The notes under the pieces are model-generated. The model worked only from the letters and a program-made list of their open reading frames with translations, ran no database searches and was not told the origin of the DNA. A stretch of DNA of 63,915 nt, filler included, from Stramenopiles sp. TOSAG23-6 (lineage: Eukaryota): the NCBI GenBank assembly GCA_900128565.1. It is 4 parts of 4 records of this genome, joined end to end, with 100 filler letters (N's around TTAATTAATTAA, not from the genome) between each part and the next. Parts side by side here need not be neighbours in the genome. Positions count along the whole stretch, not along the records: positions 32,655 to 48,746 come from LT636097.1; 3 more parts are not named here. One strand, given 5' to 3'. Shown one piece after another: positions 1-63,915 of the stretch. The position numbers were made by a program, and so were the translations under genes. Every line of letters begins with the position of its first letter. Positions within the stretch are counted from its first letter, which is position 1.

Positions 1-56
1 ATTTTGTACCTAACAAATTTAAGTTTTTTTTTTTGAAATATTTTTCCAAAATACAT
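1..56 (+). mobile_element. Introner-like intron, 3' part (contig-truncated), ends ...AAAATACAT
   Basis: ATTTTGTACCTAAC...TTGAAATATTTTTCCAAAATACAT matches the family; an open frame follows. Confidence 0.85.
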
Positions 57-2482
57 CTCTTTTTGAAAATTTCACTTCAAATGATACCATCGAAGATGTC
101 TTACGAGTAATTACCGCAGCTGATGAATTTAATGAAGAATTTTCAGTTCGTCGAGCGGAAAAAAGAGACATCAAAGCAATCAAAGGTAGATTCAAATTAC
201 CCAAAAAAGGTGGTATTACAAACAAAGTAAAAGTTTTACAATTAATTCAAGGAAGTCTTGAACAGAATGGTATGTATGTTTTATTTTTTTTTTTAACAAA
301 AAAATCGAATTTTTTTTCGTACGCAATTTTGTACCTAACAATTTTGTTTAGATTTTTTTTTGAAATATTTTTCCAAAATACATAGAAAATAGACTACTTA
401 AAACGCAAGCAGGAAAAATTTTGGAAACTTCATCTCGTATTCTAAAAGCTGCATTGTACTACTTGAAATCAAAAAAGAGTGCAGCAGTTCTTCAAGTGCG
501 TTTAATCTTGCGATCATTGGAAGCAAAGATGTGGGAAAATTCTGATTTCGTGTTACGTCAAATGAAAAATGTTGGAAAAGTCATGTCTAAAAAACTTCAT
601 GACGCAAATCTTAAACATTTTGCTGACCTGAATGGAATTTCTTCCTCGAGGCTAAATCTTCTTGTGGGGAAGAGTGCATCTGCTGTCTTTGGTAGTGTAC
701 GGTGTTCCACTTACATTTCATTTTTTTTTAATACCAAATTTCGTACCTAACGATTTTCGAATTTTAAATATTCTTTTATAACACGGAATCTTTTAAAACG
801 AGTAAATAATCTTCCTTGTCTTAATCTTGAAATTATTCGTGGTCTTACTAATATTCAAATGAATCTGTCCGTGAAAAAAGGTAAAAAAGATTCTGTATGT
901 TTTCAAAATTGAACGTTTTACCCATATTTTTTTCGTATATATAAAATTTCGTACCTAATGATTTTTTTGTACCGAAAAAAAAAATGATATTTTTTTACAA
1001 TACATGTGTCTTCTTACTTTACATCTATAATACTTCAAACAAAACAAAACGAAAAAATAAATCGTAGACTACTTCACTTTGGTAATTCAAGAGACAAGAT
1101 TAAAGTAGATGTACCCAAAGGCATTCATGGTGTTTTAGAAGTCAAAGTTTTACATAATACGATTATTGGCCTAGATCAAAAATGTATCGTGAAATTAGGT
1201 GGAATAAAAATCCATAGTGAAAACAACAAAAATGATAAAAAAAAACATTCAAAACAAACAAAACATCCTCGTGATATGTACGTTTACATCATTAATTTTA
1301 AATTTATTTTGTACGAAATTTTGTACCTAATGATTTTTTGTTTTTAATATTTTCATTCTATACAGTAAAACTACACCAAAACATTTTCAGAACTCGAAGA
1401 ATAAAGCGCGAAATAATTTGCCACGTAGAGTAAAGTCTTCAAAGATGAAAACGTTAGAAAACTTTGGATTTACACCGACTTCTCGAAATACAAAAAAACG
1501 AAAATTTGAAAATAGTTCTGTTCTTGATGAAAAGTCTTCATGCAATATGTCAAATAAATCTTCTTCCGCTTTTGTCTCACAGCAAAAACCACAGAATTTA
1601 TCTACTCATAAAAATGTAAAAACACCGAAACAAAAGAAACAAAAGAAACAAAAGAAACAAAAGAAACAAAAAAATGGATTTGCTCTTGCCAGAGAAAAAC
1701 AGAGAATGAATGGAAATGTAAAGGCAAAAATGAAGTTGGATTTTTCTCAACCGACAAAAATGTCTGTGCAGTCTCAACAGGCGCAATCGGATCCAATATG
1801 GTCACAACAAACACATATGTATGTTTTATTTTTTTTTTAATTTGAATTTTTTTTTTCGTACGAAATTTTGTACCAAACAATTTTTTTAGATTTTTTTTGA
1901 AATATTTTTCCAAAATACATGCAATCTTCTCAGCAACAGCCGTCATCCATATGGGAACTGCAACAACAAGCACAGGTAAACCAACAGCAAAGAAAACTTT
2001 TGAGATTCGAACGTCAAACATTTGCTCCAAAATTTCATCCTCATAACAGAATGGTATATGACAGTCGTGGCACTCAATATCANGAATCTGAACCATTCGA
2101 TTTTCGTCAGCAGCATGTGCCAACAACGTGGCAACAGCAACAGCCGCACCAAANATTTGCTCCAAAATTTCACCCTCATAGAGCAAATATNAATCAAAAC
2201 AGAATGGTATATGGCAGTCGTAGCACTCAATATCAAGAGCCATATTCATTCGGTCAAAGTCATAATGTTTCCCAAGCAGCACCAAAGACTTCTTGGCAAG
2301 AGCAGCAATTACCATATCGTGTAAAATTTCATCGTCAGAATGATAAAAGTTGTTTACAAAAGTTGCAGAAAAAAACGCAATTTTACCAAAATAATTATCA
2401 AAACAATGATGAAAACTATAAAAATGAACAACATTGTTCACAACAACAATACTATGATGATAGTAATCAGCAACAACAATGA
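57..2482 (+). CDS. HFM1: MER3/HFM1-like meiotic helicase, 3' part (Sec63 domain plus K- and Q-rich tail); 5'-truncated, multi-exon
   Basis: Exons 57-273, 384-696, 787-894, 1006-1277, 1366-1818 and 1921-2482 join in frame once the repeat-family introns are removed. The translation (LRVITAADEF..VRRAEKRDI..KVLQLIQGSL..RILKAAL..LILRSLEAKMWENSDFVLRQMKNVGKVMSKKL..FG-9x-LP) resembles the MER3/HFM1 Sec63 domain as I recall it. The helicase core lies outside the window. Confidence 0.75.
274..383 (+). mobile_element. Introner-like intron, 110 nt, GT...AT (AT/AT flanks)
   Basis: AT|GTATGTTTT...CGTACGCAATTTTGTACCTAAC...AAAATACAT|AGAA restores the frame (QNG-IENR). An in-frame canonical alternative, 270-385 (GT-AG), also exists. 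Confidence 0.8.
697..786 (+). mobile_element. Introner-like intron, 90 nt, GT...GG (diverged copy)
   Basis: GT|GTACGG...TTTCGTACCTAAC...ATAACACGG|AATCTT. It contains an in-frame stop; removal gives FGS-NLLKRVNNLP. Confidence 0.7.
895..1005 (+). mobile_element. Introner-like intron, 111 nt, GT...AT (CT/AT flanks)
   Basis: CT|GTATGTTTT...TTTCGTACCTAAT...TTACAATACAT|GTG. It contains an in-frame TGA and joins at phase 0. Confidence 0.8.
1278..1365 (+). mobile_element. Introner-like intron, 88 nt, GT...AG (canonical-ended member)
   Basis: AT|GTACGTTT...GTACGAAATTTTGTACCTAAT...CTATACAG|TAAA links the frames of ORFs 1006 and 1418. Confidence 0.85.
1627..1671 (+). repeat. 9-nt coding tandem repeat (AAACAAAAG)n encoding KQK
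   Basis: About 5 consecutive units visible. Confidence 0.8.
1819..1920 (+). mobile_element. Introner-like intron, 102 nt, GT...AT (AT/AT flanks)
   Basis: AT|GTATGTTTT...TTCGTACGAAATTTTGTACCAAAC...CCAAAATACAT|GCAA. It contains an in-frame TAA; there is no AG at the family 3' end. Confidence 0.85.
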
Positions 2483-2670
2483 TGACAAATAGCTATAATA
2501 TTGCTAAAGCAATCACAAGTGTACAATTAAAAAAAAGAATCAGAATTTTCTGGTTGAAAATTTTAATTCGCAACAGTAGAGAACATTAATAATACTTGTA
2601 TATTACAGATATAAGCATTTATTACAAAACCTTAATAAACTGTTTCATTATTCATGATAATTTTCATTAT

Positions 2671-5600
2671 TCATGATAATTCAACATCATCCCCATCGAG
2701 TCCCCAATCCATCTGAATGACAGTAGTTAATTGTCTTTTCATCACTTCGAGCGTGGAATATCTAGGCAACTCTACATTAAAAAAACAAGTGTCAGCTCTA
2801 GGGAAAGAGTGGTCTATATCCCTTGTTTGTTTTTGTCTTCCGTTTTTCAGAAGCATTCTAACTTTACCGAGTCTAAAATCAGCATCCGTGGCAGGTAATC
2901 GAGATTGCCCCCATGCAAAACGAATAAAGCGTTGTCGTTCCTCTGTTGAGAATCCCCGAAGAACTTTCCAGAAGAAATGAACATGAGCAGCTCGAGGATC
3001 AACGCCACTACCATACACAGTATGTCTCTGTAATAAAGCAATGTCAACAGTAGCTTTTCCACAAACGCGTCTCTCTAATTCTCGCCATGTGAGAAAACTA
3101 AGAATAGCTGGTGGTAAAACATCTGCAATGCCTAATCTTATCGCATCAATCTGTGCACGTGCTTCGGCCAATTTGGCCGCCTCTGCAAGTCGGGCAAAAT
3201 CACGACAATCGGCATAAGATACAATTTTATTTCGCCCGTCTGGGATCAGGTCCAAAATGGATTCATCAGAAAGACGTATAGAGTATGTCAAACAGCTACT
3301 TGGGCTTTTCCCATTCGAACTCGTTTTATCGCTATTTCCGAATAAAGCGATAAAATCACTTTCGCTGTGGCAAGATTCTATCGCTTCTAGTACGCCGCGG
3401 GTCAGAGTTTGGTCTGCTGCTGCAAGATCCGACCTCAACGGTTGCTCCCCAACAAGAGGCTTCCAAAATAGAGAAGTCAACGCAAGTGGTAGATGTACTC
3501 GTGTTCTAATAGCCACACCCATTAGTTGACCAAGAAATCTAAAAAGAGGAAGTGTGTGTAAATGATTCCTCATACCGGACATTGATTTCGTGTGCAGGGT
3601 TCCATTATCAGCATCTTCTTTTACAATGTTTTTTTCAAATAAATTTTCACTAGATCTTTGTGATTCCGGGTTGTTAAAAGTTGTGATTGTTTTCACTGAT
3701 CTAATCATAAACTGGTCTCGATTATCGCCCCATCCAACTTGTTGATTTGCGCAAGGTATAAGAAGTGGTAACAAGCGGTCATTTTTATGATCAAACAATA
3801 TATTCCCTAAAGTGTCAGAGTATGTTCGTTCGGTTTCTTTATTAGAATTGCCTTCGAGTTGTAACTCGCGAGCTATGTCTGCAAAAAACTCTCGATATGG
3901 CCCACCTTCACCGACGACTCGTTCATTTTTAAATCGAACTTCAAATGATAAATGAGGAGCTACATTATGTTGTCGCAATTGCCACGCACCTTTCGAAACA
4001 CCTCGGATTCTACCAGGCGCCGATAATTGTCCAAATGCTTGACCGAAAACAGTATTTTTAAAACAGCTTTGTCCATTGGTATTATCTTGAGTGACGTTAG
4101 TCATCCCCCCAGTTGTCATAGATGCCGCAAATCGGTTCACTGCTACCTTAGGCCGAGTCACAGCTGTTGCAGCTGCTGTACTACTCAGAACCTGTTCCAC
4201 AAGAACCGATTTTACATTAGTGAAGATAAGTCCACGAGAAATAAAAATAATACAGCTTAGGGAAGCATCTTCAATCTTTGATATGGCATCATGTGTCCCC
4301 CATGGGAGTTGTTCCCGGTGATAGGAACGACGTAAACCTCGTAAACGAATGCTACTACTCCTTTGCTGACGCATCGCGCAAGATGTCAACCCAAGAGCAT
4401 ACGGTGGCGCATAAGGACGTATAAGTTGAAGAGTATCTTTGAGAAGCAAATTTAGGCGTTGCAAAACTAGTACACGAAGCTGCAATTCGTTTGAAGAAAA
4501 CCGATGTAATGTCTTGTATAAATGCCATCCTTGTGCTCCTTTATAGAATCTATCCGCCGATAATGTAGTCGCAGGTTCATTAGATTCTAGAGAACTTTCT
4601 TCTGATATGTCATTTAACCACAAAACCAATTCTTCATCCGCCTGGAAAGACCATTTTTGCATTAATTCAATTGCTGCAACGAATGCTTCATCTTGTGTAA
4701 AATCACTAGTTAATGAGACACGTGATTCCCGAGGATTTTTAGGCTGTTGCAAAGAAGATTGTACATGCAATCCTGCTGAAACACCAGTTGTTGAAAGATT
4801 CTCTATAGGAATTTGGTTATTTTCATCTCCTTCTTTTGAGTCAATCTTGATAACTGTATTAATTTTGAGTAACGGTGGGGGTGTTACACATTTATCTTGC
4901 TTAGGTGGATATATCGCATCTTCTTTTGTATGGAGTTCTGGTACTACTGGTACTACTGGTACTCCAGATCCCCGTACAGGTAAAATAGCAAGTGCGTTCG
5001 TACAATGTTTTCTCTGTTTTTTATTTGATACCCCTGGTTGTTTTTCTGATTGTCTCCATGCTTGATGTGTTGTGTCATCAATATAGGCTTTCGCTAACGC
5101 CAATACTTTTGAGTCATGTCCATGCCATGCTGATTTTAGGAATTGACAGGGTAATGGTGAGCCGCCTACGCGACACCTTAAAACCTCATCCACCTCTGTC
5201 AATTTTTGAATCCATATTGGTGCAATGTTGATTTCCTTCTCTGAATCTTCACTTTTGCCTTCTTCTGATATTGATATTGAATCGACATCGATATTAGAAG
5301 TTTCTGGGGGATCTCCATGGCTGGAACCACCAACAACGCCATCTGTGTCAATAATCATATCTAGTGGCATTGGAAAACCTTGGGCGGAAGAAGAGAGGTC
5401 GTTGCCATTGTCTGAAGGCAAACCATATTTCTCTTCAGGGACTTCTTCGTCTCGAATGTTTCGGTCGTTACTAGAAATTGGCGAACTGTTATCTTCCATA
5501 GCACAGAAGCTCTCCAGATCGGCCCTTTCTTTAGCTGATAACTCCAGGTTTCGACGTCGTAAATTGCCCCGCATTTGCATTCGCAGTGCAAAAAGGAGCT

Positions 5601-8600
5601 CAGTAGTCATACCTGGTGTTTCCAGTATTGGTCGAAGACCTTCAACAAGCTTAGATTCATGATCTTGTAACGCAAGTTCGTGATTACTTTCCATTTCCCA
5701 TGCCTTTTCTTGGAGTTTTGCATCCTTCTTCATTTGATTTAAATTTTTAGCAGATTCACTCTGTGGTAACACAGGAGGGCAAACATTATGAAGTATTTCT
5801 TTGAAATTATTCCATAATACTTGATTAAATTTTATACCAAAGCCATATGGATTTGAAACATTGCTATGTAATGCAATACTAACCTCAATAAGATGCTGTA
5901 GTAATAACGAATGAGATTCTCCTTGTCTAACGTCCTCTGATTCAGACTTTTGTAGGTAAGCTACTTCAGTGTGTATTAATGCGAGATGTTTTAGTGATTG
6001 TTTACTAATCAAACCAGCTACTTGCTGAGGACAGAGTCTCATTAGTTGACATAAAGGCACACTTGCATTTTGCTTAATTAATGGCGGAGTCATTGGATTG
6101 CTAACAATACTTAATAGTGATTCAATACCCCGTAGCAAAGCTAAATTATGAATACCACCCAATGTATCAAAAATATCTGTATATTCTGGGGTGTAGATTC
6201 CTTTTCCAAATGCTCGCATCATCCATACACCAAGACCATACGAAGAACACAATGGAGTCACTACAAGACCACCAATACAAAATGCAGTGGATTTCGATAC
6301 GTCTTGCTTGTCACGTCTTGAGCGCATATAATTAAATGGAGAATATACCCTAACCGGTTTTTCCGGTCTCAGTATTCGTAGCCATAGCCGATTTCCTGGT
6401 AGTATACACGGACCGCAGTTTGCGTAAGTCGCGTCATTATCATAGTCTTTACGTGTACCCATCGCAGCCATTCCGTTAACTTCTAGTGTTCGAATCGGGC
6501 ATCCAGAAAAATCATTTCCTTCATAAATACCAAATGTGTATCCGTGATTATTACCACGATTACGATGCTCTAGATGTCGCATAGCTGTACCGCGACTCAT
6601 TCGTTCCCAAGGACTTTGAAAGTCGCTTACTTTCCGTTTTCTTTGGCCTCGTTTGTTTGACGCATTTTCTGATGTTTCACCATCCGTTCTAATACAAGTG
6701 ACTACCATTGCAGTTACTCGCTGGCGTAGATGTTTCCCAGGTTTTGCATTTGGTTTATATGTGGAATCATTTGATTTGACATCACATGTTACATCGCCAG
6801 CAGTAGACTTTACACATATTTCTGTTCCTAAACCTAATGTGACAATAGAATCACAATCTGTGACAACTGTATTTTTATCAAATATCATTTCCGACTCCTT
6901 CAGCAGAACACTGGGTAAATTCGGACAGCGAGAAAGTATTAATGGTAAAGCACGCCGTAATGCAGCCAATGCTGATATGCGTTCCTTTGCATAATATAAA
7001 TCTGTAGCGTGGTCGCGACCAACACAGAGAGATCTGCTATTAGAATTGGCTCGCAATGCGGCCCATCCATCTTCACGACCATAAGTAACCGGGTCACACA
7101 ACGCTGCGTTCGCAGTTGTTAAACACCGAATGTCTCGAATACTGTCAATAGAGGAAAATGACTCTGTGTGGTCTAATCCTATACATCCAAAGTATTCAGC
7201 TGCAAACAAGGAGATTGGAGCAGTATAATAGTTGCTTGTATTGTCTTGGTCTGATATATATTCGAATATTTCTTCATGATCTTCTGGTACTTTATCACAT
7301 TTAGGAAGGAGTGCATCCGCAACAGATATAGGATCATGTTGATTCCATAAAGCAAGCTGTAAAACAAGTTTTCTAGCATAAACATTAAAGAGTGCATCTT
7401 CAGTTTCACCACTTGTGCCCATCAAATCCATTAACATTGCTGATTTTGTTGTCTCTACAGATTTCGTTCGTGGGACATGAGGCGCCTGTATCTTAATATT
7501 CTTCATCAATGTAGCTGTGCGTAGTTCCGGTTGGTTGCTTATAACGCTCAAAAGTACAATAGGATACCACCATGAATATAAAATGCCTAAAGATGCTATA
7601 TAAATGGTGACACGAACAAGTTTGGCATCTCCGTCAATTTCAGACACACGACCAACACATCCCGCTGTACAGTCCATTTCAGGCAACCAACTCTCAGTAA
7701 ATGCACTTGCCCAGGAAGTGGGCTGTGTACAGTATTCAGAGTCTTTTTCAATTGTCCTATTATCTGTGTATGATCTCCCAATCAATTCCATGTCATGTCG
7801 TAATTGTTTTTGTGGTGTGTTCTCTATTCCATGCAAGTCTTCTTCGCGTTTCTCGCGGGAGCTTCGCCATTGGTAAACCTGTTGAATTGTTGGGATAATG
7901 CGTACCCGCATTCCTGTAGTAATTAGTCCAATATCGTGTATCGGGCAATCTCCGTGCGAGTTAGTTGAATTCCCAGAACTGTTTGAAGTGTGTTCTTTTT
8001 GGTCTGGGGGTTTTGAAAGGACTATCCGTACATCTTGTAACATTGTTCGGGCCATTGCAAATTCATTTTCGCCACCTGAACGGAGAAGCGTCAATATTTG
8101 ACTTCGTTTTTCAGCATCTATGCCCCGCTGTCGCATTGCATTTTCAATACCTGTCAACCAAGTCGATATAGCACTTGATTCAGCCTCATATGGCACTTCA
8201 TCATTGAACCTTTTTGACGAAGTCCTCCCGGGTTGATGACATCCAGAGCTAGACTTCAGAAATAATTTACAACTAGATGGAACTTTATAATCAGCACTGT
8301 TTTCGCCCCTCTTAATTTGGGTTATATGCTTTCCATACTTTGTAGACTGCAGTATTGTTCGGTTAAGCGAAGTTTCGTTGGTCAGCATTCCCAATGGACT
8401 GTTCGAATTAGACCGGTTTTGGAATGAAATAGGAGACAAAACACGCGATGACTGCCTCTTTCGAATATTACCTTCATCGATTGCAGCATTACGCATGAGA
8501 AATGGAGAAGATGGTGGTTGTCCAGGTGATGTCTCGTTAATAGTCTGATGCAACACATCACCTAAAACAAAATGAGCATGTCTCTCCCGTCGCCCAGAAA

Positions 8601-11600
8601 ATGAAATATCTATACCTGGAGAAATTTGTAATGGATATCGTCCTATTGGATAATCCATCTCTTCAATTGTTTCACTATTAACATCTCTACTCTCTAAAGA
8701 TAAATCACGATTCCTGTTATGCGCTCGAAGATTACGTCTAGCTCGAGCACGTGCTATAGCTCGAATATTATAGCCTAATGCACCGGAAAGTTCTAATTCC
8801 GTGTCATCTCCGGTTTCATCATCGGGGAATTCATCAACGAGTTGTGTCACTAAGATATGTTCTTCTTCTGGGAGTTCAGCGTCAACAGTGTCTTCCTCTG
8901 ACGCACACATTCCGACATGCATAGTGATATACGGTTGTGAAGATGGGTCGTTTATCGCGCGAAGTACTTTTTCACCATCTGTTTTGGATATCATTACGGA
9001 TCTGATGGTTAGGCTATCAAATTGTGATACATCCAACGACGCAATTTCTATATCCCTAGATTCCGTATCTGGAGATGCATATGGATCTATATCATCCGGC
9101 AAACCCATTTTACCAGATAAGTCTTCTTCGTTGGAGATAACTAACATCGCACATGCACCTGCTTGTTGTGCGTGCATTGCTTTAATTGCAAATCCACATG
9201 TTCCTCGGTCTACGACAACACAACGACCGCGCATACATTCCTGTGGATCAATAAGAGGTGTAGATGCATCCGCGGGAAAGGCTCGAACTAGAGGTAATCG
9301 CAGACCGGGATAATTTGGAAGCTCCCCCCCAAAAATAGCACCACAATGTTTGAAATACGTAACATCTTCTTCCATCTCACCAGTTTCTACTACCTCATTC
9401 ATACGGTGATACTCGTAGCCCCGCGGTACATTTTCAGCGCTTGGTGCAGTTTCTTCGCCAGCAAGATTTACTTCTTGTTCGTGATTATTTGTAATCAAAG
9501 GTTGACTTATCTCAAGCTCATTTTCAGGTCTAACATACTCTGTAGTATCATCAAATCTAGATCCACCAGTATTGTTCAGAACTTTCATTTCGGATGAATT
9601 TTCTTTTGTGCCGGTATTTGTAGAAGAGCTTGGGCTATGCACTGGTGTAGACAAGCGCATTTGCTTTATCATGAAACCAACATGGGAGTTGCCTCTACAG
9701 TCATCTATTTGGTCTTCCGTTGAGGAATTTGCTACAGCGGTAAGATCATCGGCATACATGAGCATCCAATTTGCTGCCCTGTCTTTATCATCTTCATGGG
9801 CGTAAAGCACGTGCATCAAATGATTCGTTGAAACACCAGGGAAAAACTCCTTTAACTCGCGTGCAGAATTGCGACGCTGGTGACACGCACATGGTTGAAC
9901 AGAATGAACATTTACGTCTCCAACTTTTGTGTTATCCAAATTCTTTCCAATAGTCACATTTGTCACATCACCCCAAGAAACGGTATTTGTGTTTTGTTTG
10001 TGGGTATTCCCTTTCTCTATGTCTTCACAACTATCTTGTATATCCGAATTTAATCGACGTTCTTCATTTTGTGTCAGCATAAGCTCATCGCCTTTGCAAC
10101 CATATCGATCAGCATCATCTCTATCGTTGTCATAACGCTCCCAAGATTCACTATCAACCGAATATTCTAATGGTGACGGACTACTCTTCGGTATGTTATT
10201 TAGCTCGATCAAGTGCGTATTATGTTGATATAAAAAGGGTTCCGTCCCACAATTTATTCTGACTATAACATGTTTATTACGTACTGCAATTGCTGGAAAC
10301 ATTATCATTTGACTCGAAACGTTGTGAAATGCATTTCCTAGATGTCGTCCATTTACTGTAAAGAAAACTTCTCCACTTTGACGATTCCAACCACACCCAA
10401 TGACATCTCTAGACTGTATACATGGTATTCCATATGGCTCATGTTTCATGAAATATCTTGGACGTGTTCCATAAGTTTTTGAACGATAAGGCAAAATTCG
10501 GTCAGAAGCCTTTTCAATCCATTCATCCCATCTATTTTCCCATCCCATGTAATGAACTTTAACTTTATCTCCTATGTTCTGTGAAACTAATGCGGGTCGC
10601 CATGTTACAGCACCAGTCGTGTCTTTAATATCTAATGGCTCGCCTACTCTAAAACGAGTGACACCCGAATAAGGCATCGACGAAACCTTACTGCCCGTTT
10701 TTGAATAAAAACATAGACTACCTCTTGTCCATTCACACCCCATTCCCCATCGATACCGACCTGGAATACTTCCTCGTGGCTTTTGAGGGCCTCCTACAGA
10801 AGCACATGCTTGTAAACCACCTCTGTGAAGTCCAACCCATACATCTGGAGAATCTCGGTTGTTATTTTCTAAAGATTCTATTGTTGCCTCGAAGTAAAAT
10901 AATGGCGCGGCAGTAGGGATTTCATTGTCAGTGATGAGAACAATATCTTGCTGGCTTCGCATGCCAAATTGCCGAGGTGATCCCGGTAGTTTAGATGCTT
11001 CAGAACGTCGAGGATCTTCTTCGGGATGCGAAAAGCCTAAAAACCTTGCCGATTGTCGCGAATCATCAAGAAACATACAATGCCACGCAGATGTAGGATT
11101 AAATCGACATGGCAGCGGAGTATCTCGTGGCATGCGATGTTGAAACGTGAGAAGCGGTGTTTTCTTTTTATCAGATCCTATTAAATTTTGATCTCTATCT
11201 TTCGCAGAGATTACTCCAAAATGTTTTCTCAAAACATTTGTATCATTTGAAGCTATAGATAATTCTTCCCTACCCTGAATAACACTATTAATTGCAAGTG
11301 ATGCAGCGTACTCAAGTTGCTGGTGTGTACTTTTACCCGCTAATCCTGTTGGCAAAGCTGACAATGCTGCCGATAAGAGAGTATTCTGTAACGATGTCGA
11401 GAAGGATAAGTTATGTTGAACACAATCCCTTTTCAACGTGTCATCTACATCATTGTTTGAATTGAAACTGTTATTATAACTCTTCATTAGTCTCAACAAT
11501 GTGTGGGCAGATTTTACTGCACATCGCCGGAGCATTCGTAAGCTGAATGCATTCTCAGTTTTTGTCACATTTGTTGAGATATTGTCATCAGCAAAGTCAT

Positions 11601-14600
11601 TCAAAATTTGTAGTGCCTTTGGTAGAGTTTTAATAAATCGAATAAGAGCTTCTGACAACGTATCATCGAATGAAAGTACAGGGGATTGTGTTTCTTGAAT
11701 CAAATCGTTCAGAGAAAATTCTTCAACGATCGCAAGGCAACTGCAATCGCATTCTATCACAGTCTCTGGTGCACCATCGGAAACACCAGGTGTAGACAAT
11801 TCAACATCAAGTACAATCTGACATCGTTCACCCCCTTCATAGATAGCAATTACAGATCCTATGCGGCCTTGAAGCCCTAACAGTAACTGTGAAGAATTAA
11901 CATCCAAATATGTGTTATTGCTAGCGCCTAGTATAACACGCCCACCTAATCGAAGTGGCTCCTGCAAAGCACCGCCTGCAACCAAAACAGCTCCAAGAGC
12001 AAGTGGTAAGTTTTGTTTCAATGATAATTCTATTATATTTTTGTTATTTATCCATTCTTCTAATTTATTAGCTATTGTACCTACTTTAAGCCATGCTAAA
12101 TTGACCCTTCTCCGAGTCGAAGTTTTCCACAATTTATCAAAGCGACCGTTTGCAATATTTGAATCGTTCTTTGAGTTTTTGAGTAAAAATGATCGTAACA
12201 AGGCAATAGATTCCGAAATGAGTACAAGTGAAATATGACCAGCAGGCAATACTCGATGTTTTTTTGTATGCATTCGTTGCCTATTCCGATTTGCACATTC
12301 TCCCAACATTGGACAAACAGAAACTGGGATTCCCGATAGAGCTAAGGCCATGGCAATTTGATAGCACACACCGTGTGTTCCAATATGTAAAGTGTAGTCC
12401 AGCCCATTTATTTTTGGCTCTTTTAAATTTGAGTTTTTCTGAAAAGATACCTTTCGTGTTTGACAATTTTCTGAAAATTTGCTGATTATAATTCTCATCT
12501 CATTTTGGTTTGATAGTCGGCGACGTAATGCGTGAGAAACAACTCTGATAAACTCTTTATCGTTACATTCTGGCGGACAATGTACGATAACTGCAAATGA
12601 GTTCATAAGGTTCATTTCAAATTCATTGGTATCACTGTCATCGGCATTTTCATCATAAGCATTATTCTGTTCATGTGCTTTTCCATCACTATTTTTTTTC
12701 ACTGAGATTACAGGGCAAAGTGTACGCCCTTGAGCTAAAGCAAGCCGTCCAATTTTTGTAATGATTTCATCAATGAAACAAGAAATGCCACTGGTCTCAT
12801 TAGAGTTATTGTTATTTATGAATAAAGCATCTGCAATATCAGAGTCATCAAAATGGGGAAGAATGAGTCTTAACAAACGCATTACAAGACGTTGTGTATG
12901 TATAGATGCAATAGGAGTTCCATCGGTCCGCAATATTATATTCCCGTTACATTGCATCGAGCATTCACTTCGAAGAAGGGACATTAATGCACGCAAACCT
13001 GGTCCAATCATTCCCTTTCCTTTAATGTATACGTCCCATGAACCGGACCATCTCTGAGTGTATAATAAACTTAGAATTGCAAAGCATTCTGAGTCATCAG
13101 GTAATTTCCTCTCTATTTGAACTACAGGACTATATGCTTGCGTAGTTGTATCTTGTTTTGAGTCGATATTTCGCTCTTCTTTTGTTTCAAATTCATGTAC
13201 ACATTCTTTTGTCTCTTCCTTTGTTTCCGGAAGACATTTGGAACCAACTTCATTATTATCTTGAATTTCGGTGTCATTTACATGTATGTGATTGTTTAGA
13301 CAAAACTCAACTTCTTTTTCAAGATTTAATGCTTCAGTAGATAATTGATCTACGAGAATATCATATATGCTTATTTGAAGAGCTTGGACAGATTCTGCAA
13401 CACAAGGTAATTCTCTACACTGCGATGGTATGAATTGTAAACAGCGTGTCGCTAGTGACTTAAATGCATCACGAACAGCTCCACCAAGAATCGTTTCACG
13501 TTTGTGGCTTCTAATTAAATCTCGCAGCGCTTGAAACAACTTAGTGCGAAGGAGCATCGCAGCATCTCTTGGGTGAAACTGTAGAGATGCTGTTGAAAGT
13601 GCGGCAATCAACATTGATCTAGTGTCTTGCTCACATAATATATTATTGATACTACCATTTGTCGCTCGTTTCAGATGTGTTACAATTCCTATAAGTATAG
13701 ATTCCCAATGCCGACGCATGCCTTGTTGTAAAAGATCACCACAACCATTCATACCTTGCAGAAAGTGACGCATCCCAATGGAAGAGCTAAAATATTTTAT
13801 ACTCTCTCCACTTGGAGCATTAGATATTGACGACAATATACGAAATCCGGAACCCATTTCTTGAAATAACATCCGCAGAGATTCAGGTGCCGAAATAAAA
13901 TGCACCAATTGAGCGGCATGCTGTAAGCCACGAAGGCGATCAAGAGCAGCTGATTGTTTCTTCAATAATACATGCATTATGGAATTGACTTTGAAAGCTC
14001 GAGGTGGCGATGTCAAAAAATCATACACCGAATTTAAAGCTAAATCCAATTGTTTTGAAGAACCTCTGTTTGTAATATCCTCTTCCCATTCAGATGAAGT
14101 ACTTGAAGCACCCCATCGTTTTACATAACGAGAAAATGCTGTCCTCATAGTCATTCGAATGTAGGCCTCTTCTGTACTGCGATGTACCGCTAACTCGCCC
14201 ACACCCGCAACCCCCATGCTTCCACGAGTCGGGCTACGCCAAATAGGTGCCCGAACACCGTCTCTTTGAACTTTTTTTTGTGCAATTCCATGCAGTGCCA
14301 TTCCTCGCATGTGATGAGATGGCGATACAAGCGAACACGATGTTGATCTTCTCATCGGAACCACAACTTCATATGGTTCAAGTCGATGTTCGTACGCCTT
14401 ATTGATTTCAATAGAAAAACCTTGTGTGTCAGAATAATTCGATACGCTTCCTCCTGTATGCACGCTTAAGTTTCTGTATTTAATATTACCAGTCTTTTGA
14501 GCATTACTTATTTTTTTTTTAAGAGGTTTCTTTTTAAGTTCTACTGAAGTTTCATACCTTTTAGTATTTCCCCATGTATTGTTACTACTGAAATCGCCAA

Positions 14601-16281
14601 ATGAAGTTGACCGTAGCAAAGGAACTTTTGAAATCGGAGATAGTTTATGGGTAAATGGTATCGATTCATCTAATATTGAGGTATCTATTGTCATGGAATT
14701 CGTCTTGATTTTCTTTAACAAACCAAACCGAGAAGGGGTCATAGAAGATCTCATCATTCGAGTTGCTCGGGGTGATAAAGTAAAATCTCTCACACCACCT
14801 GCATTTGCAACTTCTGCGTGGTGTTTCAGCTCTGATGAATTGAGGCGAATACTATTATCTTCAAATTGGGCAGGATTTGTGCATGGGCGGATTTGTAAAA
14901 GAAAATTAGATCGACTGATAATAATATCTGCAATATGATCAAATGCCGACACACCGATACTTCTGGAGAACAAATCATCTGTTGTAGAATTCTTATTTTC
15001 TCTAGATATTACAGCGCGACGAACTTCCGCTCGTAACCAACTTATGGTTTTCTCGAGATCAGTGATATCACTTCCTCGCTTCGATAAAAGACCTGCTACT
15101 TCACAAAGGCTATTAAGTTTACCAGTTGTTGACTGTACACGCGAAAGTTCATCTTCCAAGGCTTCTGGTCCTTCATCTTCTGCAGTATCTATTAATTGTA
15201 TCCACTGCTTTAAAGCTTGTCCACGCTGTAATACCCATCGACCTACGCGAACTCCTCGTACAAATGATGGTTTGAGTTTTTTCCATAAACGAGACTGCCA
15301 ATCCTCTAACTCTTTCCGGGGTGATTTCTCGCCTAACAGCACGGTTATTCTAGCAAGAACCATTGCGTCAGAAACATATTCTTGGTGATGTAGTAATACA
15401 CAAAGAGTTGCTCGCTCAGCTTTCCCGAAAGCAGCCGCCATCGGATGACCGTCTGGTAATCTTGGCCGACTTGGGATTTGTTTTTGCGCCCATCTTAGTA
15501 GAGCTACTGCTAAACCACCTACTTCTACTTTTTCCATTCCAAAACCAACTTTACTTTCGTCATTGTTGTTACCTCTCGCCAATTCCATGAGAAAAGCTTT
15601 CTCGGTCATTGTTTGAGCAGTTTGGTCACAACAAAAAAGACCTCTCGACATTAACGGGGCAGATATCCACTTACATTCAGGTTTTTGCAAATAATAATTT
15701 GAAGTCATAAGATTGGGTTCAAAACCTACACCAATAATTGAGTTTTTAACACCCATGGCTGCAATACGAGATAAAACACTTTGCATGCGATATAACCATA
15801 ACCATTCATGTTGCATTGCATTAACAGTTGTATGACATTCTTCTTCGCAATCAGTAGAAACAAACCCTGAAACGCTATCACCACAAAGAGAGTCTAGATG
15901 TCGAAGCGTCGATGAAATATTGTCTAATATTTTAACTGAGATATAATAACGAAATCGCTCGCTAAATATGGCCCAACGTTTCTGTTGACTATTGACAACA
16001 GTAGAGCTTCTTTTACTATTGAGTTTTGCATTTATTTCTGACTCTGAAATTTCCTTTCTCAATGATGGCGTAGGCAATAGAATCAAAAGTGCCGATGGCA
16101 TACAAACACATGCAACTGATGATTCTAGTTTTGAACGTGTTAGAGAAATCAAACAAACACGCAAATTATTATCTTCTGTACAATGATTTGCTTCAACAAG
16201 AGGTAACAAAGATGAAAATAATATCCTTGAAGCAGCAAGAATCTTTCTATAGTATTTTTCTATACCTGGATTAGAAAGCAA
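2671..16281 (-). CDS. Giant HECT E3 ubiquitin ligase (HECTD4-like) with SPRY, Tudor/chromo-like, CUE/UBA-like and PA domains; 5'-truncated at contig end
   Basis: Uninterrupted ORF of more than 4500 aa. C-terminal HECT motifs: FKNERVVGEGGPYRE, FLGQLMGVAIRT, FWKVL..F..EERQRFIRFAWG, PRADTCFFNVELPRY (catalytic Cys). SPRY motifs: FYFEATI, DVIGCG, FFTVNG..LG.AF, FPAIAV. Confidence 0.92.
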   Translation of the reverse strand: MLSNPGIEKYYRKILAASRILFSSLLPLVEANHCTEDNNLRVCLISLTRSKLESSVACVCMPSALLILLPTPSLRKEISESEINAKLNSKRSSTVVNSQQKRWAIFSERFRYYISVKILDNISSTLRHLDSLCGDSVSGFVSTDCEEECHTTVNAMQHEWLWLYRMQSVLSRIAAMGVKNSIIGVGFEPNLMTSNYYLQKPECKWISAPLMSRGLFCCDQTAQTMTEKAFLMELARGNNNDESKVGFGMEKVEVGGLAVALLRWAQKQIPSRPRLPDGHPMAAAFGKAERATLCVLLHHQEYVSDAMVLARITVLLGEKSPRKELEDWQSRLWKKLKPSFVRGVRVGRWVLQRGQALKQWIQLIDTAEDEGPEALEDELSRVQSTTGKLNSLCEVAGLLSKRGSDITDLEKTISWLRAEVRRAVISRENKNSTTDDLFSRSIGVSAFDHIADIIISRSNFLLQIRPCTNPAQFEDNSIRLNSSELKHHAEVANAGGVRDFTLSPRATRMMRSSMTPSRFGLLKKIKTNSMTIDTSILDESIPFTHKLSPISKVPLLRSTSFGDFSSNNTWGNTKRYETSVELKKKPLKKKISNAQKTGNIKYRNLSVHTGGSVSNYSDTQGFSIEINKAYEHRLEPYEVVVPMRRSTSCSLVSPSHHMRGMALHGIAQKKVQRDGVRAPIWRSPTRGSMGVAGVGELAVHRSTEEAYIRMTMRTAFSRYVKRWGASSTSSEWEEDITNRGSSKQLDLALNSVYDFLTSPPRAFKVNSIMHVLLKKQSAALDRLRGLQHAAQLVHFISAPESLRMLFQEMGSGFRILSSISNAPSGESIKYFSSSIGMRHFLQGMNGCGDLLQQGMRRHWESILIGIVTHLKRATNGSINNILCEQDTRSMLIAALSTASLQFHPRDAAMLLRTKLFQALRDLIRSHKRETILGGAVRDAFKSLATRCLQFIPSQCRELPCVAESVQALQISIYDILVDQLSTEALNLEKEVEFCLNNHIHVNDTEIQDNNEVGSKCLPETKEETKECVHEFETKEERNIDSKQDTTTQAYSPVVQIERKLPDDSECFAILSLLYTQRWSGSWDVYIKGKGMIGPGLRALMSLLRSECSMQCNGNIILRTDGTPIASIHTQRLVMRLLRLILPHFDDSDIADALFINNNNSNETSGISCFIDEIITKIGRLALAQGRTLCPVISVKKNSDGKAHEQNNAYDENADDSDTNEFEMNLMNSFAVIVHCPPECNDKEFIRVVSHALRRRLSNQNEMRIIISKFSENCQTRKVSFQKNSNLKEPKINGLDYTLHIGTHGVCYQIAMALALSGIPVSVCPMLGECANRNRQRMHTKKHRVLPAGHISLVLISESIALLRSFLLKNSKNDSNIANGRFDKLWKTSTRRRVNLAWLKVGTIANKLEEWINNKNIIELSLKQNLPLALGAVLVAGGALQEPLRLGGRVILGASNNTYLDVNSSQLLLGLQGRIGSVIAIYEGGERCQIVLDVELSTPGVSDGAPETVIECDCSCLAIVEEFSLNDLIQETQSPVLSFDDTLSEALIRFIKTLPKALQILNDFADDNISTNVTKTENAFSLRMLRRCAVKSAHTLLRLMKSYNNSFNSNNDVDDTLKRDCVQHNLSFSTSLQNTLLSAALSALPTGLAGKSTHQQLEYAASLAINSVIQGREELSIASNDTNVLRKHFGVISAKDRDQNLIGSDKKKTPLLTFQHRMPRDTPLPCRFNPTSAWHCMFLDDSRQSARFLGFSHPEEDPRRSEASKLPGSPRQFGMRSQQDIVLITDNEIPTAAPLFYFEATIESLENNNRDSPDVWVGLHRGGLQACASVGGPQKPRGSIPGRYRWGMGCEWTRGSLCFYSKTGSKVSSMPYSGVTRFRVGEPLDIKDTTGAVTWRPALVSQNIGDKVKVHYMGWENRWDEWIEKASDRILPYRSKTYGTRPRYFMKHEPYGIPCIQSRDVIGCGWNRQSGEVFFTVNGRHLGNAFHNVSSQMIMFPAIAVRNKHVIVRINCGTEPFLYQHNTHLIELNNIPKSSPSPLEYSVDSESWERYDNDRDDADRYGCKGDELMLTQNEERRLNSDIQDSCEDIEKGNTHKQNTNTVSWGDVTNVTIGKNLDNTKVGDVNVHSVQPCACHQRRNSARELKEFFPGVSTNHLMHVLYAHEDDKDRAANWMLMYADDLTAVANSSTEDQIDDCRGNSHVGFMIKQMRLSTPVHSPSSSTNTGTKENSSEMKVLNNTGGSRFDDTTEYVRPENELEISQPLITNNHEQEVNLAGEETAPSAENVPRGYEYHRMNEVVETGEMEEDVTYFKHCGAIFGGELPNYPGLRLPLVRAFPADASTPLIDPQECMRGRCVVVDRGTCGFAIKAMHAQQAGACAMLVISNEEDLSGKMGLPDDIDPYASPDTESRDIEIASLDVSQFDSLTIRSVMISKTDGEKVLRAINDPSSQPYITMHVGMCASEEDTVDAELPEEEHILVTQLVDEFPDDETGDDTELELSGALGYNIRAIARARARRNLRAHNRNRDLSLESRDVNSETIEEMDYPIGRYPLQISPGIDISFSGRRERHAHFVLGDVLHQTINETSPGQPPSSPFLMRNAAIDEGNIRKRQSSRVLSPISFQNRSNSNSPLGMLTNETSLNRTILQSTKYGKHITQIKRGENSADYKVPSSCKLFLKSSSGCHQPGRTSSKRFNDEVPYEAESSAISTWLTGIENAMRQRGIDAEKRSQILTLLRSGGENEFAMARTMLQDVRIVLSKPPDQKEHTSNSSGNSTNSHGDCPIHDIGLITTGMRVRIIPTIQQVYQWRSSREKREEDLHGIENTPQKQLRHDMELIGRSYTDNRTIEKDSEYCTQPTSWASAFTESWLPEMDCTAGCVGRVSEIDGDAKLVRVTIYIASLGILYSWWYPIVLLSVISNQPELRTATLMKNIKIQAPHVPRTKSVETTKSAMLMDLMGTSGETEDALFNVYARKLVLQLALWNQHDPISVADALLPKCDKVPEDHEEIFEYISDQDNTSNYYTAPISLFAAEYFGCIGLDHTESFSSIDSIRDIRCLTTANAALCDPVTYGREDGWAALRANSNSRSLCVGRDHATDLYYAKERISALAALRRALPLILSRCPNLPSVLLKESEMIFDKNTVVTDCDSIVTLGLGTEICVKSTAGDVTCDVKSNDSTYKPNAKPGKHLRQRVTAMVVTCIRTDGETSENASNKRGQRKRKVSDFQSPWERMSRGTAMRHLEHRNRGNNHGYTFGIYEGNDFSGCPIRTLEVNGMAAMGTRKDYDNDATYANCGPCILPGNRLWLRILRPEKPVRVYSPFNYMRSRRDKQDVSKSTAFCIGGLVVTPLCSSYGLGVWMMRAFGKGIYTPEYTDIFDTLGGIHNLALLRGIESLLSIVSNPMTPPLIKQNASVPLCQLMRLCPQQVAGLISKQSLKHLALIHTEVAYLQKSESEDVRQGESHSLLLQHLIEVSIALHSNVSNPYGFGIKFNQVLWNNFKEILHNVCPPVLPQSESAKNLNQMKKDAKLQEKAWEMESNHELALQDHESKLVEGLRPILETPGMTTELLFALRMQMRGNLRRRNLELSAKERADLESFCAMEDNSSPISSNDRNIRDEEVPEEKYGLPSDNGNDLSSSAQGFPMPLDMIIDTDGVVGGSSHGDPPETSNIDVDSISISEEGKSEDSEKEINIAPIWIQKLTEVDEVLRCRVGGSPLPCQFLKSAWHGHDSKVLALAKAYIDDTTHQAWRQSEKQPGVSNKKQRKHCTNALAILPVRGSGVPVVPVVPELHTKEDAIYPPKQDKCVTPPPLLKINTVIKIDSKEGDENNQIPIENLSTTGVSAGLHVQSSLQQPKNPRESRVSLTSDFTQDEAFVAAIELMQKWSFQADEELVLWLNDISEESSLESNEPATTLSADRFYKGAQGWHLYKTLHRFSSNELQLRVLVLQRLNLLLKDTLQLIRPYAPPYALGLTSCAMRQQRSSSIRLRGLRRSYHREQLPWGTHDAISKIEDASLSCIIFISRGLIFTNVKSVLVEQVLSSTAAATAVTRPKVAVNRFAASMTTGGMTNVTQDNTNGQSCFKNTVFGQAFGQLSAPGRIRGVSKGAWQLRQHNVAPHLSFEVRFKNERVVGEGGPYREFFADIARELQLEGNSNKETERTYSDTLGNILFDHKNDRLLPLLIPCANQQVGWGDNRDQFMIRSVKTITTFNNPESQRSSENLFEKNIVKEDADNGTLHTKSMSGMRNHLHTLPLFRFLGQLMGVAIRTRVHLPLALTSLFWKPLVGEQPLRSDLAAADQTLTRGVLEAIESCHSESDFIALFGNSDKTSSNGKSPSSCLTYSIRLSDESILDLIPDGRNKIVSYADCRDFARLAEAAKLAEARAQIDAIRLGIADVLPPAILSFLTWRELERRVCGKATVDIALLQRHTVYGSGVDPRAAHVHFFWKVLRGFSTEERQRFIRFAWGQSRLPATDADFRLGKVRMLLKNGRQKQTRDIDHSFPRADTCFFNVELPRYSTLEVMKRQLTTVIQMDWGLDGDDVELS

Positions 16282-16283
16282 AT

Positions 16284-16383
16284 NNNNNNNNNNNNNNNNN
16301 NNNNNNNNNNNNNNNNNNNNNNNNNNNTTAATTAATTAANNNNNNNNNNNNNNNNNNNNNNNNNNNNNNNNNNNNNNNNNNNN
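16284..16383. other. Artificial contig linker N44-TTAATTAATTAA-N44
   Basis: An identical 100-nt spacer with stops in all frames recurs at 32555 and 48747. Confidence 0.97.
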
Positions 16384-16433
16384 ACAAAATTTCGTACGAA
16401 AAAAAATAGAATTTGAAAAAAAATAAAACATAC
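16384..16433 (-). mobile_element. Introner-like intron, 5' part (contig-truncated), in RMC1
   Basis: Minus strand reads AT|GTATGTTTTATTTTTTTTCAAATT...TTCGTACGAAATTTTGT, then the gap. Confidence 0.85.
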
Positions 16434-17069
16434 ATTTACAGGTGTGAATGAATTTAATAAATAAGGCCGCATCACTCGTCCTTGATGACCAGTTGATAAG
16501 ATAATAACACCCTCGCAAATATTACCATTTTCTAAAGGACAGAACCAAAAGAAGTGGACATCTGGGTGTTTTATAGTTTTTACATACTTACATGTGGTGC
16601 CTCTGTTTGTCGACGTCAATCGATATATTTCTAATCCACGCTGGGTTGCGAGGAATAAAGCATCAGTACTATTTGCATATTTACACCAAGATACACAGTT
16701 ACGCAGAAAACGGTGATCTTTACTACGACAAGTTAGCTCAAGTTCTGTACGGCTAAAAATATCAATAATCTCAACAATAGTACTGCTACGTTGTACTGCA
16801 ATGAATCGCTTATTATACGAAAAATTCACGGAAACCACCGGACCAGGACTTACAAAATTAAGTGGAGATGATAGGCTTGGAGTAGATCGTAACAAAGCTT
16901 GAGATAATGGTATTGTAAAATATACACCACTGCGTATCAGTACAAGTAGCTGTCGTGCTTCATCGAAAAGAACTTGAGAATAAGAGGCAAAGTCAAAAGC
17001 AAAATTCGGCCATGCAACAATATTCGCACTCGAGCAAGCATCTGTCATATCAGGTAGATTAGAAACCAT
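16434..17069 (-). CDS. RMC1: Regulator of MON1-CCZ1 (Mic1/C18orf8), first exon; 3'-truncated
   Basis: VLFDEARQLLVLIRSG, VNFSYNKRFIAVQRSSTIVEI, LFLATQRGLEIY and VIILSTG match the RMC1 N-terminal beta-propeller as recalled. The exon ends at a family intron. Confidence 0.75.
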
Positions 17070-17226
17070 CGATAAAAAAACATATATACATCAAAGAATA
17101 TAAGAGGTTTGCATTTAAGTATCAAGATTCAAGAAGTTCAAAATGACTAAAAGTTATAAATATCTCTTCAGGGTCGAGAGAGACGAATACGAAGAGAGCG
17201 ACCAAAAAAAAATGAAATGAACGCGC

Positions 17227-17236
17227 GCAGGTTTGT
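17227..17236 (-). promoter_or_regulatory. Candidate promoter motif ACAAACCTGC
   Basis: Lies 158 nt upstream of the RMC1 ATG on the same strand. The same 10-mer occurs at 43623, 47029 and 50084. Confidence 0.5.
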
Positions 17237-17366
17237 GTTTTTGGTGTCGTGTCAATCAAACTTTTTGATTTAGACCTTGACAGTTTCATGATTCACACAT
17301 ATTATTTGAAAGATTTTTGTATCTAGCTAGAGTGTTTTTGTTGTAAACAAACAAAACTCTAGAGCA

Positions 17367-19814
17367 ATGTTATATACAACAGAGCGATTAAAATCATCTC
17401 CGGATTATGGTGAACCTGGACCAGGTTCCTATGAAATATTTTCATCATTTCAAAGGGCAGCACAGGCGAGTTCTAGAAAAAAAATTCGTCTGCGTGGGGA
17501 CTGTAGTATGCATGATTCGACTTTTGGTCGAACCACTAGAAATTCTGCAAACTGTATTCTTTCTCGTCGTCCTATATGTAAAGCTGTCCACACAGATTCA
17601 AATAATATCATAGCAAATTACTCAACGAACAAACAATTAGACTTGAATGAATCTCTTGCCCTTTCTCCGAAATCGAATAAAGAGCTACAAAAGATAGAAA
17701 AACCGTACGTGCCAAAAATGGATTTCTCAAAATCTCTTTCTCCGTATGGAACAGCAAAGCAATCCATAGATTACGACATACCAAAACTAAGTGAACTCAG
17801 AGGTTTAGGTCTCAATATCAGCCAGGAAGATATAGATTGTGACCTTCCACCGACACCAACAGATTGGAATCCTCAAAAAGCAGCAGCGGAAGTATTAAAT
17901 TACTTTCACGAAAAAGGAATAGTCATGGACAGACAACTTGATAGAACATCGAACACTACCCCTAATAGAACATCGACATACAATAATTTTTCAAAAGAGG
18001 ATATAAATAGTAGTCCCAAAAGTCTAAATCAAAAGCAAGAAAAAAATAAAACTCAAGAAATATCGAATTATTCAAATCCAACAAATTTATCCAGGTGTAT
18101 TCTTCAAAAATGTCGTCCTACCAAACAACCTAATCCTTCTACGTACACCTTGGATAAGTCAGCTATATATACCGTAGAGGATTGGATCATACAGAAACAA
18201 GATAATTTGGAAAATAGTCGTGCACATAGTAAAATGAATTTTAAGAATTCGCGTTTTCCAGATGTTCGTAGTTCAACCTCAATCATCATTGGACCAGGCA
18301 CGTATGATGATTTACTTGGTATAAAACACTGTAAAGATAAAAAACATTTTTCTGTAAAAAAACAATCTTTTGGTGAAAGTAAACGGAAACATGCCGTGGA
18401 TAGAGATTCGACTGTTTTATACCCAGGCCCTGGTCATTACGCAGATGCTAAATATGGTCAAATTGGACACTCCCCTTCATATCGGTTTGCACATACTATA
18501 TCAAAAATAGAAAAGGAACATTTGAACTCCACACCAGGATTTAAATTGCCAAAAAGTAGACCTGTAACTGCTCATTGTCCACAGCGATCAACTAAATTTG
18601 CCCCATTATTAGGATCAGCCACAAGCCCAGGTCCGGGTCAATATCGAATTCCATCTACCTTTGAGACAAGAACATTTACACCAAAGATAGAATCATCTGG
18701 TCGATTCAAAAGTACATGGGGTTGTGCGAAAAGACCAAATCTTCTTGAGGCTATGGCTGCTGCTGGAGATAAGACTATAGGTACATTGTACTCTCCAGGG
18801 CCTGCGGCATACTCTACAAAATCTTCAATATCAATGAAAAAGTCTTTTAACATGGCACAACAGAATCATTTGAGACCTTTTCAAATGAGAAAAATTGAAA
18901 AGGATAAACAGCGGAGGAGACAAAGGTGTTCTCAAAACTCAAAACAATTTGATAAAAATACTCAATCTCCAAGAGCTCAAATGACAATAGCTGGTATAAA
19001 AAAAGAAGATTTAGTGAATGCTTCTAAAGAGGCCGGACATGAAAACGATAAATTTAGTTTTGAAGCATTTTCGATATTATTTGATAAAACACGAAAAAAA
19101 ACAGGCCGAGCGACGCGTCCATCTCTATCCATATTTCATAAAAGAAGTGTCAGTGTCGTAGAAAATTTGTCAAGTAATGCAGCAGCTGCAGCTGCAAGAC
19201 GAAAACAAAAGAGTAAGCAAAAGTCTAAGAAAAAGATTGATATTTTAGAAATGAAAGGAAATGAATATGACAAACTTGAATATGTCATAAAGGATCTTAT
19301 TAGAGGTAAGCGTGTGAAAATACTTAATACTCAGGTAAATGAAAAAGTAACAATAATTGATGATTTATGGAAATTATGTACAAGTCAAAATGAAAATAAT
19401 TGCAATGTATGGGATATTCATAAAGTTGTTTCAAATTATTGGCCTTTATTAAATGAAAAGTTAGCTTACAAACGTGCATTCAAATATCTTTCAAGTCACA
19501 AGAAAACAAAAGAAATAGATGAGCATGAAGAAATAATAACTCGAAATGATTTTTCATGCTTGATAAGAAATATTTTCTATTTTAGCAAACTTTGGTTCAA
19601 ATTTAGCAGAAATAGTATTGGTGATGATGAAGACAGAACAATTACTTTTTCAGAATTTTGTGCGTATCTTCATATTTTAAGAATCCATTTAGATGATGAT
19701 GAAGCAGAAGCTGCATTTGCTTTTGTCGATAGAAAATGTATCGGTAAGGGATTATTTAACCTTTTTGTTTTATGGGTCGCAGAGAGAAATATTCCGATAC
19801 CCGGTACTTCTTGA
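17367..19814 (+). CDS. SHIPPO/ODF3-type PGPGxY repeat protein with C-terminal EF-hand-like region (probably flagellar)
   Basis: Repeats PGPGSY, GPGTY, PGPGHY, PGPGQY and PGPAAY; DDEDRTITFSEF and FAFVDRKCIGKGLF are EF-hand-like. Confidence 0.75.
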   Translation: MLYTTERLKSSPDYGEPGPGSYEIFSSFQRAAQASSRKKIRLRGDCSMHDSTFGRTTRNSANCILSRRPICKAVHTDSNNIIANYSTNKQLDLNESLALSPKSNKELQKIEKPYVPKMDFSKSLSPYGTAKQSIDYDIPKLSELRGLGLNISQEDIDCDLPPTPTDWNPQKAAAEVLNYFHEKGIVMDRQLDRTSNTTPNRTSTYNNFSKEDINSSPKSLNQKQEKNKTQEISNYSNPTNLSRCILQKCRPTKQPNPSTYTLDKSAIYTVEDWIIQKQDNLENSRAHSKMNFKNSRFPDVRSSTSIIIGPGTYDDLLGIKHCKDKKHFSVKKQSFGESKRKHAVDRDSTVLYPGPGHYADAKYGQIGHSPSYRFAHTISKIEKEHLNSTPGFKLPKSRPVTAHCPQRSTKFAPLLGSATSPGPGQYRIPSTFETRTFTPKIESSGRFKSTWGCAKRPNLLEAMAAAGDKTIGTLYSPGPAAYSTKSSISMKKSFNMAQQNHLRPFQMRKIEKDKQRRRQRCSQNSKQFDKNTQSPRAQMTIAGIKKEDLVNASKEAGHENDKFSFEAFSILFDKTRKKTGRATRPSLSIFHKRSVSVVENLSSNAAAAAARRKQKSKQKSKKKIDILEMKGNEYDKLEYVIKDLIRGKRVKILNTQVNEKVTIIDDLWKLCTSQNENNCNVWDIHKVVSNYWPLLNEKLAYKRAFKYLSSHKKTKEIDEHEEIITRNDFSCLIRNIFYFSKLWFKFSRNSIGDDEDRTITFSEFCAYLHILRIHLDDDEAEAAFAFVDRKCIGKGLFNLFVLWVAERNIPIPGTS

Positions 19815-19981
19815 ATTTCAAGATTTTTTTCAAACGTTTATTTTACAGGAGCCAAAAAAAAGACAAACGTTTAACTTTTAAACTTTAGACAAAAAAGACA
19901 ATAAAATTTCATTCTCTAAAATCATCAATATTTGTATAGATCTTCCTTCTAATCTCACGAGATTGTGAATTTTAACTCATC

Positions 19982-22900
19982 ATGAATCTACTCGTAATTC
20001 TTGTGTTAGTCCAACTATATTCTATGGTATATTCACATGGTCGCTTATACCAGCCTGTGCCAAGAATTGGTATGGGTACTCTCTGTCCTCCCAGTGACCC
20101 AGATTGTTGCATGCTCTTTCCTATACACGACCCACGAGGTAAGAACTTACCAAAGTGGTCAGATGGAGCTTGTTTCGACAAAGATGGCAATGTAATGACA
20201 AACGTAGCTTGGTCTGAATGCGTGGCCTTTGGCTGCATGAATATACCTGGAAGATCTTACACAACGTGGGGCCACCAGTCTTTGGGCAGAAAACTACCCA
20301 TAGATGTTACTGTTTCCAACAGCCAAAGACTAAGAGAAGCCCTGAATACATGTGGCGGTGAAGCAAATAAGGACACTGGGGTAAATACAGAACACAAAGT
20401 TGCCACTTACAATCTTCAGAATAGAACAGGTTTGCAATTAGAAGACCCAGAAGTTTCCTATGTTAAATATGCCTCATATATAGACATTGTCTTTGAAGTC
20501 ACAAGGATAAACGATCACCAACATGAGCCCCAGTGGGGTTCAGGCGTTAGAGTAGCTATTAATTACCTCAATGAAGATGATAAAAGCTTTAATGATAATG
20601 TTTTAACTGATGTCAAATATGAATTAGCTGATGAAAGAGAAAGAAATGGTCTCGGTATCAGAAAAGGCCTTTTTGACGGAGACATGAGTTGGTCTAATGA
20701 CTATTTTAGTATTGGCATGGAAAAAACTGGAAGATACACTCTGACTGTACCACTTCCACGAAATAAAACGGGCCCAGCTGTTATACAATGGGCATGGTTA
20801 AGCCATGAGGAGAATGGTTTGTTTATTGGTTGTGCAGATGTTGAAATTATTGACGAAGAAATTGCTCCAGGTATGTCTGAACTTCGCCATGAAGTTGTCA
20901 CTGAAGCAGGGCTAGAGCTACGCTGTGCTATTGATGAAGGTTGCTTGAAACGTGGGTCACTTTGCGATGACTTAGGTACTACAGAACCTCCTTATAATCG
21001 ATGGAGATGTTCTGTACCCCGCCCAAATTACTTTATAGATGTAAAGGGTAAAATTGAACCTTGTGCGCAACTTCTTTTTGCTGCATCAACTAAGTGTACA
21101 GGATTGTATCCGAGAGATATTACGGAAGTGACATGTATAGAGGGATACTTTTCAAACAGAGGTGACATAGCATTGTTAGAACAGCGCAGACAAAATGCTC
21201 GTGAACTTGCAAAGGCCAAATATCTTCCCTTTACAAATGGGATTGTGGAAAATTGTCAATGTGCAAAAGAATGGACTCTACAATGGGGCAGTGCTGAAGA
21301 AGGATCCTTAATTGAAGTGACTAGTGATAACTATTGTAAATTATTACCAACCAAGGATGGGTATGGATCAGGGAAGCTTGTGTGCAAGTGCGATCCTAAT
21401 AGACTAGAGAAAGATTTGATGGATTCTACTGTTCCTTCTCGAAACTGGGGTGTCTGCTCAAAAAGCATCACAAGTGGTATTAATACTAGAGAATGGCTCT
21501 TACCTGATCACCTTACAATAACAACCAATACAGGAGAAGCCAAAAATTTTGTTGATACTTTGACGTATAAACCTATTTGTGTTGGTAGTGTTAGTTGTGA
21601 CATGACTACCTACAATGGTAAGAATGGTGTTGGTATGTCTTTCAACTTGACATTTCAATCTGTCGGTGCCGAGGCCGTGAGGAAAGAGGGAATCTTGTCC
21701 GCTGTTATCGTTGACTTTGGTACTGGTTATGTTGAAGGAGAAACAATCACAATCAACCAAGATCAAATGAGGAGAATTTTGGTTAGCAAAAGTTTTTTCT
21801 ATAATGAAATAATTCCTGGAAACGGTACACCTGTAGAAATGACTACACAAGTTGTCTTTACAATTACTGCAAGCGCTGCACGTGGACAAACTAGTACTGA
21901 AACACTTTGGAGAGACAAGCCAATTATACAGAACTTTCTCAGCAGTGCTTCATGTTCTACTTGTACTGGGTGGGATCCAAGCAAACAAGGGGTATCGAAA
22001 CCAGCTTTCCTTGGGACGACAACAGGGGCTCCTGGGTTTGCCAAATATGAAGCTGGAAGAACAGGAGGGAGAGGTGACGCTNATGAAAATCCAAAAAAAC
22101 GTGGATGCTGGACTCTAGCAGAATATAAAGAACTTGATAAATATTCTGATTTAGGGTTATGTTGTGGGGGATATATAAGTATAAATAACATGTACCGTGA
22201 TAATGAATGTTATAGTCCAACGGATACTGGAACTTTTCAATGTTTTGCTTCAATCAATAAAGAGTGGGAAGGAACTTCTAAAGAGTTTGGCGATTTGCTT
22301 ACCAAGTATGATATACGACCAAATAAACTACTTAAATGGTATCCAAATACCATAAGCTTTAATGACTGTGGTACCGAGGACCCTCCACTTCGTTGTAGTG
22401 TTTGTGGAAATGGTGGAACTAAATACAACTGTCCAATAGGAACTTACAAGAATGGAAAATCCTGCGATGGAGGAGTTGAAGATACTCAGACATGTGCCAA
22501 GTGTGAAAATAATATAGCTGGTGCAAAATGTACATCTTGTGAGCCCAAGACAGGAGGAGGCAGTTCGTGTACAGCATTTATATGCATTGATGGGTTCACT
22601 GACGACAATGGAATTTTTGGTGATGGATGTGAGGTTTCAAGTCTTCGAAATGATAGTTCTGATGATAATACTTCTGACAACAGTTTTCCTTGGTCCCTTG
22701 TACTAATTATTGTTGGTTCCATCTTGGCAACTGGTACTACAATACTTGTGTGGTATTTGTGGTCACAAAAATCGAAGGATCCAAGTGTGAAGACCAAACA
22801 AGGAGAAGATAGGATGGAACATATGGAACAAAATGTTGGCACTGCTGCTAATTCTGTTAATTCTGAAAGCCAAGGGGTCCCTCGTAAATCACGTGTGTCA

Positions 22901-23056
22901 AGACAGTCAGTGGGTGTAGCTGTGGCCAAAAGCCAAGGTGATCCCACTCAAGCACGAGAACCAAGACAGTCGGTGGGCGTTGCTGTAGCGAAAGGGGATA
23001 CCCTGGAGAATGCATCATCAGAGAAAGATCGAAGGGTTACTTCTGGATACGTTTGA
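19982..23056 (+). CDS. Secreted type-I membrane protein with N-terminal LPMO-like (His-brace) domain and Cys-rich stalk
   Basis: Signal peptide followed by HGRLYQPVPR; AVIQWAW...FIGCADVEI; many Cys; TM helix WSLVLIIVGSILATGTTILVWYLW. Confidence 0.65.
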   Translation: MNLLVILVLVQLYSMVYSHGRLYQPVPRIGMGTLCPPSDPDCCMLFPIHDPRGKNLPKWSDGACFDKDGNVMTNVAWSECVAFGCMNIPGRSYTTWGHQSLGRKLPIDVTVSNSQRLREALNTCGGEANKDTGVNTEHKVATYNLQNRTGLQLEDPEVSYVKYASYIDIVFEVTRINDHQHEPQWGSGVRVAINYLNEDDKSFNDNVLTDVKYELADERERNGLGIRKGLFDGDMSWSNDYFSIGMEKTGRYTLTVPLPRNKTGPAVIQWAWLSHEENGLFIGCADVEIIDEEIAPGMSELRHEVVTEAGLELRCAIDEGCLKRGSLCDDLGTTEPPYNRWRCSVPRPNYFIDVKGKIEPCAQLLFAASTKCTGLYPRDITEVTCIEGYFSNRGDIALLEQRRQNARELAKAKYLPFTNGIVENCQCAKEWTLQWGSAEEGSLIEVTSDNYCKLLPTKDGYGSGKLVCKCDPNRLEKDLMDSTVPSRNWGVCSKSITSGINTREWLLPDHLTITTNTGEAKNFVDTLTYKPICVGSVSCDMTTYNGKNGVGMSFNLTFQSVGAEAVRKEGILSAVIVDFGTGYVEGETITINQDQMRRILVSKSFFYNEIIPGNGTPVEMTTQVVFTITASAARGQTSTETLWRDKPIIQNFLSSASCSTCTGWDPSKQGVSKPAFLGTTTGAPGFAKYEAGRTGGRGDAXENPKKRGCWTLAEYKELDKYSDLGLCCGGYISINNMYRDNECYSPTDTGTFQCFASINKEWEGTSKEFGDLLTKYDIRPNKLLKWYPNTISFNDCGTEDPPLRCSVCGNGGTKYNCPIGTYKNGKSCDGGVEDTQTCAKCENNIAGAKCTSCEPKTGGGSSCTAFICIDGFTDDNGIFGDGCEVSSLRNDSSDDNTSDNSFPWSLVLIIVGSILATGTTILVWYLWSQKSKDPSVKTKQGEDRMEHMEQNVGTAANSVNSESQGVPRKSRVSRQSVGVAVAKSQGDPTQAREPRQSVGVAVAKGDTLENASSEKDRRVTSGYV

Positions 23057-23302
23057 GAAATATAGCAGAAGCTTTAACTTCTAATTAAGTGAATGTCATG
23101 AGTAACTAAGTATAAAAACAGATTTTATGAAAAAATACTATTTTCTATATATGTTCATTATTTTTTTTAATCGAGGCACACGTGGACGAGTACCATTAAA
23201 AAAAAATACTTTGATGCAAGAGCACGCATTGGGTCGATTATAATCATCAATTTATTATATAACACATATTGTTTGATGGACAAATTTGAAACCAAAATCA
23301 TT

Positions 23303-24838
23303 TTATCTTTTGTAGTACCGTAGAAGCAAACCAGTACCAGCAATCGAAGCTATAAATAATGGGGAAACTACCATACGCTTTGATTTATAAGCAATGAGTG
23401 TTCTAACTACTATTGTTTCTCCTTCAAAAACAGCTGCCATAAGGGCTGTTAAGCCAAGATTAGTTTTCTTGTTAACATTAATTCCATCTGCTTTGATAAG
23501 TTGTTCAACTATTCCCACATACCCATTCTGTGAAGCAACATACAATGGAGTATATTCGCCTGCTGCAGTCTGATTGACATTAGCACCAGCATCAATAAGT
23601 AGTTTGACTATTCCAGCATGACCATTCTGTGAAGCAACATACAATGGGGTAGCTCCGTCTTCATCAGCCTGATTTACATCAGCACGAGCAGCAATAAGTT
23701 TTTCAACTACTCCTTCATAACCATTCTCCGAAGCAACATACAATGCAGTATATCCGTAGTTATCAACCAGATTGACATCAGCACCAGAAGTAATAAGGTT
23801 TTCAACTATTCCTGCGTGACCCTTCCATGAAGCAACACGTACTGGGGTAGATCCATTATTCCTCGCCAGGTTTACATCAGCACCAGAAGTAATAAGTTGA
23901 GCAACTACGTTTTCATAACCTCTCAGAGAAGCAATAAACAATGGGGAAGTTTTGTGAATATCAACCTGATTGACATAAGCACCAGCAGCGATAAGTTGTT
24001 CAACTACTGCTTCATGGCGTCTCTCCGAAGCAGCATACAATGCGGTATTTCCGCCGTTGTTATCAGCCAGATTGACATCTGCTTTTGCGTCGATAAGTTT
24101 TTGAACTACTTCTAAATGACCAAGTCTAGCAGCCATAATAAGTGCCGTTTGTCCATAACGAACCTCATCAACATCAGCTCCAATCGCAAGCAATACTTGA
24201 ACCATTATTACATCATTTCTTCGCGCAGCATCACAAAGTGGGAAATTATTCATTTCAACAGGAAGTAGATTCCCCAAGTTGTTGTTTACAACATACTCAG
24301 TGAATCCTTCGTTCCTTTCCTGCAGTGATATATTTTTCCAAGCCTCAGCTCTTTTTTTCTTCTCCGTGTATTTTTTAAATTCGAGAATAAGTGCTTCTCG
24401 GACATGTACACCAGAATCAATTTGGTGTTTCAAAGCTGTCTGCAATGGCCTCGAATTCAGTATTTCTGGGGTAAAGTCAGAGACCAATTGCCAAGGATTT
24501 TCTGTGTCCATTATTTTGGCACTTTTGACAACACTTTGAAAAGACTTGACTGACCAAGGATTTCCCAATTTTGCAAAGTGAAGAATATGAGAAATAATGT
24601 ACTTTTCACCATAAATACGATTAGGATTAGGAATCTCCTTAGCGTTCAGCAATGACAGTGAAAGAGCCATGCGCTTCTTGAAGTTACTCTTGTAGTAATC
24701 ATCAAATTGGTTTTTAAGCTCTTGCCATTTTGATTTCAGTGTTTCATCCAAACTTTCAGTACCTACACGTAGATTGTTCGCAGCATGCAATGATACAATT
24801 AAGCATATCAAGATAGATAAAATGAGGAGAATCTTCAT
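23303..24838 (-). CDS. Ankyrin-repeat protein with predicted signal peptide
   Basis: Leader MKILLILSILICLIVSLHA; about 9 repeats of G.TPLY.AS..G...VV..LI..GADVN. Confidence 0.88.
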   Translation of the reverse strand: MKILLILSILICLIVSLHAANNLRVGTESLDETLKSKWQELKNQFDDYYKSNFKKRMALSLSLLNAKEIPNPNRIYGEKYIISHILHFAKLGNPWSVKSFQSVVKSAKIMDTENPWQLVSDFTPEILNSRPLQTALKHQIDSGVHVREALILEFKKYTEKKKRAEAWKNISLQERNEGFTEYVVNNNLGNLLPVEMNNFPLCDAARRNDVIMVQVLLAIGADVDEVRYGQTALIMAARLGHLEVVQKLIDAKADVNLADNNGGNTALYAASERRHEAVVEQLIAAGAYVNQVDIHKTSPLFIASLRGYENVVAQLITSGADVNLARNNGSTPVRVASWKGHAGIVENLITSGADVNLVDNYGYTALYVASENGYEGVVEKLIAARADVNQADEDGATPLYVASQNGHAGIVKLLIDAGANVNQTAAGEYTPLYVASQNGYVGIVEQLIKADGINVNKKTNLGLTALMAAVFEGETIVVRTLIAYKSKRMVVSPLFIASIAGTGLLLRYYKR

Positions 24839-25107
24839 TGGTTTAAAACTCTTAGTATTAAACAAAGGTATTGAAGTACCTACTGTATAGGCCTATAGTT
24901 GACTTGGTATAGTATACAGAGCCGCTGCATCTGCAGACTGCGGTAGCAAAATTTTAATGACACGTGCCGCATCATCGGACGTCCGCGTAGATTACATTAT
25001 AATCGGCGGTATCTGTTGTATAATACTACACTCTAAGTAGCTTTAGTACATGTAGATTGGGGGTACCATTGCGAGCACATAATTGTGAGTTTTGGAGAGT
25101 TTATATC

Positions 25108-25578
25108 ATGACTATTTCCAAGTCAGCTGTCTATGTTTTGCTCCGTGGCTTACCGAAAGAAGCGTCTCAAGCTTTTTCACTCCTCGTGATGAAAAGAAAT
25201 GGAGGTTGGGGGTCTGGACAATGGAGTCTTCCTTCTGGTCATGTAGAGCAAGGTGAATCTATAATAACTGCTGCCATTAGAGAAACTAGGGAAGAGATTG
25301 GAATAGAATTAAAACCAGAGAATTTGAAAGTTGTTCACTGCATGTACCGTCCAAGTGGTGATATTTCATACACTGACTTTTACGTGGAAGCAAATAGTTG
25401 GTGTGGTCAACCAGAAAATAAAGAACCGTCAAAGTGTTCTGATATAGCCATAATAGATTACCCAAAACAAATACCTACAGATACTCTTCCAAATGTAATT
25501 GCTGGCTTAAATCACTGTTTTAACCAAATCCCATTTGAAACAGAGGACATGTGGAAAGACTCAATACAACAAAAGTAG
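25108..25578 (+). CDS. Nudix hydrolase (MutT-like)
   Basis: Nudix box GHVEQGESIITAAIRETREEIG; GQPENKEPSKC motif; ATG at 25108. Confidence 0.9.
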   Translation: MTISKSAVYVLLRGLPKEASQAFSLLVMKRNGGWGSGQWSLPSGHVEQGESIITAAIRETREEIGIELKPENLKVVHCMYRPSGDISYTDFYVEANSWCGQPENKEPSKCSDIAIIDYPKQIPTDTLPNVIAGLNHCFNQIPFETEDMWKDSIQQK

Positions 25579-25881
25579 ATTTGAATTATAAACGTTTTTT
25601 TAATTATAACTTCGATGTGTATAACCAACTACCTATCAAAACTTGCAAGTTTTTCAGGGTCTCCAAAATGAGCAAGCGCAAAGAGTCCAGAAATATGTGC
25701 ACGAGCAGAATGACGCTCTTGCATCAAAGTATTTTTTTTTAATGGTACTCGTCCACGTGTGCCTCGATTAAAAAAAATAATGAACATATATAGAAAATAG
25801 TATTTTTTCATAAAATCTGTTTTTATACTTAGTTACTCATGACATTCACTTAATTAGAAGTTAAAGCTTCTGCTATATTTC

Positions 25882-28800
25882 TCAAACGTATCCAGAAGTA
25901 ACCCTTCGATCTTTCTCTGATGATGCATTCTCCAGGGTATCCCCTTTCGCTACAGCAACGCCCACCGACTGTCTTGGTTCTCGTGCTTGAGTGGGATCAC
26001 CTTGGCTTTTGGCCACAGCTACACCCACTGACTGTCTTGACACACGTGATTTACGAGGGACCCCTTGGCTTTCAGAATTAACAGAATTAGCAGCAGTGCC
26101 AACATTTTGTTCCATATGTTCCATCCTATCTTCTCCTTGTTTGGTCTTCACACTTGGATCCTTCGATTTTTGTGACCACAAATACCACACAAGTATTGTA
26201 GTACCAGTTGCCAAGATGGAACCAACAATAATTAGTACAAGGGACCAAGGAAAACTGTTGTCAGAAGTATTATCATCAGAACTATCATTTCGAAGACTTG
26301 AAACCTCACATCCATCACCAAAAATTCCATTGTCGTCAGTGAACCCATCAATGCATATAAATGCTGTACACGAACTGCCTCCTCCTGTCTTGGGCTCACA
26401 AGATGTACATTTTGCACCAGCTATATTATTTTCACACTTGGCACATGTCTGAGTATCTTCAACTCCTCCATCGCAGGATTTTCCATTCTTGTAAGTTCCT
26501 ATTGGACAGTTGTATTTAGTTCCACCATTTCCACAAACACTACAACGAAGTGGAGGGTCCTCGGTACCACAGTCATTAAAGCTTATGGTATTTGGATACC
26601 ATTTAAGTAGTTTATTTGGTCGTATATCATACTTGGTAAGCAAATCGCCAAACTCTTTAGAAGTTCCTTCCCACTCTTTATTGATTGAAGCAAAACATTG
26701 AAAAGTTCCAGTATCCGTTGGACTATAACATTCATTATCACGGTACATGTTATTTATACTTATATATCCCCCACAACATAACCCTAAATCAGAATATTTA
26801 TCAAGTTCTTTATATTCTGCTAGAGTCCAGCATCCACGTTTTTTTGGATTTTCATNAGCGTCACCTCTCCCTCCTGTTCTTCCAGCTTCATATTTGGCAA
26901 ACCCAGGAGCCCCTGTTGTCGTCCCAAGGAAAGCTGGTTTCGATACCCCTTGTTTGCTTGGATCCCACCCAGTACAAGTAGAACATGAAGCACTGCTGAG
27001 AAAGTTCTGTATAATTGGCTTGTCTCTCCAAAGTGTTTCAGTACTAGTTTGTCCACGTGCAGCGCTTGCAGTAATTGTAAAGACAACTTGTGTAGTCATT
27101 TCTACAGGTGTACCGTTTCCAGGAATTATTTCATTATAGAAAAAACTTTTGCTAACCAAAATTCTCCTCATTTGATCTTGGTTGATTGTGATTGTTTCTC
27201 CTTCAACATAACCAGTACCAAAGTCAACGATAACAGCGGACAAGATTCCCTCTTTCCTCACGGCCTCGGCACCGACAGATTGAAATGTCAAGTTGAAAGA
27301 CATACCAACACCATTCTTACCATTGTAGGTAGTCATGTCACAACTAACACTACCAACACAAATAGGTTTATACGTCAAAGTATCAACAAAATTTTTGGCT
27401 TCTCCTGTATTGGTTGTTATTGTAAGGTGATCAGGTAAGAGCCATTCTCTAGTATTAATACCACTTGTGATGCTTTTTGAGCAGACACCCCAGTTTCGAG
27501 AAGGAACAGTAGAATCCATCAAATCTTTCTCTAGTCTATTAGGATCGCACTTGCACACAAGCTTCCCTGATCCATACCCATCCTTGGTTGGTAATAATTT
27601 ACAATAGTTATCACTAGTCACTTCAATTAAGGATCCTTCTTCAGCACTGCCCCATTGTAGAGTCCATTCTTTTGCACATTGACAATTTTCCACAATCCCA
27701 TTTGTAAAGGGAAGATATTTGGCCTTTGCAAGTTCACGAGCATTTTGTCTGCGCTGTTCTAACAATGCTATGTCACCTCTGTTTGAAAAGTATCCCTCTA
27801 TACATGTCACTTCCGTAATATCTCTCGGATACAATCCTGTACACTTAGTTGATGCAGCAAAAAGAAGTTGCGCACAAGGTTCAATTTTACCCTTTACATC
27901 TATAAAGTAATTTGGGCGGGGTACAGAACATCTCCATCGATTATAAGGAGGTTCTGTAGTACCTAAGTCATCGCAAAGTGACCCACGTTTCAAGCAACCT
28001 TCATCAATAGCACAGCGTAGCTCTAGCCCTGCTTCAGTGACAACTTCATGGCGAAGTTCAGACATACCTGGAGCAATTTCTTCGTCAATAATTTCAACAT
28101 CTGCACAACCAATAAACAAACCATTCTCCTCATGGCTTAACCATGCCCATTGTATAACAGCTGGGCCCGTTTTATTTCGTGGAAGTGGTACAGTCAGAGT
28201 GTATCTTCCAGTTTTTTCCATGCCAATACTAAAATAGTCATTAGACCAACTCATGTCTCCGTCAAAAAGGCCTTTTCTGATACCGAGACCATTTCTTTCT
28301 CTTTCATCAGCTAATTCATATTTGACATCAGTTAAAACATTATCATTAAAGCTTTTATCATCTTCATTGAGGTAATTAATAGCTACTCTAACGCCTGAAC
28401 CCCACTGGGGCTCATGTTGGTGATCGTTTATCCTTGTGACTTCAAAGACAATGTCTATATATGAGGCATATTTAACATAGGAAACTTCTGGGTCTTCTAA
28501 TTGCAAACCTGTTCTATTCTGAAGATTGTAAGTGGCAACTTTGTGTTCTGTATTTACCCCAGTGTCCTTATTTGCTTCACCGCCACATGTATTCAGGGCT
28601 TCTCTTAGTCTTTGGCTGTTGGAAACAGTAACATCTATGGGTAGTTTTCTGCCCAAAGACTGGTGGCCCCACGTTGTGTAAGATCTTCCAGGTATATTCA
28701 TGCAGCCAAAGGCCACGCATTCAGACCAAGCTACGTTTGTCATTACATTGCCATCTTTGTCGAAACAAGCTCCATCTGACCACTTTGGTAAGTTCTTACC

Positions 28801-28956
28801 TCGTGGGTCGTGTATAGGAAAGAGCATGCAACAATCTGGGTCACTGGGAGGACAGAGAGTACCCATACCAATTCTTGGCACAGGCTGGTATAAGCGACCA
28901 TGTGAATATACCATAGAATATAGTTGGACTAACACAAGAATTACGAGTAGATTCAT
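25882..28956 (-). CDS. Duplicate copy of the LPMO-like membrane protein
   Basis: Translation identical to 19982-23056. Confidence 0.6.
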   Translation of the reverse strand: MNLLVILVLVQLYSMVYSHGRLYQPVPRIGMGTLCPPSDPDCCMLFPIHDPRGKNLPKWSDGACFDKDGNVMTNVAWSECVAFGCMNIPGRSYTTWGHQSLGRKLPIDVTVSNSQRLREALNTCGGEANKDTGVNTEHKVATYNLQNRTGLQLEDPEVSYVKYASYIDIVFEVTRINDHQHEPQWGSGVRVAINYLNEDDKSFNDNVLTDVKYELADERERNGLGIRKGLFDGDMSWSNDYFSIGMEKTGRYTLTVPLPRNKTGPAVIQWAWLSHEENGLFIGCADVEIIDEEIAPGMSELRHEVVTEAGLELRCAIDEGCLKRGSLCDDLGTTEPPYNRWRCSVPRPNYFIDVKGKIEPCAQLLFAASTKCTGLYPRDITEVTCIEGYFSNRGDIALLEQRRQNARELAKAKYLPFTNGIVENCQCAKEWTLQWGSAEEGSLIEVTSDNYCKLLPTKDGYGSGKLVCKCDPNRLEKDLMDSTVPSRNWGVCSKSITSGINTREWLLPDHLTITTNTGEAKNFVDTLTYKPICVGSVSCDMTTYNGKNGVGMSFNLTFQSVGAEAVRKEGILSAVIVDFGTGYVEGETITINQDQMRRILVSKSFFYNEIIPGNGTPVEMTTQVVFTITASAARGQTSTETLWRDKPIIQNFLSSASCSTCTGWDPSKQGVSKPAFLGTTTGAPGFAKYEAGRTGGRGDAXENPKKRGCWTLAEYKELDKYSDLGLCCGGYISINNMYRDNECYSPTDTGTFQCFASINKEWEGTSKEFGDLLTKYDIRPNKLLKWYPNTISFNDCGTEDPPLRCSVCGNGGTKYNCPIGTYKNGKSCDGGVEDTQTCAKCENNIAGAKCTSCEPKTGGGSSCTAFICIDGFTDDNGIFGDGCEVSSLRNDSSDDNTSDNSFPWSLVLIIVGSILATGTTILVWYLWSQKSKDPSVKTKQGEDRMEHMEQNVGTAANSVNSESQGVPRKSRVSRQSVGVAVAKSQGDPTQAREPRQSVGVAVAKGDTLENASSEKDRRVTSGYV

Positions 28957-29123
28957 GATGAGTTAAAATTCACAATCTCGTGAGATTAGAAGGAAGATCT
29001 ATACAAATATTGATGATTTTAGAGAATGAAATTTTATTGTCTTTTTTGTCTAAAGTTTAAAAGTTAAACGTTTGTCTTTTTTTTGGCTCCTGTAAAATAA
29101 ACGTTTGAAAAAAATCTTGAAAT

Positions 29124-31571
29124 TCAAGAAGTACCGGGTATCGGAATATTTCTCTCTGCGACCCATAAAACAAAAAGGTTAAATAATCCCTTACCGATAC
29201 ATTTTCTATCGACAAAAGCAAATGCAGCTTCTGCTTCATCATCATCTAAATGGATTCTTAAAATATGAAGATACGCACAAAATTCTGAAAAAGTAATTGT
29301 TCTGTCTTCATCATCACCAATACTATTTCTGCTAAATTTGAACCAAAGTTTGCTAAAATAGAAAATATTTCTTATCAAGCATGAAAAATCATTTCGAGTT
29401 ATTATTTCTTCATGCTCATCTATTTCTTTTGTTTTCTTGTGACTTGAAAGATATTTGAATGCACGTTTGTAAGCTAACTTTTCATTTAATAAAGGCCAAT
29501 AATTTGAAACAACTTTATGAATATCCCATACATTGCAATTATTTTCATTTTGACTTGTACATAATTTCCATAAATCATCAATTATTGTTACTTTTTCATT
29601 TACCTGAGTATTAAGTATTTTCACACGCTTACCTCTAATAAGATCCTTTATGACATATTCAAGTTTGTCATATTCATTTCCTTTCATTTCTAAAATATCA
29701 ATCTTTTTCTTAGACTTTTGCTTACTCTTTTGTTTTCGTCTTGCAGCTGCAGCTGCTGCATTACTTGACAAATTTTCTACGACACTGACACTTCTTTTAT
29801 GAAATATGGATAGAGATGGACGCGTCGCTCGGCCTGTTTTTTTTCGTGTTTTATCAAATAATATCGAAAATGCTTCAAAACTAAATTTATCGTTTTCATG
29901 TCCGGCCTCTTTAGAAGCATTCACTAAATCTTCTTTTTTTATACCAGCTATTGTCATTTGAGCTCTTGGAGATTGAGTATTTTTATCAAATTGTTTTGAG
30001 TTTTGAGAACACCTTTGTCTCCTCCGCTGTTTATCCTTTTCAATTTTTCTCATTTGAAAAGGTCTCAAATGATTCTGTTGTGCCATGTTAAAAGACTTTT
30101 TCATTGATATTGAAGATTTTGTAGAGTATGCCGCAGGCCCTGGAGAGTACAATGTACCTATAGTCTTATCTCCAGCAGCAGCCATAGCCTCAAGAAGATT
30201 TGGTCTTTTCGCACAACCCCATGTACTTTTGAATCGACCAGATGATTCTATCTTTGGTGTAAATGTTCTTGTCTCAAAGGTAGATGGAATTCGATATTGA
30301 CCCGGACCTGGGCTTGTGGCTGATCCTAATAATGGGGCAAATTTAGTTGATCGCTGTGGACAATGAGCAGTTACAGGTCTACTTTTTGGCAATTTAAATC
30401 CTGGTGTGGAGTTCAAATGTTCCTTTTCTATTTTTGATATAGTATGTGCAAACCGATATGAAGGGGAGTGTCCAATTTGACCATATTTAGCATCTGCGTA
30501 ATGACCAGGGCCTGGGTATAAAACAGTCGAATCTCTATCCACGGCATGTTTCCGTTTACTTTCACCAAAAGATTGTTTTTTTACAGAAAAATGTTTTTTA
30601 TCTTTACAGTGTTTTATACCAAGTAAATCATCATACGTGCCTGGTCCAATGATGATTGAGGTTGAACTACGAACATCTGGAAAACGCGAATTCTTAAAAT
30701 TCATTTTACTATGTGCACGACTATTTTCCAAATTATCTTGTTTCTGTATGATCCAATCCTCTACGGTATATATAGCTGACTTATCCAAGGTGTACGTAGA
30801 AGGATTAGGTTGTTTGGTAGGACGACATTTTTGAAGAATACACCTGGATAAATTTGTTGGATTTGAATAATTCGATATTTCTTGAGTTTTATTTTTTTCT
30901 TGCTTTTGATTTAGACTTTTGGGACTACTATTTATATCCTCTTTTGAAAAATTATTGTATGTCGATGTTCTATTAGGGGTAGTGTTCGATGTTCTATCAA
31001 GTTGTCTGTCCATGACTATTCCTTTTTCGTGAAAGTAATTTAATACTTCCGCTGCTGCTTTTTGAGGATTCCAATCTGTTGGTGTCGGTGGAAGGTCACA
31101 ATCTATATCTTCCTGGCTGATATTGAGACCTAAACCTCTGAGTTCACTTAGTTTTGGTATGTCGTAATCTATGGATTGCTTTGCTGTTCCATACGGAGAA
31201 AGAGATTTTGAGAAATCCATTTTTGGCACGTACGGTTTTTCTATCTTTTGTAGCTCTTTATTCGATTTCGGAGAAAGGGCAAGAGATTCATTCAAGTCTA
31301 ATTGTTTGTTCGTTGAGTAATTTGCTATGATATTATTTGAATCTGTGTGGACAGCTTTACATATAGGACGACGAGAAAGAATACAGTTTGCAGAATTTCT
31401 AGTGGTTCGACCAAAAGTCGAATCATGCATACTACAGTCCCCACGCAGACGAATTTTTTTTCTAGAACTCGCCTGTGCTGCCCTTTGAAATGATGAAAAT
31501 ATTTCATAGGAACCTGGTCCAGGTTCACCATAATCCGGAGATGATTTTAATCGCTCTGTTGTATATAACAT
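29124..31571 (-). CDS. Duplicate copy of the SHIPPO-repeat/EF-hand protein
   Basis: Translation identical to 17367-19814. Confidence 0.7.
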   Translation of the reverse strand: MLYTTERLKSSPDYGEPGPGSYEIFSSFQRAAQASSRKKIRLRGDCSMHDSTFGRTTRNSANCILSRRPICKAVHTDSNNIIANYSTNKQLDLNESLALSPKSNKELQKIEKPYVPKMDFSKSLSPYGTAKQSIDYDIPKLSELRGLGLNISQEDIDCDLPPTPTDWNPQKAAAEVLNYFHEKGIVMDRQLDRTSNTTPNRTSTYNNFSKEDINSSPKSLNQKQEKNKTQEISNYSNPTNLSRCILQKCRPTKQPNPSTYTLDKSAIYTVEDWIIQKQDNLENSRAHSKMNFKNSRFPDVRSSTSIIIGPGTYDDLLGIKHCKDKKHFSVKKQSFGESKRKHAVDRDSTVLYPGPGHYADAKYGQIGHSPSYRFAHTISKIEKEHLNSTPGFKLPKSRPVTAHCPQRSTKFAPLLGSATSPGPGQYRIPSTFETRTFTPKIESSGRFKSTWGCAKRPNLLEAMAAAGDKTIGTLYSPGPAAYSTKSSISMKKSFNMAQQNHLRPFQMRKIEKDKQRRRQRCSQNSKQFDKNTQSPRAQMTIAGIKKEDLVNASKEAGHENDKFSFEAFSILFDKTRKKTGRATRPSLSIFHKRSVSVVENLSSNAAAAAARRKQKSKQKSKKKIDILEMKGNEYDKLEYVIKDLIRGKRVKILNTQVNEKVTIIDDLWKLCTSQNENNCNVWDIHKVVSNYWPLLNEKLAYKRAFKYLSSHKKTKEIDEHEEIITRNDFSCLIRNIFYFSKLWFKFSRNSIGDDEDRTITFSEFCAYLHILRIHLDDDEAEAAFAFVDRKCIGKGLFNLFVLWVAERNIPIPGTS

Positions 31572-31868
31572 TGCTCTAGAGTTTTGTTTGTTTACAACAA
31601 AAACACTCTAGCTAGATACAAAAATCTTTCAAATAATATGTGTGAATCATGAAACTGTCAAGGTCTAAATCAAAAAGTTTGATTGACACGACACCAAAAA
31701 CACAAACCTGCGCGCGTTCATTTCATTTTTTTTTGGTCGCTCTCTTCGTATTCGTCTCTCTCGACCCTGAAGAGATATTTATAACTTTTAGTCATTTTGA
31801 ACTTCTTGAATCTTGATACTTAAATGCAAACCTCTTATATTCTTTGATGTATATATGTTTTTTTATCG

Positions 31869-32504
31869 ATGGTTTCTAATCTACCTGATATGACAGATGC
31901 TTGCTCGAGTGCGAATATTGTTGCATGGCCGAATTTTGCTTTTGACTTTGCCTCTTATTCTCAAGTTCTTTTCGATGAAGCACGACAGCTACTTGTACTG
32001 ATACGCAGTGGTGTATATTTTACAATACCATTATCTCAAGCTTTGTTACGATCTACTCCAAGCCTATCATCTCCACTTAATTTTGTAAGTCCTGGTCCGG
32101 TGGTTTCCGTGAATTTTTCGTATAATAAGCGATTCATTGCAGTACAACGTAGCAGTACTATTGTTGAGATTATTGATATTTTTAGCCGTACAGAACTTGA
32201 GCTAACTTGTCGTAGTAAAGATCACCGTTTTCTGCGTAACTGTGTATCTTGGTGTAAATATGCAAATAGTACTGATGCTTTATTCCTCGCAACCCAGCGT
32301 GGATTAGAAATATATCGATTGACGTCGACAAACAGAGGCACCACATGTAAGTATGTAAAAACTATAAAACACCCAGATGTCCACTTCTTTTGGTTCTGTC
32401 CTTTAGAAAATGGTAATATTTGCGAGGGTGTTATTATCTTATCAACTGGTCATCAAGGACGAGTGATGCGGCCTTATTTATTAAATTCATTCACACCTGT
32501 AAAT
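31869..32504 (+). CDS. RMC1: Duplicate copy of the RMC1 first exon
   Basis: Identical to 16434-17069. Confidence 0.7.
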
Positions 32505-32554
32505 GTATGTTTTATTTTTTTTCAAATTCTATTTTTTTTCGTACGAAATTTTGT
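32505..32554 (+). mobile_element. Introner-like intron, 5' part (contig-truncated; mirror of 16384-16433)
   Basis: AT|GTATGTTTT...TTCGTACGAAATTTTGT, then the gap. Confidence 0.85.
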
Positions 32555-32654
32555 NNNNNNNNNNNNNNNNNNNNNNNNNNNNNNNNNNNNNNNNNNNNTT
32601 AATTAATTAANNNNNNNNNNNNNNNNNNNNNNNNNNNNNNNNNNNNNNNNNNNN
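32555..32654. other. Artificial contig linker
   Basis: N44-TTAATTAATTAA-N44. Confidence 0.97.
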
Positions 32655-33095
32655 ACATCCTTTGGTATTGAACCAGATAGTTTGTTGTCTTCCAAGGACA
32701 AAGTTTCGAGATAAAAAAAACGCATTCATGAACTTGAACAACAGCTCGGTGAAGCAAACGAAATGTTTCGTGAATGTAAAGTAGAGCTTGCTGAAGAGCA
32801 ACATCGAAGAGATAGGAGATCCGTAACGAAAATCATTTTGTGGTATCCCATTCATGGTAACGTCACTCAGGTTAGGATGACTTCCGATGGATAACCCTGG
32901 ACAAAATAATTTGCTTTGAGACATTTGTGTGTCGTATTGTTGAATGTCAGCTGGATTACTTTGTACATTGTTGTTGTTTTCAGGTATTTGTTGAGGTACA
33001 CTTTGATTGCGTTGTGTAGTTTCGTTTTGTTGAGCATTTGTAAATTGAATGCACAAAAATATAAGAAAACACGAAACTATACACTGTATATACAT
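32655..33095 (-). CDS. N-terminus of a secreted Q/N-rich protein; 3'-truncated, possibly chimeric below about 32820
   Basis: Signal-like leader MYIQCIVSCFLIFLCIQFTNA; the ORF runs into the gap. Confidence 0.5.
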
Positions 33096-33741
33096 ACTTT
33101 AATGCCACGTAGAGAGAACGATATGGAAATGTTGTATAGTATGTCTTGAGTTTCACTTGTGTAAAGAGTTTTTGATTGATTTCTTATCAAAGATAAACAC
33201 AACAACACACACACTTATAGTACGAGTCTAATATAATACTGTTACATATTTTCCATTTTCTTTTCGTCGATCTTGTTGTTTTTTTTATAACGTCTTTGTA
33301 ATAATTTTTTCTTCTTCAAGAAACACGAAATCTGGAAACTTTTGTATGTACAAACCTGGTTTTACATAAATTTACAAATGGACACAATATGCCGGGCAAA
33401 TTGGTCTTATGCAAATCTTTTATAAAACAAAATTAGAGAACTTTTTAATCATTCCTAATGATAACATTTGACCACAACTTTCTCATAAAGTATATATCAT
33501 CATCATCCAAGAAAGAATATGAAATAATAATTAAATTTTGCAGTGAGAGGAACCGTCAATTATTTTCACGAAAAAACACGAAAAAACAAGAAAAATGTCA
33601 AATTTTTATACCGATCAGATGACCAAGGAACTTTACCTCAGGAACTCAGAATTTACCTCGCGTGGTATCAATACTACCATTTGTATTATTGGAAACAAAA
33701 TATACTTACACAAAATATTTTAAAATAGTATCAAAAGTATA

Positions 33742-34041
33742 ATGTGTCTTTGTGCAATGTGCGAATTAGCTTGCCTTCCACTAAAGTGTGTAAAAATGAT
33801 TCTTACGAATTCTTGCAAACTTTTTGCATTTGTATTTTTTCTTCTATTCGGCGCACTCTTCGTTATTGGATTGACAAAAAAACCAATTGATCTTGGACTG
33901 AAGGGGTTCCCGTTATATCTTATGGCTGTAATTTCAGGTGGGTTTTTTGCTTTATTGATGCTATCATGTCTGATCACAAGATGCTGCAGACCAACTACAA
34001 CTGTAGTCGTCCAAAGGACGAACCCTACGAGTATGGCTTAA
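33742..34041 (+). CDS. Small hypothetical membrane protein (2 TM helices, Cys-rich ends)
   Basis: 99-aa ORF with two hydrophobic stretches, flanked by AT-rich intergenic DNA. Confidence 0.55.
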   Translation: MCLCAMCELACLPLKCVKMILTNSCKLFAFVFFLLFGALFVIGLTKKPIDLGLKGFPLYLMAVISGGFFALLMLSCLITRCCRPTTTVVVQRTNPTSMA

Positions 34042-34260
34042 CCTTGTACAACAACTATGAATGATATAAAATAATTTTGTTTTTCTTTAATTCTTTATAC
34101 CTTATTTCCATCGTAAAAATCTAAATTAAACAGAAATATAAATGGACAAAATATATACATATAATGTAGGAAGCTATTATTTTAATTAAAAGCCGTAAAA
34201 ATAACAAAATTTCAGCGAATACTGCTTTTTTAATTGAAACGTATATAATTTGTAAAACCT

Positions 34261-35691
34261 CTAATAATACCACTGTACCTTTTTACGCTTGTGATTTGGT
34301 ACACCCAGATTAAGTTCGTATAATTTATCAATCTTTTTAGTATAAAGTTTAGCGGCTTCCTGCTCAAGACGAATACGTTCTTTTTCGTCTTCTCTTTCTT
34401 TTGCTCTTTTGACCTTTCTAGCCTCTATTTGTGCAGTTATAAATTTGCTACTTTCCAAACGCAAATCTTTTTTTCTTTGTACTTTAGCCTCAGCTTCTTT
34501 TATTTTGATTTGTGTATCTGCCAAAAGTTTTGTTGCAAAATTCATATTTTCTTCTTCTTCTTTTCTTCGTCTCTCAGCTTTCCATTTTATTTGAGATTGA
34601 CGAGACTCATCAACTTCCCTCATTAATTTAGCTCTTGCATCTGCTTCAGCCTTCCATGTTTTTTCTCGTTTATTCCAGGCTTTGTCTTCCTCATCTCGGA
34701 GCAGTTGTTCCAAATATGAATCGTCTTGTTGCTCTTTGATCATCATTTGTTTTAGCATACCCTGATAATCTTTCATCTCCTTTTTGCGAGCAGCTTTTAA
34801 ATCTTGCTCTTCTTTCTCCTTGGCTGCTTCTTTTTTTAGTACAGCATGTAAAAGTCTCAAATCTTCTGCTGCTTCTGCATCTCCTTTATGTGAATCCAGT
34901 TCTTTCTTATGTGCATTAAATATAGCTGTTTCGCGCTCGATCTCTGCTGCGTGGTCTCTTCGGGCTTGTTGTTTATCCAACTCAGCTTGGTTTTCTGCAG
35001 CCCACCTCGCACGCATTCGTGCCAATTCTTCAGCGTCTTCTTGTTCTTGACGAGCCTTTAAATAAGCCACCTCTTTCACTTGCGCGGCAAGCATTCTTTT
35101 TGTTAAATCAGAGCGTTCATCTAATACCGCCTGCTCCGCAAGTTCACGACGAAGAAGCTTCTCCTTGCGTTTCGCATACTCCTCCTCTTTCAAACGATCA
35201 GCTTGACGAACTGCTTCCTCTCGTTCTTCTTTCCACACTAACTGTTGCTTACGTTCTTGTGCCACACGTCGTGTCAACATGTTAGCTTGGTATGAACGAA
35301 TCTCGTCAACACTATCACGCCACTGAATTGCGCGCAATCGTTCTACTTCTTTCAGACGATCTGTTTCTCTCTTCTCCTGAAGACTATTAGCATGACGGAC
35401 TAGTCGTTCACGACGCTGTTCCATTGTCTCAAAGCTTGAAGCTAACTTATCAGCTAAAAACTCATTCTCAGCAGTAAGCAGTGACATTAACTCTCTACGT
35501 CTAACATTGAGCTTCCGTGCATACGCTGCTTTACGTGAAGCTAAACGTTTCTTTACCTCCAACTTCTTCATCGCTTGTCCCGTTTTATTTTCCCATACTG
35601 CATAACCCATGGCAATTTTATCTCTGTTAAAGGATGCTTTCAACTGTGTACGTCTCGCTTCGCGTTCACGCGCTGCTGCAAATCCGTGCAT
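34261..35691 (-). CDS. CFAP53: Cilia- and flagella-associated protein 53-like (trichoplein/TPH coiled coil)
   Basis: E/R/K coiled coil with RRRELMSLL.AE...ETMEQRRERL...A..L.EKRE.DR...V......WRDSVDEIR and C-terminal RKKVQWYY. Confidence 0.75.
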   Translation of the reverse strand: MHGFAAAREREARRTQLKASFNRDKIAMGYAVWENKTGQAMKKLEVKKRLASRKAAYARKLNVRRRELMSLLTAENEFLADKLASSFETMEQRRERLVRHANSLQEKRETDRLKEVERLRAIQWRDSVDEIRSYQANMLTRRVAQERKQQLVWKEEREEAVRQADRLKEEEYAKRKEKLLRRELAEQAVLDERSDLTKRMLAAQVKEVAYLKARQEQEDAEELARMRARWAAENQAELDKQQARRDHAAEIERETAIFNAHKKELDSHKGDAEAAEDLRLLHAVLKKEAAKEKEEQDLKAARKKEMKDYQGMLKQMMIKEQQDDSYLEQLLRDEEDKAWNKREKTWKAEADARAKLMREVDESRQSQIKWKAERRRKEEEENMNFATKLLADTQIKIKEAEAKVQRKKDLRLESSKFITAQIEARKVKRAKEREDEKERIRLEQEAAKLYTKKIDKLYELNLGVPNHKRKKVQWYY

Positions 35692-36055
35692 TTTACTATA
35701 TTACAGTTTTAACAATGACCAACCTCCAAAGTCTGGAAGAATCTAAAAACTCAAAAGTGTTTCAAACCCAAAGAAATACTGTAGGAGTCTGAAAATCAAG
35801 AAGATTGACGATGTAACGTTACATCGAAAATGATACAATAGAACACGAAATCCCGTTTTTTTTATGGCCATTGCAATTATTTGAGTCGATGTCGATCGAT
35901 GTCGAAGTCAAAAACTTCCTCATGGAATTAACCTTTCTTGGGACAAGCTAGTATTGCTGTTATAATATTTTTCTACGAAAACAGCGACGAATCAAGACAT
36001 TGCTTTACATCAACAACATTGATTGATTTAGATTATCTATCGGTAGTGTTTCAAT

Positions 36056-39000
36056 ATGATTCCTGTGACGCCGAATCATAGGTTGTCTTCTCATAATGAT
36101 TTTCACAGGGGTGCAGGAGGTAACGAAGAAAATCAGAACCCTAATGTGTTAGCTGCTGGAAGCGCCCGACCTAAAACTTCAGTTTTAATCGACGAAACTA
36201 TAGCTTGTGGACCCAAATCTCTACATAATGTTACTGGTCGTCGTAAAACTTTAAAAAAGGAATCCCCGCGCACGATTCATTCAAACTCTTTTGATGAAAT
36301 CGGTCCACCGTCCGGTCCGGTACCAGAAGACTCTTATTCTGATCTTACTGTGTTGACACAGACTACCACGAATACCCGTTCTCCGACTGCGTTGAAATTA
36401 ATGAAACAGATGTTAGAAGAAGAAAGATACTTAGTCGCAGAGCTTACTGTAGTTAAAATGGAATTCCTTCAACCTCTTGAACAACAGGATACATCTTGGA
36501 AACAATCGTTGTTTAGAGAAGCGGAAATGGTGCTCTTTACATCAAGTTTTGAACAAATATATCGTTTACATTCTAGATTATTGGCTGATCTCGAAGAACT
36601 TATGGGAATTTCTAACGATGGTACAGAAAACACTGACCCTATGTTTGGTGCCGTTGTTCTGAGGTATGCAAATTTATTTGAAATGTACAGAGAATATGTT
36701 TTTGCTTTAGAAACATTTCGTGCTTTTCTATGTCAAGGTGGAGGTTTCTTAAAAGATCGACCGAAAGTTCTTGAATTTTTTAGAGATTTTCGTCGGACTC
36801 AGAGAACACGCTTATTGGCGGAAGAGCAATCTGATCTGGAACGCTCAAATACTTTGAAAAAAGTATTTTCCATGCAGAATGATAAAGCGGTTGAAGCTGC
36901 TGCGAAACGTGAATTTACTGAATTGAATCGGCGCTCTGCAATGCGTGAAAAAAGTTCACGATTTTCAGCATTTGTAGGTAACAATAGAAATTATACTCTT
37001 CAACGTGATATAAAGCAGCGAAATGGGTCGTTTATGATCCAAGAAAAATCTTTATCAAACCAAATGAATAGAAGTGACATAAAACACATTTCGACACGTT
37101 CTTCAGTATCCACCGCATCCTCCACACGATCATCTACATCGTTTTCGACAAACCGAAGTATCAAATATAAAGAAAATCAAGATACTCTAGAAAAAAATCA
37201 GCAACAACTTGAAGCCAATGGTGGTGCTTTGTATATATTTTTGAAATTAAGAGTTTCAAGAGTTGGAGAATATGTAAAGATTCTTCATTCGTTATTAGTA
37301 GCAACACCAGATGTATGTTTTATTTTTTTTCAATTTCGATTTTTTTTTCGTACGAAATTTCGTACCTAACAAATTTTGTTTTTTTTTGAAATATTTTTCC
37401 AAAATACATGATCATCCAGACCGTGCTGCAATAATAAAAGCAAAAGGCGCACTAGCCACAGCTCTTGTATCTGTTCATGTACGTTTTTCAATTCAATTTT
37501 AAATGTATAATATATTACTGTTTTCCAATTCAATTTTAAATGTATAATATATTACTGTTTCTCAAAGGTGTTTTCAAAGATTTTGTACTTATTAAATCCA
37601 AATTTGATATATTTTGCCAAAATAAATGAGGCATCACAAAGTACGACAGAAAGAGATAAATTACGTGTGTTAGAGTCACAATTTTCTACTGATGTTAGTT
37701 TAATTAAAACCGGAAGACGATTGTATGTTTTATTTTTTTTAATTTCGAATTTATTTTTTTTCGTACGAAATTTTGTATTTTTTGAAATATTTTTCCAAAA
37801 TACTTAGTTTTAGCTGGTCAGTTAGAGAAGGAGTCTCGAAAACGACGTATCAAATATCATGTAGGTTTATCCATCATTAACCCTAGTAACCCTAGGTGTA
37901 TCCATCATTTTAATTTCAATTTTTTTTTCATACAAAATTGTATACCTAACAAAAACAAGTTTGAAATATTTTCCATCAATACATTTCCATTTATTCAGTG
38001 ATGTTTTGTTATATTCCTCTGGATCTGCAAAGAGTGGAGGATTTGCGTTGCATCGTGCAATGCCTCTGCTTCAAATGACCGTGAAAAATGTAGGTAACAA
38101 AAAACCATGCTCATTTCAAATTCTTGGTGCTGAAAAGTCGTTTACGTGTCATGTACGTTTTCGAAATTGAATTGTTTACCTACTTTTTTTTAGTTTGAAA
38201 ATTTTGTACCTAACAAATTTCGAAAGTAATATTTGTTTTACAATACATGCAAGTAGTGTACAAGAGAAACGACGATGGTTTCGTGCACTGAATCGTCATA
38301 TTAACGAGTGCAAAGCCGAAGCGGGTGCTGAAGGAACTGAGACAGTTGTGGCTCCAGTTTGGACGAATGATTCTTCTGGATCGAATTGTAGTTTATGCGT
38401 TGCTGAGTTTACATTTCGACGACGTCGTCATCATTGTCGTAATTGTGGAGCCTTGGTTTGCTCAAATTGTTCTCAGGACCGTCGTGTTGTCCAACACATG
38501 TACGTTTTCATCATGAATTTCTAATTTATTTTTTTTTCATACGAAATTTTGTACCTAAACAAAACAATAATGTATGAAATATTTTCCACAATATATTGAC
38601 CCTGTGGAAGCNGTAAGAGTTTGCTCACAGTGTATGAACAAAATTTCCTTAAAGGAACGGGCCATGTATAGATGGGAATTGCGTTTGATGAAAGTACAGA
38701 ATACTAACTTAAAAGGTGATCGAAGAGCATATGCTCATATTGATCTTTTACAAACGTACCCACATCATACAACAACAAGTATGTCAGTGTCGGAGGCGGA
38801 GCTTGAAGCTGGTGATTCTACCGGAAGTATACCTTCTTCTTCTAGCAGTTCTAAAGGGACTAAAGTATCAAAAAATACATCGAAAAAGATTTCAAAATCA
38901 TTACTACGTGGTGGACAATCTGTAATGGCAAAGATGTCGATGGGCTCTTCGAGACCATCTAGTAATTCATCTTCATCAAGCTCATCAACGCTATCAACAA

Positions 39001-41604
39001 TTAATTCTGTGTGGCGTGACGAGATTCATTCTTTTCCAGTAGAAGATCCATCTAAATCGGTATTGCGTGTGATGCTATGGGGTAGGAAATTCGGAAATGA
39101 TGCATTTTATGGTTTCGTCGACTTAAATTTATCAATGCTTTGTGCGGAAAGAGATAAATTAGGAGCTTCGCTTAATACGAAAATGCCTCCTCTTAAAGCA
39201 CTCAAGTCTGGTCAACCTTGGGGGATTAAGAAAAACCTCATGAAGGAGTTGGTGCTTCCACTACAGGCTAGAAATAGCGGGGATTCATCAGCCGGAGGCA
39301 CATTGACTTTACAAATGGCATTAGTTGAACCAACAGTGACATGTCCACTATCGCCTGGTTCTGTTGTAACATCATCAACCTGGATGAAGTGTGTTCGAGA
39401 TACGAAAAAGGCATTAGTTTTACATCCTTGCAGACTGATGGTCGAAACTACTGCAATGATTTGCCAGTTAGCACTTGCGGCAGCGACAATAGCTAAAGAT
39501 GCGGAACGACTATATCTAAAAAGTAATCGAATATCTAGGAAAGGTAGAAGTTCGAGAGGTTCAAGACCGTTACCTCCTCCTCCACCACCACCTGCACATA
39601 TTCCACCACCACCATTGTCTGATGATGATGACATTCCACCACCACCATTATCTGATGATGATATTTTAAATATTCCACCACCTCCTCTTTTTATGGATGA
39701 TGTATGTTTTATTTTTTTTTTTAAATTTGAATTTATTTTTTCGTACGAAATTTTGTACCTAACGAATTTTTAAAGATTTTTTTTGAAATATTTTTCCAAA
39801 ATACATGCACCTGTTGGAGGTCATAAAATTTTATCTGCTGGAGTTGATAAAATCCCACCTCCACCAAAAGATGTATTGCCCGGAACTACGACTATAAAAA
39901 AACGTAGTTGTAAAACAAGACGCAGAAAAAAAATACCGAAAAAATTAAAATTTAATCCAGATTCTATATTTTCTGCATCTGATGTAAAATCTCTTCGGCT
40001 TGCATTACATGAACTTAGTAAGCACCCCGAATTAAAAGTGATATGTACTGATGATATTGATCCGAATAAACTAACTTCTCGACAACGGGTAATACACGAG
40101 ATGTTACAAAAAGCAAGAAGTTACGACGTCGATATCCAAAAACTGAAACAATTATTTGTGGAGCCATTAGAGCAAGCAAAGGCTGGCGGGCGTCTTCATA
40201 TAGATGGTGAAAATTCCAGTAGTAACATTAGACAAAAATCTTCGCTAATTGGGGGATTTGCTAAAAGTCTGAATGCTAATCCTAAAAAGTCGAAAGATGT
40301 AAGTGAAATGTTATCAGATCCCGATCTCGCAGTTTTATTGCAGAGTATTAAAGATGCTCATACTTTAAATACTGATATGTTATCCAGACTGAAATCGGCA
40401 ACAAAGGGCTGGCCCATAGAAATTTGTGTTGCGGATATATTTACACATTTTGCCGGACTTTGTGGTCATACCTATGGTGCATTTGCAAGGTCGCATGCAA
40501 CTACTCTGGATACATTGGATTCCCCTGCATTCGCAGATTTTTTACATTCGTTTACAACCATTCTTGGAGAATCATATGAGTCGTTACTCATTAAACCTGT
40601 GCAGTGGGTGCTCCGGTTAGTTTTACTACTACATTCATTGAAAAAAGAAACTGATAAAGTCAATCAACGGAGGAAACAGGCAACCGTGACAGAAGAAGAT
40701 GTCGTAGAACATCCAGACACCCCATTTTTACCTTTAGCTATTGAAAAACTGGAGGAAGCATGTGATGAAATTAATAAATATGTCATGGTTCGTGATAGTA
40801 AAATGAAAATCATCGCATTACAAAAGACAATGTCAGGTCTTCCGAGTAATCTTAATTTATGCTCCACAAACAGGTTGTTGTTAAAACGCGGTAGACTTGT
40901 AAAACAATGTCGTCGACGTCCCAAGGATTACGTTTTTATTTTATTTGATGACTTATTGTTGTATGCCGAAGGAAGGGAAGAATCAGAAGTTGTCGGCGGT
41001 GGAGAGGACCAGGAGAAGAACAAATTGGAATATCATAGACACTTAGAATTAGTATCCGCTGCAGTAGAGGATGGACAACTCATCGAACCTGATGAAAAAG
41101 CTAAAATATTGGGGAAATGTGATGGTAGTACACCTTTTTCATTTCTTTTTAAAGCATCTGAAAAATCATGTATGTTTTCATCATTAATTTCATTTTTTTT
41201 CATAGAAATTTTTGAACCTAACAATCTTAAAATTTAAAATATTTTTTTACAACANATTTTTGTTGTATGCAAAAAATCAAAAAGAGAAAACGAGTTGGAT
41301 GAAAGCGATAAATGATGCTATCTCTAAACTTAGAGATTCCTCCCCTGAACTTGCAGATATAAATTCTAAAACAGCGGCTGTCTGGGCCGCTGATTCTAGT
41401 GGGACTCATTGTACGCTGAAAGGCTGCAATCGAGAGTTTAACCTTATATGTAGAAGACATCACTGTAGACTTTGTGGTGCACTGGTATGCGATAAGTGTT
41501 CAAAGCACAGGGAGATTCTTCCTCATATTGATTTGAAAAAAAAACAGCGTATTTGTAATATTTGTAAACCAACTTTAACAAAAGAAAGAAATTCTTCCTC
41601 ATAG
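36056..41604 (+). CDS. Tandem RhoGEF(DH)-PH-FYVE, C2, Pro-rich, RhoGEF-PH-FYVE protein (FGD-like); 9 exons
   Basis: Exons 36056-37312, 37410-37478, 37628-37722, 37806-37860, 37985-38152, 38249-38499, 38597-39701, 39807-41169 and 41258-41604 join in frame. Motifs rebuilt across junctions: TPD|DHPD, GRRL|VLAGQL, KYH|FHLFSDVLLY, SFTCH|ASSVQEKRRW, QHI|DPVEAVRVC, KSF|LLYA. There are two RRHHCR.CG..VC FYVE fingers. Confidence 0.88.
37313..37409 (+). mobile_element. Introner-like intron, 97 nt, GT...AT (AT/AT)
   Basis: GAT|GTATGT...CGTACGAAATTTCGTACCTAAC...AAAATACAT|GATCATCCAGAC. The nearest AG (37418-37419) is out of frame. Confidence 0.9.
37479..37627 (+). mobile_element. Diverged family intron, 149 nt, GT...AT, with internal 37-nt tandem duplication
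   Basis: CAT|GTACGTTTT...GCCAAAATAAAT|GAG. An in-frame AG alternative exists 3 nt downstream (37630). Duplication at 37489-37560. Confidence 0.7.
37723..37805 (+). mobile_element. Introner-like intron, 83 nt, GT...TT (TT/TT flanks)
   Basis: CGATT|GTATGT...CCAAAATACTT|AGTTTTAGCT. Both nearby AGs are out of frame; removal restores PH-domain GRRLVLAGQL. Confidence 0.88.
37861..37984 (+). mobile_element. Introner-like intron, 124 nt, GT...AT (AT/AT)
   Basis: CAT|GTAGGT...TATACCTAAC...TCAATACAT|TTCCAT restores YHFHLFSDVLLY. Confidence 0.85.
38153..38248 (+). mobile_element. Introner-like intron, 96 nt, GT...AT (AT/AT)
   Basis: CAT|GTACGT...TTTTGTACCTAAC...ACAATACAT|GCAAGT. It contains an in-frame stop; the next AGs are out of frame. 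Confidence 0.88.
38500..38596 (+). mobile_element. Introner-like intron, 97 nt, GT...AT (AT/AT)
   Basis: CACAT|GTACGT...GTACCTAAAC...ACAATATAT|TGAC gives HID, as in the second FYVE finger of the same gene. Confidence 0.85.
39702..39806 (+). mobile_element. Introner-like intron, 105 nt, GT...AT (AT/AT)
   Basis: GAT|GTATGT...CGTACGAAATTTTGTACCTAAC...CCAAAATACAT|GCA; in-frame TAA inside. Confidence 0.88.
41170..41257 (+). mobile_element. Introner-like intron, 88 nt, GT...AT (AT/AT)
   Basis: TCAT|GTATGT...GAACCTAAC...ACAACANAT|TTTTG restores PH-domain KSFLLYAKNQKEKTSW. Confidence 0.82.
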
Positions 41605-41770
41605 TGATTTGAGGAAACCATCGTATTTGTAATATTTGTAAACCAACTTTTAACGAAATAAATTAGATATTTTTATATTCCAAGGGATGCGTTAACATTT
41701 TCGTTCTCTAAGNGATATCATCCCGAAATAGTCTTTAAATATATTTTTGAATCAAAAGTATGAGACTCTA

Positions 41771-42421
41771 CTAACCCGATTTGAAAAACTGTTGTACTGC
41801 TTGTACTTCTTTGGCACAATTAGGATGGTGCTGATAAAAATTCTGAGCAAGGCCCCTAAAAGCTCTAACGTATCCGCTCTTAGAATGATATTTTCTTAAT
41901 ACTTCATCTATACGTAGTAGGGATAACTCACAGTCTCTCCTTCTTTTACCTTCTTTCAATGCATTTATATCTGGGGTGGGAGCTGGTGTTGGAGCTGGTG
42001 CTGGAGCTTTTTGGGACACTGGTGGTGCCGGTGGAGCATTTCCATACCAGAACCACGGATGATTCGTTATTGGAAATTGCGGGTTTACTGGAACATTTGG
42101 TGTCATGACTGGAACATTTGCTGTCATGACTGGAACATTTGCTGTCACTACTGGAACATTTGGTGTCATTGGTGGAGGATACATCAAATTAAGTTTTGGT
42201 ATCATTGGTTGAGGATACATCAAACCATTGCGCTGAAAAGGTAAATGACTTGGATACCCCAGTCCAACTGGACTATTTGGATACCACGGCTGACTTATTG
42301 GACCATTTGGATACCAAGATACTCTATTTTTGGTTACCATCCTTACACTTTCAATAAAAGCAAAATTTTGGCTGACTATAATCAAAGAAAGAATAAGAGT
42401 GGAAGAAATTAAGTGACTCAT
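41771..42421 (-). CDS. Secreted Pro-rich protein with 7-aa repeats (NVPVMTA/P)
   Basis: Signal peptide; 21-nt tandem repeats at about 42087-42170; PAPAPTP tract. Confidence 0.75.
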   Translation of the reverse strand: MSHLISSTLILSLIIVSQNFAFIESVRMVTKNRVSWYPNGPISQPWYPNSPVGLGYPSHLPFQRNGLMYPQPMIPKLNLMYPPPMTPNVPVVTANVPVMTANVPVMTPNVPVNPQFPITNHPWFWYGNAPPAPPVSQKAPAPAPTPAPTPDINALKEGKRRRDCELSLLRIDEVLRKYHSKSGYVRAFRGLAQNFYQHHPNCAKEVQAVQQFFKSG

Positions 42422-42802
42422 CCTTACACTTTGTCGTAAATAGTATGGTATATATAGAGAAGAAGGATACGAAAAAAGACTTTCCGAAATTTCAAATTTT
42501 CAAAAATTCAAATTTCGAAAAATTCGAAATTTCGAAATTTCAAAAAATTCAAAATTTTGATTTGTGAAAAATCGATAAAATCTTGTCGAAGACAACTGAA
42601 TGAGCTCAAGAGCATTATTAGGATAAAACCAATAAAAGAATCTTAGAAAAATTAAAATATATTCATGTTAATACTGGTTTTATTTTTTAATTTAATGCTG
42701 ATTTTTGACAATGATTTCAAACTGAATTNGAAATGTCTGGAAGATACATATACTCCAAGGTGAAGAATATGTATGATTGAAGGTGTTGTAGCGTTAGGAA
42801 TC

Positions 42803-43447
42803 TTATTCTTCTTCATCATTTTCTTCATCATTTTCTTCATTGCTTCCTTTGGAAGTTTCGGGTCTTGCTCTTCTTCTTCGTAACTTTTTCTTCTTTGACT
42901 CTGGTAATGGTCCCATAAACGACCAAGCAGGACCCATTACAGGTGGCATTACATTCATCATTGGTGGCATTACATTCATCATTGGTGGCATTACATTCAT
43001 CATTGGTGACATTGCATTCATCATTGGCGGCATTAAATTCATCATTGGCGGCATTATGTTCATCATTTGTGACATGTCTGGTGGCATCATCGATAAAGAC
43101 AACGGTGGGTGCCAAGTGAGTGACATTGGCGGAATCCACGTCGGACTTGTCTCTGGTACATTTGGCAAAGAATCATTTGGTTGATATAACATAGACGGAA
43201 ATACGGGATTACTTGGTAGAAAATCTGGAAATGTATTCATAGGGTGAGGTAAATAAGATTGAAACATTGTACCTGTCCACGGACCCATTGGACTGTAAGG
43301 TAGCATTCCGATTCCTCCAGGTAGCGTTCCAAATCCTCCAGGCATACTTGGTTGTTGAATCCCAGCATATGTCGGCTGAATCGCAGCATGTATTTGGCAA
43401 ACTTTAATTGAAAGCAAAATGTATATACATGAAATCAAGCGACTCAT
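42803..43447 (-). CDS. Secreted Met/Pro-rich protein with MNVMPPM repeats and a basic then acidic tail
   Basis: Leader MSRLISC resembles the neighbour's MSHLISS; 21-nt repeats at about 42943-43066. Confidence 0.75.
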   Translation of the reverse strand: MSRLISCIYILLSIKVCQIHAAIQPTYAGIQQPSMPGGFGTLPGGIGMLPYSPMGPWTGTMFQSYLPHPMNTFPDFLPSNPVFPSMLYQPNDSLPNVPETSPTWIPPMSLTWHPPLSLSMMPPDMSQMMNIMPPMMNLMPPMMNAMSPMMNVMPPMMNVMPPMMNVMPPVMGPAWSFMGPLPESKKKKLRRRRARPETSKGSNEENDEENDEEE

Positions 43448-43622
43448 TATACTAATACACTTTAGATGCGTTTACACAATACAACATGTGTTGGTTGAAT
43501 TATATACGCACAGAGCAAGCGAGCGAGGTGTCTTGGAATTACATTCAAATTTTCTTTAATTTGAAATTTAAATTTTAAATTGGGAAAAAAATTCTTCTTC
43601 CGGAAACTTCTTGAAAAAAAGC

Positions 43623-43632
43623 ACAAACCTGC
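43623..43632 (+). promoter_or_regulatory. Candidate promoter motif ACAAACCTGC
   Basis: About 123 nt upstream of ATG 43755, on the same strand. Confidence 0.5.
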
Positions 43633-43754
43633 TTTGACTTTGCAAAAATTAATTTAAGTCAGTCAGTTTGAAAATCCAAAATTCCGGGCCGCCCGTTATT
43701 TTGTCGTCCTTCCAGTACTACAACACACATTTGTCACCAAAACAAAAATTCAAA

Positions 43755-45893
43755 ATGTATGCAGCATTTAAATTCATCAATGCGATCTTACTAATAATTC
43801 TTGGGTATGCCAACGCCGCCACAATTCAACCTGGAGTTCAGGTTATGCAACTCGAAACCTCATCGTCTTTGGGTGCTGGCACAAAAGTAGAATTAACAGG
43901 ACTAAAAAAAACACCAGAACTTAATGGTACGCTTGGTATAGTCGAAGAATATTTACCACAAACAAAGGATTACGCAATTCACGTGTCCGCAAGAAAAGAG
44001 AATATAATTGTGAAAAGTGAAAATTTGATAAAAATGCCTAGTCGTTCTATCGGAGTTGTATTATATGATGATGAGTTTAAGAGAGGTTCTGAGAAAACAC
44101 CATGTTTTCTAGATATTATGCTTGGGCCAAATAAATTGGTCCTTGTAGGAAACTTATTGTCCTTCTTAGTAGCAGAAGAAGAAAGAACTTCTGCGCTTTT
44201 GTCTCCATCAGAATTTAATATTGATACTGTAATTGTTTACATCGATGCACATGGTTATGGAGGTAATTGTTCTAATAGAGGGAAACTTGTGTGTAACTTT
44301 CAAAGAAATGGACAAAAACAATGTACACTCAAACACCCTCGTGATATTCTTCAAAAGCTAAGTAAAATATATGGTTCAACAATACCAATATTGATAATTT
44401 CAGCCTCATGTTTTGGGTTTTTATTCAAAGAGACTTTGATTTTGGATAGAAACAAATCATTGTACAATACTATTTCATTAATTTCTAGTGGAAATAACCC
44501 AATCCAATTTCACGTTTTACCAGGCATTCTTCAAAGTGTTGTTTTTCATGCTCGTAAAAGTAATGAACCTATCTCAATATCTCAATTCTTGGATGATTTC
44601 CAAGGTAGCGCAGATGATTTTCAAGGTATCGCAGAAGCACGTCACATTGATGGTACAGAGATAAACATCACACAAGCAATCAATAAGTCCCCACCTGGAA
44701 ATATATATCGTACAGATGATGATTCATATCTTACAATATGCAGTACCGAACAACAAGGTAATATTTTGGAGCAATCAACCAGAGTTGGTGATATTGTAAC
44801 AGTTGAGCAATTTATCAAACTTGGTATTGATTTGAATCAGACTAATCAATATGGAATACCACCATTGTGGGTTGCTTCACAGAACGGTCATGTTGAAGTA
44901 GTTCGACTACTTATTGGTAATGGTGCTGATGCCAATGAGGCTATAAAAAAAGGAGAAACCCCATTATTTGCTAAAAGAACAGGAGAAACTCCATTGTATG
45001 TTGCTTCACAGAATGGTCATGAAAATATAGTTCAACTACTTATTGATAATGGTGTTGATGCCAGAAAGGCTCTAACAAGTGGACCAGCAATTGGAAATAC
45101 CCCATTGTATATTTCTTCAGAGACTGGTCATGTTGGAGTAGTTAAAATACTTCTTCGTAATGGTGCTGTTGTCGATCAGGCTGTTCCAGAAAATGGATCT
45201 GCCCCATTGTATATTGCTTCACAGAAAGGTCATGAAGGAGTAGTTGCAAAACTTATAGATGCTGGTGCTGATGTCAATAAGGCAAATGACAAAGGTATTA
45301 CCCCATTGAATGTTGCACTACAGCAAGGTCATGCAAATGTAGCTCAACTACTTCTTGATAATGGTGCTGATATCAGAAAGGCTCTGAAAAGTGGACCGTC
45401 AAGTGGAGTCACAACATTGTATATTGCGGCGCAATTTGGTCATACAAGAGTAGTTCGACTACTTATCGATGCTGGTGCCGGTGTCGATCAGGCAAATGAT
45501 GACGGATATACCCCATTGCTTGGTGCTTCAATGATGGGTCATGTTGGAGTGGTTGCACAACTAATCACTGCTGGTGCAAATGTCAATCTGGCTAGTAATG
45601 ATGGAATTACGCCATTGTGTTTTGCTTCACAGGAAGGTCATGTAGAAGTAGTTAAAATACTTCTTCGTAATGGTGCTGACATTAATAAGGCTCCGACAAG
45701 TGGACCAGCAAGAGGAAGTACCCCATTGTATCTTGCTTCAAAAAAAGGTAATGCAGAAGTAGTTCAACTACTCAACAAAGCAAATAGAATCAACTCGAAC
45801 TTTCTGCCTGACATACAAAATTTAAACTATACTATTTCGGGTTTATTAGTTCTCCTTTCTTTATTATTGTTGTATGCAAATTATAGAAGATAA
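43755..45893 (+). CDS. Signal peptide, SH3/KOW-like module, possible caspase-fold domain, ankyrin repeats and C-terminal hydrophobic anchor
   Basis: Leader MYAAFKF..LGYANA; GTKVELTGLKKTPELNG...VKSENL; VIVYIDAHG and ILIISASCFG; about 9 ankyrin repeats; C-terminal ISGLLVLLSLLLLY. Confidence 0.8.
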   Translation: MYAAFKFINAILLIILGYANAATIQPGVQVMQLETSSSLGAGTKVELTGLKKTPELNGTLGIVEEYLPQTKDYAIHVSARKENIIVKSENLIKMPSRSIGVVLYDDEFKRGSEKTPCFLDIMLGPNKLVLVGNLLSFLVAEEERTSALLSPSEFNIDTVIVYIDAHGYGGNCSNRGKLVCNFQRNGQKQCTLKHPRDILQKLSKIYGSTIPILIISASCFGFLFKETLILDRNKSLYNTISLISSGNNPIQFHVLPGILQSVVFHARKSNEPISISQFLDDFQGSADDFQGIAEARHIDGTEINITQAINKSPPGNIYRTDDDSYLTICSTEQQGNILEQSTRVGDIVTVEQFIKLGIDLNQTNQYGIPPLWVASQNGHVEVVRLLIGNGADANEAIKKGETPLFAKRTGETPLYVASQNGHENIVQLLIDNGVDARKALTSGPAIGNTPLYISSETGHVGVVKILLRNGAVVDQAVPENGSAPLYIASQKGHEGVVAKLIDAGADVNKANDKGITPLNVALQQGHANVAQLLLDNGADIRKALKSGPSSGVTTLYIAAQFGHTRVVRLLIDAGAGVDQANDDGYTPLLGASMMGHVGVVAQLITAGANVNLASNDGITPLCFASQEGHVEVVKILLRNGADINKAPTSGPARGSTPLYLASKKGNAEVVQLLNKANRINSNFLPDIQNLNYTISGLLVLLSLLLLYANYRR

Positions 45894-46022
45894 ATTCACA
45901 ATCTTTAGTATTATAGCGATTTGAAAAAATGCATATTTTAAAAAATGAGCAAAAATCAAAAATAAGAGTTGTACATAATAATAAAAATTACGGTTTTATA
46001 AATAAACCAACTATTTTAATTT

Positions 46023-46865
46023 CTATCTATTTTGTTGTTGTTGTTGTTTTTGTAATTCTTTTTGCATTCGCGAAAAGCTACGCAAGGCATTGATTATACT
46101 TCGTTCTGTGGGTGGTTTTGGTGGCATTGATAAATAATTGTCATTTGGAGTTATCACATCAATCTTTTCTCCACGACCGTTTCCAGGCATACTCATATTT
46201 TTTGCAAAAATTCCGTGATCTCCCATATACTGCATTGTACTTGGTAAACCAAATAGGCCTGTCATATTGCCCGCCATATTGCTCATTGATTTACCAAATG
46301 CAGAGAATAGGCTATGTGCTGAAGGATTTGGATTAGATGGGTACATCCCAGTCATACTTGCTATCGCAGGATTTGTGGAAAATTGACGTAAAAATATATT
46401 AGGATTCATGCTAGCTGCCATCATTGGATTACCACCCATCATACCACTCACTCCCATCATAGGACCCCAACCACCCATCATTCCAGGTATCCCCATTTGG
46501 CGAATTCCAGAACCACGCATCATTGTATTACCAGGGCCAAATCCAGTCGCAAAAGCAGGCCATCCCATACCGAAACCTGCCTGTGGACCAAACTGGACCA
46601 TGTTTGCGTTATTTGCAAATCCCGATTCGAACTCATCCGTTCTGTGACCTTTTGGGGCAGCATTCAACTCTTCAGTTGCAAGAATCTTTGTTTTACTTTG
46701 ATTCTTTCGCAAACGTTGGTGTGCGCGTTGACGTTGACGAGAGTGTTTCAAGTGTTTCTGGCGTTTCTGGGTTTGTTTTGTATGTTTTGTATGTCTTCTT
46801 GCGGAGACAATCTTAATTTTAAGAGATATTATTACACACAACACAGTAATGAAAAATATCTTCAT
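46023..46865 (-). CDS. Secreted Gly/Met-rich low-complexity protein
   Basis: Leader MKIFFITVLCVIISL; basic H/K/R tract; GMMGG repeats. Confidence 0.7.
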   Translation of the reverse strand: MKIFFITVLCVIISLKIKIVSARRHTKHTKQTQKRQKHLKHSRQRQRAHQRLRKNQSKTKILATEELNAAPKGHRTDEFESGFANNANMVQFGPQAGFGMGWPAFATGFGPGNTMMRGSGIRQMGIPGMMGGWGPMMGVSGMMGGNPMMAASMNPNIFLRQFSTNPAIASMTGMYPSNPNPSAHSLFSAFGKSMSNMAGNMTGLFGLPSTMQYMGDHGIFAKNMSMPGNGRGEKIDVITPNDNYLSMPPKPPTERSIINALRSFSRMQKELQKQQQQQNR

Positions 46866-47028
46866 AGTATTGTCTTCTCTCCTTGAAAAGGGATGTACAC
46901 AATATTGTACGTGCGAACAACTTCTCACACGTATAATCTACTACTGTAGTACAAGTGTCTGAAGCAATTTGAAATTTTTGAAAAATTTGAATTTTCAAAT
47001 TTTAAATTCAATCTTTTTTCAAGTACAA

Positions 47029-47038
47029 GCAGGTTTGT
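47029..47038 (-). promoter_or_regulatory. Candidate promoter motif ACAAACCTGC
   Basis: 164 nt upstream of ATG 46865, on the same strand. Confidence 0.5.
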
Positions 47039-47168
47039 TCACACGACCTTCTATTATTTTTTTATCGTGTGGGTGGTGTCTGTCGGTGGTGTTTACTCTT
47101 TTTTAAAAGTTATTTTTTCGTAATTTCTTTCGTAATTCTATAATATTTTTTTTTATTTTTTCCAAAAA

Positions 47169-48693
47169 TTAATTTCGAAGTTTTGCCAGTGCCTTACTTT
47201 GCATATACTTCATTTTCTGAAGTTCTTCTTCATTATTATACATCTTTTTTGATCTCATGTTGGCCATATATTTTTTTGAACGTAATATAATAGCTTTTTT
47301 CTTCTCTTTACTTAAATTTTCACTTTCTCTTTTTCTCGTAATGACAGAGGATATATTTTGTTTTCTTGTCAAATACACTTCGAATTTATTTTCTTCTGGC
47401 TTCATTTGGTTTTGAAATTCTTGATTTTCTTTGCTAACTATGTAGCGCGATAATAATGGTGTAGCTATTGGTGCTCTTTGTTGTCTTGGCTTTGGGGTTG
47501 TTGCTAATTTTGTATGTGTATCTCGTATTGTAGTCAAATTTTGGTGCTTCTTTTTTTCCAAATAATTTATTGCTTCTATATTCTTCTGTTCGTTAAGCGT
47601 ATATGATTCATAATGACTTCTTTGCTTTTCAAAGTGTTCAATAGGGTTATCATTATGATTTGTTACGTCAAACCTTCCCAGTTCTTCAATTTGTTTTTTT
47701 AATTTTCGTATTTCTTCATCTTTTTTGTTTATAATTTCGTCCAATTTCTTTGAATCATTACGTTGAATTGAATGACTTGATTCTTCAATAATTTCAAAAG
47801 ATGTGTCTTTAATAATATTTTTATTTACTTTCTTGCTGAAAGACTCCTCTTTTTCATTTATGATATAAGGTGTATTTGTATGTTTTTTAGATAAAAGGTT
47901 CCGTTTTGCAGTTATTGGGGGTGTTGATGTTGGAGGTGGTGGAAAATCATTTAAACTGTTGGAAGTATATGATGAGATAGATTCTTCTATTGTTGGTGGC
48001 GAAGAAGACATAAAGTCATCATTAAAATTTGCATTTTCAGTATTTTGCAACTGTTCCTCTTTGGCATATGAAGGTATAATTTCATTATGAAGTTGACTTT
48101 CTGAAATGTTTTCTATTTTATCCTTTTTAATCTTTTCACGATATTTTGCTATATTGTTGCAACAAGCATTGAACCAATCTATAAATTCTAAAAAAGAAAG
48201 AGAAGAATCTTCGTTCCCTTCAATATGCGTCATTAATTGTTGAATGAGATGTTCCTTATGTCTCTTATCTATAGGAATAAAACATGGAAGAAAACTTTGC
48301 CACGTCCAATTTGCAATTTCACAAGCGTCACTTGCTTGAATCACATCTTCATCAGTTAATTTCCAGTTTTCAATTATACTCTTCTCATAGAACTTTCGAC
48401 GGGCACGTTCAATGAAAGAAGCCTCTCGTATTCTTTCATCTCTTCTGGTATCCACAGTCGAGAATGTGTTATACTCAATTCTATTTGATATTATTGTTGA
48501 CAATTCTTTATCCACGATTTTATTTGCTTCAGATGTTGACAATTTTTTTGGGAGTGTCATTTCGTTTCCATTTTCTACGTCTGAGGGTAACTTATTCATG
48601 GGTATTTCAGATATTTTAGAATTATTTTGTGGGTTTTGTAACGATTTTGACGTTGAGCTACACTGTCGAAACTCTATTGGTTCAGGTACACAC
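47169..48693 (-). CDS. Hypothetical protein, last exon (EF-hand-like LSFLEFIDWF, coiled coil); 5'-truncated
   Basis: Long ORF beginning immediately after a family intron 3' end. The predicted ATG uses the intron-terminal AT. Confidence 0.7.
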
Positions 48694-48746
48694 ATGTATT
48701 TTGGAAAAATATTTCAAAAAAAAAATTGTTAGGTACAAAATTTCGT
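48694..48746 (-). mobile_element. Introner-like intron, 3' part (contig-truncated), ends AT
   Basis: Minus strand reads ACGAAATTTTGTACCTAAC...TTTCCAAAATACAT|GTGT. Confidence 0.85.
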
Positions 48747-48846
48747 NNNNNNNNNNNNNNNNNNNNNNNNNNNNNNNNNNNNNNNNNNNNTTAATTAATT
48801 AANNNNNNNNNNNNNNNNNNNNNNNNNNNNNNNNNNNNNNNNNNNN
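48747..48846. other. Artificial contig linker
   Basis: N44-TTAATTAATTAA-N44. Confidence 0.97.
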
Positions 48847-49043
48847 GGTGGAAGTGACTCACAACCTAGTGCTGACGGTGGTGGAAGTGACTCACAACCT
48901 AGTGCTGACGGTGGTGGAAGTGACTCACAACCTAGTGCTGACGGTGGTGGAAGTGACTCACAACCTAGTGATGGTGGTGGAAGTGACTCACAACCTAGTG
49001 GTGATGGTGGTGGAAGTGACTCACAACCTAGTGCTGACGGTGG
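48847..49043 (+). repeat. 33-nt coding minisatellite (about 6 units)
   Basis: GGTGGAAGTGACTCACAACCTAGTGCTGACGGT repeated; the contig starts within it. Confidence 0.9.
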
Positions 49044-49824
49044 TATTAATGTTTTTAGTCGTAGTGGAGCTGGTACTAATGCACGATCTAGTGAAGATAA
49101 TTTAGGCAGGGTAGGTAATATTGGTGCCGGATTTGAACCATTAAATGGTATTGATGGTGCTATTGGTATGAGTTCATTAGATCGAGACACACCTCATGAT
49201 ATTGGTGATAAGCCTAATCTTAATGTGCGCGATGAAAAGGAAACGACTAGGAAAGTAAATAATATTGTGATGCCAGCATTGAATGGTGTAAATGGTGCTC
49301 CTGGTAGTTCCGAGGTTGGCGGTAGTACTGGTTTTGGATTCCATGAAGCAAAAATGGAACCGCAACATTTCTCTATTCGTCATTCGGAACATGTCTTTGA
49401 CGTTGGTGGTACACCTGCAGATGGAGATCTTTTTCGATTTAGGGGAAGTGGTACTGGTAATGTTGAATTTCCTGCTCAATTTAGATTAAGGGGAAAGTAC
49501 AAAGGTATAGAGCACACAAAAATGAAAAAAAATCTTATTACTGATGATGATCATGTAAAGCATTTTGAAGATGAGCTTACTTTAAATACTCTTGATGAAC
49601 TGCCGGAATATTACGGTGGCATAAACACTGAGAGAAATGAAGATAAACAAAGTTTAATAGATGAAGATGTTATCGATTTTGAAAATAATGACAATAGAGA
49701 CAATGAAGAATTATATAATAGAAATGATCTCTTTGATGATCAGCATTTTTTAGATAGATCAACAAATAATATTCAAGATGATAGTAAGTATACTGATGGA
49801 GATGATTTTGAACTTTTTAAATAA
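48847..49824 (+). CDS. Hypothetical protein, 3' part, with GGSDSQPSADG repeats and acidic tail; 5'-truncated
   Basis: The frame of ORF 49168 is open back to the contig start. Confidence 0.7.
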   Translation, partial: GGSDSQPSADGGGSDSQPSADGGGSDSQPSADGGGSDSQPSDGGGSDSQPSGDGGGSDSQPSADGGINVFSRSGAGTNARSSEDNLGRVGNIGAGFEPLNGIDGAIGMSSLDRDTPHDIGDKPNLNVRDEKETTRKVNNIVMPALNGVNGAPGSSEVGGSTGFGFHEAKMEPQHFSIRHSEHVFDVGGTPADGDLFRFRGSGTGNVEFPAQFRLRGKYKGIEHTKMKKNLITDDDHVKHFEDELTLNTLDELPEYYGGINTERNEDKQSLIDEDVIDFENNDNRDNEELYNRNDLFDDQHFLDRSTNNIQDDSKYTDGDDFELFK

Positions 49825-50083
49825 GTTTTTTTCGTACGAAATTTTGTAAATAAACAAAAAAGATAATGAACTTTCGAAGAGGAAAGTCTTTTGGTGCAGC
49901 AAAGTGAGAACAATATAAAATAGTAGAGCAATAATAAAGTATTTGATTATTTGTGTTAAAACTTAAAGTACAAGATGTTTTTTTTGAAGTGTAATAACTT
50001 GAACTCAATCGAAATAATCTCGGAGTCTGCATTTTTTTAGTTTTTGTTTGTATAATGAATTTTAATTTTGAACAAAATTTTGA

Positions 50084-50093
50084 ACAAACCTGC
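50084..50093 (+). promoter_or_regulatory. Candidate promoter motif ACAAACCTGC
   Basis: About 175 nt upstream of ATG 50268, on the same strand. Confidence 0.5.
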
Positions 50094-50267
50094 TTTGATT
50101 GGGAATTTTCTTTCCAGTGCGAGTGCGCATCGATCTCAGATCTTGACTGTCGCGACGTCGATCTTTTCTTCTTAATCACTACAACTACTGATCCAAATCA
50201 AATCTAAATTTGCAACACGGACAGCATACGAATGTAAAGTATTATAGATCTAATATAGTAACGTCAG

Positions 50268-52307
50268 ATGTTATTTGAGACATTGCTCATTACCCTATTC
50301 TTCTTGAATACTAATTATGCAGCAGCAACTTCTCCAGGACTTTCACGACAACAGGAAATTTATCCTTTTCAAGCATTTGTAAGACACCCTCCCAAAGATA
50401 CGCTAGAAGGCTTGGAATATAATCAATTTATACGTAAAGTAATGCCACCACGGCCGCCAAAGATAAACTGTGCTCCATGGGAATGCTGTGGTGAAATAAC
50501 AAAATGTTCGCGAGATAGTGATGGAAGTTGCTGTCCGAGTGCCCAGAAGTCAAACGTGTCACCGAAACCAACAAAACCAGAAGAAGTAGTACAACCCAAT
50601 TCAAACGAGCCACAGTTGTCAAAAACATCAGAGAATATAGCGTGTTGTGTGTACACGGGTAATATTACTAATATTAAAGAAGATATAATACAGAACCAAC
50701 TTAGAGCTAATAATAAATTCGTCTTTGATGATAAACCTAGTGATTTGTGTAAAGTAGTTGATACAAGTGTTAGTTTGTGTGATGCAACACCTGGGTGGAC
50801 AAAGGTTGCGGATGAAATTTCGATTGTAGATGACTATGTTCTCAATATCATCAAACATATAGAAGTGGATCATTGTGCGGGGCTCGATAAAGACGCATGC
50901 GATGAAAGGTCTCAAGACAAGCATTTGCCATGTTTGTGGATTCCTAGCCATCTAAATACAGTGGATAAACCAATGTGTGTCGTGAAACATGCTTACGAAC
51001 AATCTTTAAGCCAATCTTCAAAACAAAAGTGTTGTAATTTTTATCCATTTCAACAAGGACCCTTTAAGTGTGGTAATCCTCAGTGCATTCCCCAAGATGC
51101 TGATTCTGAAGATAAACATGATTTAATTCCCGAAGATGCTGATTCTGAAGATACACATGATTTAATTCCCGAAGATGCTGATTCTGAAGATACACACGAT
51201 TTAATACGACGTGGCTTAGTTAGACGCGATTTAATAGAATATGATCAGCAAGATCGAGATTTAATACGAAATCATTTAAATCAAAATATGACGCCTTATA
51301 GGCAATATGTATCAAATCCAAGTGAATTAGAAATGACTTGTGATACATTGCACAGTGTAATCACTTCAAAGCTACAAGATACAATAAATATGCTGAAAAG
51401 CCAACAAAACATTCCAATGTTACATAAACTCAATTACAACATTGAAATAGTAGATGGAAAAATGAGCACAACACAGATATACACTCAACTTAGAAAGCTT
51501 GTAAAAAGTATGATTGAATTAGTGTATAGCCCTGGTGAGGTATTCAAGAGTAAGCAAAATATTTCAAAATCAAGTTCAATGATAAGTGATATAACTAAAG
51601 CAAGTTGCATCAGTGAAATTTCCCCTCATTGTTTAGACATGCAATTAGCAATGAGACAACAGATGAAGAACACTTTGATATCACTGAAATCTATGAAAGG
51701 AATGCATAGTATACCAATTTCAGTACATGGGGATAATTTCAATGCCGAACTAAAAAACTTTTTCAAAATATTAAATAAGGCAAATATTACAATGCTTGAT
51801 ATGCAAACATTTTCTAAAAATGTATTTTTTCTCACAGAAGAACTAAAACAAATCGATCAAATATATAGAGAAAAATGTAAAGCCGAATTTCAATCACAAG
51901 TTAACCTTACCAATAATGATGAAGATGGGAATTTGGAAAAGGAATTGCCATGTAAACATGAAACTGCCAATGAATCACCTTGTAGTAAAGTATGTGATGA
52001 TCAGTTAAATATACCACAACCATGTGTTCCTCCTTGTGCGTGTCCAGAAAAAGTACAAAATATTAATATTTCGATGAATATAATCATGGGAGACTCTGAT
52101 GGGCAGAAAATCAAACAAACTTCAAACATAAAACCTACTGGGTGTGGTGGGGATGTTGGTATTTCTCCTACTTTGTTGAAAAAGCTACCATGTATATTAT
52201 CCAAATGGATGGGAATGTTATCCTCTGATAAAGATATTTTCCAACCTCTACTTTTAGATAATACTAAATCTATACATAATTCGCTAAGAAGAAATGTTGA
52301 TGGATAA
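50268..52307 (+). CDS. Secreted Cys-rich hypothetical protein with 13-aa repeats (IPEDADSEDTHDL x3)
   Basis: Signal peptide; CC pairs; 39-nt repeats at about 51087-51205. Confidence 0.75.
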   Translation: MLFETLLITLFFLNTNYAAATSPGLSRQQEIYPFQAFVRHPPKDTLEGLEYNQFIRKVMPPRPPKINCAPWECCGEITKCSRDSDGSCCPSAQKSNVSPKPTKPEEVVQPNSNEPQLSKTSENIACCVYTGNITNIKEDIIQNQLRANNKFVFDDKPSDLCKVVDTSVSLCDATPGWTKVADEISIVDDYVLNIIKHIEVDHCAGLDKDACDERSQDKHLPCLWIPSHLNTVDKPMCVVKHAYEQSLSQSSKQKCCNFYPFQQGPFKCGNPQCIPQDADSEDKHDLIPEDADSEDTHDLIPEDADSEDTHDLIRRGLVRRDLIEYDQQDRDLIRNHLNQNMTPYRQYVSNPSELEMTCDTLHSVITSKLQDTINMLKSQQNIPMLHKLNYNIEIVDGKMSTTQIYTQLRKLVKSMIELVYSPGEVFKSKQNISKSSSMISDITKASCISEISPHCLDMQLAMRQQMKNTLISLKSMKGMHSIPISVHGDNFNAELKNFFKILNKANITMLDMQTFSKNVFFLTEELKQIDQIYREKCKAEFQSQVNLTNNDEDGNLEKELPCKHETANESPCSKVCDDQLNIPQPCVPPCACPEKVQNINISMNIIMGDSDGQKIKQTSNIKPTGCGGDVGISPTLLKKLPCILSKWMGMLSSDKDIFQPLLLDNTKSIHNSLRRNVDG

Positions 52308-52410
52308 CCTTGATTATTATTAGTGTTCACATTTCAATTGTTGTCAAAAATATAAATAAAGAAGACAATTATATAAAAGAAATAATATAAAATTTATTAT
52401 ATAAATATCA

Positions 52411-55400
52411 CTATATAGACACGTCTAGACAACTTTCCAATTGTTCAATAGGGTTTGAATGGTGTATATTTGTTGTGTCAATGTTCGAAAGTTCAATACC
52501 GCTTGAAAATTTAACATCGTTATTATTCTTCTTGAGATTTACAACCATCTCTTCATCTGCAGCTATTGAGCTGACACGACGCAAATGTTTTCTTTCTTTT
52601 TTACTACACTTGCCATTTGTGAATAAACCAATAGAAATCACAACTACAGATACCAATAAAAGCACAGTCGCTGTCACATACCAATTAGTCTTACTCACCA
52701 ATCGTTTCAAAAATGTGCCAGACAGGGAATCACCACGTTTGTTTGGCTCATAATATGCATATACAATATTCGATGCAGGTTGATGATCGACAACTTCGAA
52801 ATCTTGTACCACATTGAATTTGAAACTAACCCCAGTAGATAGCAAATTTGAGAGATAAAAGGATACACTTCTCTCCTCCATGGATATATCGATGCGCATT
52901 ACTGGATTTGATGAATCCTTCTTTACAGCATCCAAACTCGATTGAACGGGAGAAAAACCAGTAAACAACCCGCATGTAACCATTGCCATTTGATCACATG
53001 GGTCTGAAGTGGACGAATCATCTGGAGGTATCAAACACTTTGCTGTAACAATAATTTCATGATCCTCATACCAGTGACAATCAATTTCGTATTGTTTCAA
53101 AATAATGGGTTCTTTTACACTATAATTGACTATTACCTGAGATAGGCCAAAACCATAGCCCGTTACTTCAATCATAATTTCTTTTTCTACTGCAACTGCT
53201 GGAAGATGTTTTTGCTGTATAATATCAAAATTTTTGTTATCTAAATTAAAGTCTAATTGTTTCTCAAGACCTGCCATTTCAGAGTAATGTATAGAAACTG
53301 TCATTGATACCTCGTCTTTAAGACTCTTCGCGTATTCACTCAGGGATTGTAGAGCAACGACAGTGTCTTGAGTTGTTGAAAATCCACCCAAATCGCTGCG
53401 ATGTGAAAGCAGCCATTTGGCAATACCTGGAGCCTTTATTTTCATAGAATTATTTTTACTACGTAAAAGAATGAGGAGCATGTACCCGGTTATCTCAATT
53501 GTTGAACTCGATGGTGTACACTCAAAAAAACCTTTGCATTTTTCTTTTAAACTCACTACAACTGCTTTCTTCCAATGAGTACAGGAATCATCACCACATC
53601 TATCCATTGCATCATTCAATAAATATTCTGCACTTATATTATCACCTGACAAAGATAATGCGTATGCAATCAAAGCAAGGTTATATAAATCGTGATGGGT
53701 GTGCAGCTTGCTTTTTAGGAAACCCAGAGCCATTTTGATAGATTTTACAATGGCTTCATCTTGAAATAACTCTGGATGTTTTTTATGTGTATTTTCCGTG
53801 GCTTCCAAGAGAGAAACCAAAACAAATGCAGTGAGTGCAATATCATTCCCTTTCTTTCCCTCTCCACCCATCATTGATGTATGTATGATTTTTCCAACTT
53901 CTTTGAAACTACCATCTTCGTTCTGCTGTTTAGTGAGCCACAACGAAGACAACTTCATCAAATTATCATCAATGTAAGCAAATTTACTACTATGGGAATA
54001 CGTTTTGATTACCATTGCAGTCAACCATGTTGATCCTGCTCCATCTGAATCTCCAAATGCTGAATATGAGTTTGTATACGGCAACTTGGTATGCATAAAA
54101 GTTTGCTCCCTTTGATAGCCTGTACTGATAAAAAGTTCTGCTTTAGATCGCCATTCAGTATCAAGTTTACCAATAGCTTCGAGATAGCTCGAGGCAAATG
54201 CAGTAGGCGCCATACTAATTAAATTTTGCTCACCGCATCCAAATGGCATCTTTATAAGTGTTTCTAAATTATCTAAAGTTTGCGTCATCGCATCTCCACT
54301 GACAGTCACATATGACCGTATCGAGTCGGCAACTAATGTAGCTGGTTCTATGTATGACTTCCACGCAAATCTTTCCTTACACGGAGTTTTGGCTGTACAG
54401 TTGTCTCTTGTAAAGTCGGCAACGACATTATAAGTCATATCTTTCGGAATTCCTTCTGGGTGAACACGCAATGTTTTCTTGACCGAATCAGTCAGGGGAG
54501 ACGACATTGTGCTAGGTTTGCTTGTTTCCCCAGATATTTGAATGTCGATAGTACCAACAACAGATGGCTTGATTGAAAAAAATACACGTCCCACAGTATT
54601 TGCTGGAATATTTATTTTTGACACATTTTTCTTATCTAAAGGAAACAACTCAAATTGATGAGAGTTGATGAGAGTTATTGTAACTTCAAGATCACTTGGT
54701 GTGTAGTTATGAGCCATTACAATTATTGGCAAAACTTCGCCTCTAGTAGCTGCATATGGAAGTTGTGGGTCAACAAAGAAACTTTTCAACGAGACAAGCT
54801 TTGTGCTAAGAGATACATTCTTTGCTTTTTCTGTTGTGCCGTTACCACCGACAACAAGACCTATATTTGGACTTACTGAAAAACTTGATAACGCCCATGT
54901 TGTGATTGAGTCAGGACAAGTTTCTAATAATTCTGATTTCCCACTTTTAGAAGCCAAGTTTACATCAACTTCTATACTATCCCAAATCCATGCTTCAGGA
55001 AAAAATATTCTTGGGTGAGAATCACTGTCATTTCCTTTGGTATTCTTTGGTGGGGAGTTTTCCGCAAGCCCTAGAGGAGCACTTCTTGCTACTTCGGCCA
55101 TCGCGAAGAATCTTTTATCCATGAGATGTTGACTTTCATCACCACATTTAGCTGCATCAACATTACCATGTAAAGATAATACTAAACCTGCTTCTGAAAA
55201 TACAGAAATTGCGCCTTCTCTCATACAATCTTTTGGTACTGCTAATTCACGACCTGAAGAATTTATTTCATGAACAGCTTGAAGGATACTGCTATTACTA
55301 AGCGCACTGTTACCACCAATTAAATGAACAGCTTCATCAACCGCAAGAAGATAAACTTTTGACGGCTGGTTTTTAAGGATTGGCACATCTGTAAGACTTA

Positions 55401-57402
55401 CGGGGATTTTAATAGAATCTCCTGGCTTTGCTAAACTTTGATTGAATCCAGCTTTTAGTGAATATTGATACGTCATCTCTGTATTTAAGTCACTTATTTC
55501 TAATTGCTTCTCGTCAGGTTTTAATATACTCATTACATCAGAGTGACTGATAGCGATTGACTTTGACACAAGTTCAAGGTTTTCTTTTACTTTACGGAGT
55601 TTACGGAGAGCATAGACAATCAAATGAGCTCCAGATGCCATATTTACCCATTCGACTGCATCTGCTTGAATAGTAAGTTTTTGTGATCCTTCTGTAATAA
55701 CACCACTCAGTATAATATCACCACGCGATATTATAACCCAACGAGCTTGTCCAGGATTGAGATTACCCCAAGCTGCTTTAACTGAATATTCAAGAGCCAA
55801 TTTTGGTGTTTTTGTTGAAGGTGATAAACAAACACACGAAAGAATACTATCTTTGTGGATAGTGTTAGCTCTATATAGTGTTAACCTTTTCCTTTCATTC
55901 CAATCTTTGCTACCTTTTGGCTGTACCCCAATGATTATTGAATCAACAACACCACACTCTTTTTCTGGTGTTAATTGAAATTTTAGAGCAGCTGTATATT
56001 TTAATTCCGAAGTTAGAGTAATTGGACAATCACCCTTGACACATAATTTATTTGGATCATATGGACAGTTGCCACTGCCACTGCCACATGGATTTACTGG
56101 ATATCTTGTATATGAATTTTTGCATTGATATTCAATGTGATATACTAATTGTACATCTTCATCGTCTGTAGGACCTTTGACCTTGACCGTGACGTCAACA
56201 GTGTTGTCGAAAAATATATTTGATCCGCCAGAATCAAGACTAATTTCATGTTCTGAACTATTGGTTTGTCTACGAGCAACTTTGATAGTTTTAGTATTTG
56301 TCCTCGTCTCATTCGATAGGCTATCAACAACTTTTGCTGTAACTACTATTGAACTTTCACCCCAGAATGTATTATTTATACATTTCTTTGAGCTAGTATT
56401 CCCTTGTGTAGGCTCGCATATAGATACTGGCACAGCGAAGAAATAATTTCCACCTGCTCCAATTTTGCCATTTACACTGAATAATACGCTATTATTTGTT
56501 GAAGAATTTTCTCGGAGATATGAACTTTGTGTGAAAGTCTGTTTCGCCGAAATAGTTACGATTGCTCCCACAACAGGCTTTCCAAATGTATACGTTGCAT
56601 TAATTGAACCAGATATTTCCTTAATATCTGCAGTTATCTCAGAACTACCGCTTTGACTTAACTGTTTAGAAAAATCAATTTTTACACCAAAACGCGGTAA
56701 AACGTACTCTTTTACTGTGAAGGAAACACTCTGTGAAGCAGCACCGTCTGTTTCAGCATTGATTTTGTAGTCACCCAATACAGTTTCATCAGCAAGCTTA
56801 AGGGATTGAGTAACTACACCATAGCTGCCTCCACTTTTGGGTGCATCTGGCGTTAAATTTCGCCACCTTGCGATTTTAGAATGACTAGGGTCGACAACGC
56901 TAATAGTGATTAAGTTATTTCTAGGCCGAAGTTCAGGATCTACGCTAATGACCCTAAAACGAACGGTTTCTCCTGGTTTATAGACAGATTTATCAGTTTC
57001 AATGAATAATCTATTACCTACATTCTTGACTGAAACAGTTGTTTGTTCCTTTTTCTTTGCCTCGCCAGAACCTGATAAATCAACAATAATGCTATAGTCA
57101 CCCGCTGCAACAACAGCTTTCAGAGTTAATTCAAACTTTACTTCATATTTTCCCTTTGCGATTGATACTGTATCCACTTTTTCCAATATAGTATCACCTC
57201 TACTAAGTTGTGCCGTAAAATTCAACTGCTCATCCGCTACCTCTGCTAACGCAATAACAACGTGGTGAGTATTTCCAGTAAAAAAAACTCTTGGAGCAAT
57301 GACGACAAAATCAGTTTCTGCTACGATAACACGGAGCTTGGAAATAGAGAGAACGAAAAACAAAATAAAGGCAACAAGAGATTTATGCATTGTCGAATAC
57401 AT
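52411..57402 (-). CDS. Alpha-2-macroglobulin/CD109-like thioester-containing protein with C-terminal TM helix
   Basis: Signal peptide; FIETDKSVYKPGETVRFR, FTVKEYVLPRF, LLAVDEAV, FFPEAWIW, PDSITTW, thioester PFGCGEQN (54226-54240), GSTWLTA, GKIIH..MMGG, GGFSTTQDTVVALQ, YAYYEP, then a TM helix. Start is at 57402 or 57390. Confidence 0.92.
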   Translation of the reverse strand: MYSTMHKSLVAFILFFVLSISKLRVIVAETDFVVIAPRVFFTGNTHHVVIALAEVADEQLNFTAQLSRGDTILEKVDTVSIAKGKYEVKFELTLKAVVAAGDYSIIVDLSGSGEAKKKEQTTVSVKNVGNRLFIETDKSVYKPGETVRFRVISVDPELRPRNNLITISVVDPSHSKIARWRNLTPDAPKSGGSYGVVTQSLKLADETVLGDYKINAETDGAASQSVSFTVKEYVLPRFGVKIDFSKQLSQSGSSEITADIKEISGSINATYTFGKPVVGAIVTISAKQTFTQSSYLRENSSTNNSVLFSVNGKIGAGGNYFFAVPVSICEPTQGNTSSKKCINNTFWGESSIVVTAKVVDSLSNETRTNTKTIKVARRQTNSSEHEISLDSGGSNIFFDNTVDVTVKVKGPTDDEDVQLVYHIEYQCKNSYTRYPVNPCGSGSGNCPYDPNKLCVKGDCPITLTSELKYTAALKFQLTPEKECGVVDSIIIGVQPKGSKDWNERKRLTLYRANTIHKDSILSCVCLSPSTKTPKLALEYSVKAAWGNLNPGQARWVIISRGDIILSGVITEGSQKLTIQADAVEWVNMASGAHLIVYALRKLRKVKENLELVSKSIAISHSDVMSILKPDEKQLEISDLNTEMTYQYSLKAGFNQSLAKPGDSIKIPVSLTDVPILKNQPSKVYLLAVDEAVHLIGGNSALSNSSILQAVHEINSSGRELAVPKDCMREGAISVFSEAGLVLSLHGNVDAAKCGDESQHLMDKRFFAMAEVARSAPLGLAENSPPKNTKGNDSDSHPRIFFPEAWIWDSIEVDVNLASKSGKSELLETCPDSITTWALSSFSVSPNIGLVVGGNGTTEKAKNVSLSTKLVSLKSFFVDPQLPYAATRGEVLPIIVMAHNYTPSDLEVTITLINSHQFELFPLDKKNVSKINIPANTVGRVFFSIKPSVVGTIDIQISGETSKPSTMSSPLTDSVKKTLRVHPEGIPKDMTYNVVADFTRDNCTAKTPCKERFAWKSYIEPATLVADSIRSYVTVSGDAMTQTLDNLETLIKMPFGCGEQNLISMAPTAFASSYLEAIGKLDTEWRSKAELFISTGYQREQTFMHTKLPYTNSYSAFGDSDGAGSTWLTAMVIKTYSHSSKFAYIDDNLMKLSSLWLTKQQNEDGSFKEVGKIIHTSMMGGEGKKGNDIALTAFVLVSLLEATENTHKKHPELFQDEAIVKSIKMALGFLKSKLHTHHDLYNLALIAYALSLSGDNISAEYLLNDAMDRCGDDSCTHWKKAVVVSLKEKCKGFFECTPSSSTIEITGYMLLILLRSKNNSMKIKAPGIAKWLLSHRSDLGGFSTTQDTVVALQSLSEYAKSLKDEVSMTVSIHYSEMAGLEKQLDFNLDNKNFDIIQQKHLPAVAVEKEIMIEVTGYGFGLSQVIVNYSVKEPIILKQYEIDCHWYEDHEIIVTAKCLIPPDDSSTSDPCDQMAMVTCGLFTGFSPVQSSLDAVKKDSSNPVMRIDISMEERSVSFYLSNLLSTGVSFKFNVVQDFEVVDHQPASNIVYAYYEPNKRGDSLSGTFLKRLVSKTNWYVTATVLLLVSVVVISIGLFTNGKCSKKERKHLRRVSSIAADEEMVVNLKKNNNDVKFSSGIELSNIDTTNIHHSNPIEQLESCLDVSI

Positions 57403-57739
57403 CAATTCAAGTATAGATTTGAGATTCAATTCCAATGTACCTATATCTTAGCAAAAAGGAATGCAAGTGCAAACAAAGCAGTTGAATTTTTTTGGTCTCT
57501 CTCTCAGCTCGAGCTCGCACTCGCTCCTAATTTCAAAATATTTCGATTTTCTTTATGAAAAATAACAAAAATAACGGCTTGGCCTTGTTTTAACCGAAAG
57601 AATTTTCTTGTACTGTACTTGTATGCTACAATACGTACTAGCCAAGTAAGTTAAAACTACCCTTTTGGAGTGTATCTTTTTTTGTCATTAAAAGTTTCAT
57701 TCGTTATCCTTTTAATAGCTCAAAACTTCTGATTTTAAA

Positions 57740-59251
57740 ATGACTTTAAAGCGCTGGCGATCTCAAAGAAAAACTAGATACAACAAGTCCAATTATATCG
57801 GCAGTCCCAAAAGAAGGAGGGGAAATGATTCTCGTGGTTATCAAATTAAAGATACAAAGACAAACTCTAGTCTACACAATATGGATATTGATAGACGATA
57901 CAAAAAGGATACGAGTAGAAATAATCACACCGTACCTAAATTTAGGCTAAAAAAACGTAGTCGAGAAAAGAGAATTCCTGCACATGAATACTCTAGAGCT
58001 GCAAGAAATGTGTCAAATGACAGGTCAGTACGACGTAGGTCAACTCAAAGTCGTCGTGACTTTCAAAGGCATAAACGTTTTAGTTCTGGACATAACATTC
58101 CTCATCCTCCAGATTTAGTAGATGAAAAATCGATACCATTTCCTTCCGTAGTTCACTTGAAGGCTTCAAAGTCTGCTAGACGAAAAGTATGTTTTATTTT
58201 TTTTTCAAATTCGATTTTTTTTTCGTACGAAATTTTGTACCTAACGATTTTTTTAGAATTTTTTTTGAAATATTTTTTCACGATACAGGCGTTTGTTGAA
58301 GATTCAGAAGTAAATCGTCCCTCACTTGTAGCTGATAGATCACAGAGACATTCTTTACGTCAGGTCATGGAACAAGTTAGACACTCAATAACTCAATCTA
58401 CACCACCACCTAACAAAATTAATCGAATCATAAACTTAAAACACATTAATAATCAAGAAAATAATCAATTGTATTCACCAAGATTGAGTGAAAATAGTAA
58501 TCGACTACGAATTCAAAAGGTTAATGTTCAACTTCAAAATCTCGCACCTTCGCCAAAATTAAGTGGAAGTTCTACACATACAAAGAATGGCACACTTGTA
58601 TACACACGTTTTGATCTACTATCTGTTTTCGTTGATTACAGTAATATATTTATACCAATCAAGACAAAATATCCTAGGTGTAAATTGAATGTACAAAGAT
58701 TAGCTCGGATAGTAATGGGAAATCGACAAGCACGAACAGAAGATTCCCTTATGGTTGGTGCATCTGTTGTATCACATCCTTCATCTGCATCTCCACGGAC
58801 TCAGAGATGGATTCGAGAATGGCAAAGATGTCATTATAAAGTTCATGTTCAAAATCGATCTCGTGGGACGGGGGAAAGTTTTGTAGATGATATGATTCAT
58901 GCTCAAATGTATGTTTTATTTTTTTTCAAATTCGATTTTGTTTCGTACGAAATATTATACCTAACGATTTTTTTTGGAAATATTTTTCCAAAATACATAT
59001 ATGTTGAAATGAGAAAACATAGAGAATTGCCCGGTACACTTGCCTTGCTTACAGGTGACGGAAATCAAAATAATGAAAGAAGTAGTTTCCCAGATATTGC
59101 TCAACACGCATTAGAAGATGGTTGGTGTGTTGAGGTGTGGAGTTGGGCAAAATCAACCCACAATGTCTGGTATGCTCTCGAAAGTAAATATCGTAGAATG
59201 AAAGTGTATGCTCTTGATGATTACAAGAAACAAATTTTAACACATTTTTGA
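57740..59251 (+). CDS. NYN-domain (PIN-like RNase) protein with Arg-rich N-terminus; 3 exons
   Basis: Exons 57740-58186, 58289-58908 and 58999-59251. Motifs VFVDYSNI, ESFVDDMIHAQI, PGTLALLTGDGN and ALEDGWCVEVWSW. Confidence 0.82.
   Translation: MTLKRWRSQRKTRYNKSNYIGSPKRRRGNDSRGYQIKDTKTNSSLHNMDIDRRYKKDTSRNNHTVPKFRLKKRSREKRIPAHEYSRAARNVSNDRSVRRRSTQSRRDFQRHKRFSSGHNIPHPPDLVDEKSIPFPSVVHLKASKSARRKVCFIFFSNSIFFSYEILYLTIFLEFFLKYFFTIQAFVEDSEVNRPSLVADRSQRHSLRQVMEQVRHSITQSTPPPNKINRIINLKHINNQENNQLYSPRLSENSNRLRIQKVNVQLQNLAPSPKLSGSSTHTKNGTLVYTRFDLLSVFVDYSNIFIPIKTKYPRCKLNVQRLARIVMGNRQARTEDSLMVGASVVSHPSSASPRTQRWIREWQRCHYKVHVQNRSRGTGESFVDDMIHAQMYVLFFFKFDFVSYEILYLTIFFGNIFPKYIYVEMRKHRELPGTLALLTGDGNQNNERSSFPDIAQHALEDGWCVEVWSWAKSTHNVWYALESKYRRMKVYALDDYKKQILTHF
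58187..58288 (+). mobile_element. Introner-like intron, 102 nt, GT...AG (AA/AG flanks), in frame and stop-free
   Basis: AAA|GTATGT...CGTACGAAATTTTGTACCTAAC...CGATACAG|GCG. Confidence 0.88.
58909..58998 (+). mobile_element. Introner-like intron, 90 nt, GT...AT (AT/AT), in frame and stop-free
   Basis: CAAAT|GTATGT...CGTACGAAATATTATACCTAAC...AAAATACAT|ATAT; interrupts the NYN core. Confidence 0.88.
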
Positions 59252-59348
59252 AATATAAAAATATCATAGAATGAAAGTTTATGATTATTTTTATTATTGC
59301 TGATATAATGAAGGTACACGTCAAAAAAGAAAACAATTGAATACAGAT

Positions 59349-60644
59349 TTATCTACGACTTCTTCTTTGTTTTTTATGATCGTCTGTTCCTCGACTTTTT
59401 TCATCTCGACCTCTTTTTCTACTTCTTTCATTATGACTACTACGACTACTATGTCGACGATCTGAACCACGATCTGGACCACGATTAGATTCAGATCGAT
59501 CATTTCGACTTCGATCTCTATCTCTACCGCGACTACTACGGTCATCTCGACTACTGCGGTCATCTCGACTACTGCGGTCATCTCTACGACTAGCATTTCC
59601 ACGACTATTACTATGTTCATTTTTTCCTGGAGATTTTGAGCGTCTCCTTTTCTGTCCATCTCCTGACCCACCATCACCAGCATTACCAACGTCTTTAGAA
59701 TTACGAGGTGAAGTACGAGAAGAATTGCGACGACCATGTCTTTGTTCACCTTGATGCCGACTATCTGAAGGAGGTGGACCACCACGATTGTTTTGATATC
59801 CATTATTATTATTATTATTCGATGGTCCACCTGTCCATTGCTGTGGTGGCGGAGGCCCTCTTGGACCGCCCCAACCAGGAGGGGGGCCATTAGGAGGCAT
59901 GAAACGACTATTATTAGGACCAGGTGGTGGTCCTGACCACTGTTGTTGTTGACCATTTGGACCTCCATTATGAAAACCGGGGGGACCTCCCATTGGAAAA
60001 TTATTTCCATTACCACCAACATTACCAGGCATTTGCTGTTGACCACGTAATCCACCTGACATGTTGTTGTTTCCAGTACCACCATCTAATACTTTTACAG
60101 ACCCTTGCATAGTTTTATCTCGTCTAATTTCAATTTGTCTTTCACAGTAGGCTTTCCAAGTCTGTTCATTGAATCCATAATTAAAATAATCAGTAATATC
60201 CGCACCAGCTTCACGCCAAGGCTTTTCATCAAGTATATCAATTTCAATTTCGAACACTGTCTTTTGGGGGGCAGAAGAGAGAGGCTTACCACCAAATGAA
60301 AGACCTGTCTTTGTTCCTGTCGTAGTCGCAGAATGTGTCGCGGCTGCAGCTGTACCGGGCCTGACCCAAGTATTCTGTCCCGATAAGAAACGGATTTTTT
60401 TCGTACCCCCAGGCGTCTCTGGACCACCGCCTTCAGTAGACGTAGGTACAACAATCTTTGCAGTCGCACTTGCTTTACCTACAACAACTTCGAAGTCGTC
60501 TTCATCCGAGTCTTCTTCTTCAGCATCTTTCTCCTCAACTTTCTCCTCAGCTTTCTCCTCAGTTTTTCCCTCAGTTTTTACAACTTCTTTTTTTTCTTCC
60601 TTATATACATCACCACCGAAATCCGCATCCGTGGTACCAGTCAT
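59349..60644 (-). CDS. FIP1: Pre-mRNA 3'-end-processing factor FIP1
   Basis: Fip1 motif [29 protein letters not shown]; acidic N-terminus; Pro/Gly and RD/RS tail. Confidence 0.95.
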
Positions 60645-60903
60645 TGTACTAAGTTAGACGTAGGAAAAATACAGAATAATCCTAGACACTTTTTAGACAA
60701 TTTATTAGACAACAAAAAAATAATGTTGTTGACGACTTTAGCGCGAGTCGCAAAAAAAATCGTGAACGGCGACAGGGACCGGGTAACTTCGACTGACTGC
60801 TGCATGCATGTCAAAAAGCTTTTTCTTTTTCGATCGATCTGACCTTAAAATATGCCTATCGAATAATAAATCGAGTATAAATACGTGACATTTCTTTTGA
60901 AAG

Positions 60904-61926
60904 ATGACGGGTAAAGCTTTATCTGCAAGAGAAGCGGAATTATATGATCGTCAGATTCGATTATGGGGTGTTCATGCCCAGCAGCGGATGCTCAGTTCTC
61001 ATGTACTCCTTGTTGGGCTTTCTGGGTTACACACTGAGACTGCAAAGAATCTAGTCCTTGCTGGGGTAAACGTTACTGTCGCTGACAACCGTAATGTCAC
61101 AGCGTCTGATACTGGTGTGCAATACTTTGTTACACCAACTGACATTGGTGTTAATCGCGTGACTGCTGCACTTCCTCGAATTCAAGCATTGAATCCAATG
61201 GCAACTGTGAAAGCAGTACCTACTTCACTTGAATCAAAAAATGTCGAGTTTTTCAAGCAATTTTCTGTGGTTTCGTTATCGGGTTGCTCGTGTACATTAG
61301 TTGAGCAAATGCGAATCAATGATATATGCCGTGCCAATAACATTGTTTTTTATGCTTCAGATACTGTAGGTTATTTTGGACAAATATTCGCCGATCTTGG
61401 TAAGCATAGTTATGTAAAAACAAATGGAAAAGGTGGCACAATTGTATCAAACGCACCAATTGAAGTAGTTTACCCAAGTCTTCGTGAAGCATGTGAACAG
61501 GCATCTTGGTCACAGCTACATTCTCAAATGCGTTGGGGTCTACCAGTATCATTTTTCGTTATGCAAGCTTGGCAACAATACAAGCACAATAATACTCAAG
61601 GAGAAAAGAATGGAAATGAAATTGATGATTTTGTCCCATTTGCCCAAAAATTATTCATGGAACGAAATGTCACAAATATAGTTGACAATGAAATTCTTGA
61701 ACGATTCGTTAAGTGTATTCCTTCCAAAACCACACTAGGTATTGTAGCAGAGTTAGTTCCCGTATGTGCAGTACTTGCTGGAATTCTATCACAGGATATA
61801 ATAAAAGCAATTTCTGGTCGCGATGAGCCCATTCGTAATTTCTTCAGTTTCGACGCTTTACAAAGTGATGGAAATGAAAGTTATGTTGCAGAGAATTTCA
61901 AAATTATTAGAGGTCATAGTTGTTAG
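60904..61926 (+). CDS. SAE1: SUMO-activating enzyme subunit 1 (Aos1)
   Basis: EAELYDRQIRLWG..AQQRM, ETAKNLVLAGV, LNPM, PVCAVLAGILSQDIIKAISGRDEPIRNFFSFD. Confidence 0.93.
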   Translation: MTGKALSAREAELYDRQIRLWGVHAQQRMLSSHVLLVGLSGLHTETAKNLVLAGVNVTVADNRNVTASDTGVQYFVTPTDIGVNRVTAALPRIQALNPMATVKAVPTSLESKNVEFFKQFSVVSLSGCSCTLVEQMRINDICRANNIVFYASDTVGYFGQIFADLGKHSYVKTNGKGGTIVSNAPIEVVYPSLREACEQASWSQLHSQMRWGLPVSFFVMQAWQQYKHNNTQGEKNGNEIDDFVPFAQKLFMERNVTNIVDNEILERFVKCIPSKTTLGIVAELVPVCAVLAGILSQDIIKAISGRDEPIRNFFSFDALQSDGNESYVAENFKIIRGHSC

Positions 61927-62054
61927 TTGTTTTCTTGTATCATACTCTTTATATTGATGATGCTGAAATGTATATAAATTTTCTATATAAAATTCTTATG
62001 GTAAAGAGAACAAATATGATATATCATCATTTTTCCAAATTTAATTTTATAATT

Positions 62055-63856
62055 TCATGTCAGTAAGTTCACCGATGAAGTATCTCCCTTGTTCTTCTTC
62101 TTTTTATCTTTCTTTTTTTTATCTTTTTTTTTCTTCTTTTCCTTCTTTGATTTTTTATCTTTCTTTTTTGTGTTGCTATTTTTACCACTATTATCATCAT
62201 GTTTTGGAGCTGTCTGTGTTGAATCAGTTCCAATACCTATCAAATTATCTAAATCATTCATTTCCCATGCAGATTCATTTTCAGTTTGCTTTGAAACATC
62301 CTTATTATTGTCATCATCATCCATAAAATCATCTAGAAAATTCGTGCTCTTCGAATCATTTTGTATGGAAGTAGTATTTATATCAAGTATATTGTTGTTA
62401 CTTTCATTCGAATCGTTTTTTACTTTTCTTTTTTTCTTCTTGTCCTTTTTTTTATTCTTTTTCTTTTTTCGAGACATGTTTGACTCATTTTTTTCATCTG
62501 GTATTTCTTTGGTTTTTCGATGACTCAAAGTCGGTATAACTTCATCCGCGTGTAATGGAACAGTTACATCAATATCAGCAAGACCTAGATCAGATTCATT
62601 ATTCTTTTTATCATTTGTGTCTACTTCCGAAACGTCATCAGAATCATCAGCTCCATCAGGTAGCTCTTCTTCATCCATAACAACATATTTTATCTTTGAT
62701 CGTTTATTTTTTTTATGACGACTTGTACTATTACTTTGTAAGTCTGACTTTCGTAACATTCGTATAGGAATTTTATCAACATCAAATGTATCAGAATTTT
62801 CATTATTATCTTCATTCGTTTTCTTCGAAGGCGAGTCTAAGTAATATGGATCATTTGCTTTTTTTACCATAGCTTTCATTTGTTTACGTTCATGTATTGT
62901 AAAAAAAATTAAATTCGAAATTTGTTAGGTACAAAATTTCGTACGAAAAAATAAATTTGAAATTCATAATGAAAACGTTCTCTTCTCTCAATACGACGAA
63001 GTTCTTTTGCTGATAACTTTTTTTTATCACTTTTACTCATTTGACCAATTTTACGTAATTCCATTTCATTTAATGCAGACGCTTCAACAGAAGCAATTAA
63101 TTCAATTTCTCCTTCGGAATGGTCTGATTCTTCTTCACTGGAATGAGTACCATCACTTTTGATAGAACAAAACTTCAAATCCGTAAACCAACGATTTGAC
63201 GCATTTTGAGAATTTTCTTTACTGACTTCCAATAGTTGTCGTGATTTTGGATCAATCCATTTTTCAAGATCTAGACCTTCAGGAATAGGGACTTTTTTCT
63301 GTGCTTTTGTTGATACAGCAGATAATTTTTTCTTATGTACACCATTCAAAGTAGATAATAAAGCAGAATGAGAAGAAGCTCCATCTTCTGAGAGTATTTC
63401 CATCAAACGAGTGAGAGATTCAACACGATCTGAGACTTCTATGTATGTTGAATTCTGCCAATTTGATAATTTTGCAATGCATAAAGCAACAATTGAATCT
63501 AAACATACAACTTTATCATTGTTTACATCATTGTCGTTTTCATTATTTTCATCATAATCAGTACTAGAGGGTAATCCATCACCTGCAGATCCAGCAACTG
63601 AGACAAATATCTTTAGTATAGCTTGTATATAGAAACTTTGAGTCTTCTCAGAAAGCTTTTCGGGTGAAGCACAAAGTAAAGATCCTAAGACACTTTCCGG
63701 ATGTTCAATGTATTCAGCATACTCTCCTACAATCCATGCACATGCGTATAGTACTTTATTTGTGCTACAACCTCTTGAAAGTAAAGAAATATCTGATAAT
63801 AAAGGAATCATACTTTTACATGCAAATTGTCGAACTACAGGAACACGTAATGATAC
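62055..63856 (-). CDS. AP3D1: AP-3 complex subunit delta, 3' part (exons 63856-62981 and 62891-62055)
   Basis: VSLRVPVVRQFA, VLYACAWIVGEYA, STYIEVSDR, VSTKAQKKVPIPEGLDLEKWI, NDPYYL; K-rich tail. Confidence 0.9.
62892..62980 (-). mobile_element. Introner-like intron, 89 nt, GA...AT by family alignment
   Basis: Minus strand AGA|GAACGTTTTCATT...CGTACGAAATTTTGTACCTAAC...ACAATACAT|GAACGT joins the two AP3D ORFs at phase 0. Confidence 0.8.
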
Positions 63857-63915
63857 ATGTATTTTGGAAAAATATTTCAAAAAAAAATCTAAAAAAAATT
63901 GTTAGGTACAAAATT
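63857..63915 (-). mobile_element. Introner-like intron, 3' part (truncated), ends AT
   Basis: Minus strand reads AATTTTGTACCTAAC...TTTCCAAAATACAT|GTATCATTACGT. Confidence 0.85.

Follow-up and report, generated by a model that had tools for sequence, protein, structure and literature searches.

A family of short, sense-oriented introns that mostly end without AG in Stramenopiles sp. TOSAG23-6

The window, i.e. the whole 63,915-nucleotide stretch of DNA that was analysed (filler included; four parts of four records of assembly GCA_900128565.1, joined end to end), carries in the part taken from LT636097.1 a RhoGEF gene whose coding sequence is interrupted by eight short introns (Table 1). Removal of all eight together leaves a frame of 4716 nt with no stop codon, within DNA of 34-38% GC. 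RhoGEF and FYVE domains were identified in the exons by Pfam, and alignment to a homologue (P0001, 535 aa, 49% identical) confirms that the PH and FYVE domains are continuous across junctions; P0001 is regarded as intronless because its 1778-nt contig leaves no room for introns beside 535 aa. Comparison of the spliced protein with a homologue, proposed as a check in an earlier interpretation made without database searches (the sequence-only reading), gave an ungapped alignment across six of the eight junctions, that at 37313 lying one residue outside it. Judged against this one relative with an uninterrupted frame, these six intron positions would be lineage-specific, i.e. recently gained. Elsewhere in the window a Sec63 domain was found within one exon, whilst Adaptin_N and AP3D1 matches were obtained only below the Pfam cut-off and NYN was not found by Pfam in single exons; of the motifs that excision was said to rebuild, PH and FYVE were thus confirmed across junctions, and RhoGEF, FYVE and Sec63 within exons. 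One gene of the window encodes a SUMO-E1-like protein (protein atlas), and a neighbouring frame of 4554 codons is read by the standard genetic code.

Table 1. The RhoGEF gene and the copies of the intron family in the window (flanking exon bases in lower case; a slash marks a copy boundary).
Feature	Position	Strand	Length (nt)	Sequence at ends	Remarks	Basis
RhoGEF host gene	36047-41601	+			two DH(RhoGEF)-PH-FYVE modules, eight family introns	Pfam on exons, spliced translation, P0001 alignment
RhoGEF intron	37313-37409	+	97	at/GTATGT...ACCTAAC...ATACAT	AT flank repeated	frame only
RhoGEF intron	37479-37627	+	149	at/GTACGT...ATAAAT	without ACCTAAC	ungapped P0001 alignment aa 445/446; RNA contig X10-5 starts 37626
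RhoGEF intron	37723-37805	+	83	tt/GTATGT...ATACTT	TT flank repeated, branch motif deleted	ungapped alignment aa 477; RNA contig X10-5 ends 37720
RhoGEF intron	37861-37984	+	124	at/GTAGGT...ACCTAAC...ATACAT		ungapped alignment aa 495/496; DNA contigs X2-18, X2-19 run in
RhoGEF intron	38153-38248	+	96	at/GTACGT...ACCTAAC...ATACAT		ungapped alignment aa 551/552
RhoGEF intron	38500-38596	+	97	at/GTACGT...ACCTAAA...ATATAT	splits FYVE finger	ungapped alignment aa 635; DNA contig X2-20 spans whole
RhoGEF intron	39702-39806	+	105	at/GTATGT...ACCTAAC...ATACAT		removal seen in RNA contig X11-14; DNA contig X2-20 reads in
RhoGEF intron	41170-41257	+	88	at/GTATGT...ACCTAAC...ACANAT	phase 1, splits PH domain	ungapped alignment aa 1458
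Intron, Sec63-domain gene	274-383	+	110	at/GTATGT...ATACAT		frame test
Intron	697-786	+	90	gt/GTACGG...ACACGG	flank not repeated	frame test
Intron	895-1005	+	111	ct/GTATGT...ATACAT	flank not repeated, register-informative	frame test
Intron	1278-1365	+	88	at/GTACGT...ATACAG	GT-AG	frame test
Intron	1819-1920	+	102	at/GTATGT...ACCAAAC...ATACAT		frame test
Intron	58187-58288	+	102	aa/GTATGT...ATACAG	GT-AG	frame test
Intron	58909-58998	+	90	at/GTATGT...ATACAT		frame test
Intron, adaptin-like gene	62892-62980	-	89	ga/GAACGT...ATACAT/GAACGT		in frame
3' part of copy	1-55	+		ends ATACAT	contig-end cut	profile match
3' part of copy	48695-48747	-		ends ATACAT	contig-end cut	profile match
3' part of copy	63858-63915	-		ends ATACAT	window-end cut	profile match
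5' part of copy	32505-32554	+		at/GTATGT	contig-end cut	same sequence inverted at 16384-16433

A profile built from 15 copies recovered 16 complete and four truncated members of one intron family in the window, the complete copies being 83-149 nt long, 15 on the plus strand and one on the minus strand (62892-62980), and spread over four unrelated genes; two further open frames at contig ends, the fifth and the sixth, are marked by truncated copies. Every one of the 16 starts given in the sequence-only reading was found again by this search, its tally of 3' terminal dinucleotides was reproduced exactly (AT in 12, TT at 37723, GG at 697, AG at 1278 and 58187), and the three truncated copies that it described as ending in AT, which are those cut at the 5' side, all close with ATACAT. 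Fourteen of the 16 complete introns end without AG. All 20 distinct copies lie in sense with respect to the adjoining open reading frame (P ~1e-6), and no full antisense or intergenic copy was seen anywhere in the window. The 5' consensus is GTAYGT(TTT), with conservation of G16 T15 A16 Y15 G16 T15 among the 16 complete copies and a first dinucleotide of GT in 15 and GA in one; at the 3' end positions -6 to -3 read A16 T14 A16 C13, and -2 and -1 are variable. The conserved ATAC and the GTAT at the 5' splice site complement each other. The branch-like motif ACCTAAC is present in most copies, with the branch-like A 33-47 nt from the 3' end, and is absent from 37479 (which holds an internal tandem duplication) and 37723, both seemingly spliced.

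Statistics for the family rest on the window, on one further locus (L001) and on summed tables of a metagenome alignment. Locus L001, which reads at/GTATGT...ATACAT, was the one found by an exact scan of metagenome contigs with a 21-nt core pattern, and no copy was found when viral contigs were scanned for the family core. In metagenome X2 summed depths reach 30,845 and 35,446 in intron-bearing bins as against 8-9 in exon-only bins (7893 records placed), and likeness to contigs of other loci stops at 37311 and 37409, i.e. at intron borders; the copy number of the family appears to lie in the thousands. Outside the family GTAYGT occurs at 55 sites in the window, nine of them with YTAAC within 260 nt; those checked sit inside long open frames or tandem repeats, and no non-family intron was seen in this motif scan. 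Assemblies break at repeats of this family, and in the window all contig ends adjoining a gene consist of an intron copy.

Excision of these inserts is exact. The longest upstream and downstream open frames join in frame after excision in 13 of the 15 plus-strand copies, the other two being ambiguous (short exons) with no conflicts, and the minus-strand copy is likewise in frame. A 162-nt contig from a poly(A) metatranscriptome (run X11, record 14), matching without mismatch, joins 39699 directly to 39805; this is one assembled contig of depth 5.5, not raw reads, and the sole junction seen whole. A second RNA contig (run X10, record 5) matches 37626-37720 only, the exon between introns 37479 and 37723, and shows a match ending at two predicted boundaries, with no joined junction; stretches of the gene that lack RNA coverage in this alignment are not taken as a result. 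The inserts are nevertheless present in the bulk DNA of an independent metagenome (X2), unlike ciliate-type internally eliminated sequences: contigs 16, 18, 19 and 20 enter or cross introns at exon-like depth (~8.5), the first of these extending 25 nt into intron 37313. Intron-family sequence also occurs in contigs from RNA libraries (1052 placed in X7, 1113 in X11 and 67 in X10), where DNA carry-over is possible, and an intron-free allele in the community could yield the same joined RNA contig as splicing. Because copies are 44-93% identical to one another and yet the exons remain intact, the frame has been kept by selection since insertion. Protein searches for junction-spanning peptides gave P0001 only, and no near-identical fragment, for the 454-aa exon (near and shorter lengths), and no near-identical fragment for the 90-aa exon between introns 895 and 1278. 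An artefact of template switching by reverse transcriptase is unlikely, given a repeat of only 2 nt and 16 excisions that restore frames.

Removal of the inserts from RNA at points without AG is thus supported, and AG does not select the 3' site. In six of the 16 copies an AG stands 10-13 nt downstream of the branch A without being used; internal AGs are passed over 25 nt before the end of intron 37861, 22 nt before that of 38153 and 31 nt before that of 39702, where the RNA contig demonstrates that it is not used, and intron 58187 passes over an internal TAG 32 nt before its end. It had been argued that at four RhoGEF introns the nearest AGs are out of frame or would delete conserved residues, and this proved correct: none is in frame within 40 nt at 37313 or 37723, and the sole in-frame ones at 38153 and 38500, at +18 and +21, would delete residues aligned to P0001. 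In-frame alternatives had been allowed at two introns; one exists at 37479 (AG at +3), where its use would remove a GAG that the X10 contig contains, and at 274 only if the donor is moved 4 nt upstream with the acceptor at +2 (GT-AG). Splicing without AG, as such, is borne out by one RNA junction, by the frames and by the homologue, whilst the statement that the organism does so routinely rests on the window and on metagenome depth.

The exon dinucleotide before the intron is identical to the last two bases of the intron in 11 of the 16 copies (P ~3e-10), AT stands directly upstream in 11 of 16 (P ~1e-8 against an exon AT frequency of 0.093), and in X2 the likeness of 57 contigs starts exactly at the AT before GTATGT. 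Because the flanking dinucleotide is repeated in those 11 copies, GT-AT, TG-CA and AT-AC denote the same excision there, and the label GT-AT attached to the family in the sequence-only reading is accordingly not established; the 3' end is non-AG in every register. The repeat is missing in five copies. In the four plus-strand copies that are informative, a change of register affects no more than a single, poorly conserved residue, and none at 58187: spliced copy 895 would read GATTCT/GTGTCT with GT...AT as the intron and GATT/ATGTGTCT with the end at ATAC, copy 697 would read AGT/AAT in the GT register and A/GGAAT with the end at ATAC, and copy 1278 would read GATAT/TAAA and GAT/AGTAAA, respectively. 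At 62892 the boundary may be shifted by as much as 6 nt owing to a direct repeat of 6 nt, one register being GT-AC. Duplication of the flanking (target) dinucleotide would explain why the last two bases of the intron vary. For a 2-nt repeat that is mostly AT, duplication and a preference for insertion at AT give the same pattern, and the inverted ends measure at most 6 nt; the family yielded no autonomous element, no empty site and no terminal inverted repeat of more than 6 nt. With the register shifted, a TA duplication of Tc1/mariner type suits the copy at 274 and not that at 37313, and was rejected. Helitrons end in TC...CTRR; the ends of the present family do not, and a Helitron-like insertion between A and T was rejected.

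We consider it probable that these are introner-type introns, i.e. copies of a non-autonomous mobile element that supplies both the 5' site and the branch site and is ligated out two bases after ATAC, on a duplicated target dinucleotide. Neither the introner or transposon nature of the family nor the duplicated flank had featured in the sequence-only reading. A short element of ~90-110 nt would insert into coding exons, each copy carrying a strong 5' splice site (GTAYGTTTT) and, mostly, the branch site ACCTAAC, and closing with ATAC and then the two target bases repeated, in most cases AT. Cleavage by what is most likely the major spliceosome would fall before the G of GTAYGT, and the exons would be joined where the duplicated dinucleotide ends, two bases downstream of ATAC, such that the mRNA would regain exactly its pre-insertion sequence; the 3' terminal dinucleotide would then be that of the target (AT, TT, GG or AG), with no requirement for AG. 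We infer the transposon origin with its 2-bp target duplication, the GT-NN in preference to the NN-AC register, the major in preference to the minor spliceosome, and the rule that ligation follows ATAC by two bases. The copy at 62892, with its GA 5' end and 6-nt repeat, is not explained by the introner model. More tentatively, the distance itself might serve as a ruler, ligation taking place two bases past ATAC whilst nearer AGs are skipped, and the non-AG introns of one transposon family, in their thousands, might constitute the main intron class of the genome, with 5' and branch sites that are otherwise textbook. Were that so, the organism would offer a natural system in which the requirements of the two catalytic steps are separated.

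The placing of the boundaries admits another reading, in which the true ends are AT...AC, the intron starting at the AT before GTAYGT and ending at ATAC, with removal by either the major or the minor spliceosome. The resulting mRNA is identical in 11 of the 16 copies, 13 of 16 would end in AC, and the AT before GTATGT is common to at least 57 metagenome contigs; a first A and a last C are a known compatible pair of intron ends. The aligner did place the RNA joint (39699/39805) in this register, by convention only. AT-AC introns with a WCTAAC branch consensus are described in some marine mirusviruses, of which the hosts are unknown (excerpts of PMC12768974). However, five of the 16 copies would then begin with five different dinucleotides (CT, TT, GT, AA and GA), and the invariant GTAYGT would be shifted two bases from the position at which U1 and U6 usually read it. 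The 5' site would moreover become ATGTAYGT, which fits neither ATATCCTT, the U12-type sequence, nor the AT-AC form of U2 type, whose only difference from GT sites is the first base. On balance we regard AT...AC ends as rather unlikely.

Splicing of the family by a minor (U12-type) spliceosome, or by one transformed in some other way, appears improbable; the model for it is the Physarum expansion, in which the choice of 3' dinucleotide is loose and GT-AT counts as a known non-canonical class. The family's GTATGTTTT differs from the Physarum form GTATCTTT solely at +5, and ACCTAAC falls one base short of the U12 branch motif CCTTAAC. Position +5 is nonetheless invariably G (16 of 16 copies) and +6 nearly always T (15 of 16), in place of CC or CT, and the U12-type 5' site [AG]TATCCTT is not matched. 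The branch-like A, at 33-47 nt from the 3' end, also contrasts with the ~10-15 nt of U12-type introns (TCCTTRAC; partly general background, partly excerpts of bioRxiv 10.1101/2020.10.12.336362). Rfam gave no match of any kind within the 64-kb window, neither to U11, U12, U4atac or U6atac nor to other snRNAs, a result that is uninformative on the rest of the genome.

Very little probability attaches to non-spliceosomal removal, in which the ends (ATGTAT/ATACAT) would pair and an endonuclease with a ligase, or a euglenid-like pathway, would act with a 2-nt stagger. Where the flank is AT the six terminal bases on each side are complementary, end-to-end pairing of 4-6 bp appears in seven of 15 minimum-energy folds, and the two copies without the branch motif are seemingly spliced all the same. 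The predicted folds are however weak (-7 to -15 kcal/mol, with z-scores weaker than -2 in 12 of 15), the change at +4 (T or C) is uncompensated at -6, which is always A, and ends of the types TT/TT, CT/AT, GT/GG and AA/AG are unable to pair; RNA folding and end pairing both appear too weak for a mechanism based on structure. The TT/TT case at 37723 favours duplication over end-pairing, as a direct repeat cannot pair with itself. A signal of this kind would further act in both orientations, yet all 20 copies are sense, and the conservation of GTAYGT and ACCTAAC likewise speaks against such a pathway. Finally, that the inserts are not removed from RNA at all, owing to ciliate-like elimination from DNA or to recent insertion in dead genes with an insert-free allele behind the RNA contig, could draw on there being a single joined RNA contig and on the abundance of family sequence in RNA libraries, but is scarcely credible in view of inserts at exon depth in independent metagenome DNA, divergence of the copies to 44-93% identity whilst 4716 nt of exons stay open, the strict sense orientation, and a standard genetic code that reads the neighbouring 4554-codon frame.

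The terminal AG is among the most constant signals of eukaryotic gene expression, and the few lineages with large-scale exceptions (Fritillaria, Amoebophrya, euglenids and the minor introns of Physarum) have each altered other signals too. In the present family the 5' site and the branch site remain perfectly yeast-like and the 3' end alone deviates, always at the same distance from ATAC; it is thereby a clean example from nature in which to examine the needs of the second catalytic step. Introner-type insertion as proposed above would also provide a route by which a transposon turns into an intron although neither the element nor its insertion site supplies an AG. The family would be missed, and the gene models of this organism broken, by gene callers and introner surveys built on GY-AG ends. 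No account of introners ending in GT-AT or AT-AC came up in the openly accessible literature; excerpts of reports on marine protist single-cell genomes (PMC5778133, PMC5269757, 10.64898/2026.04.17.719054) mention no unusual intron ends, and their supplements might hold splice-site tables.

The published systems closest to this family are cited below from excerpts of the sources given. Introners are intron-generating transposons known from Micromonas, Aureococcus, Chrysochromulina, dinoflagellates and others, and share with the present copies their occurrence as many near-identical short sense introns in unrelated genes and an exact excision that restores the coding sequence, the short flanking duplications of introners having a putative counterpart here (PMC9860276, PMC12130899). 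The Chrysochromulina type, which brings its own 5' site and obtains its 3' site from the target duplication, has the layout proposed here, although the putative duplication is 2 bp in the present family as against the 3-9 bp quoted for introners (PMC9860276). Described introners are GY-AG and were found by way of annotated introns, whereas AG terminates only two of the 16 copies reported here; families with unfamiliar ends were inspected or discarded in the introner survey (PMC12130899).

Non-AG introns that are transposon-derived and species-specific, with AC and AT among their ends, are found in another member of the marine plankton, Fritillaria borealis, in which non-canonical introns are efficiently removed by a tolerant spliceosome and coincide with duplicated, divergent U2AF subunits; most of them lack a 5' GT (AG-AC and AG-AT being commonest), whereas the present family departs at the 3' end only (PMC11282704, PMC13326754). 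In Amoebophrya, similarly, repeated non-canonical introns of non-autonomous transposon type carry direct repeats that overlap their borders and render the exact border ambiguous, but hairpin-forming inverted repeats of 8-20 nt and direct repeats of 3-5 nt there contrast with at most 6 nt and 2 nt here, and the absence of preferred terminal dinucleotides and of a detectable U1 contrasts with the U1/U6-type GTAYGT of our copies (PMC7789003). Euglenid nonconventional introns, for which a MITE origin is suspected, also show variable borders and short junction repeats, but have no U1-complementary 5' end and need a stable stem that joins the ends, neither of which is true of the present family (PMC11282704). 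Physarum polycephalum has undergone a mass gain of U12-type introns, possibly through a transposon with a 2-bp duplication, and GT-AT, AT-AA and AT-AT ends occur there together with a T-rich 5' motif after GTAT; its introns nevertheless carry RTATCYTT, with TTTGA as the branch motif at 10-12 nt from the end, where the present family has G at +5 and 33-47 nt, and non-canonical ends make up 0.8% of Physarum introns as against the non-AG majority here (bioRxiv 10.1101/2020.10.12.336362). The family is thus best read as a new variant among the known transposon-derived non-canonical introns of Fritillaria, Amoebophrya and Physarum.

A profile made from 15 copies and run over the window recovered 16 complete members of one intron family (named here by start position), of which the 15 on the plus strand begin at exactly the starts listed in the earlier sequence-only reading and one lies on the minus strand; four further, distinct members are truncated by a contig or window end. 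Copy length is 83-149 nt and pairwise identity 44-93%, with 76-93% within a young subgroup (274, 1819, 37313, 39702, 58187 and 58909). Base counts over positions +1 to +9 (n=16) are G16, T15, A16, T9/C6/G1, G16, T15, T16, T15 and T14, and those over -6 to -3 are A16, T14, A16 and C13, followed by A in 14 copies at -2 and T in 13 at -1. The terminal dinucleotides, when recounted, gave the original tally of AT in 12, TT in one, GG in one and AG in two. ACC[TA]AA is present in 14 of 16 copies, the branch-like A lies 33-47 nt upstream of the intron 3' end, and a T-rich tract precedes the ends. Judged by sequence (strand bias, invariant GTAYGT, ACCTAAC and T-rich tract), the copies are built like major-type spliceosomal introns whose signals resemble those of yeast.

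Several lines of evidence indicate that these inserts are removed. For 13 of the 15 plus-strand copies the longest open frames before and after the insert join in frame on excision, two beside short exons being ambiguous and none conflicting, and excision of the minus-strand copy is also in frame. Joint removal of the eight introns of the RhoGEF gene, which encodes two DH-PH-FYVE modules, yields 4716 nt with no stop codon. The sole relative found, P0001, has an uninterrupted frame, as its 535 aa lie on a 1778-nt contig; it is 48% identical to the second module and 32% to the first, and aligns without gaps over the junctions at residues 445/446, 477, 495/496, 551/552, 635 and 1458, missing that of intron 37313 by one residue whilst that of intron 39702 falls outside the alignment.

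A poly(A) metatranscriptome contig of 162 nt (X11-14) matches 39617-39699 and 39805-39883 with no mismatches and nothing in between, a clean 105-nt removal equal to intron 39702-39806 given the repeated AT, so that bypass of an internal AG is seen directly in RNA. Letters 14-108 of a second RNA contig (X10-5, 151 nt) match 37626-37720, again with no mismatches; the span coincides exactly with the exon that introns 37479 and 37723 enclose, under the same border convention as X11-14, and retains the GAG whose loss an in-frame AG acceptor at 37479 would entail. We infer that its other 13 and 43 letters, not displayed as aligned, belong to the neighbouring exons. Copies 37479-37627 and 37723-37805 have no ACCTAAC branch-like motif, the latter having lost it by deletion and the former by rearrangement with tandem duplication; the RNA match ends exactly at their exon boundaries, a hint that splicing may do without the motif or use a substitute.

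In an independent metagenome of 2024 (X2), DNA contigs enter or cross introns at exon depth (~8.5): contig 20 spans all of intron 38500 and enters 39702, and contigs 16, 18 and 19 enter 37313, 37723, 37861 and 38153. Since these DNA contigs carry the inserts and one RNA is joined, the inserts are real DNA that did not arise in assembly, and at least one RNA lacks them. RNA libraries also contain contigs matching the family (X7, 1052; X10, 67; X11, 1113; identity at least 90% in X7 and X11), which may come from unspliced precursors, from excised introns that persist or from carried-over DNA. The case as a whole is weakest in its RNA evidence, with a complete junction in one assembled contig. 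Together, the frames, the P0001 junctions and the joined RNA support the original proposal of splicing without a 3' AG, and a frame check likewise bore out its account of the nearest AGs, namely that those at 37313, 37723, 38153 and 38500 are out of frame or would delete conserved residues, with in-frame alternatives at 274 and 37479. An unused AG lies 10-13 nt past the branch-like A in six of 16 copies.

What the sequence-only reading had not seen is that the exon dinucleotide before the intron repeats the intron's last two bases in 11 of 16 copies (AT in ten, TT in one; chance ~3e-10). At least 57 metagenome contigs begin their likeness to intron 37313 exactly at the AT before GTATGT. The only other family locus recovered, in a different gene on a related metagenome contig (L001, 3221 nt, 35% GC), has a copy at 2476-2580 (-) of the form at|GTATGT...ACCTAAC...ATACAT. 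It resembles a 2-bp target duplication that strongly favours AT, although an insertion preference without duplication might give the same pattern. Because the flank is repeated, one excision can be written as GT...AT, TG...CA or AT...AC with an identical product; the proposed 'GT-AT' class is accordingly a convention rather than a finding as far as the dinucleotide label goes, whilst the absence of an AG 3' end holds in every register. Copies with an unrepeated flank could decide the register (895, CT/AT; 697, GT/GG; 1278, AT/AG; 58187, AA/AG); at the first three a change of register alters one residue at most, in stretches that are not conserved, and at 58187 it alters none, and searches of RNA contigs and proteins found no RNA or peptide across these four.

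It is unlikely, in our estimate, that the introns have AT-AC ends, a reading which gives the same product as GT...AT wherever the flank is repeated. The 5' site would then read ATGTAYGT, fitting neither the U12-type consensus nor the U2-type AT-AC form, so that cleavage before the G is favoured; GTAYGT is moreover preserved in five copies without AT in front. The U12-type consensus used here is that of a Physarum study (bioRxiv 10.1101/2020.10.12.336362).

The favoured mechanism would thus cleave before the G of GTAYGT and ligate after the downstream copy of the repeated dinucleotide, the last two intron bases being simply target bases; this would account for AT, TT, GG and AG following a constant ATAC, and for nearer AGs being ignored. 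ATAC could pair with the GTAT of the 5' site, and we speculate that such pairing might set the ligation point. This remains speculative in view of the folding results: predicted structures are weak, at -7 to -15 kcal/mol, with z-scores weaker than -2 for 12 of 15; the ends pair in only seven of 15; and T or C at +4 is without compensation at -6. The motif-less copies 37479 and 37723 and the minus-strand copy are outside what the model explains. The last starts with GAACGT in place of GTACGT and has the same six bases directly after its 3' end, so its border slides by up to 6 nt (one register being GT-AC); a 2-bp duplication does not explain it. Removal by a minor spliceosome or a transformed one, along the lines of Physarum, seems improbable. 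A non-spliceosomal pathway based on pairing of the ends is very improbable, the same folding results counting against it. Elimination of the inserts from DNA, or their presence in dead genes with an insert-free allele giving the RNA contig, is scarcely credible.

The window comprises four contigs of ~16 kb in falling length order, not one molecule, and features should therefore not be read across the joints. Genes are densely packed on both strands of its DNA (29-42% GC), and long frames run uninterrupted in the standard code. Sequence-word look-up found it in marine samples: up to 0.91 of its words in small DNA runs of one coded organism, up to 0.80 in seawater metagenomes, and small shares in four seawater metatranscriptomes. 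The second contig is a palindrome whose two 6839-nt arms are inverted copies of each other, free of mismatches, about a unique centre of ~2.4 kb, so its genes are present twice in mirror order; it is probably an inverted chimera of whole-genome amplification rather than biology.

Coordinates of contigs, spacers and individual features in the window
Feature	Position	Strand	Description
Contig 1	1-16283		
Contig 2	16384-32554		
Contig 3	32655-48746		
Contig 4	48847-63915		
Spacer	16284-16383		44 N + TTAATTAATTAA + 44 N
Spacer	32555-32654		44 N + TTAATTAATTAA + 44 N
Spacer	48747-48846		44 N + TTAATTAATTAA + 44 N
Giant HECT ubiquitin ligase	2671-16283	-	frame >4500 codons, zero introns; SPRY and PA domains; runs off contig end
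Palindromic-core piece of element	49815-49848		34 nt (TTTCGTACGAAA...); just past stop codon (at 49822) of frame 48799-49824
Alpha-2-macroglobulin / thioester-containing protein	52411-57447	-	1678-codon uninterrupted frame; MG2, MG3, A2M, TED and receptor-binding domains
Family intron	62892-62980	-	profile search

The family behaves like an introner, a point the earlier reading had missed. All 20 distinct copies are sense to the adjoining frame (P ~1e-6), the profile search found no antisense or intergenic full copies in the window, and the core piece is the only family-like sequence there outside introns. Summed X2 depth reached 30,845 and 35,446 in intron-bearing bins against 8-9 in exon-only bins (7893 records matched). 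Other organisms may contribute to this sum, which does not measure copy number but suggests that copies number in the thousands. Wherever a contig end in the window abuts a gene, it cuts through an intron copy, the pattern expected of an assembler that stops at high-copy repeats. The load is uneven, with eight introns in the 5.5-kb RhoGEF gene versus zero in the neighbouring 4554-codon HECT-ligase frame, which adjoins genes with 5-8 family introns.

Transposon-made introns are established (PMC9860276, PMC12130899), one described introner type brings its own 5' site and takes its 3' site from the target duplication (PMC9860276), and introner surveys begin with annotated GY-AG introns (PMC12130899). 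Searches of openly available full texts found no description of a family such as this. One marine mirusvirus family, hosts unknown, is noted to have AT-AC introns whose branch consensus is WCTAAC, a lead and not a link (PMC12768974). Transposon-derived introns with non-canonical ends are known in four groups: Fritillaria borealis, where the leading end pairs are AG-AC and AG-AT, GT-AG makes up <10% of introns and U2AF paralogues are divergent (PMC11282704, PMC13326754); Amoebophrya, where the elements carry inverted repeats of 8-20 nt and direct repeats of 3-5 nt and no U1 was found (PMC7789003); euglenids (PMC11282704); and Physarum, with expanded U12-type introns, a GT-AT minor class and a proposed 2-bp TA duplication (bioRxiv 10.1101/2020.10.12.336362). 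The present family is probably a further form of transposon-derived non-canonical intron. It shares its principle with all four groups and shows the defining features of none, and among them it alone combines a canonical 5' site and branch site with a 3' end that departs.

Follow-up and report, generated by a model that had tools for sequence, protein, structure and literature searches.

A high-copy family of introner-like introns, apparently removed without an AG acceptor, in an uncultured marine stramenopile

Among sources of large-scale intron gain, introners have the strongest support. In marine protists (Micromonas, Aureococcus and others), introner elements were reportedly described by Huff et al. 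in 2016. As presented in the text of Gozashti et al. (2022; PMC9860276), introner families are mostly GY..AG introns with target-site duplications (TSDs) of 3–9 bp, and the same ambiguity over the TSD that arises below is met there for AG flanks. The introners of Amoebophrya, according to the text of Farhat et al. (2021; PMC7789003), carry inverted repeats of 8–20 nt that form hairpins, together with direct repeats of 3–5 nt; their borders are highly variable, and U1 snRNA was not detected. The MITE-derived introns of Fritillaria (Henriet et al. 2019, as reported in PMC11282704 and PMC13326754) have AT/AC 3′ ends and are removed by a U2-type spliceosome, and a YAY motif located before the 5′ site and again at the 3′ end has been interpreted as a TSD from which the 3′ site arises. 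A and C as the first and last intron bases are reported to form a pair isosteric to G-G (Soo et al. 2026; PMC13326754). Neither MAST lineages nor stramenopiles were found mentioned in the main text of the introner surveys PMC9860276 and PMC11282704.

The family described here is a high-copy intron family that occupies unrelated genes in a marine protist not in culture. It was analysed in a window (the whole stretch of DNA under study, 63,915 nt from Stramenopiles sp. TOSAG23-6) whose contigs are joined by artificial linkers. An nhmmer profile combined with hand parsing recovered 16 complete copies, the number given in a preliminary description of this DNA, and four partial copies cut by window or contig ends, all spread over at least six ORF contexts. 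Elements range from 81 to 147 nt. Seven core copies, 91–100% identical (mean 94%, aligned columns), occupy at least three unrelated genes, and nine degenerate copies share three conserved blocks with them. The copies are listed below with their upstream/downstream dinucleotides.

274..381, plus strand: core copy, Sec63/HFM1-like gene, AT/AT; Sec63 profile gap-free over the junction, same length in 5 of 9 homologues
697..784, plus strand: degenerate copy, GT/GG; removal of element plus 2 nt yields a 9-residue FG..LP spacing, as in 9 of 9 aligned homologues
895..1003, plus strand: degenerate copy, CT/AT
1278..1363, plus strand: degenerate copy, AT/AG; reads as GT..AG
1819..1918, plus strand: core copy, AT/AT
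37313..37407, plus strand: core copy, RhoGEF-PH-FYVE gene, AT/AT
37479..37625, plus strand: degenerate copy, AT/AT; internal tandem duplication, ends ..AATAA
37721..37722, plus strand: upstream flank TT of the TT/TT copy, which after splicing forms the start of a TTA (Leu) codon
37723..37803, plus strand: element of the TT/TT copy, core, 81 nt, GTATGTTTT...CCAAAATAC; an internal deletion took out the TACCTAAC box
37804..37805, plus strand: downstream flank TT of the TT/TT copy, excised along with the element unless the upstream TT is, the mRNA being the same
37861..37982, plus strand: degenerate copy, AT/AT
38153..38246, plus strand: degenerate copy, AT/AT; gap-free alignment with the paralogous module, which is intronless at this site
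38500..38594, plus strand: degenerate copy in the FYVE finger, AT/AT; ends ..AATAT; paralogue CAT ATT GAT, single AT, gap-free
39702..39804, plus strand: core copy, AT/AT
41170..41255, plus strand: degenerate copy, second PH module, AT/AT
58187..58286, plus strand: core copy with diverged 3′ end, AA/AG; reads as GT..AG
58909..58996, plus strand: core copy, AT/AT
62894..62980, minus strand: degenerate copy, adaptin-like gene, GA/AT; starts GAACGT, with GAACGT again right past the 3′ end
1..54, plus strand: partial copy, 3′ part cut at the window start, then AT
48696..48746, minus strand: partial copy, 3′ part cut at a contig end, then AT
63859..63915, minus strand: partial copy, 3′ part cut at the window end, then AT
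32505..32554, plus strand: partial copy, 5′ part cut at a contig end, AT in front; mirrored at 16384–16433 by a perfect inverted repeat and so counted once

From 5′ to 3′, the element comprises a GTAYGT site, the branch-like box TACCTAAC, a T-rich tract and an ..ATAC end (conserved as ..AAAATAC or ..ACAATAC), followed by AT. The box, TTTGTACCTAAC, lies 33–47 nt before the intron end, and its motif has 18 matches in the window against 5.5 expected. The palindrome TTTCGTACGAAA (at most one mismatch) was counted 13 times where 0.29 would be expected, and none of 100 shuffles reached 13. T accounts for 54.5% of the element, with long T runs, and since both halves are T-rich it is not a foldback. 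The inverted ends, GTAT(G)TTTT against AAAATAC, measure 7–9 nt; with the AT flanks included, they form six perfect base pairs (ATGTAT/ATACAT). The inverted ends around a palindrome that had been put forward as terminal inverted repeats are real, but they are short, coincide with splice signals and fold weakly, and may or may not qualify as such repeats. RNA folds have z-scores from −0.2 to −2.8, with a terminal helix in three of seven minimum-energy folds, and given this weakness a foldback or hairpin structure was rejected.

Every copy, the 16 complete and the four partial ones, has the same orientation as the ORF that it interrupts, and no copy outside genes or in antisense was found in the window. 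The 20 copies lie within the ∼71% of the sequence covered by long ORFs, with none in the remaining ∼29%, a distribution that would not be expected of a DNA transposon if its insertion or retention had no link to genes. Of the eight contig ends in the window, five lie within a copy. Of 41 listed ORFs of at least 150 aa, 26 were scanned, and these showed no transposase-type Pfam domain and no longer element. A central element fragment is present at 49804–49869, just 3′ of a stop codon. The claims of the preliminary description that all copies are sense, that no transposase is present in the window and that a repeated element constitutes the intron in genes unrelated to each other are upheld by these data, the second within the ORFs scanned.

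Removal of the element plus 2 nt keeps or restores an open frame in silico in 16 of 16 complete copies, and at five junctions the spacing of homologues or paralogues shows that exactly this length is removed. Positions 87 to 97 of the Sec63 profile are bridged by exactly nine residues after splicing, and three of the five junctions are gap-free between paralogous PH-FYVE modules. With its five introns spliced, the Sec63-type gene contains terminal stops only; module A of the RhoGEF-PH-FYVE gene, with six introns removed as element plus 2, reads through 1003 aa with no stop, and module B, once intron 41170 is removed, stays open for ∼570 aa until the first stop. The junction of copy 39702, between the two modules, is open at element plus 2 only, and the TT/TT copy with 90-nt flanks gives an open frame, among k = 0–3, only if 83 nt are removed; as this copy has no branch-like box, its splicing is putative. 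An intron made of the element alone is ruled out by stops or a wrong frame. Internal AGs occur in six cases, 9–12 nt 3′ of the box; their use would shift the frame at all six (a multiple of three in none), which rules them out as true acceptors. To judge from these reading frames, the intron is removed without an AG acceptor, as had been proposed earlier. The accompanying proposal, that one flank copy leaves with the intron whatever its sequence, agrees with the frames of 16 copies and with exact lengths at five junctions, its last clause resting on reading frames. Whether the intron is read as GT...AT or as AT...AC, the mRNA is identical.

The flanks of the 16 copies are AT/AT in ten cases and TT/TT, AA/AG, AT/AG, CT/AT, GT/GG and GA/AT in one case each, and the 11 equal pairs (ten AT/AT plus TT/TT at 37721–37805) reproduce exactly the count of the preliminary description. 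Under the window dinucleotide background, two flanks would be equal with a probability of ∼0.07. A fairer null is obtained by re-pairing the observed flanks, and in this shuffle, which had been suggested as a check and was run on the 16 window copies, equal flanks are in excess (11 against a mean of 8.3, P = 0.012), as are equal first bases (14 of 16 against 10.7, P = 0.008); second bases are equal in 12 of 16, which is not significant. The least-diverged core copies have equal flanks in 6 of 6. Where a flank is not AT, the match is full in only one of six copies and the other five differ, the locus-specific matches being limited to T..T in the TT/TT copy and G..G at the first base of the GT/GG copy 697. 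Since AT is its own reverse complement, AT/AT flanks would look the same whether they stem from a TSD, a terminal inverted repeat or a built-in 3′ AT, and for the ten AT/AT copies a TSD, a 6-bp inverted repeat and an element with its own 3′ AT landing after AT fit equally. The minimal number of changes needed for the six other copies is six with a TSD, five with a built-in 3′ AT and six with a built-in 5′ AT.

The TT/TT copy at 37723..37803 shows no substitution against copies 1819 and 39702 over 78 aligned columns (100% identity), so that a later private A-to-T change is unlikely; a separate change of this kind at its 3′ flank is improbable (0.013 or less by our estimate). Given this identity, flank shuffles with P ∼0.01 and the locus-specific T..T and G..G, a TSD appears to be the better reading of the flanks. 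The 2-nt TSD put forward in the preliminary description is thus favoured on these three grounds, while the palindromic nature of AT and the lower or equal cost of a built-in 3′ AT (5 against 6) weigh on the other side. To call the TT/TT copy decisive was an overstatement, as it is a single copy and the only one of six non-AT copies to match fully.

It is possible, but in our judgement unlikely, that the same mobile intron family moves without a TSD, the element being GT...ATACAT (or ATGT...ATAC) and landing exactly beside an existing AT. For instance, the excised intron could enter a transcript at a preferred AT| site by reverse splicing, with reverse transcription and recombination as the next steps. 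The genic, sense position of 20 out of 20 copies, with none in the ∼29% outside long ORFs, would be in keeping with such a route, CT/AT and GA/AT would need no change, and the total cost would be five changes against six. The ambiguity of flanks common to all copies has already been recognized, and fungal introners without TSD or terminal inverted repeats (TIRs) are taken as RNA-based, in the text of PMC9860276. However, the TT/TT copy, identical to two others over 78 columns, would on this view have to carry a private A-to-T change coinciding by chance with the upstream base, and both the G..G match of copy 697 and the overall shuffling result (P ∼0.01) also speak against a TSD-free element. 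The sense-only genic pattern is, moreover, usual in DNA-based introners, which are gene-enriched in 161 of 175 genomes according to the same text (PMC9860276).

Far less probable is the explanation that these are ordinary immobile introns, alike through strict splice signals (GTAYGT, TACCTAAC, T-tract, ATAC-AT) and gene duplication. The blocks present in all 16 copies are precisely the presumed splice signals, and the RhoGEF-PH-FYVE gene does contain a tandem duplication (modules A and B). Yet the core copies, which lie in unrelated genes, are 91–100% identical from end to end, including the non-signal TTTCGTACGAAA palindrome, and the duplicated modules have no intron position in common: the paralogous PH-FYVE parts hold four introns in A and one in B, with zero of five positions shared. 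The intronless paralogous sites read CAT ATT GAT and TAT GCA, with a single AT each. Empty sites holding one dinucleotide, in related genomes or alleles, had been suggested as a check; no orthologous or allelic empty site was found in seawater DNA and RNA runs or in scans of metagenome, viral and prokaryote contigs. The breakage of contigs in copies, where depth exceeds that of the flanks by orders of magnitude, also argues against ordinary introns, and this explanation is close to refuted.

In a seawater DNA run, summed contig depth reaches ∼58,000 over a copy against ∼8.5 in the flanks, a figure that does not represent copy number. Independent seawater DNA contigs cross copy 38500–38594 into neighbouring copies with their flanks. 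In three metatranscriptome runs compared with region 32655–48746, none of the listed RNA contigs, 181–448 nt long, bridges a copy, and no joint of intron size was found among the joints listed. The full-length element pattern has no match in metagenome contigs; the central motif occurs at 20 loci, only one of which contains a partial copy, with AT in front. Viral contigs and prokaryote genome contigs scanned for the element gave chance matches or none. The window also contains a perfect 6,840-nt inverted repeat, both contig ends finishing in a copy. That chimeric joins of single-cell amplification or assembly placed a repeat into ORFs, as this inverted repeat and the artificial linkers between contigs might suggest, is scarcely credible given the independent seawater contigs that span copy 38500–38594 and its neighbours with flanks, and the exact restoration of the frame in every one of the 16 complete copies, a result that chimeras would not give.

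The copies are thus probably short non-autonomous mobile elements, each a spliceosomal intron (introner), that insert with a 2-nt TSD and are excised together with one of its copies. The in silico support consists of a family in high copy number, sense-only genic sites, removal of element plus 2 and intron positions unshared by paralogous modules; DNA-level transposition with a 2-nt TSD and U2-type splicing are inferred, as would be the choice of either cut register. Each element would supply a strong GTAYGT 5′ splice site, a branch-like box, a T-rich tract and a conserved end. Insertion would take place mainly at AT, with duplication of the 2-nt target, and the spliceosome would take out the element and one dinucleotide copy, returning the pre-insertion mRNA sequence; no AG acceptor would be involved, and the register would be GT...AT or AT...AC.

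The host is a marine stramenopile (MAST-type label) and not an animal. The SAE1-like ORF, an intron-free neighbour, equals a protein labelled GSMAST32 except for an 11-aa gap, that gene model coming from the same assembly, and its next matches are oomycetes and ochrophytes at ∼40% identity. On this comparison a larvacean tunicate origin is rejected, although the A2M, HECT and SHIPPO domains, long exons and 3′ AT introns of the window might suggest one. Gene models for the Sec63-type and RhoGEF-PH-FYVE genes were not found in protein collections: exon 36047–37312, searched for longer models, had no match, exon 385–696 gave nothing above 39% identity at any length, and the sole match of exon 38598–39701 was the ORF of a 1,555-nt genomic contig. 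We suggest tentatively that in this lineage one splice cut may be set by position and not by its own dinucleotide identity, lying either 2 nt past ..ATAC or 2 nt before GTAYGT, with AT, AG, TT and GG all accepted and AGs nearer the box skipped, and that nearly all introns of the genome may derive from one element superfamily. If they do, this would account for the lack of intron-bearing genes in available protein sets. Gene finders that assume GT..AG will break or miss genes with these introns. Cases of non-AG borders show the limits to which a spliceosome can be pushed, and this family joins a perfectly canonical 5′ site to a non-AG 3′ border; RNA reads over the few copies with unequal flanks could reveal which cut is displaced.

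Several known systems resemble the family in part. U12-type AT-AC introns have an ATATCC-type 5′ consensus and a branch site near the 3′ end. In the AT...AC register the present introns likewise start with A and end with C, but their 5′ end is ATGTATGT, (AT)GTAYGT, and the box lies 33–47 nt from the end; conservation of GTAYGT two bases in points to U1/U6 recognition. MITEs of the Stowaway/Tc1-mariner type duplicate a TA target and have TIRs of at least 10 bp, whereas here every register that keeps the frame has AT and not TA flanks, and the inverted ends are 7–9 nt. Euglenid nonconventional introns, as described in the text of PMC11282704, have no pyrimidine tract and pair their ends via internal CAG/CTG-type repeats, unlike the present elements with 54.5% T, a GTAYGT start and weak terminal pairing. 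The Fritillaria introns, as outlined above, share a non-AG 3′ end and the same short motif at both borders (here AT); they belong to a chordate and not to a stramenopile, and in F. borealis most 5′ sites begin with AG and have a G-rich start, in contrast to GTAYGT. With the Amoebophrya introners, in the account of PMC7789003, the family shares repeated introns, non-GT/AG borders, probable border-overlapping direct repeats, possible TIRs and the lack of an internal transposase, but it differs in its inverted ends of 7–9 nt, weak folds, textbook GTAYGT and nearly uniform borders. Like introners as characterized in the texts of PMC9860276 and PMC11282704, the copies are near-identical, short, non-autonomous and gene-enriched elements, each forming one intron; one splice site lies in the element, the duplicated target may give the other, and mRNA length is kept. 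Unlike most introner families described there, the copies have flanks of 2 nt, mostly AT, and a non-AG acceptor. The family is a further example of transposon-like introner introns, not a new kind of thing.

Sixteen complete copies of the element, together with four partial ones cut by contig ends, were recovered in the window by a profile search followed by hand parsing. The profile was made from seven clear copies (the core copies, 91-100% identical, mean 94%) and recovers those seven as well as weaker relatives; one partial copy, mirrored by a perfect inverted repeat, was entered once in the count. Allowing at most one mismatch, the window holds 13 occurrences of the 12-nt palindrome, against 0.29 expected. 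All 20 copies fall within the ~71% of the sequence that long ORFs cover, and each runs in the sense direction of the ORF that it interrupts, the orientation given in the preliminary description. Two copies are referred to below or stand out by length:

37721-37805: TT/TT copy (copy 37723; others are likewise named by start coordinate), TT + 81-nt element (GTATGTTTT...TTTCGTACGAAA...CCAAAATAC) + TT
37479-37625, + strand: longest copy, 147 nt, with an internal tandem duplication of ~40 nt

The sole piece of the element seen outside coding sequence is a fragment of its central part (T-run, TTTCGTACGAAATTTTGTA) at 49804-49869 (+), just past the stop codon of the ORF at 48847-49824.

Judged by reading frames, the copies are introns, and the element plus 2 nt is the length that must go. 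When the flanks are joined after removal of the element and k further bases, k = 2 leaves the frame open in 14 of 14 copies, and for the TT/TT copy, with 90-nt flanks, it is the sole open choice among k = 0-3. The remaining two copies are also consistent with this length, so that the earlier claim that one flank dinucleotide leaves with the intron fits 16 of 16 copies. A RhoGEF-PH-FYVE gene (36047-41646, +) forms one long reading frame with two paralogous modules in tandem. Spliced by this rule, module A (six introns) yields 1003 residues with zero stops, module B, spliced at intron 41170, stays open for ~570 residues to its first stop, and the junction of copy 39702, which links the modules, is open solely at element plus 2 nt. 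The Sec63-type gene at the window start, with five introns spliced, has terminal stops only. Its Sec63 Pfam match breaks off four residues ahead of junction 274, at profile position 87, and restarts four residues past it, at position 97, nine residues thus standing for nine profile positions. In a MAFFT alignment, the FG..LP spacing at junction 697 is identical in nine of nine distant homologues, and the length at junction 274 matches five of nine. Each paralogous PH-FYVE module lacks the introns of the other, and junctions 38153, 38500 and 41170 are gap-free in their alignment (BLOSUM62 local score 241, with zero intron positions in common). Among the RNA contigs listed for three metatranscriptome runs on 32655-48746, none bridges a copy.

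Three blocks are common to all subfamilies: a GTAYGTTT 5′ end, a branch-like box TTTGTACCTAAC and an ..(A/C)AATAC 3′ end. GT occupies positions 1-2 in 15 of 16 copies. Every copy but the TT/TT one (15 of 16) also has the box (18 matches in the window, 5.5 expected), at a distance of 33-47 nt from the end of the intron. Six copies carry an AG 9-12 nt past the box; this internal AG was rejected as acceptor because its use would leave 22-32 nt behind, in no case divisible by three, and shift the frame in all six, which supports the proposed excision without an AG. Where the flanks are equal, the GT...AT and AT...AC registers yield identical mRNA. The GT...NN register is favoured by GTAYGT, a perfect U1/U6-type site, and by an AG at the downstream flank in two copies; the NN...AC register is favoured by the 13 of 16 elements that end in AC, and the combination of a first intron base A with a last base C has been reported as isosteric to G-G (PMC13326754).

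The origin of the flanks is a separate matter. They are AT/AT in ten copies, and TT/TT, AA/AG, AT/AG, CT/AT, GT/GG and GA/AT in one each, which reproduces the earlier count of 11 equal pairs in 16. From the dinucleotide background of the window, a pair would be equal with a probability of ~0.07. AT being its own reverse complement, AT/AT is compatible with a 2-nt target-site duplication (TSD), with an element whose 3′ terminus is itself AT and which inserts behind an existing AT, and with a longer inverted repeat ATGTAT/ATACAT; the same ambiguity was described for AG flanks by Gozashti et al. 2022 (PMC9860276). The TSD, as previously proposed, is the reading towards which the sequences lean. 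When the flanks of the 16 copies were shuffled, re-pairing gave a mean of 8.3 equal pairs against the 11 observed (P = 0.012). Agreement at the first flank base is seen in 14 of 16 copies (P = 0.008), and at the second in 12 of 16, which is not significant. Unequal flanks are found in diverged copies; in the six core copies with the least divergence, every pair is equal. A built-in 3′ AT with no duplication needs fewer changes in the six non-AT/AT copies (five, against six under a TSD), a point on which the earlier claim is weakened. It is nevertheless the less likely reading, given the shuffle tests and the locus-specific matches of the first flank base, T..T in copy 37723 and G..G in copy 697. 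Moreover, when aligned to copies 1819 and 39702, the TT/TT copy shows no substitutions over 78 columns, so that a private A-to-T change at exactly that base is improbable. The longer inverted repeat carrying both ATs is excluded by the reading frame, since two extra bases would remain in the mRNA.

For the inverted-repeat ends of the preliminary description, the sole pairing seen is a 4-6 bp helix, which appears in three of seven minimum-energy folds (z-scores of the folds, -0.2 to -2.8). The sense strand is 54.5% T in both halves of the element, which therefore does not fold back on itself. A scan of 26 ORFs found no transposase domain, in line with the earlier statement.

Searches of metagenome, viral and prokaryote collections gave no additional complete copy. 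The public metagenome contig L001 (1-170) carries the 5′ two-thirds of one, preceded by AT and following an ORF that resembles a family-B DNA polymerase motif; it is possibly a chimera, its remaining sequence looking unrelated. Contig depth in a seawater DNA run reaches ~58,000 over a copy against ~8.5 alongside, depth not being equivalent to copy number. The four contigs of the window are joined by artificial N44-TTAATTAATTAA-N44 linkers (16284-16383, 32555-32654, 48747-48846), and five of the eight contig ends fall within copies of the element, a family that thus limits the contiguity of the assembly. A perfect (100%) 6,840-nt inverted repeat (16384-23223 and 25715-32554, spacer 2,491 nt) occupies one entire contig, both outer ends stopping within the same element copy; it looks like an amplification chimera or assembly fold-back, not biology.

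Introns are strongly clustered: the 5.6-kb RhoGEF-PH-FYVE gene has eight and the 2.5-kb Sec63-type gene (1-2482, +) at least six, while the 13.6-kb HECT ORF (2671-16335, -) and the 5-kb alpha-2-macroglobulin-type ORF (52411-57447, -) have zero. The SAE1-like ORF at 60901-61926 (+) equals, bar an 11-residue gap, a EukProt protein labelled GSMAST32 (P0001), and its next-best matches are oomycetes and ochrophytes at ~40% identity, which makes the host a MAST-type marine stramenopile; a larvacean tunicate origin was rejected on these matches. In the public model of this gene these 11 residues (33 nt) are left out, probably as a spurious small intron, the ORF itself being open throughout. For the neighbouring genes that carry introns, the protein collections yielded no gene models.

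In the accessible portions of the literature, two papers on MAST single-cell genomes, one with two mentions of 'intron' and the other with none, describe no intron family, and no paper on MAST introners was found, although the supplementary family lists of PMC9860276 and PMC12130899 may include a MAST entry. Elsewhere, transposon-derived introns (introners) with TSDs and terminal inverted repeats have been described (PMC11282704, PMC9860276, PMC12130899), as have non-canonical introners in Amoebophrya (PMC7789003) and the non-canonical introns of Fritillaria (PMC13326754).
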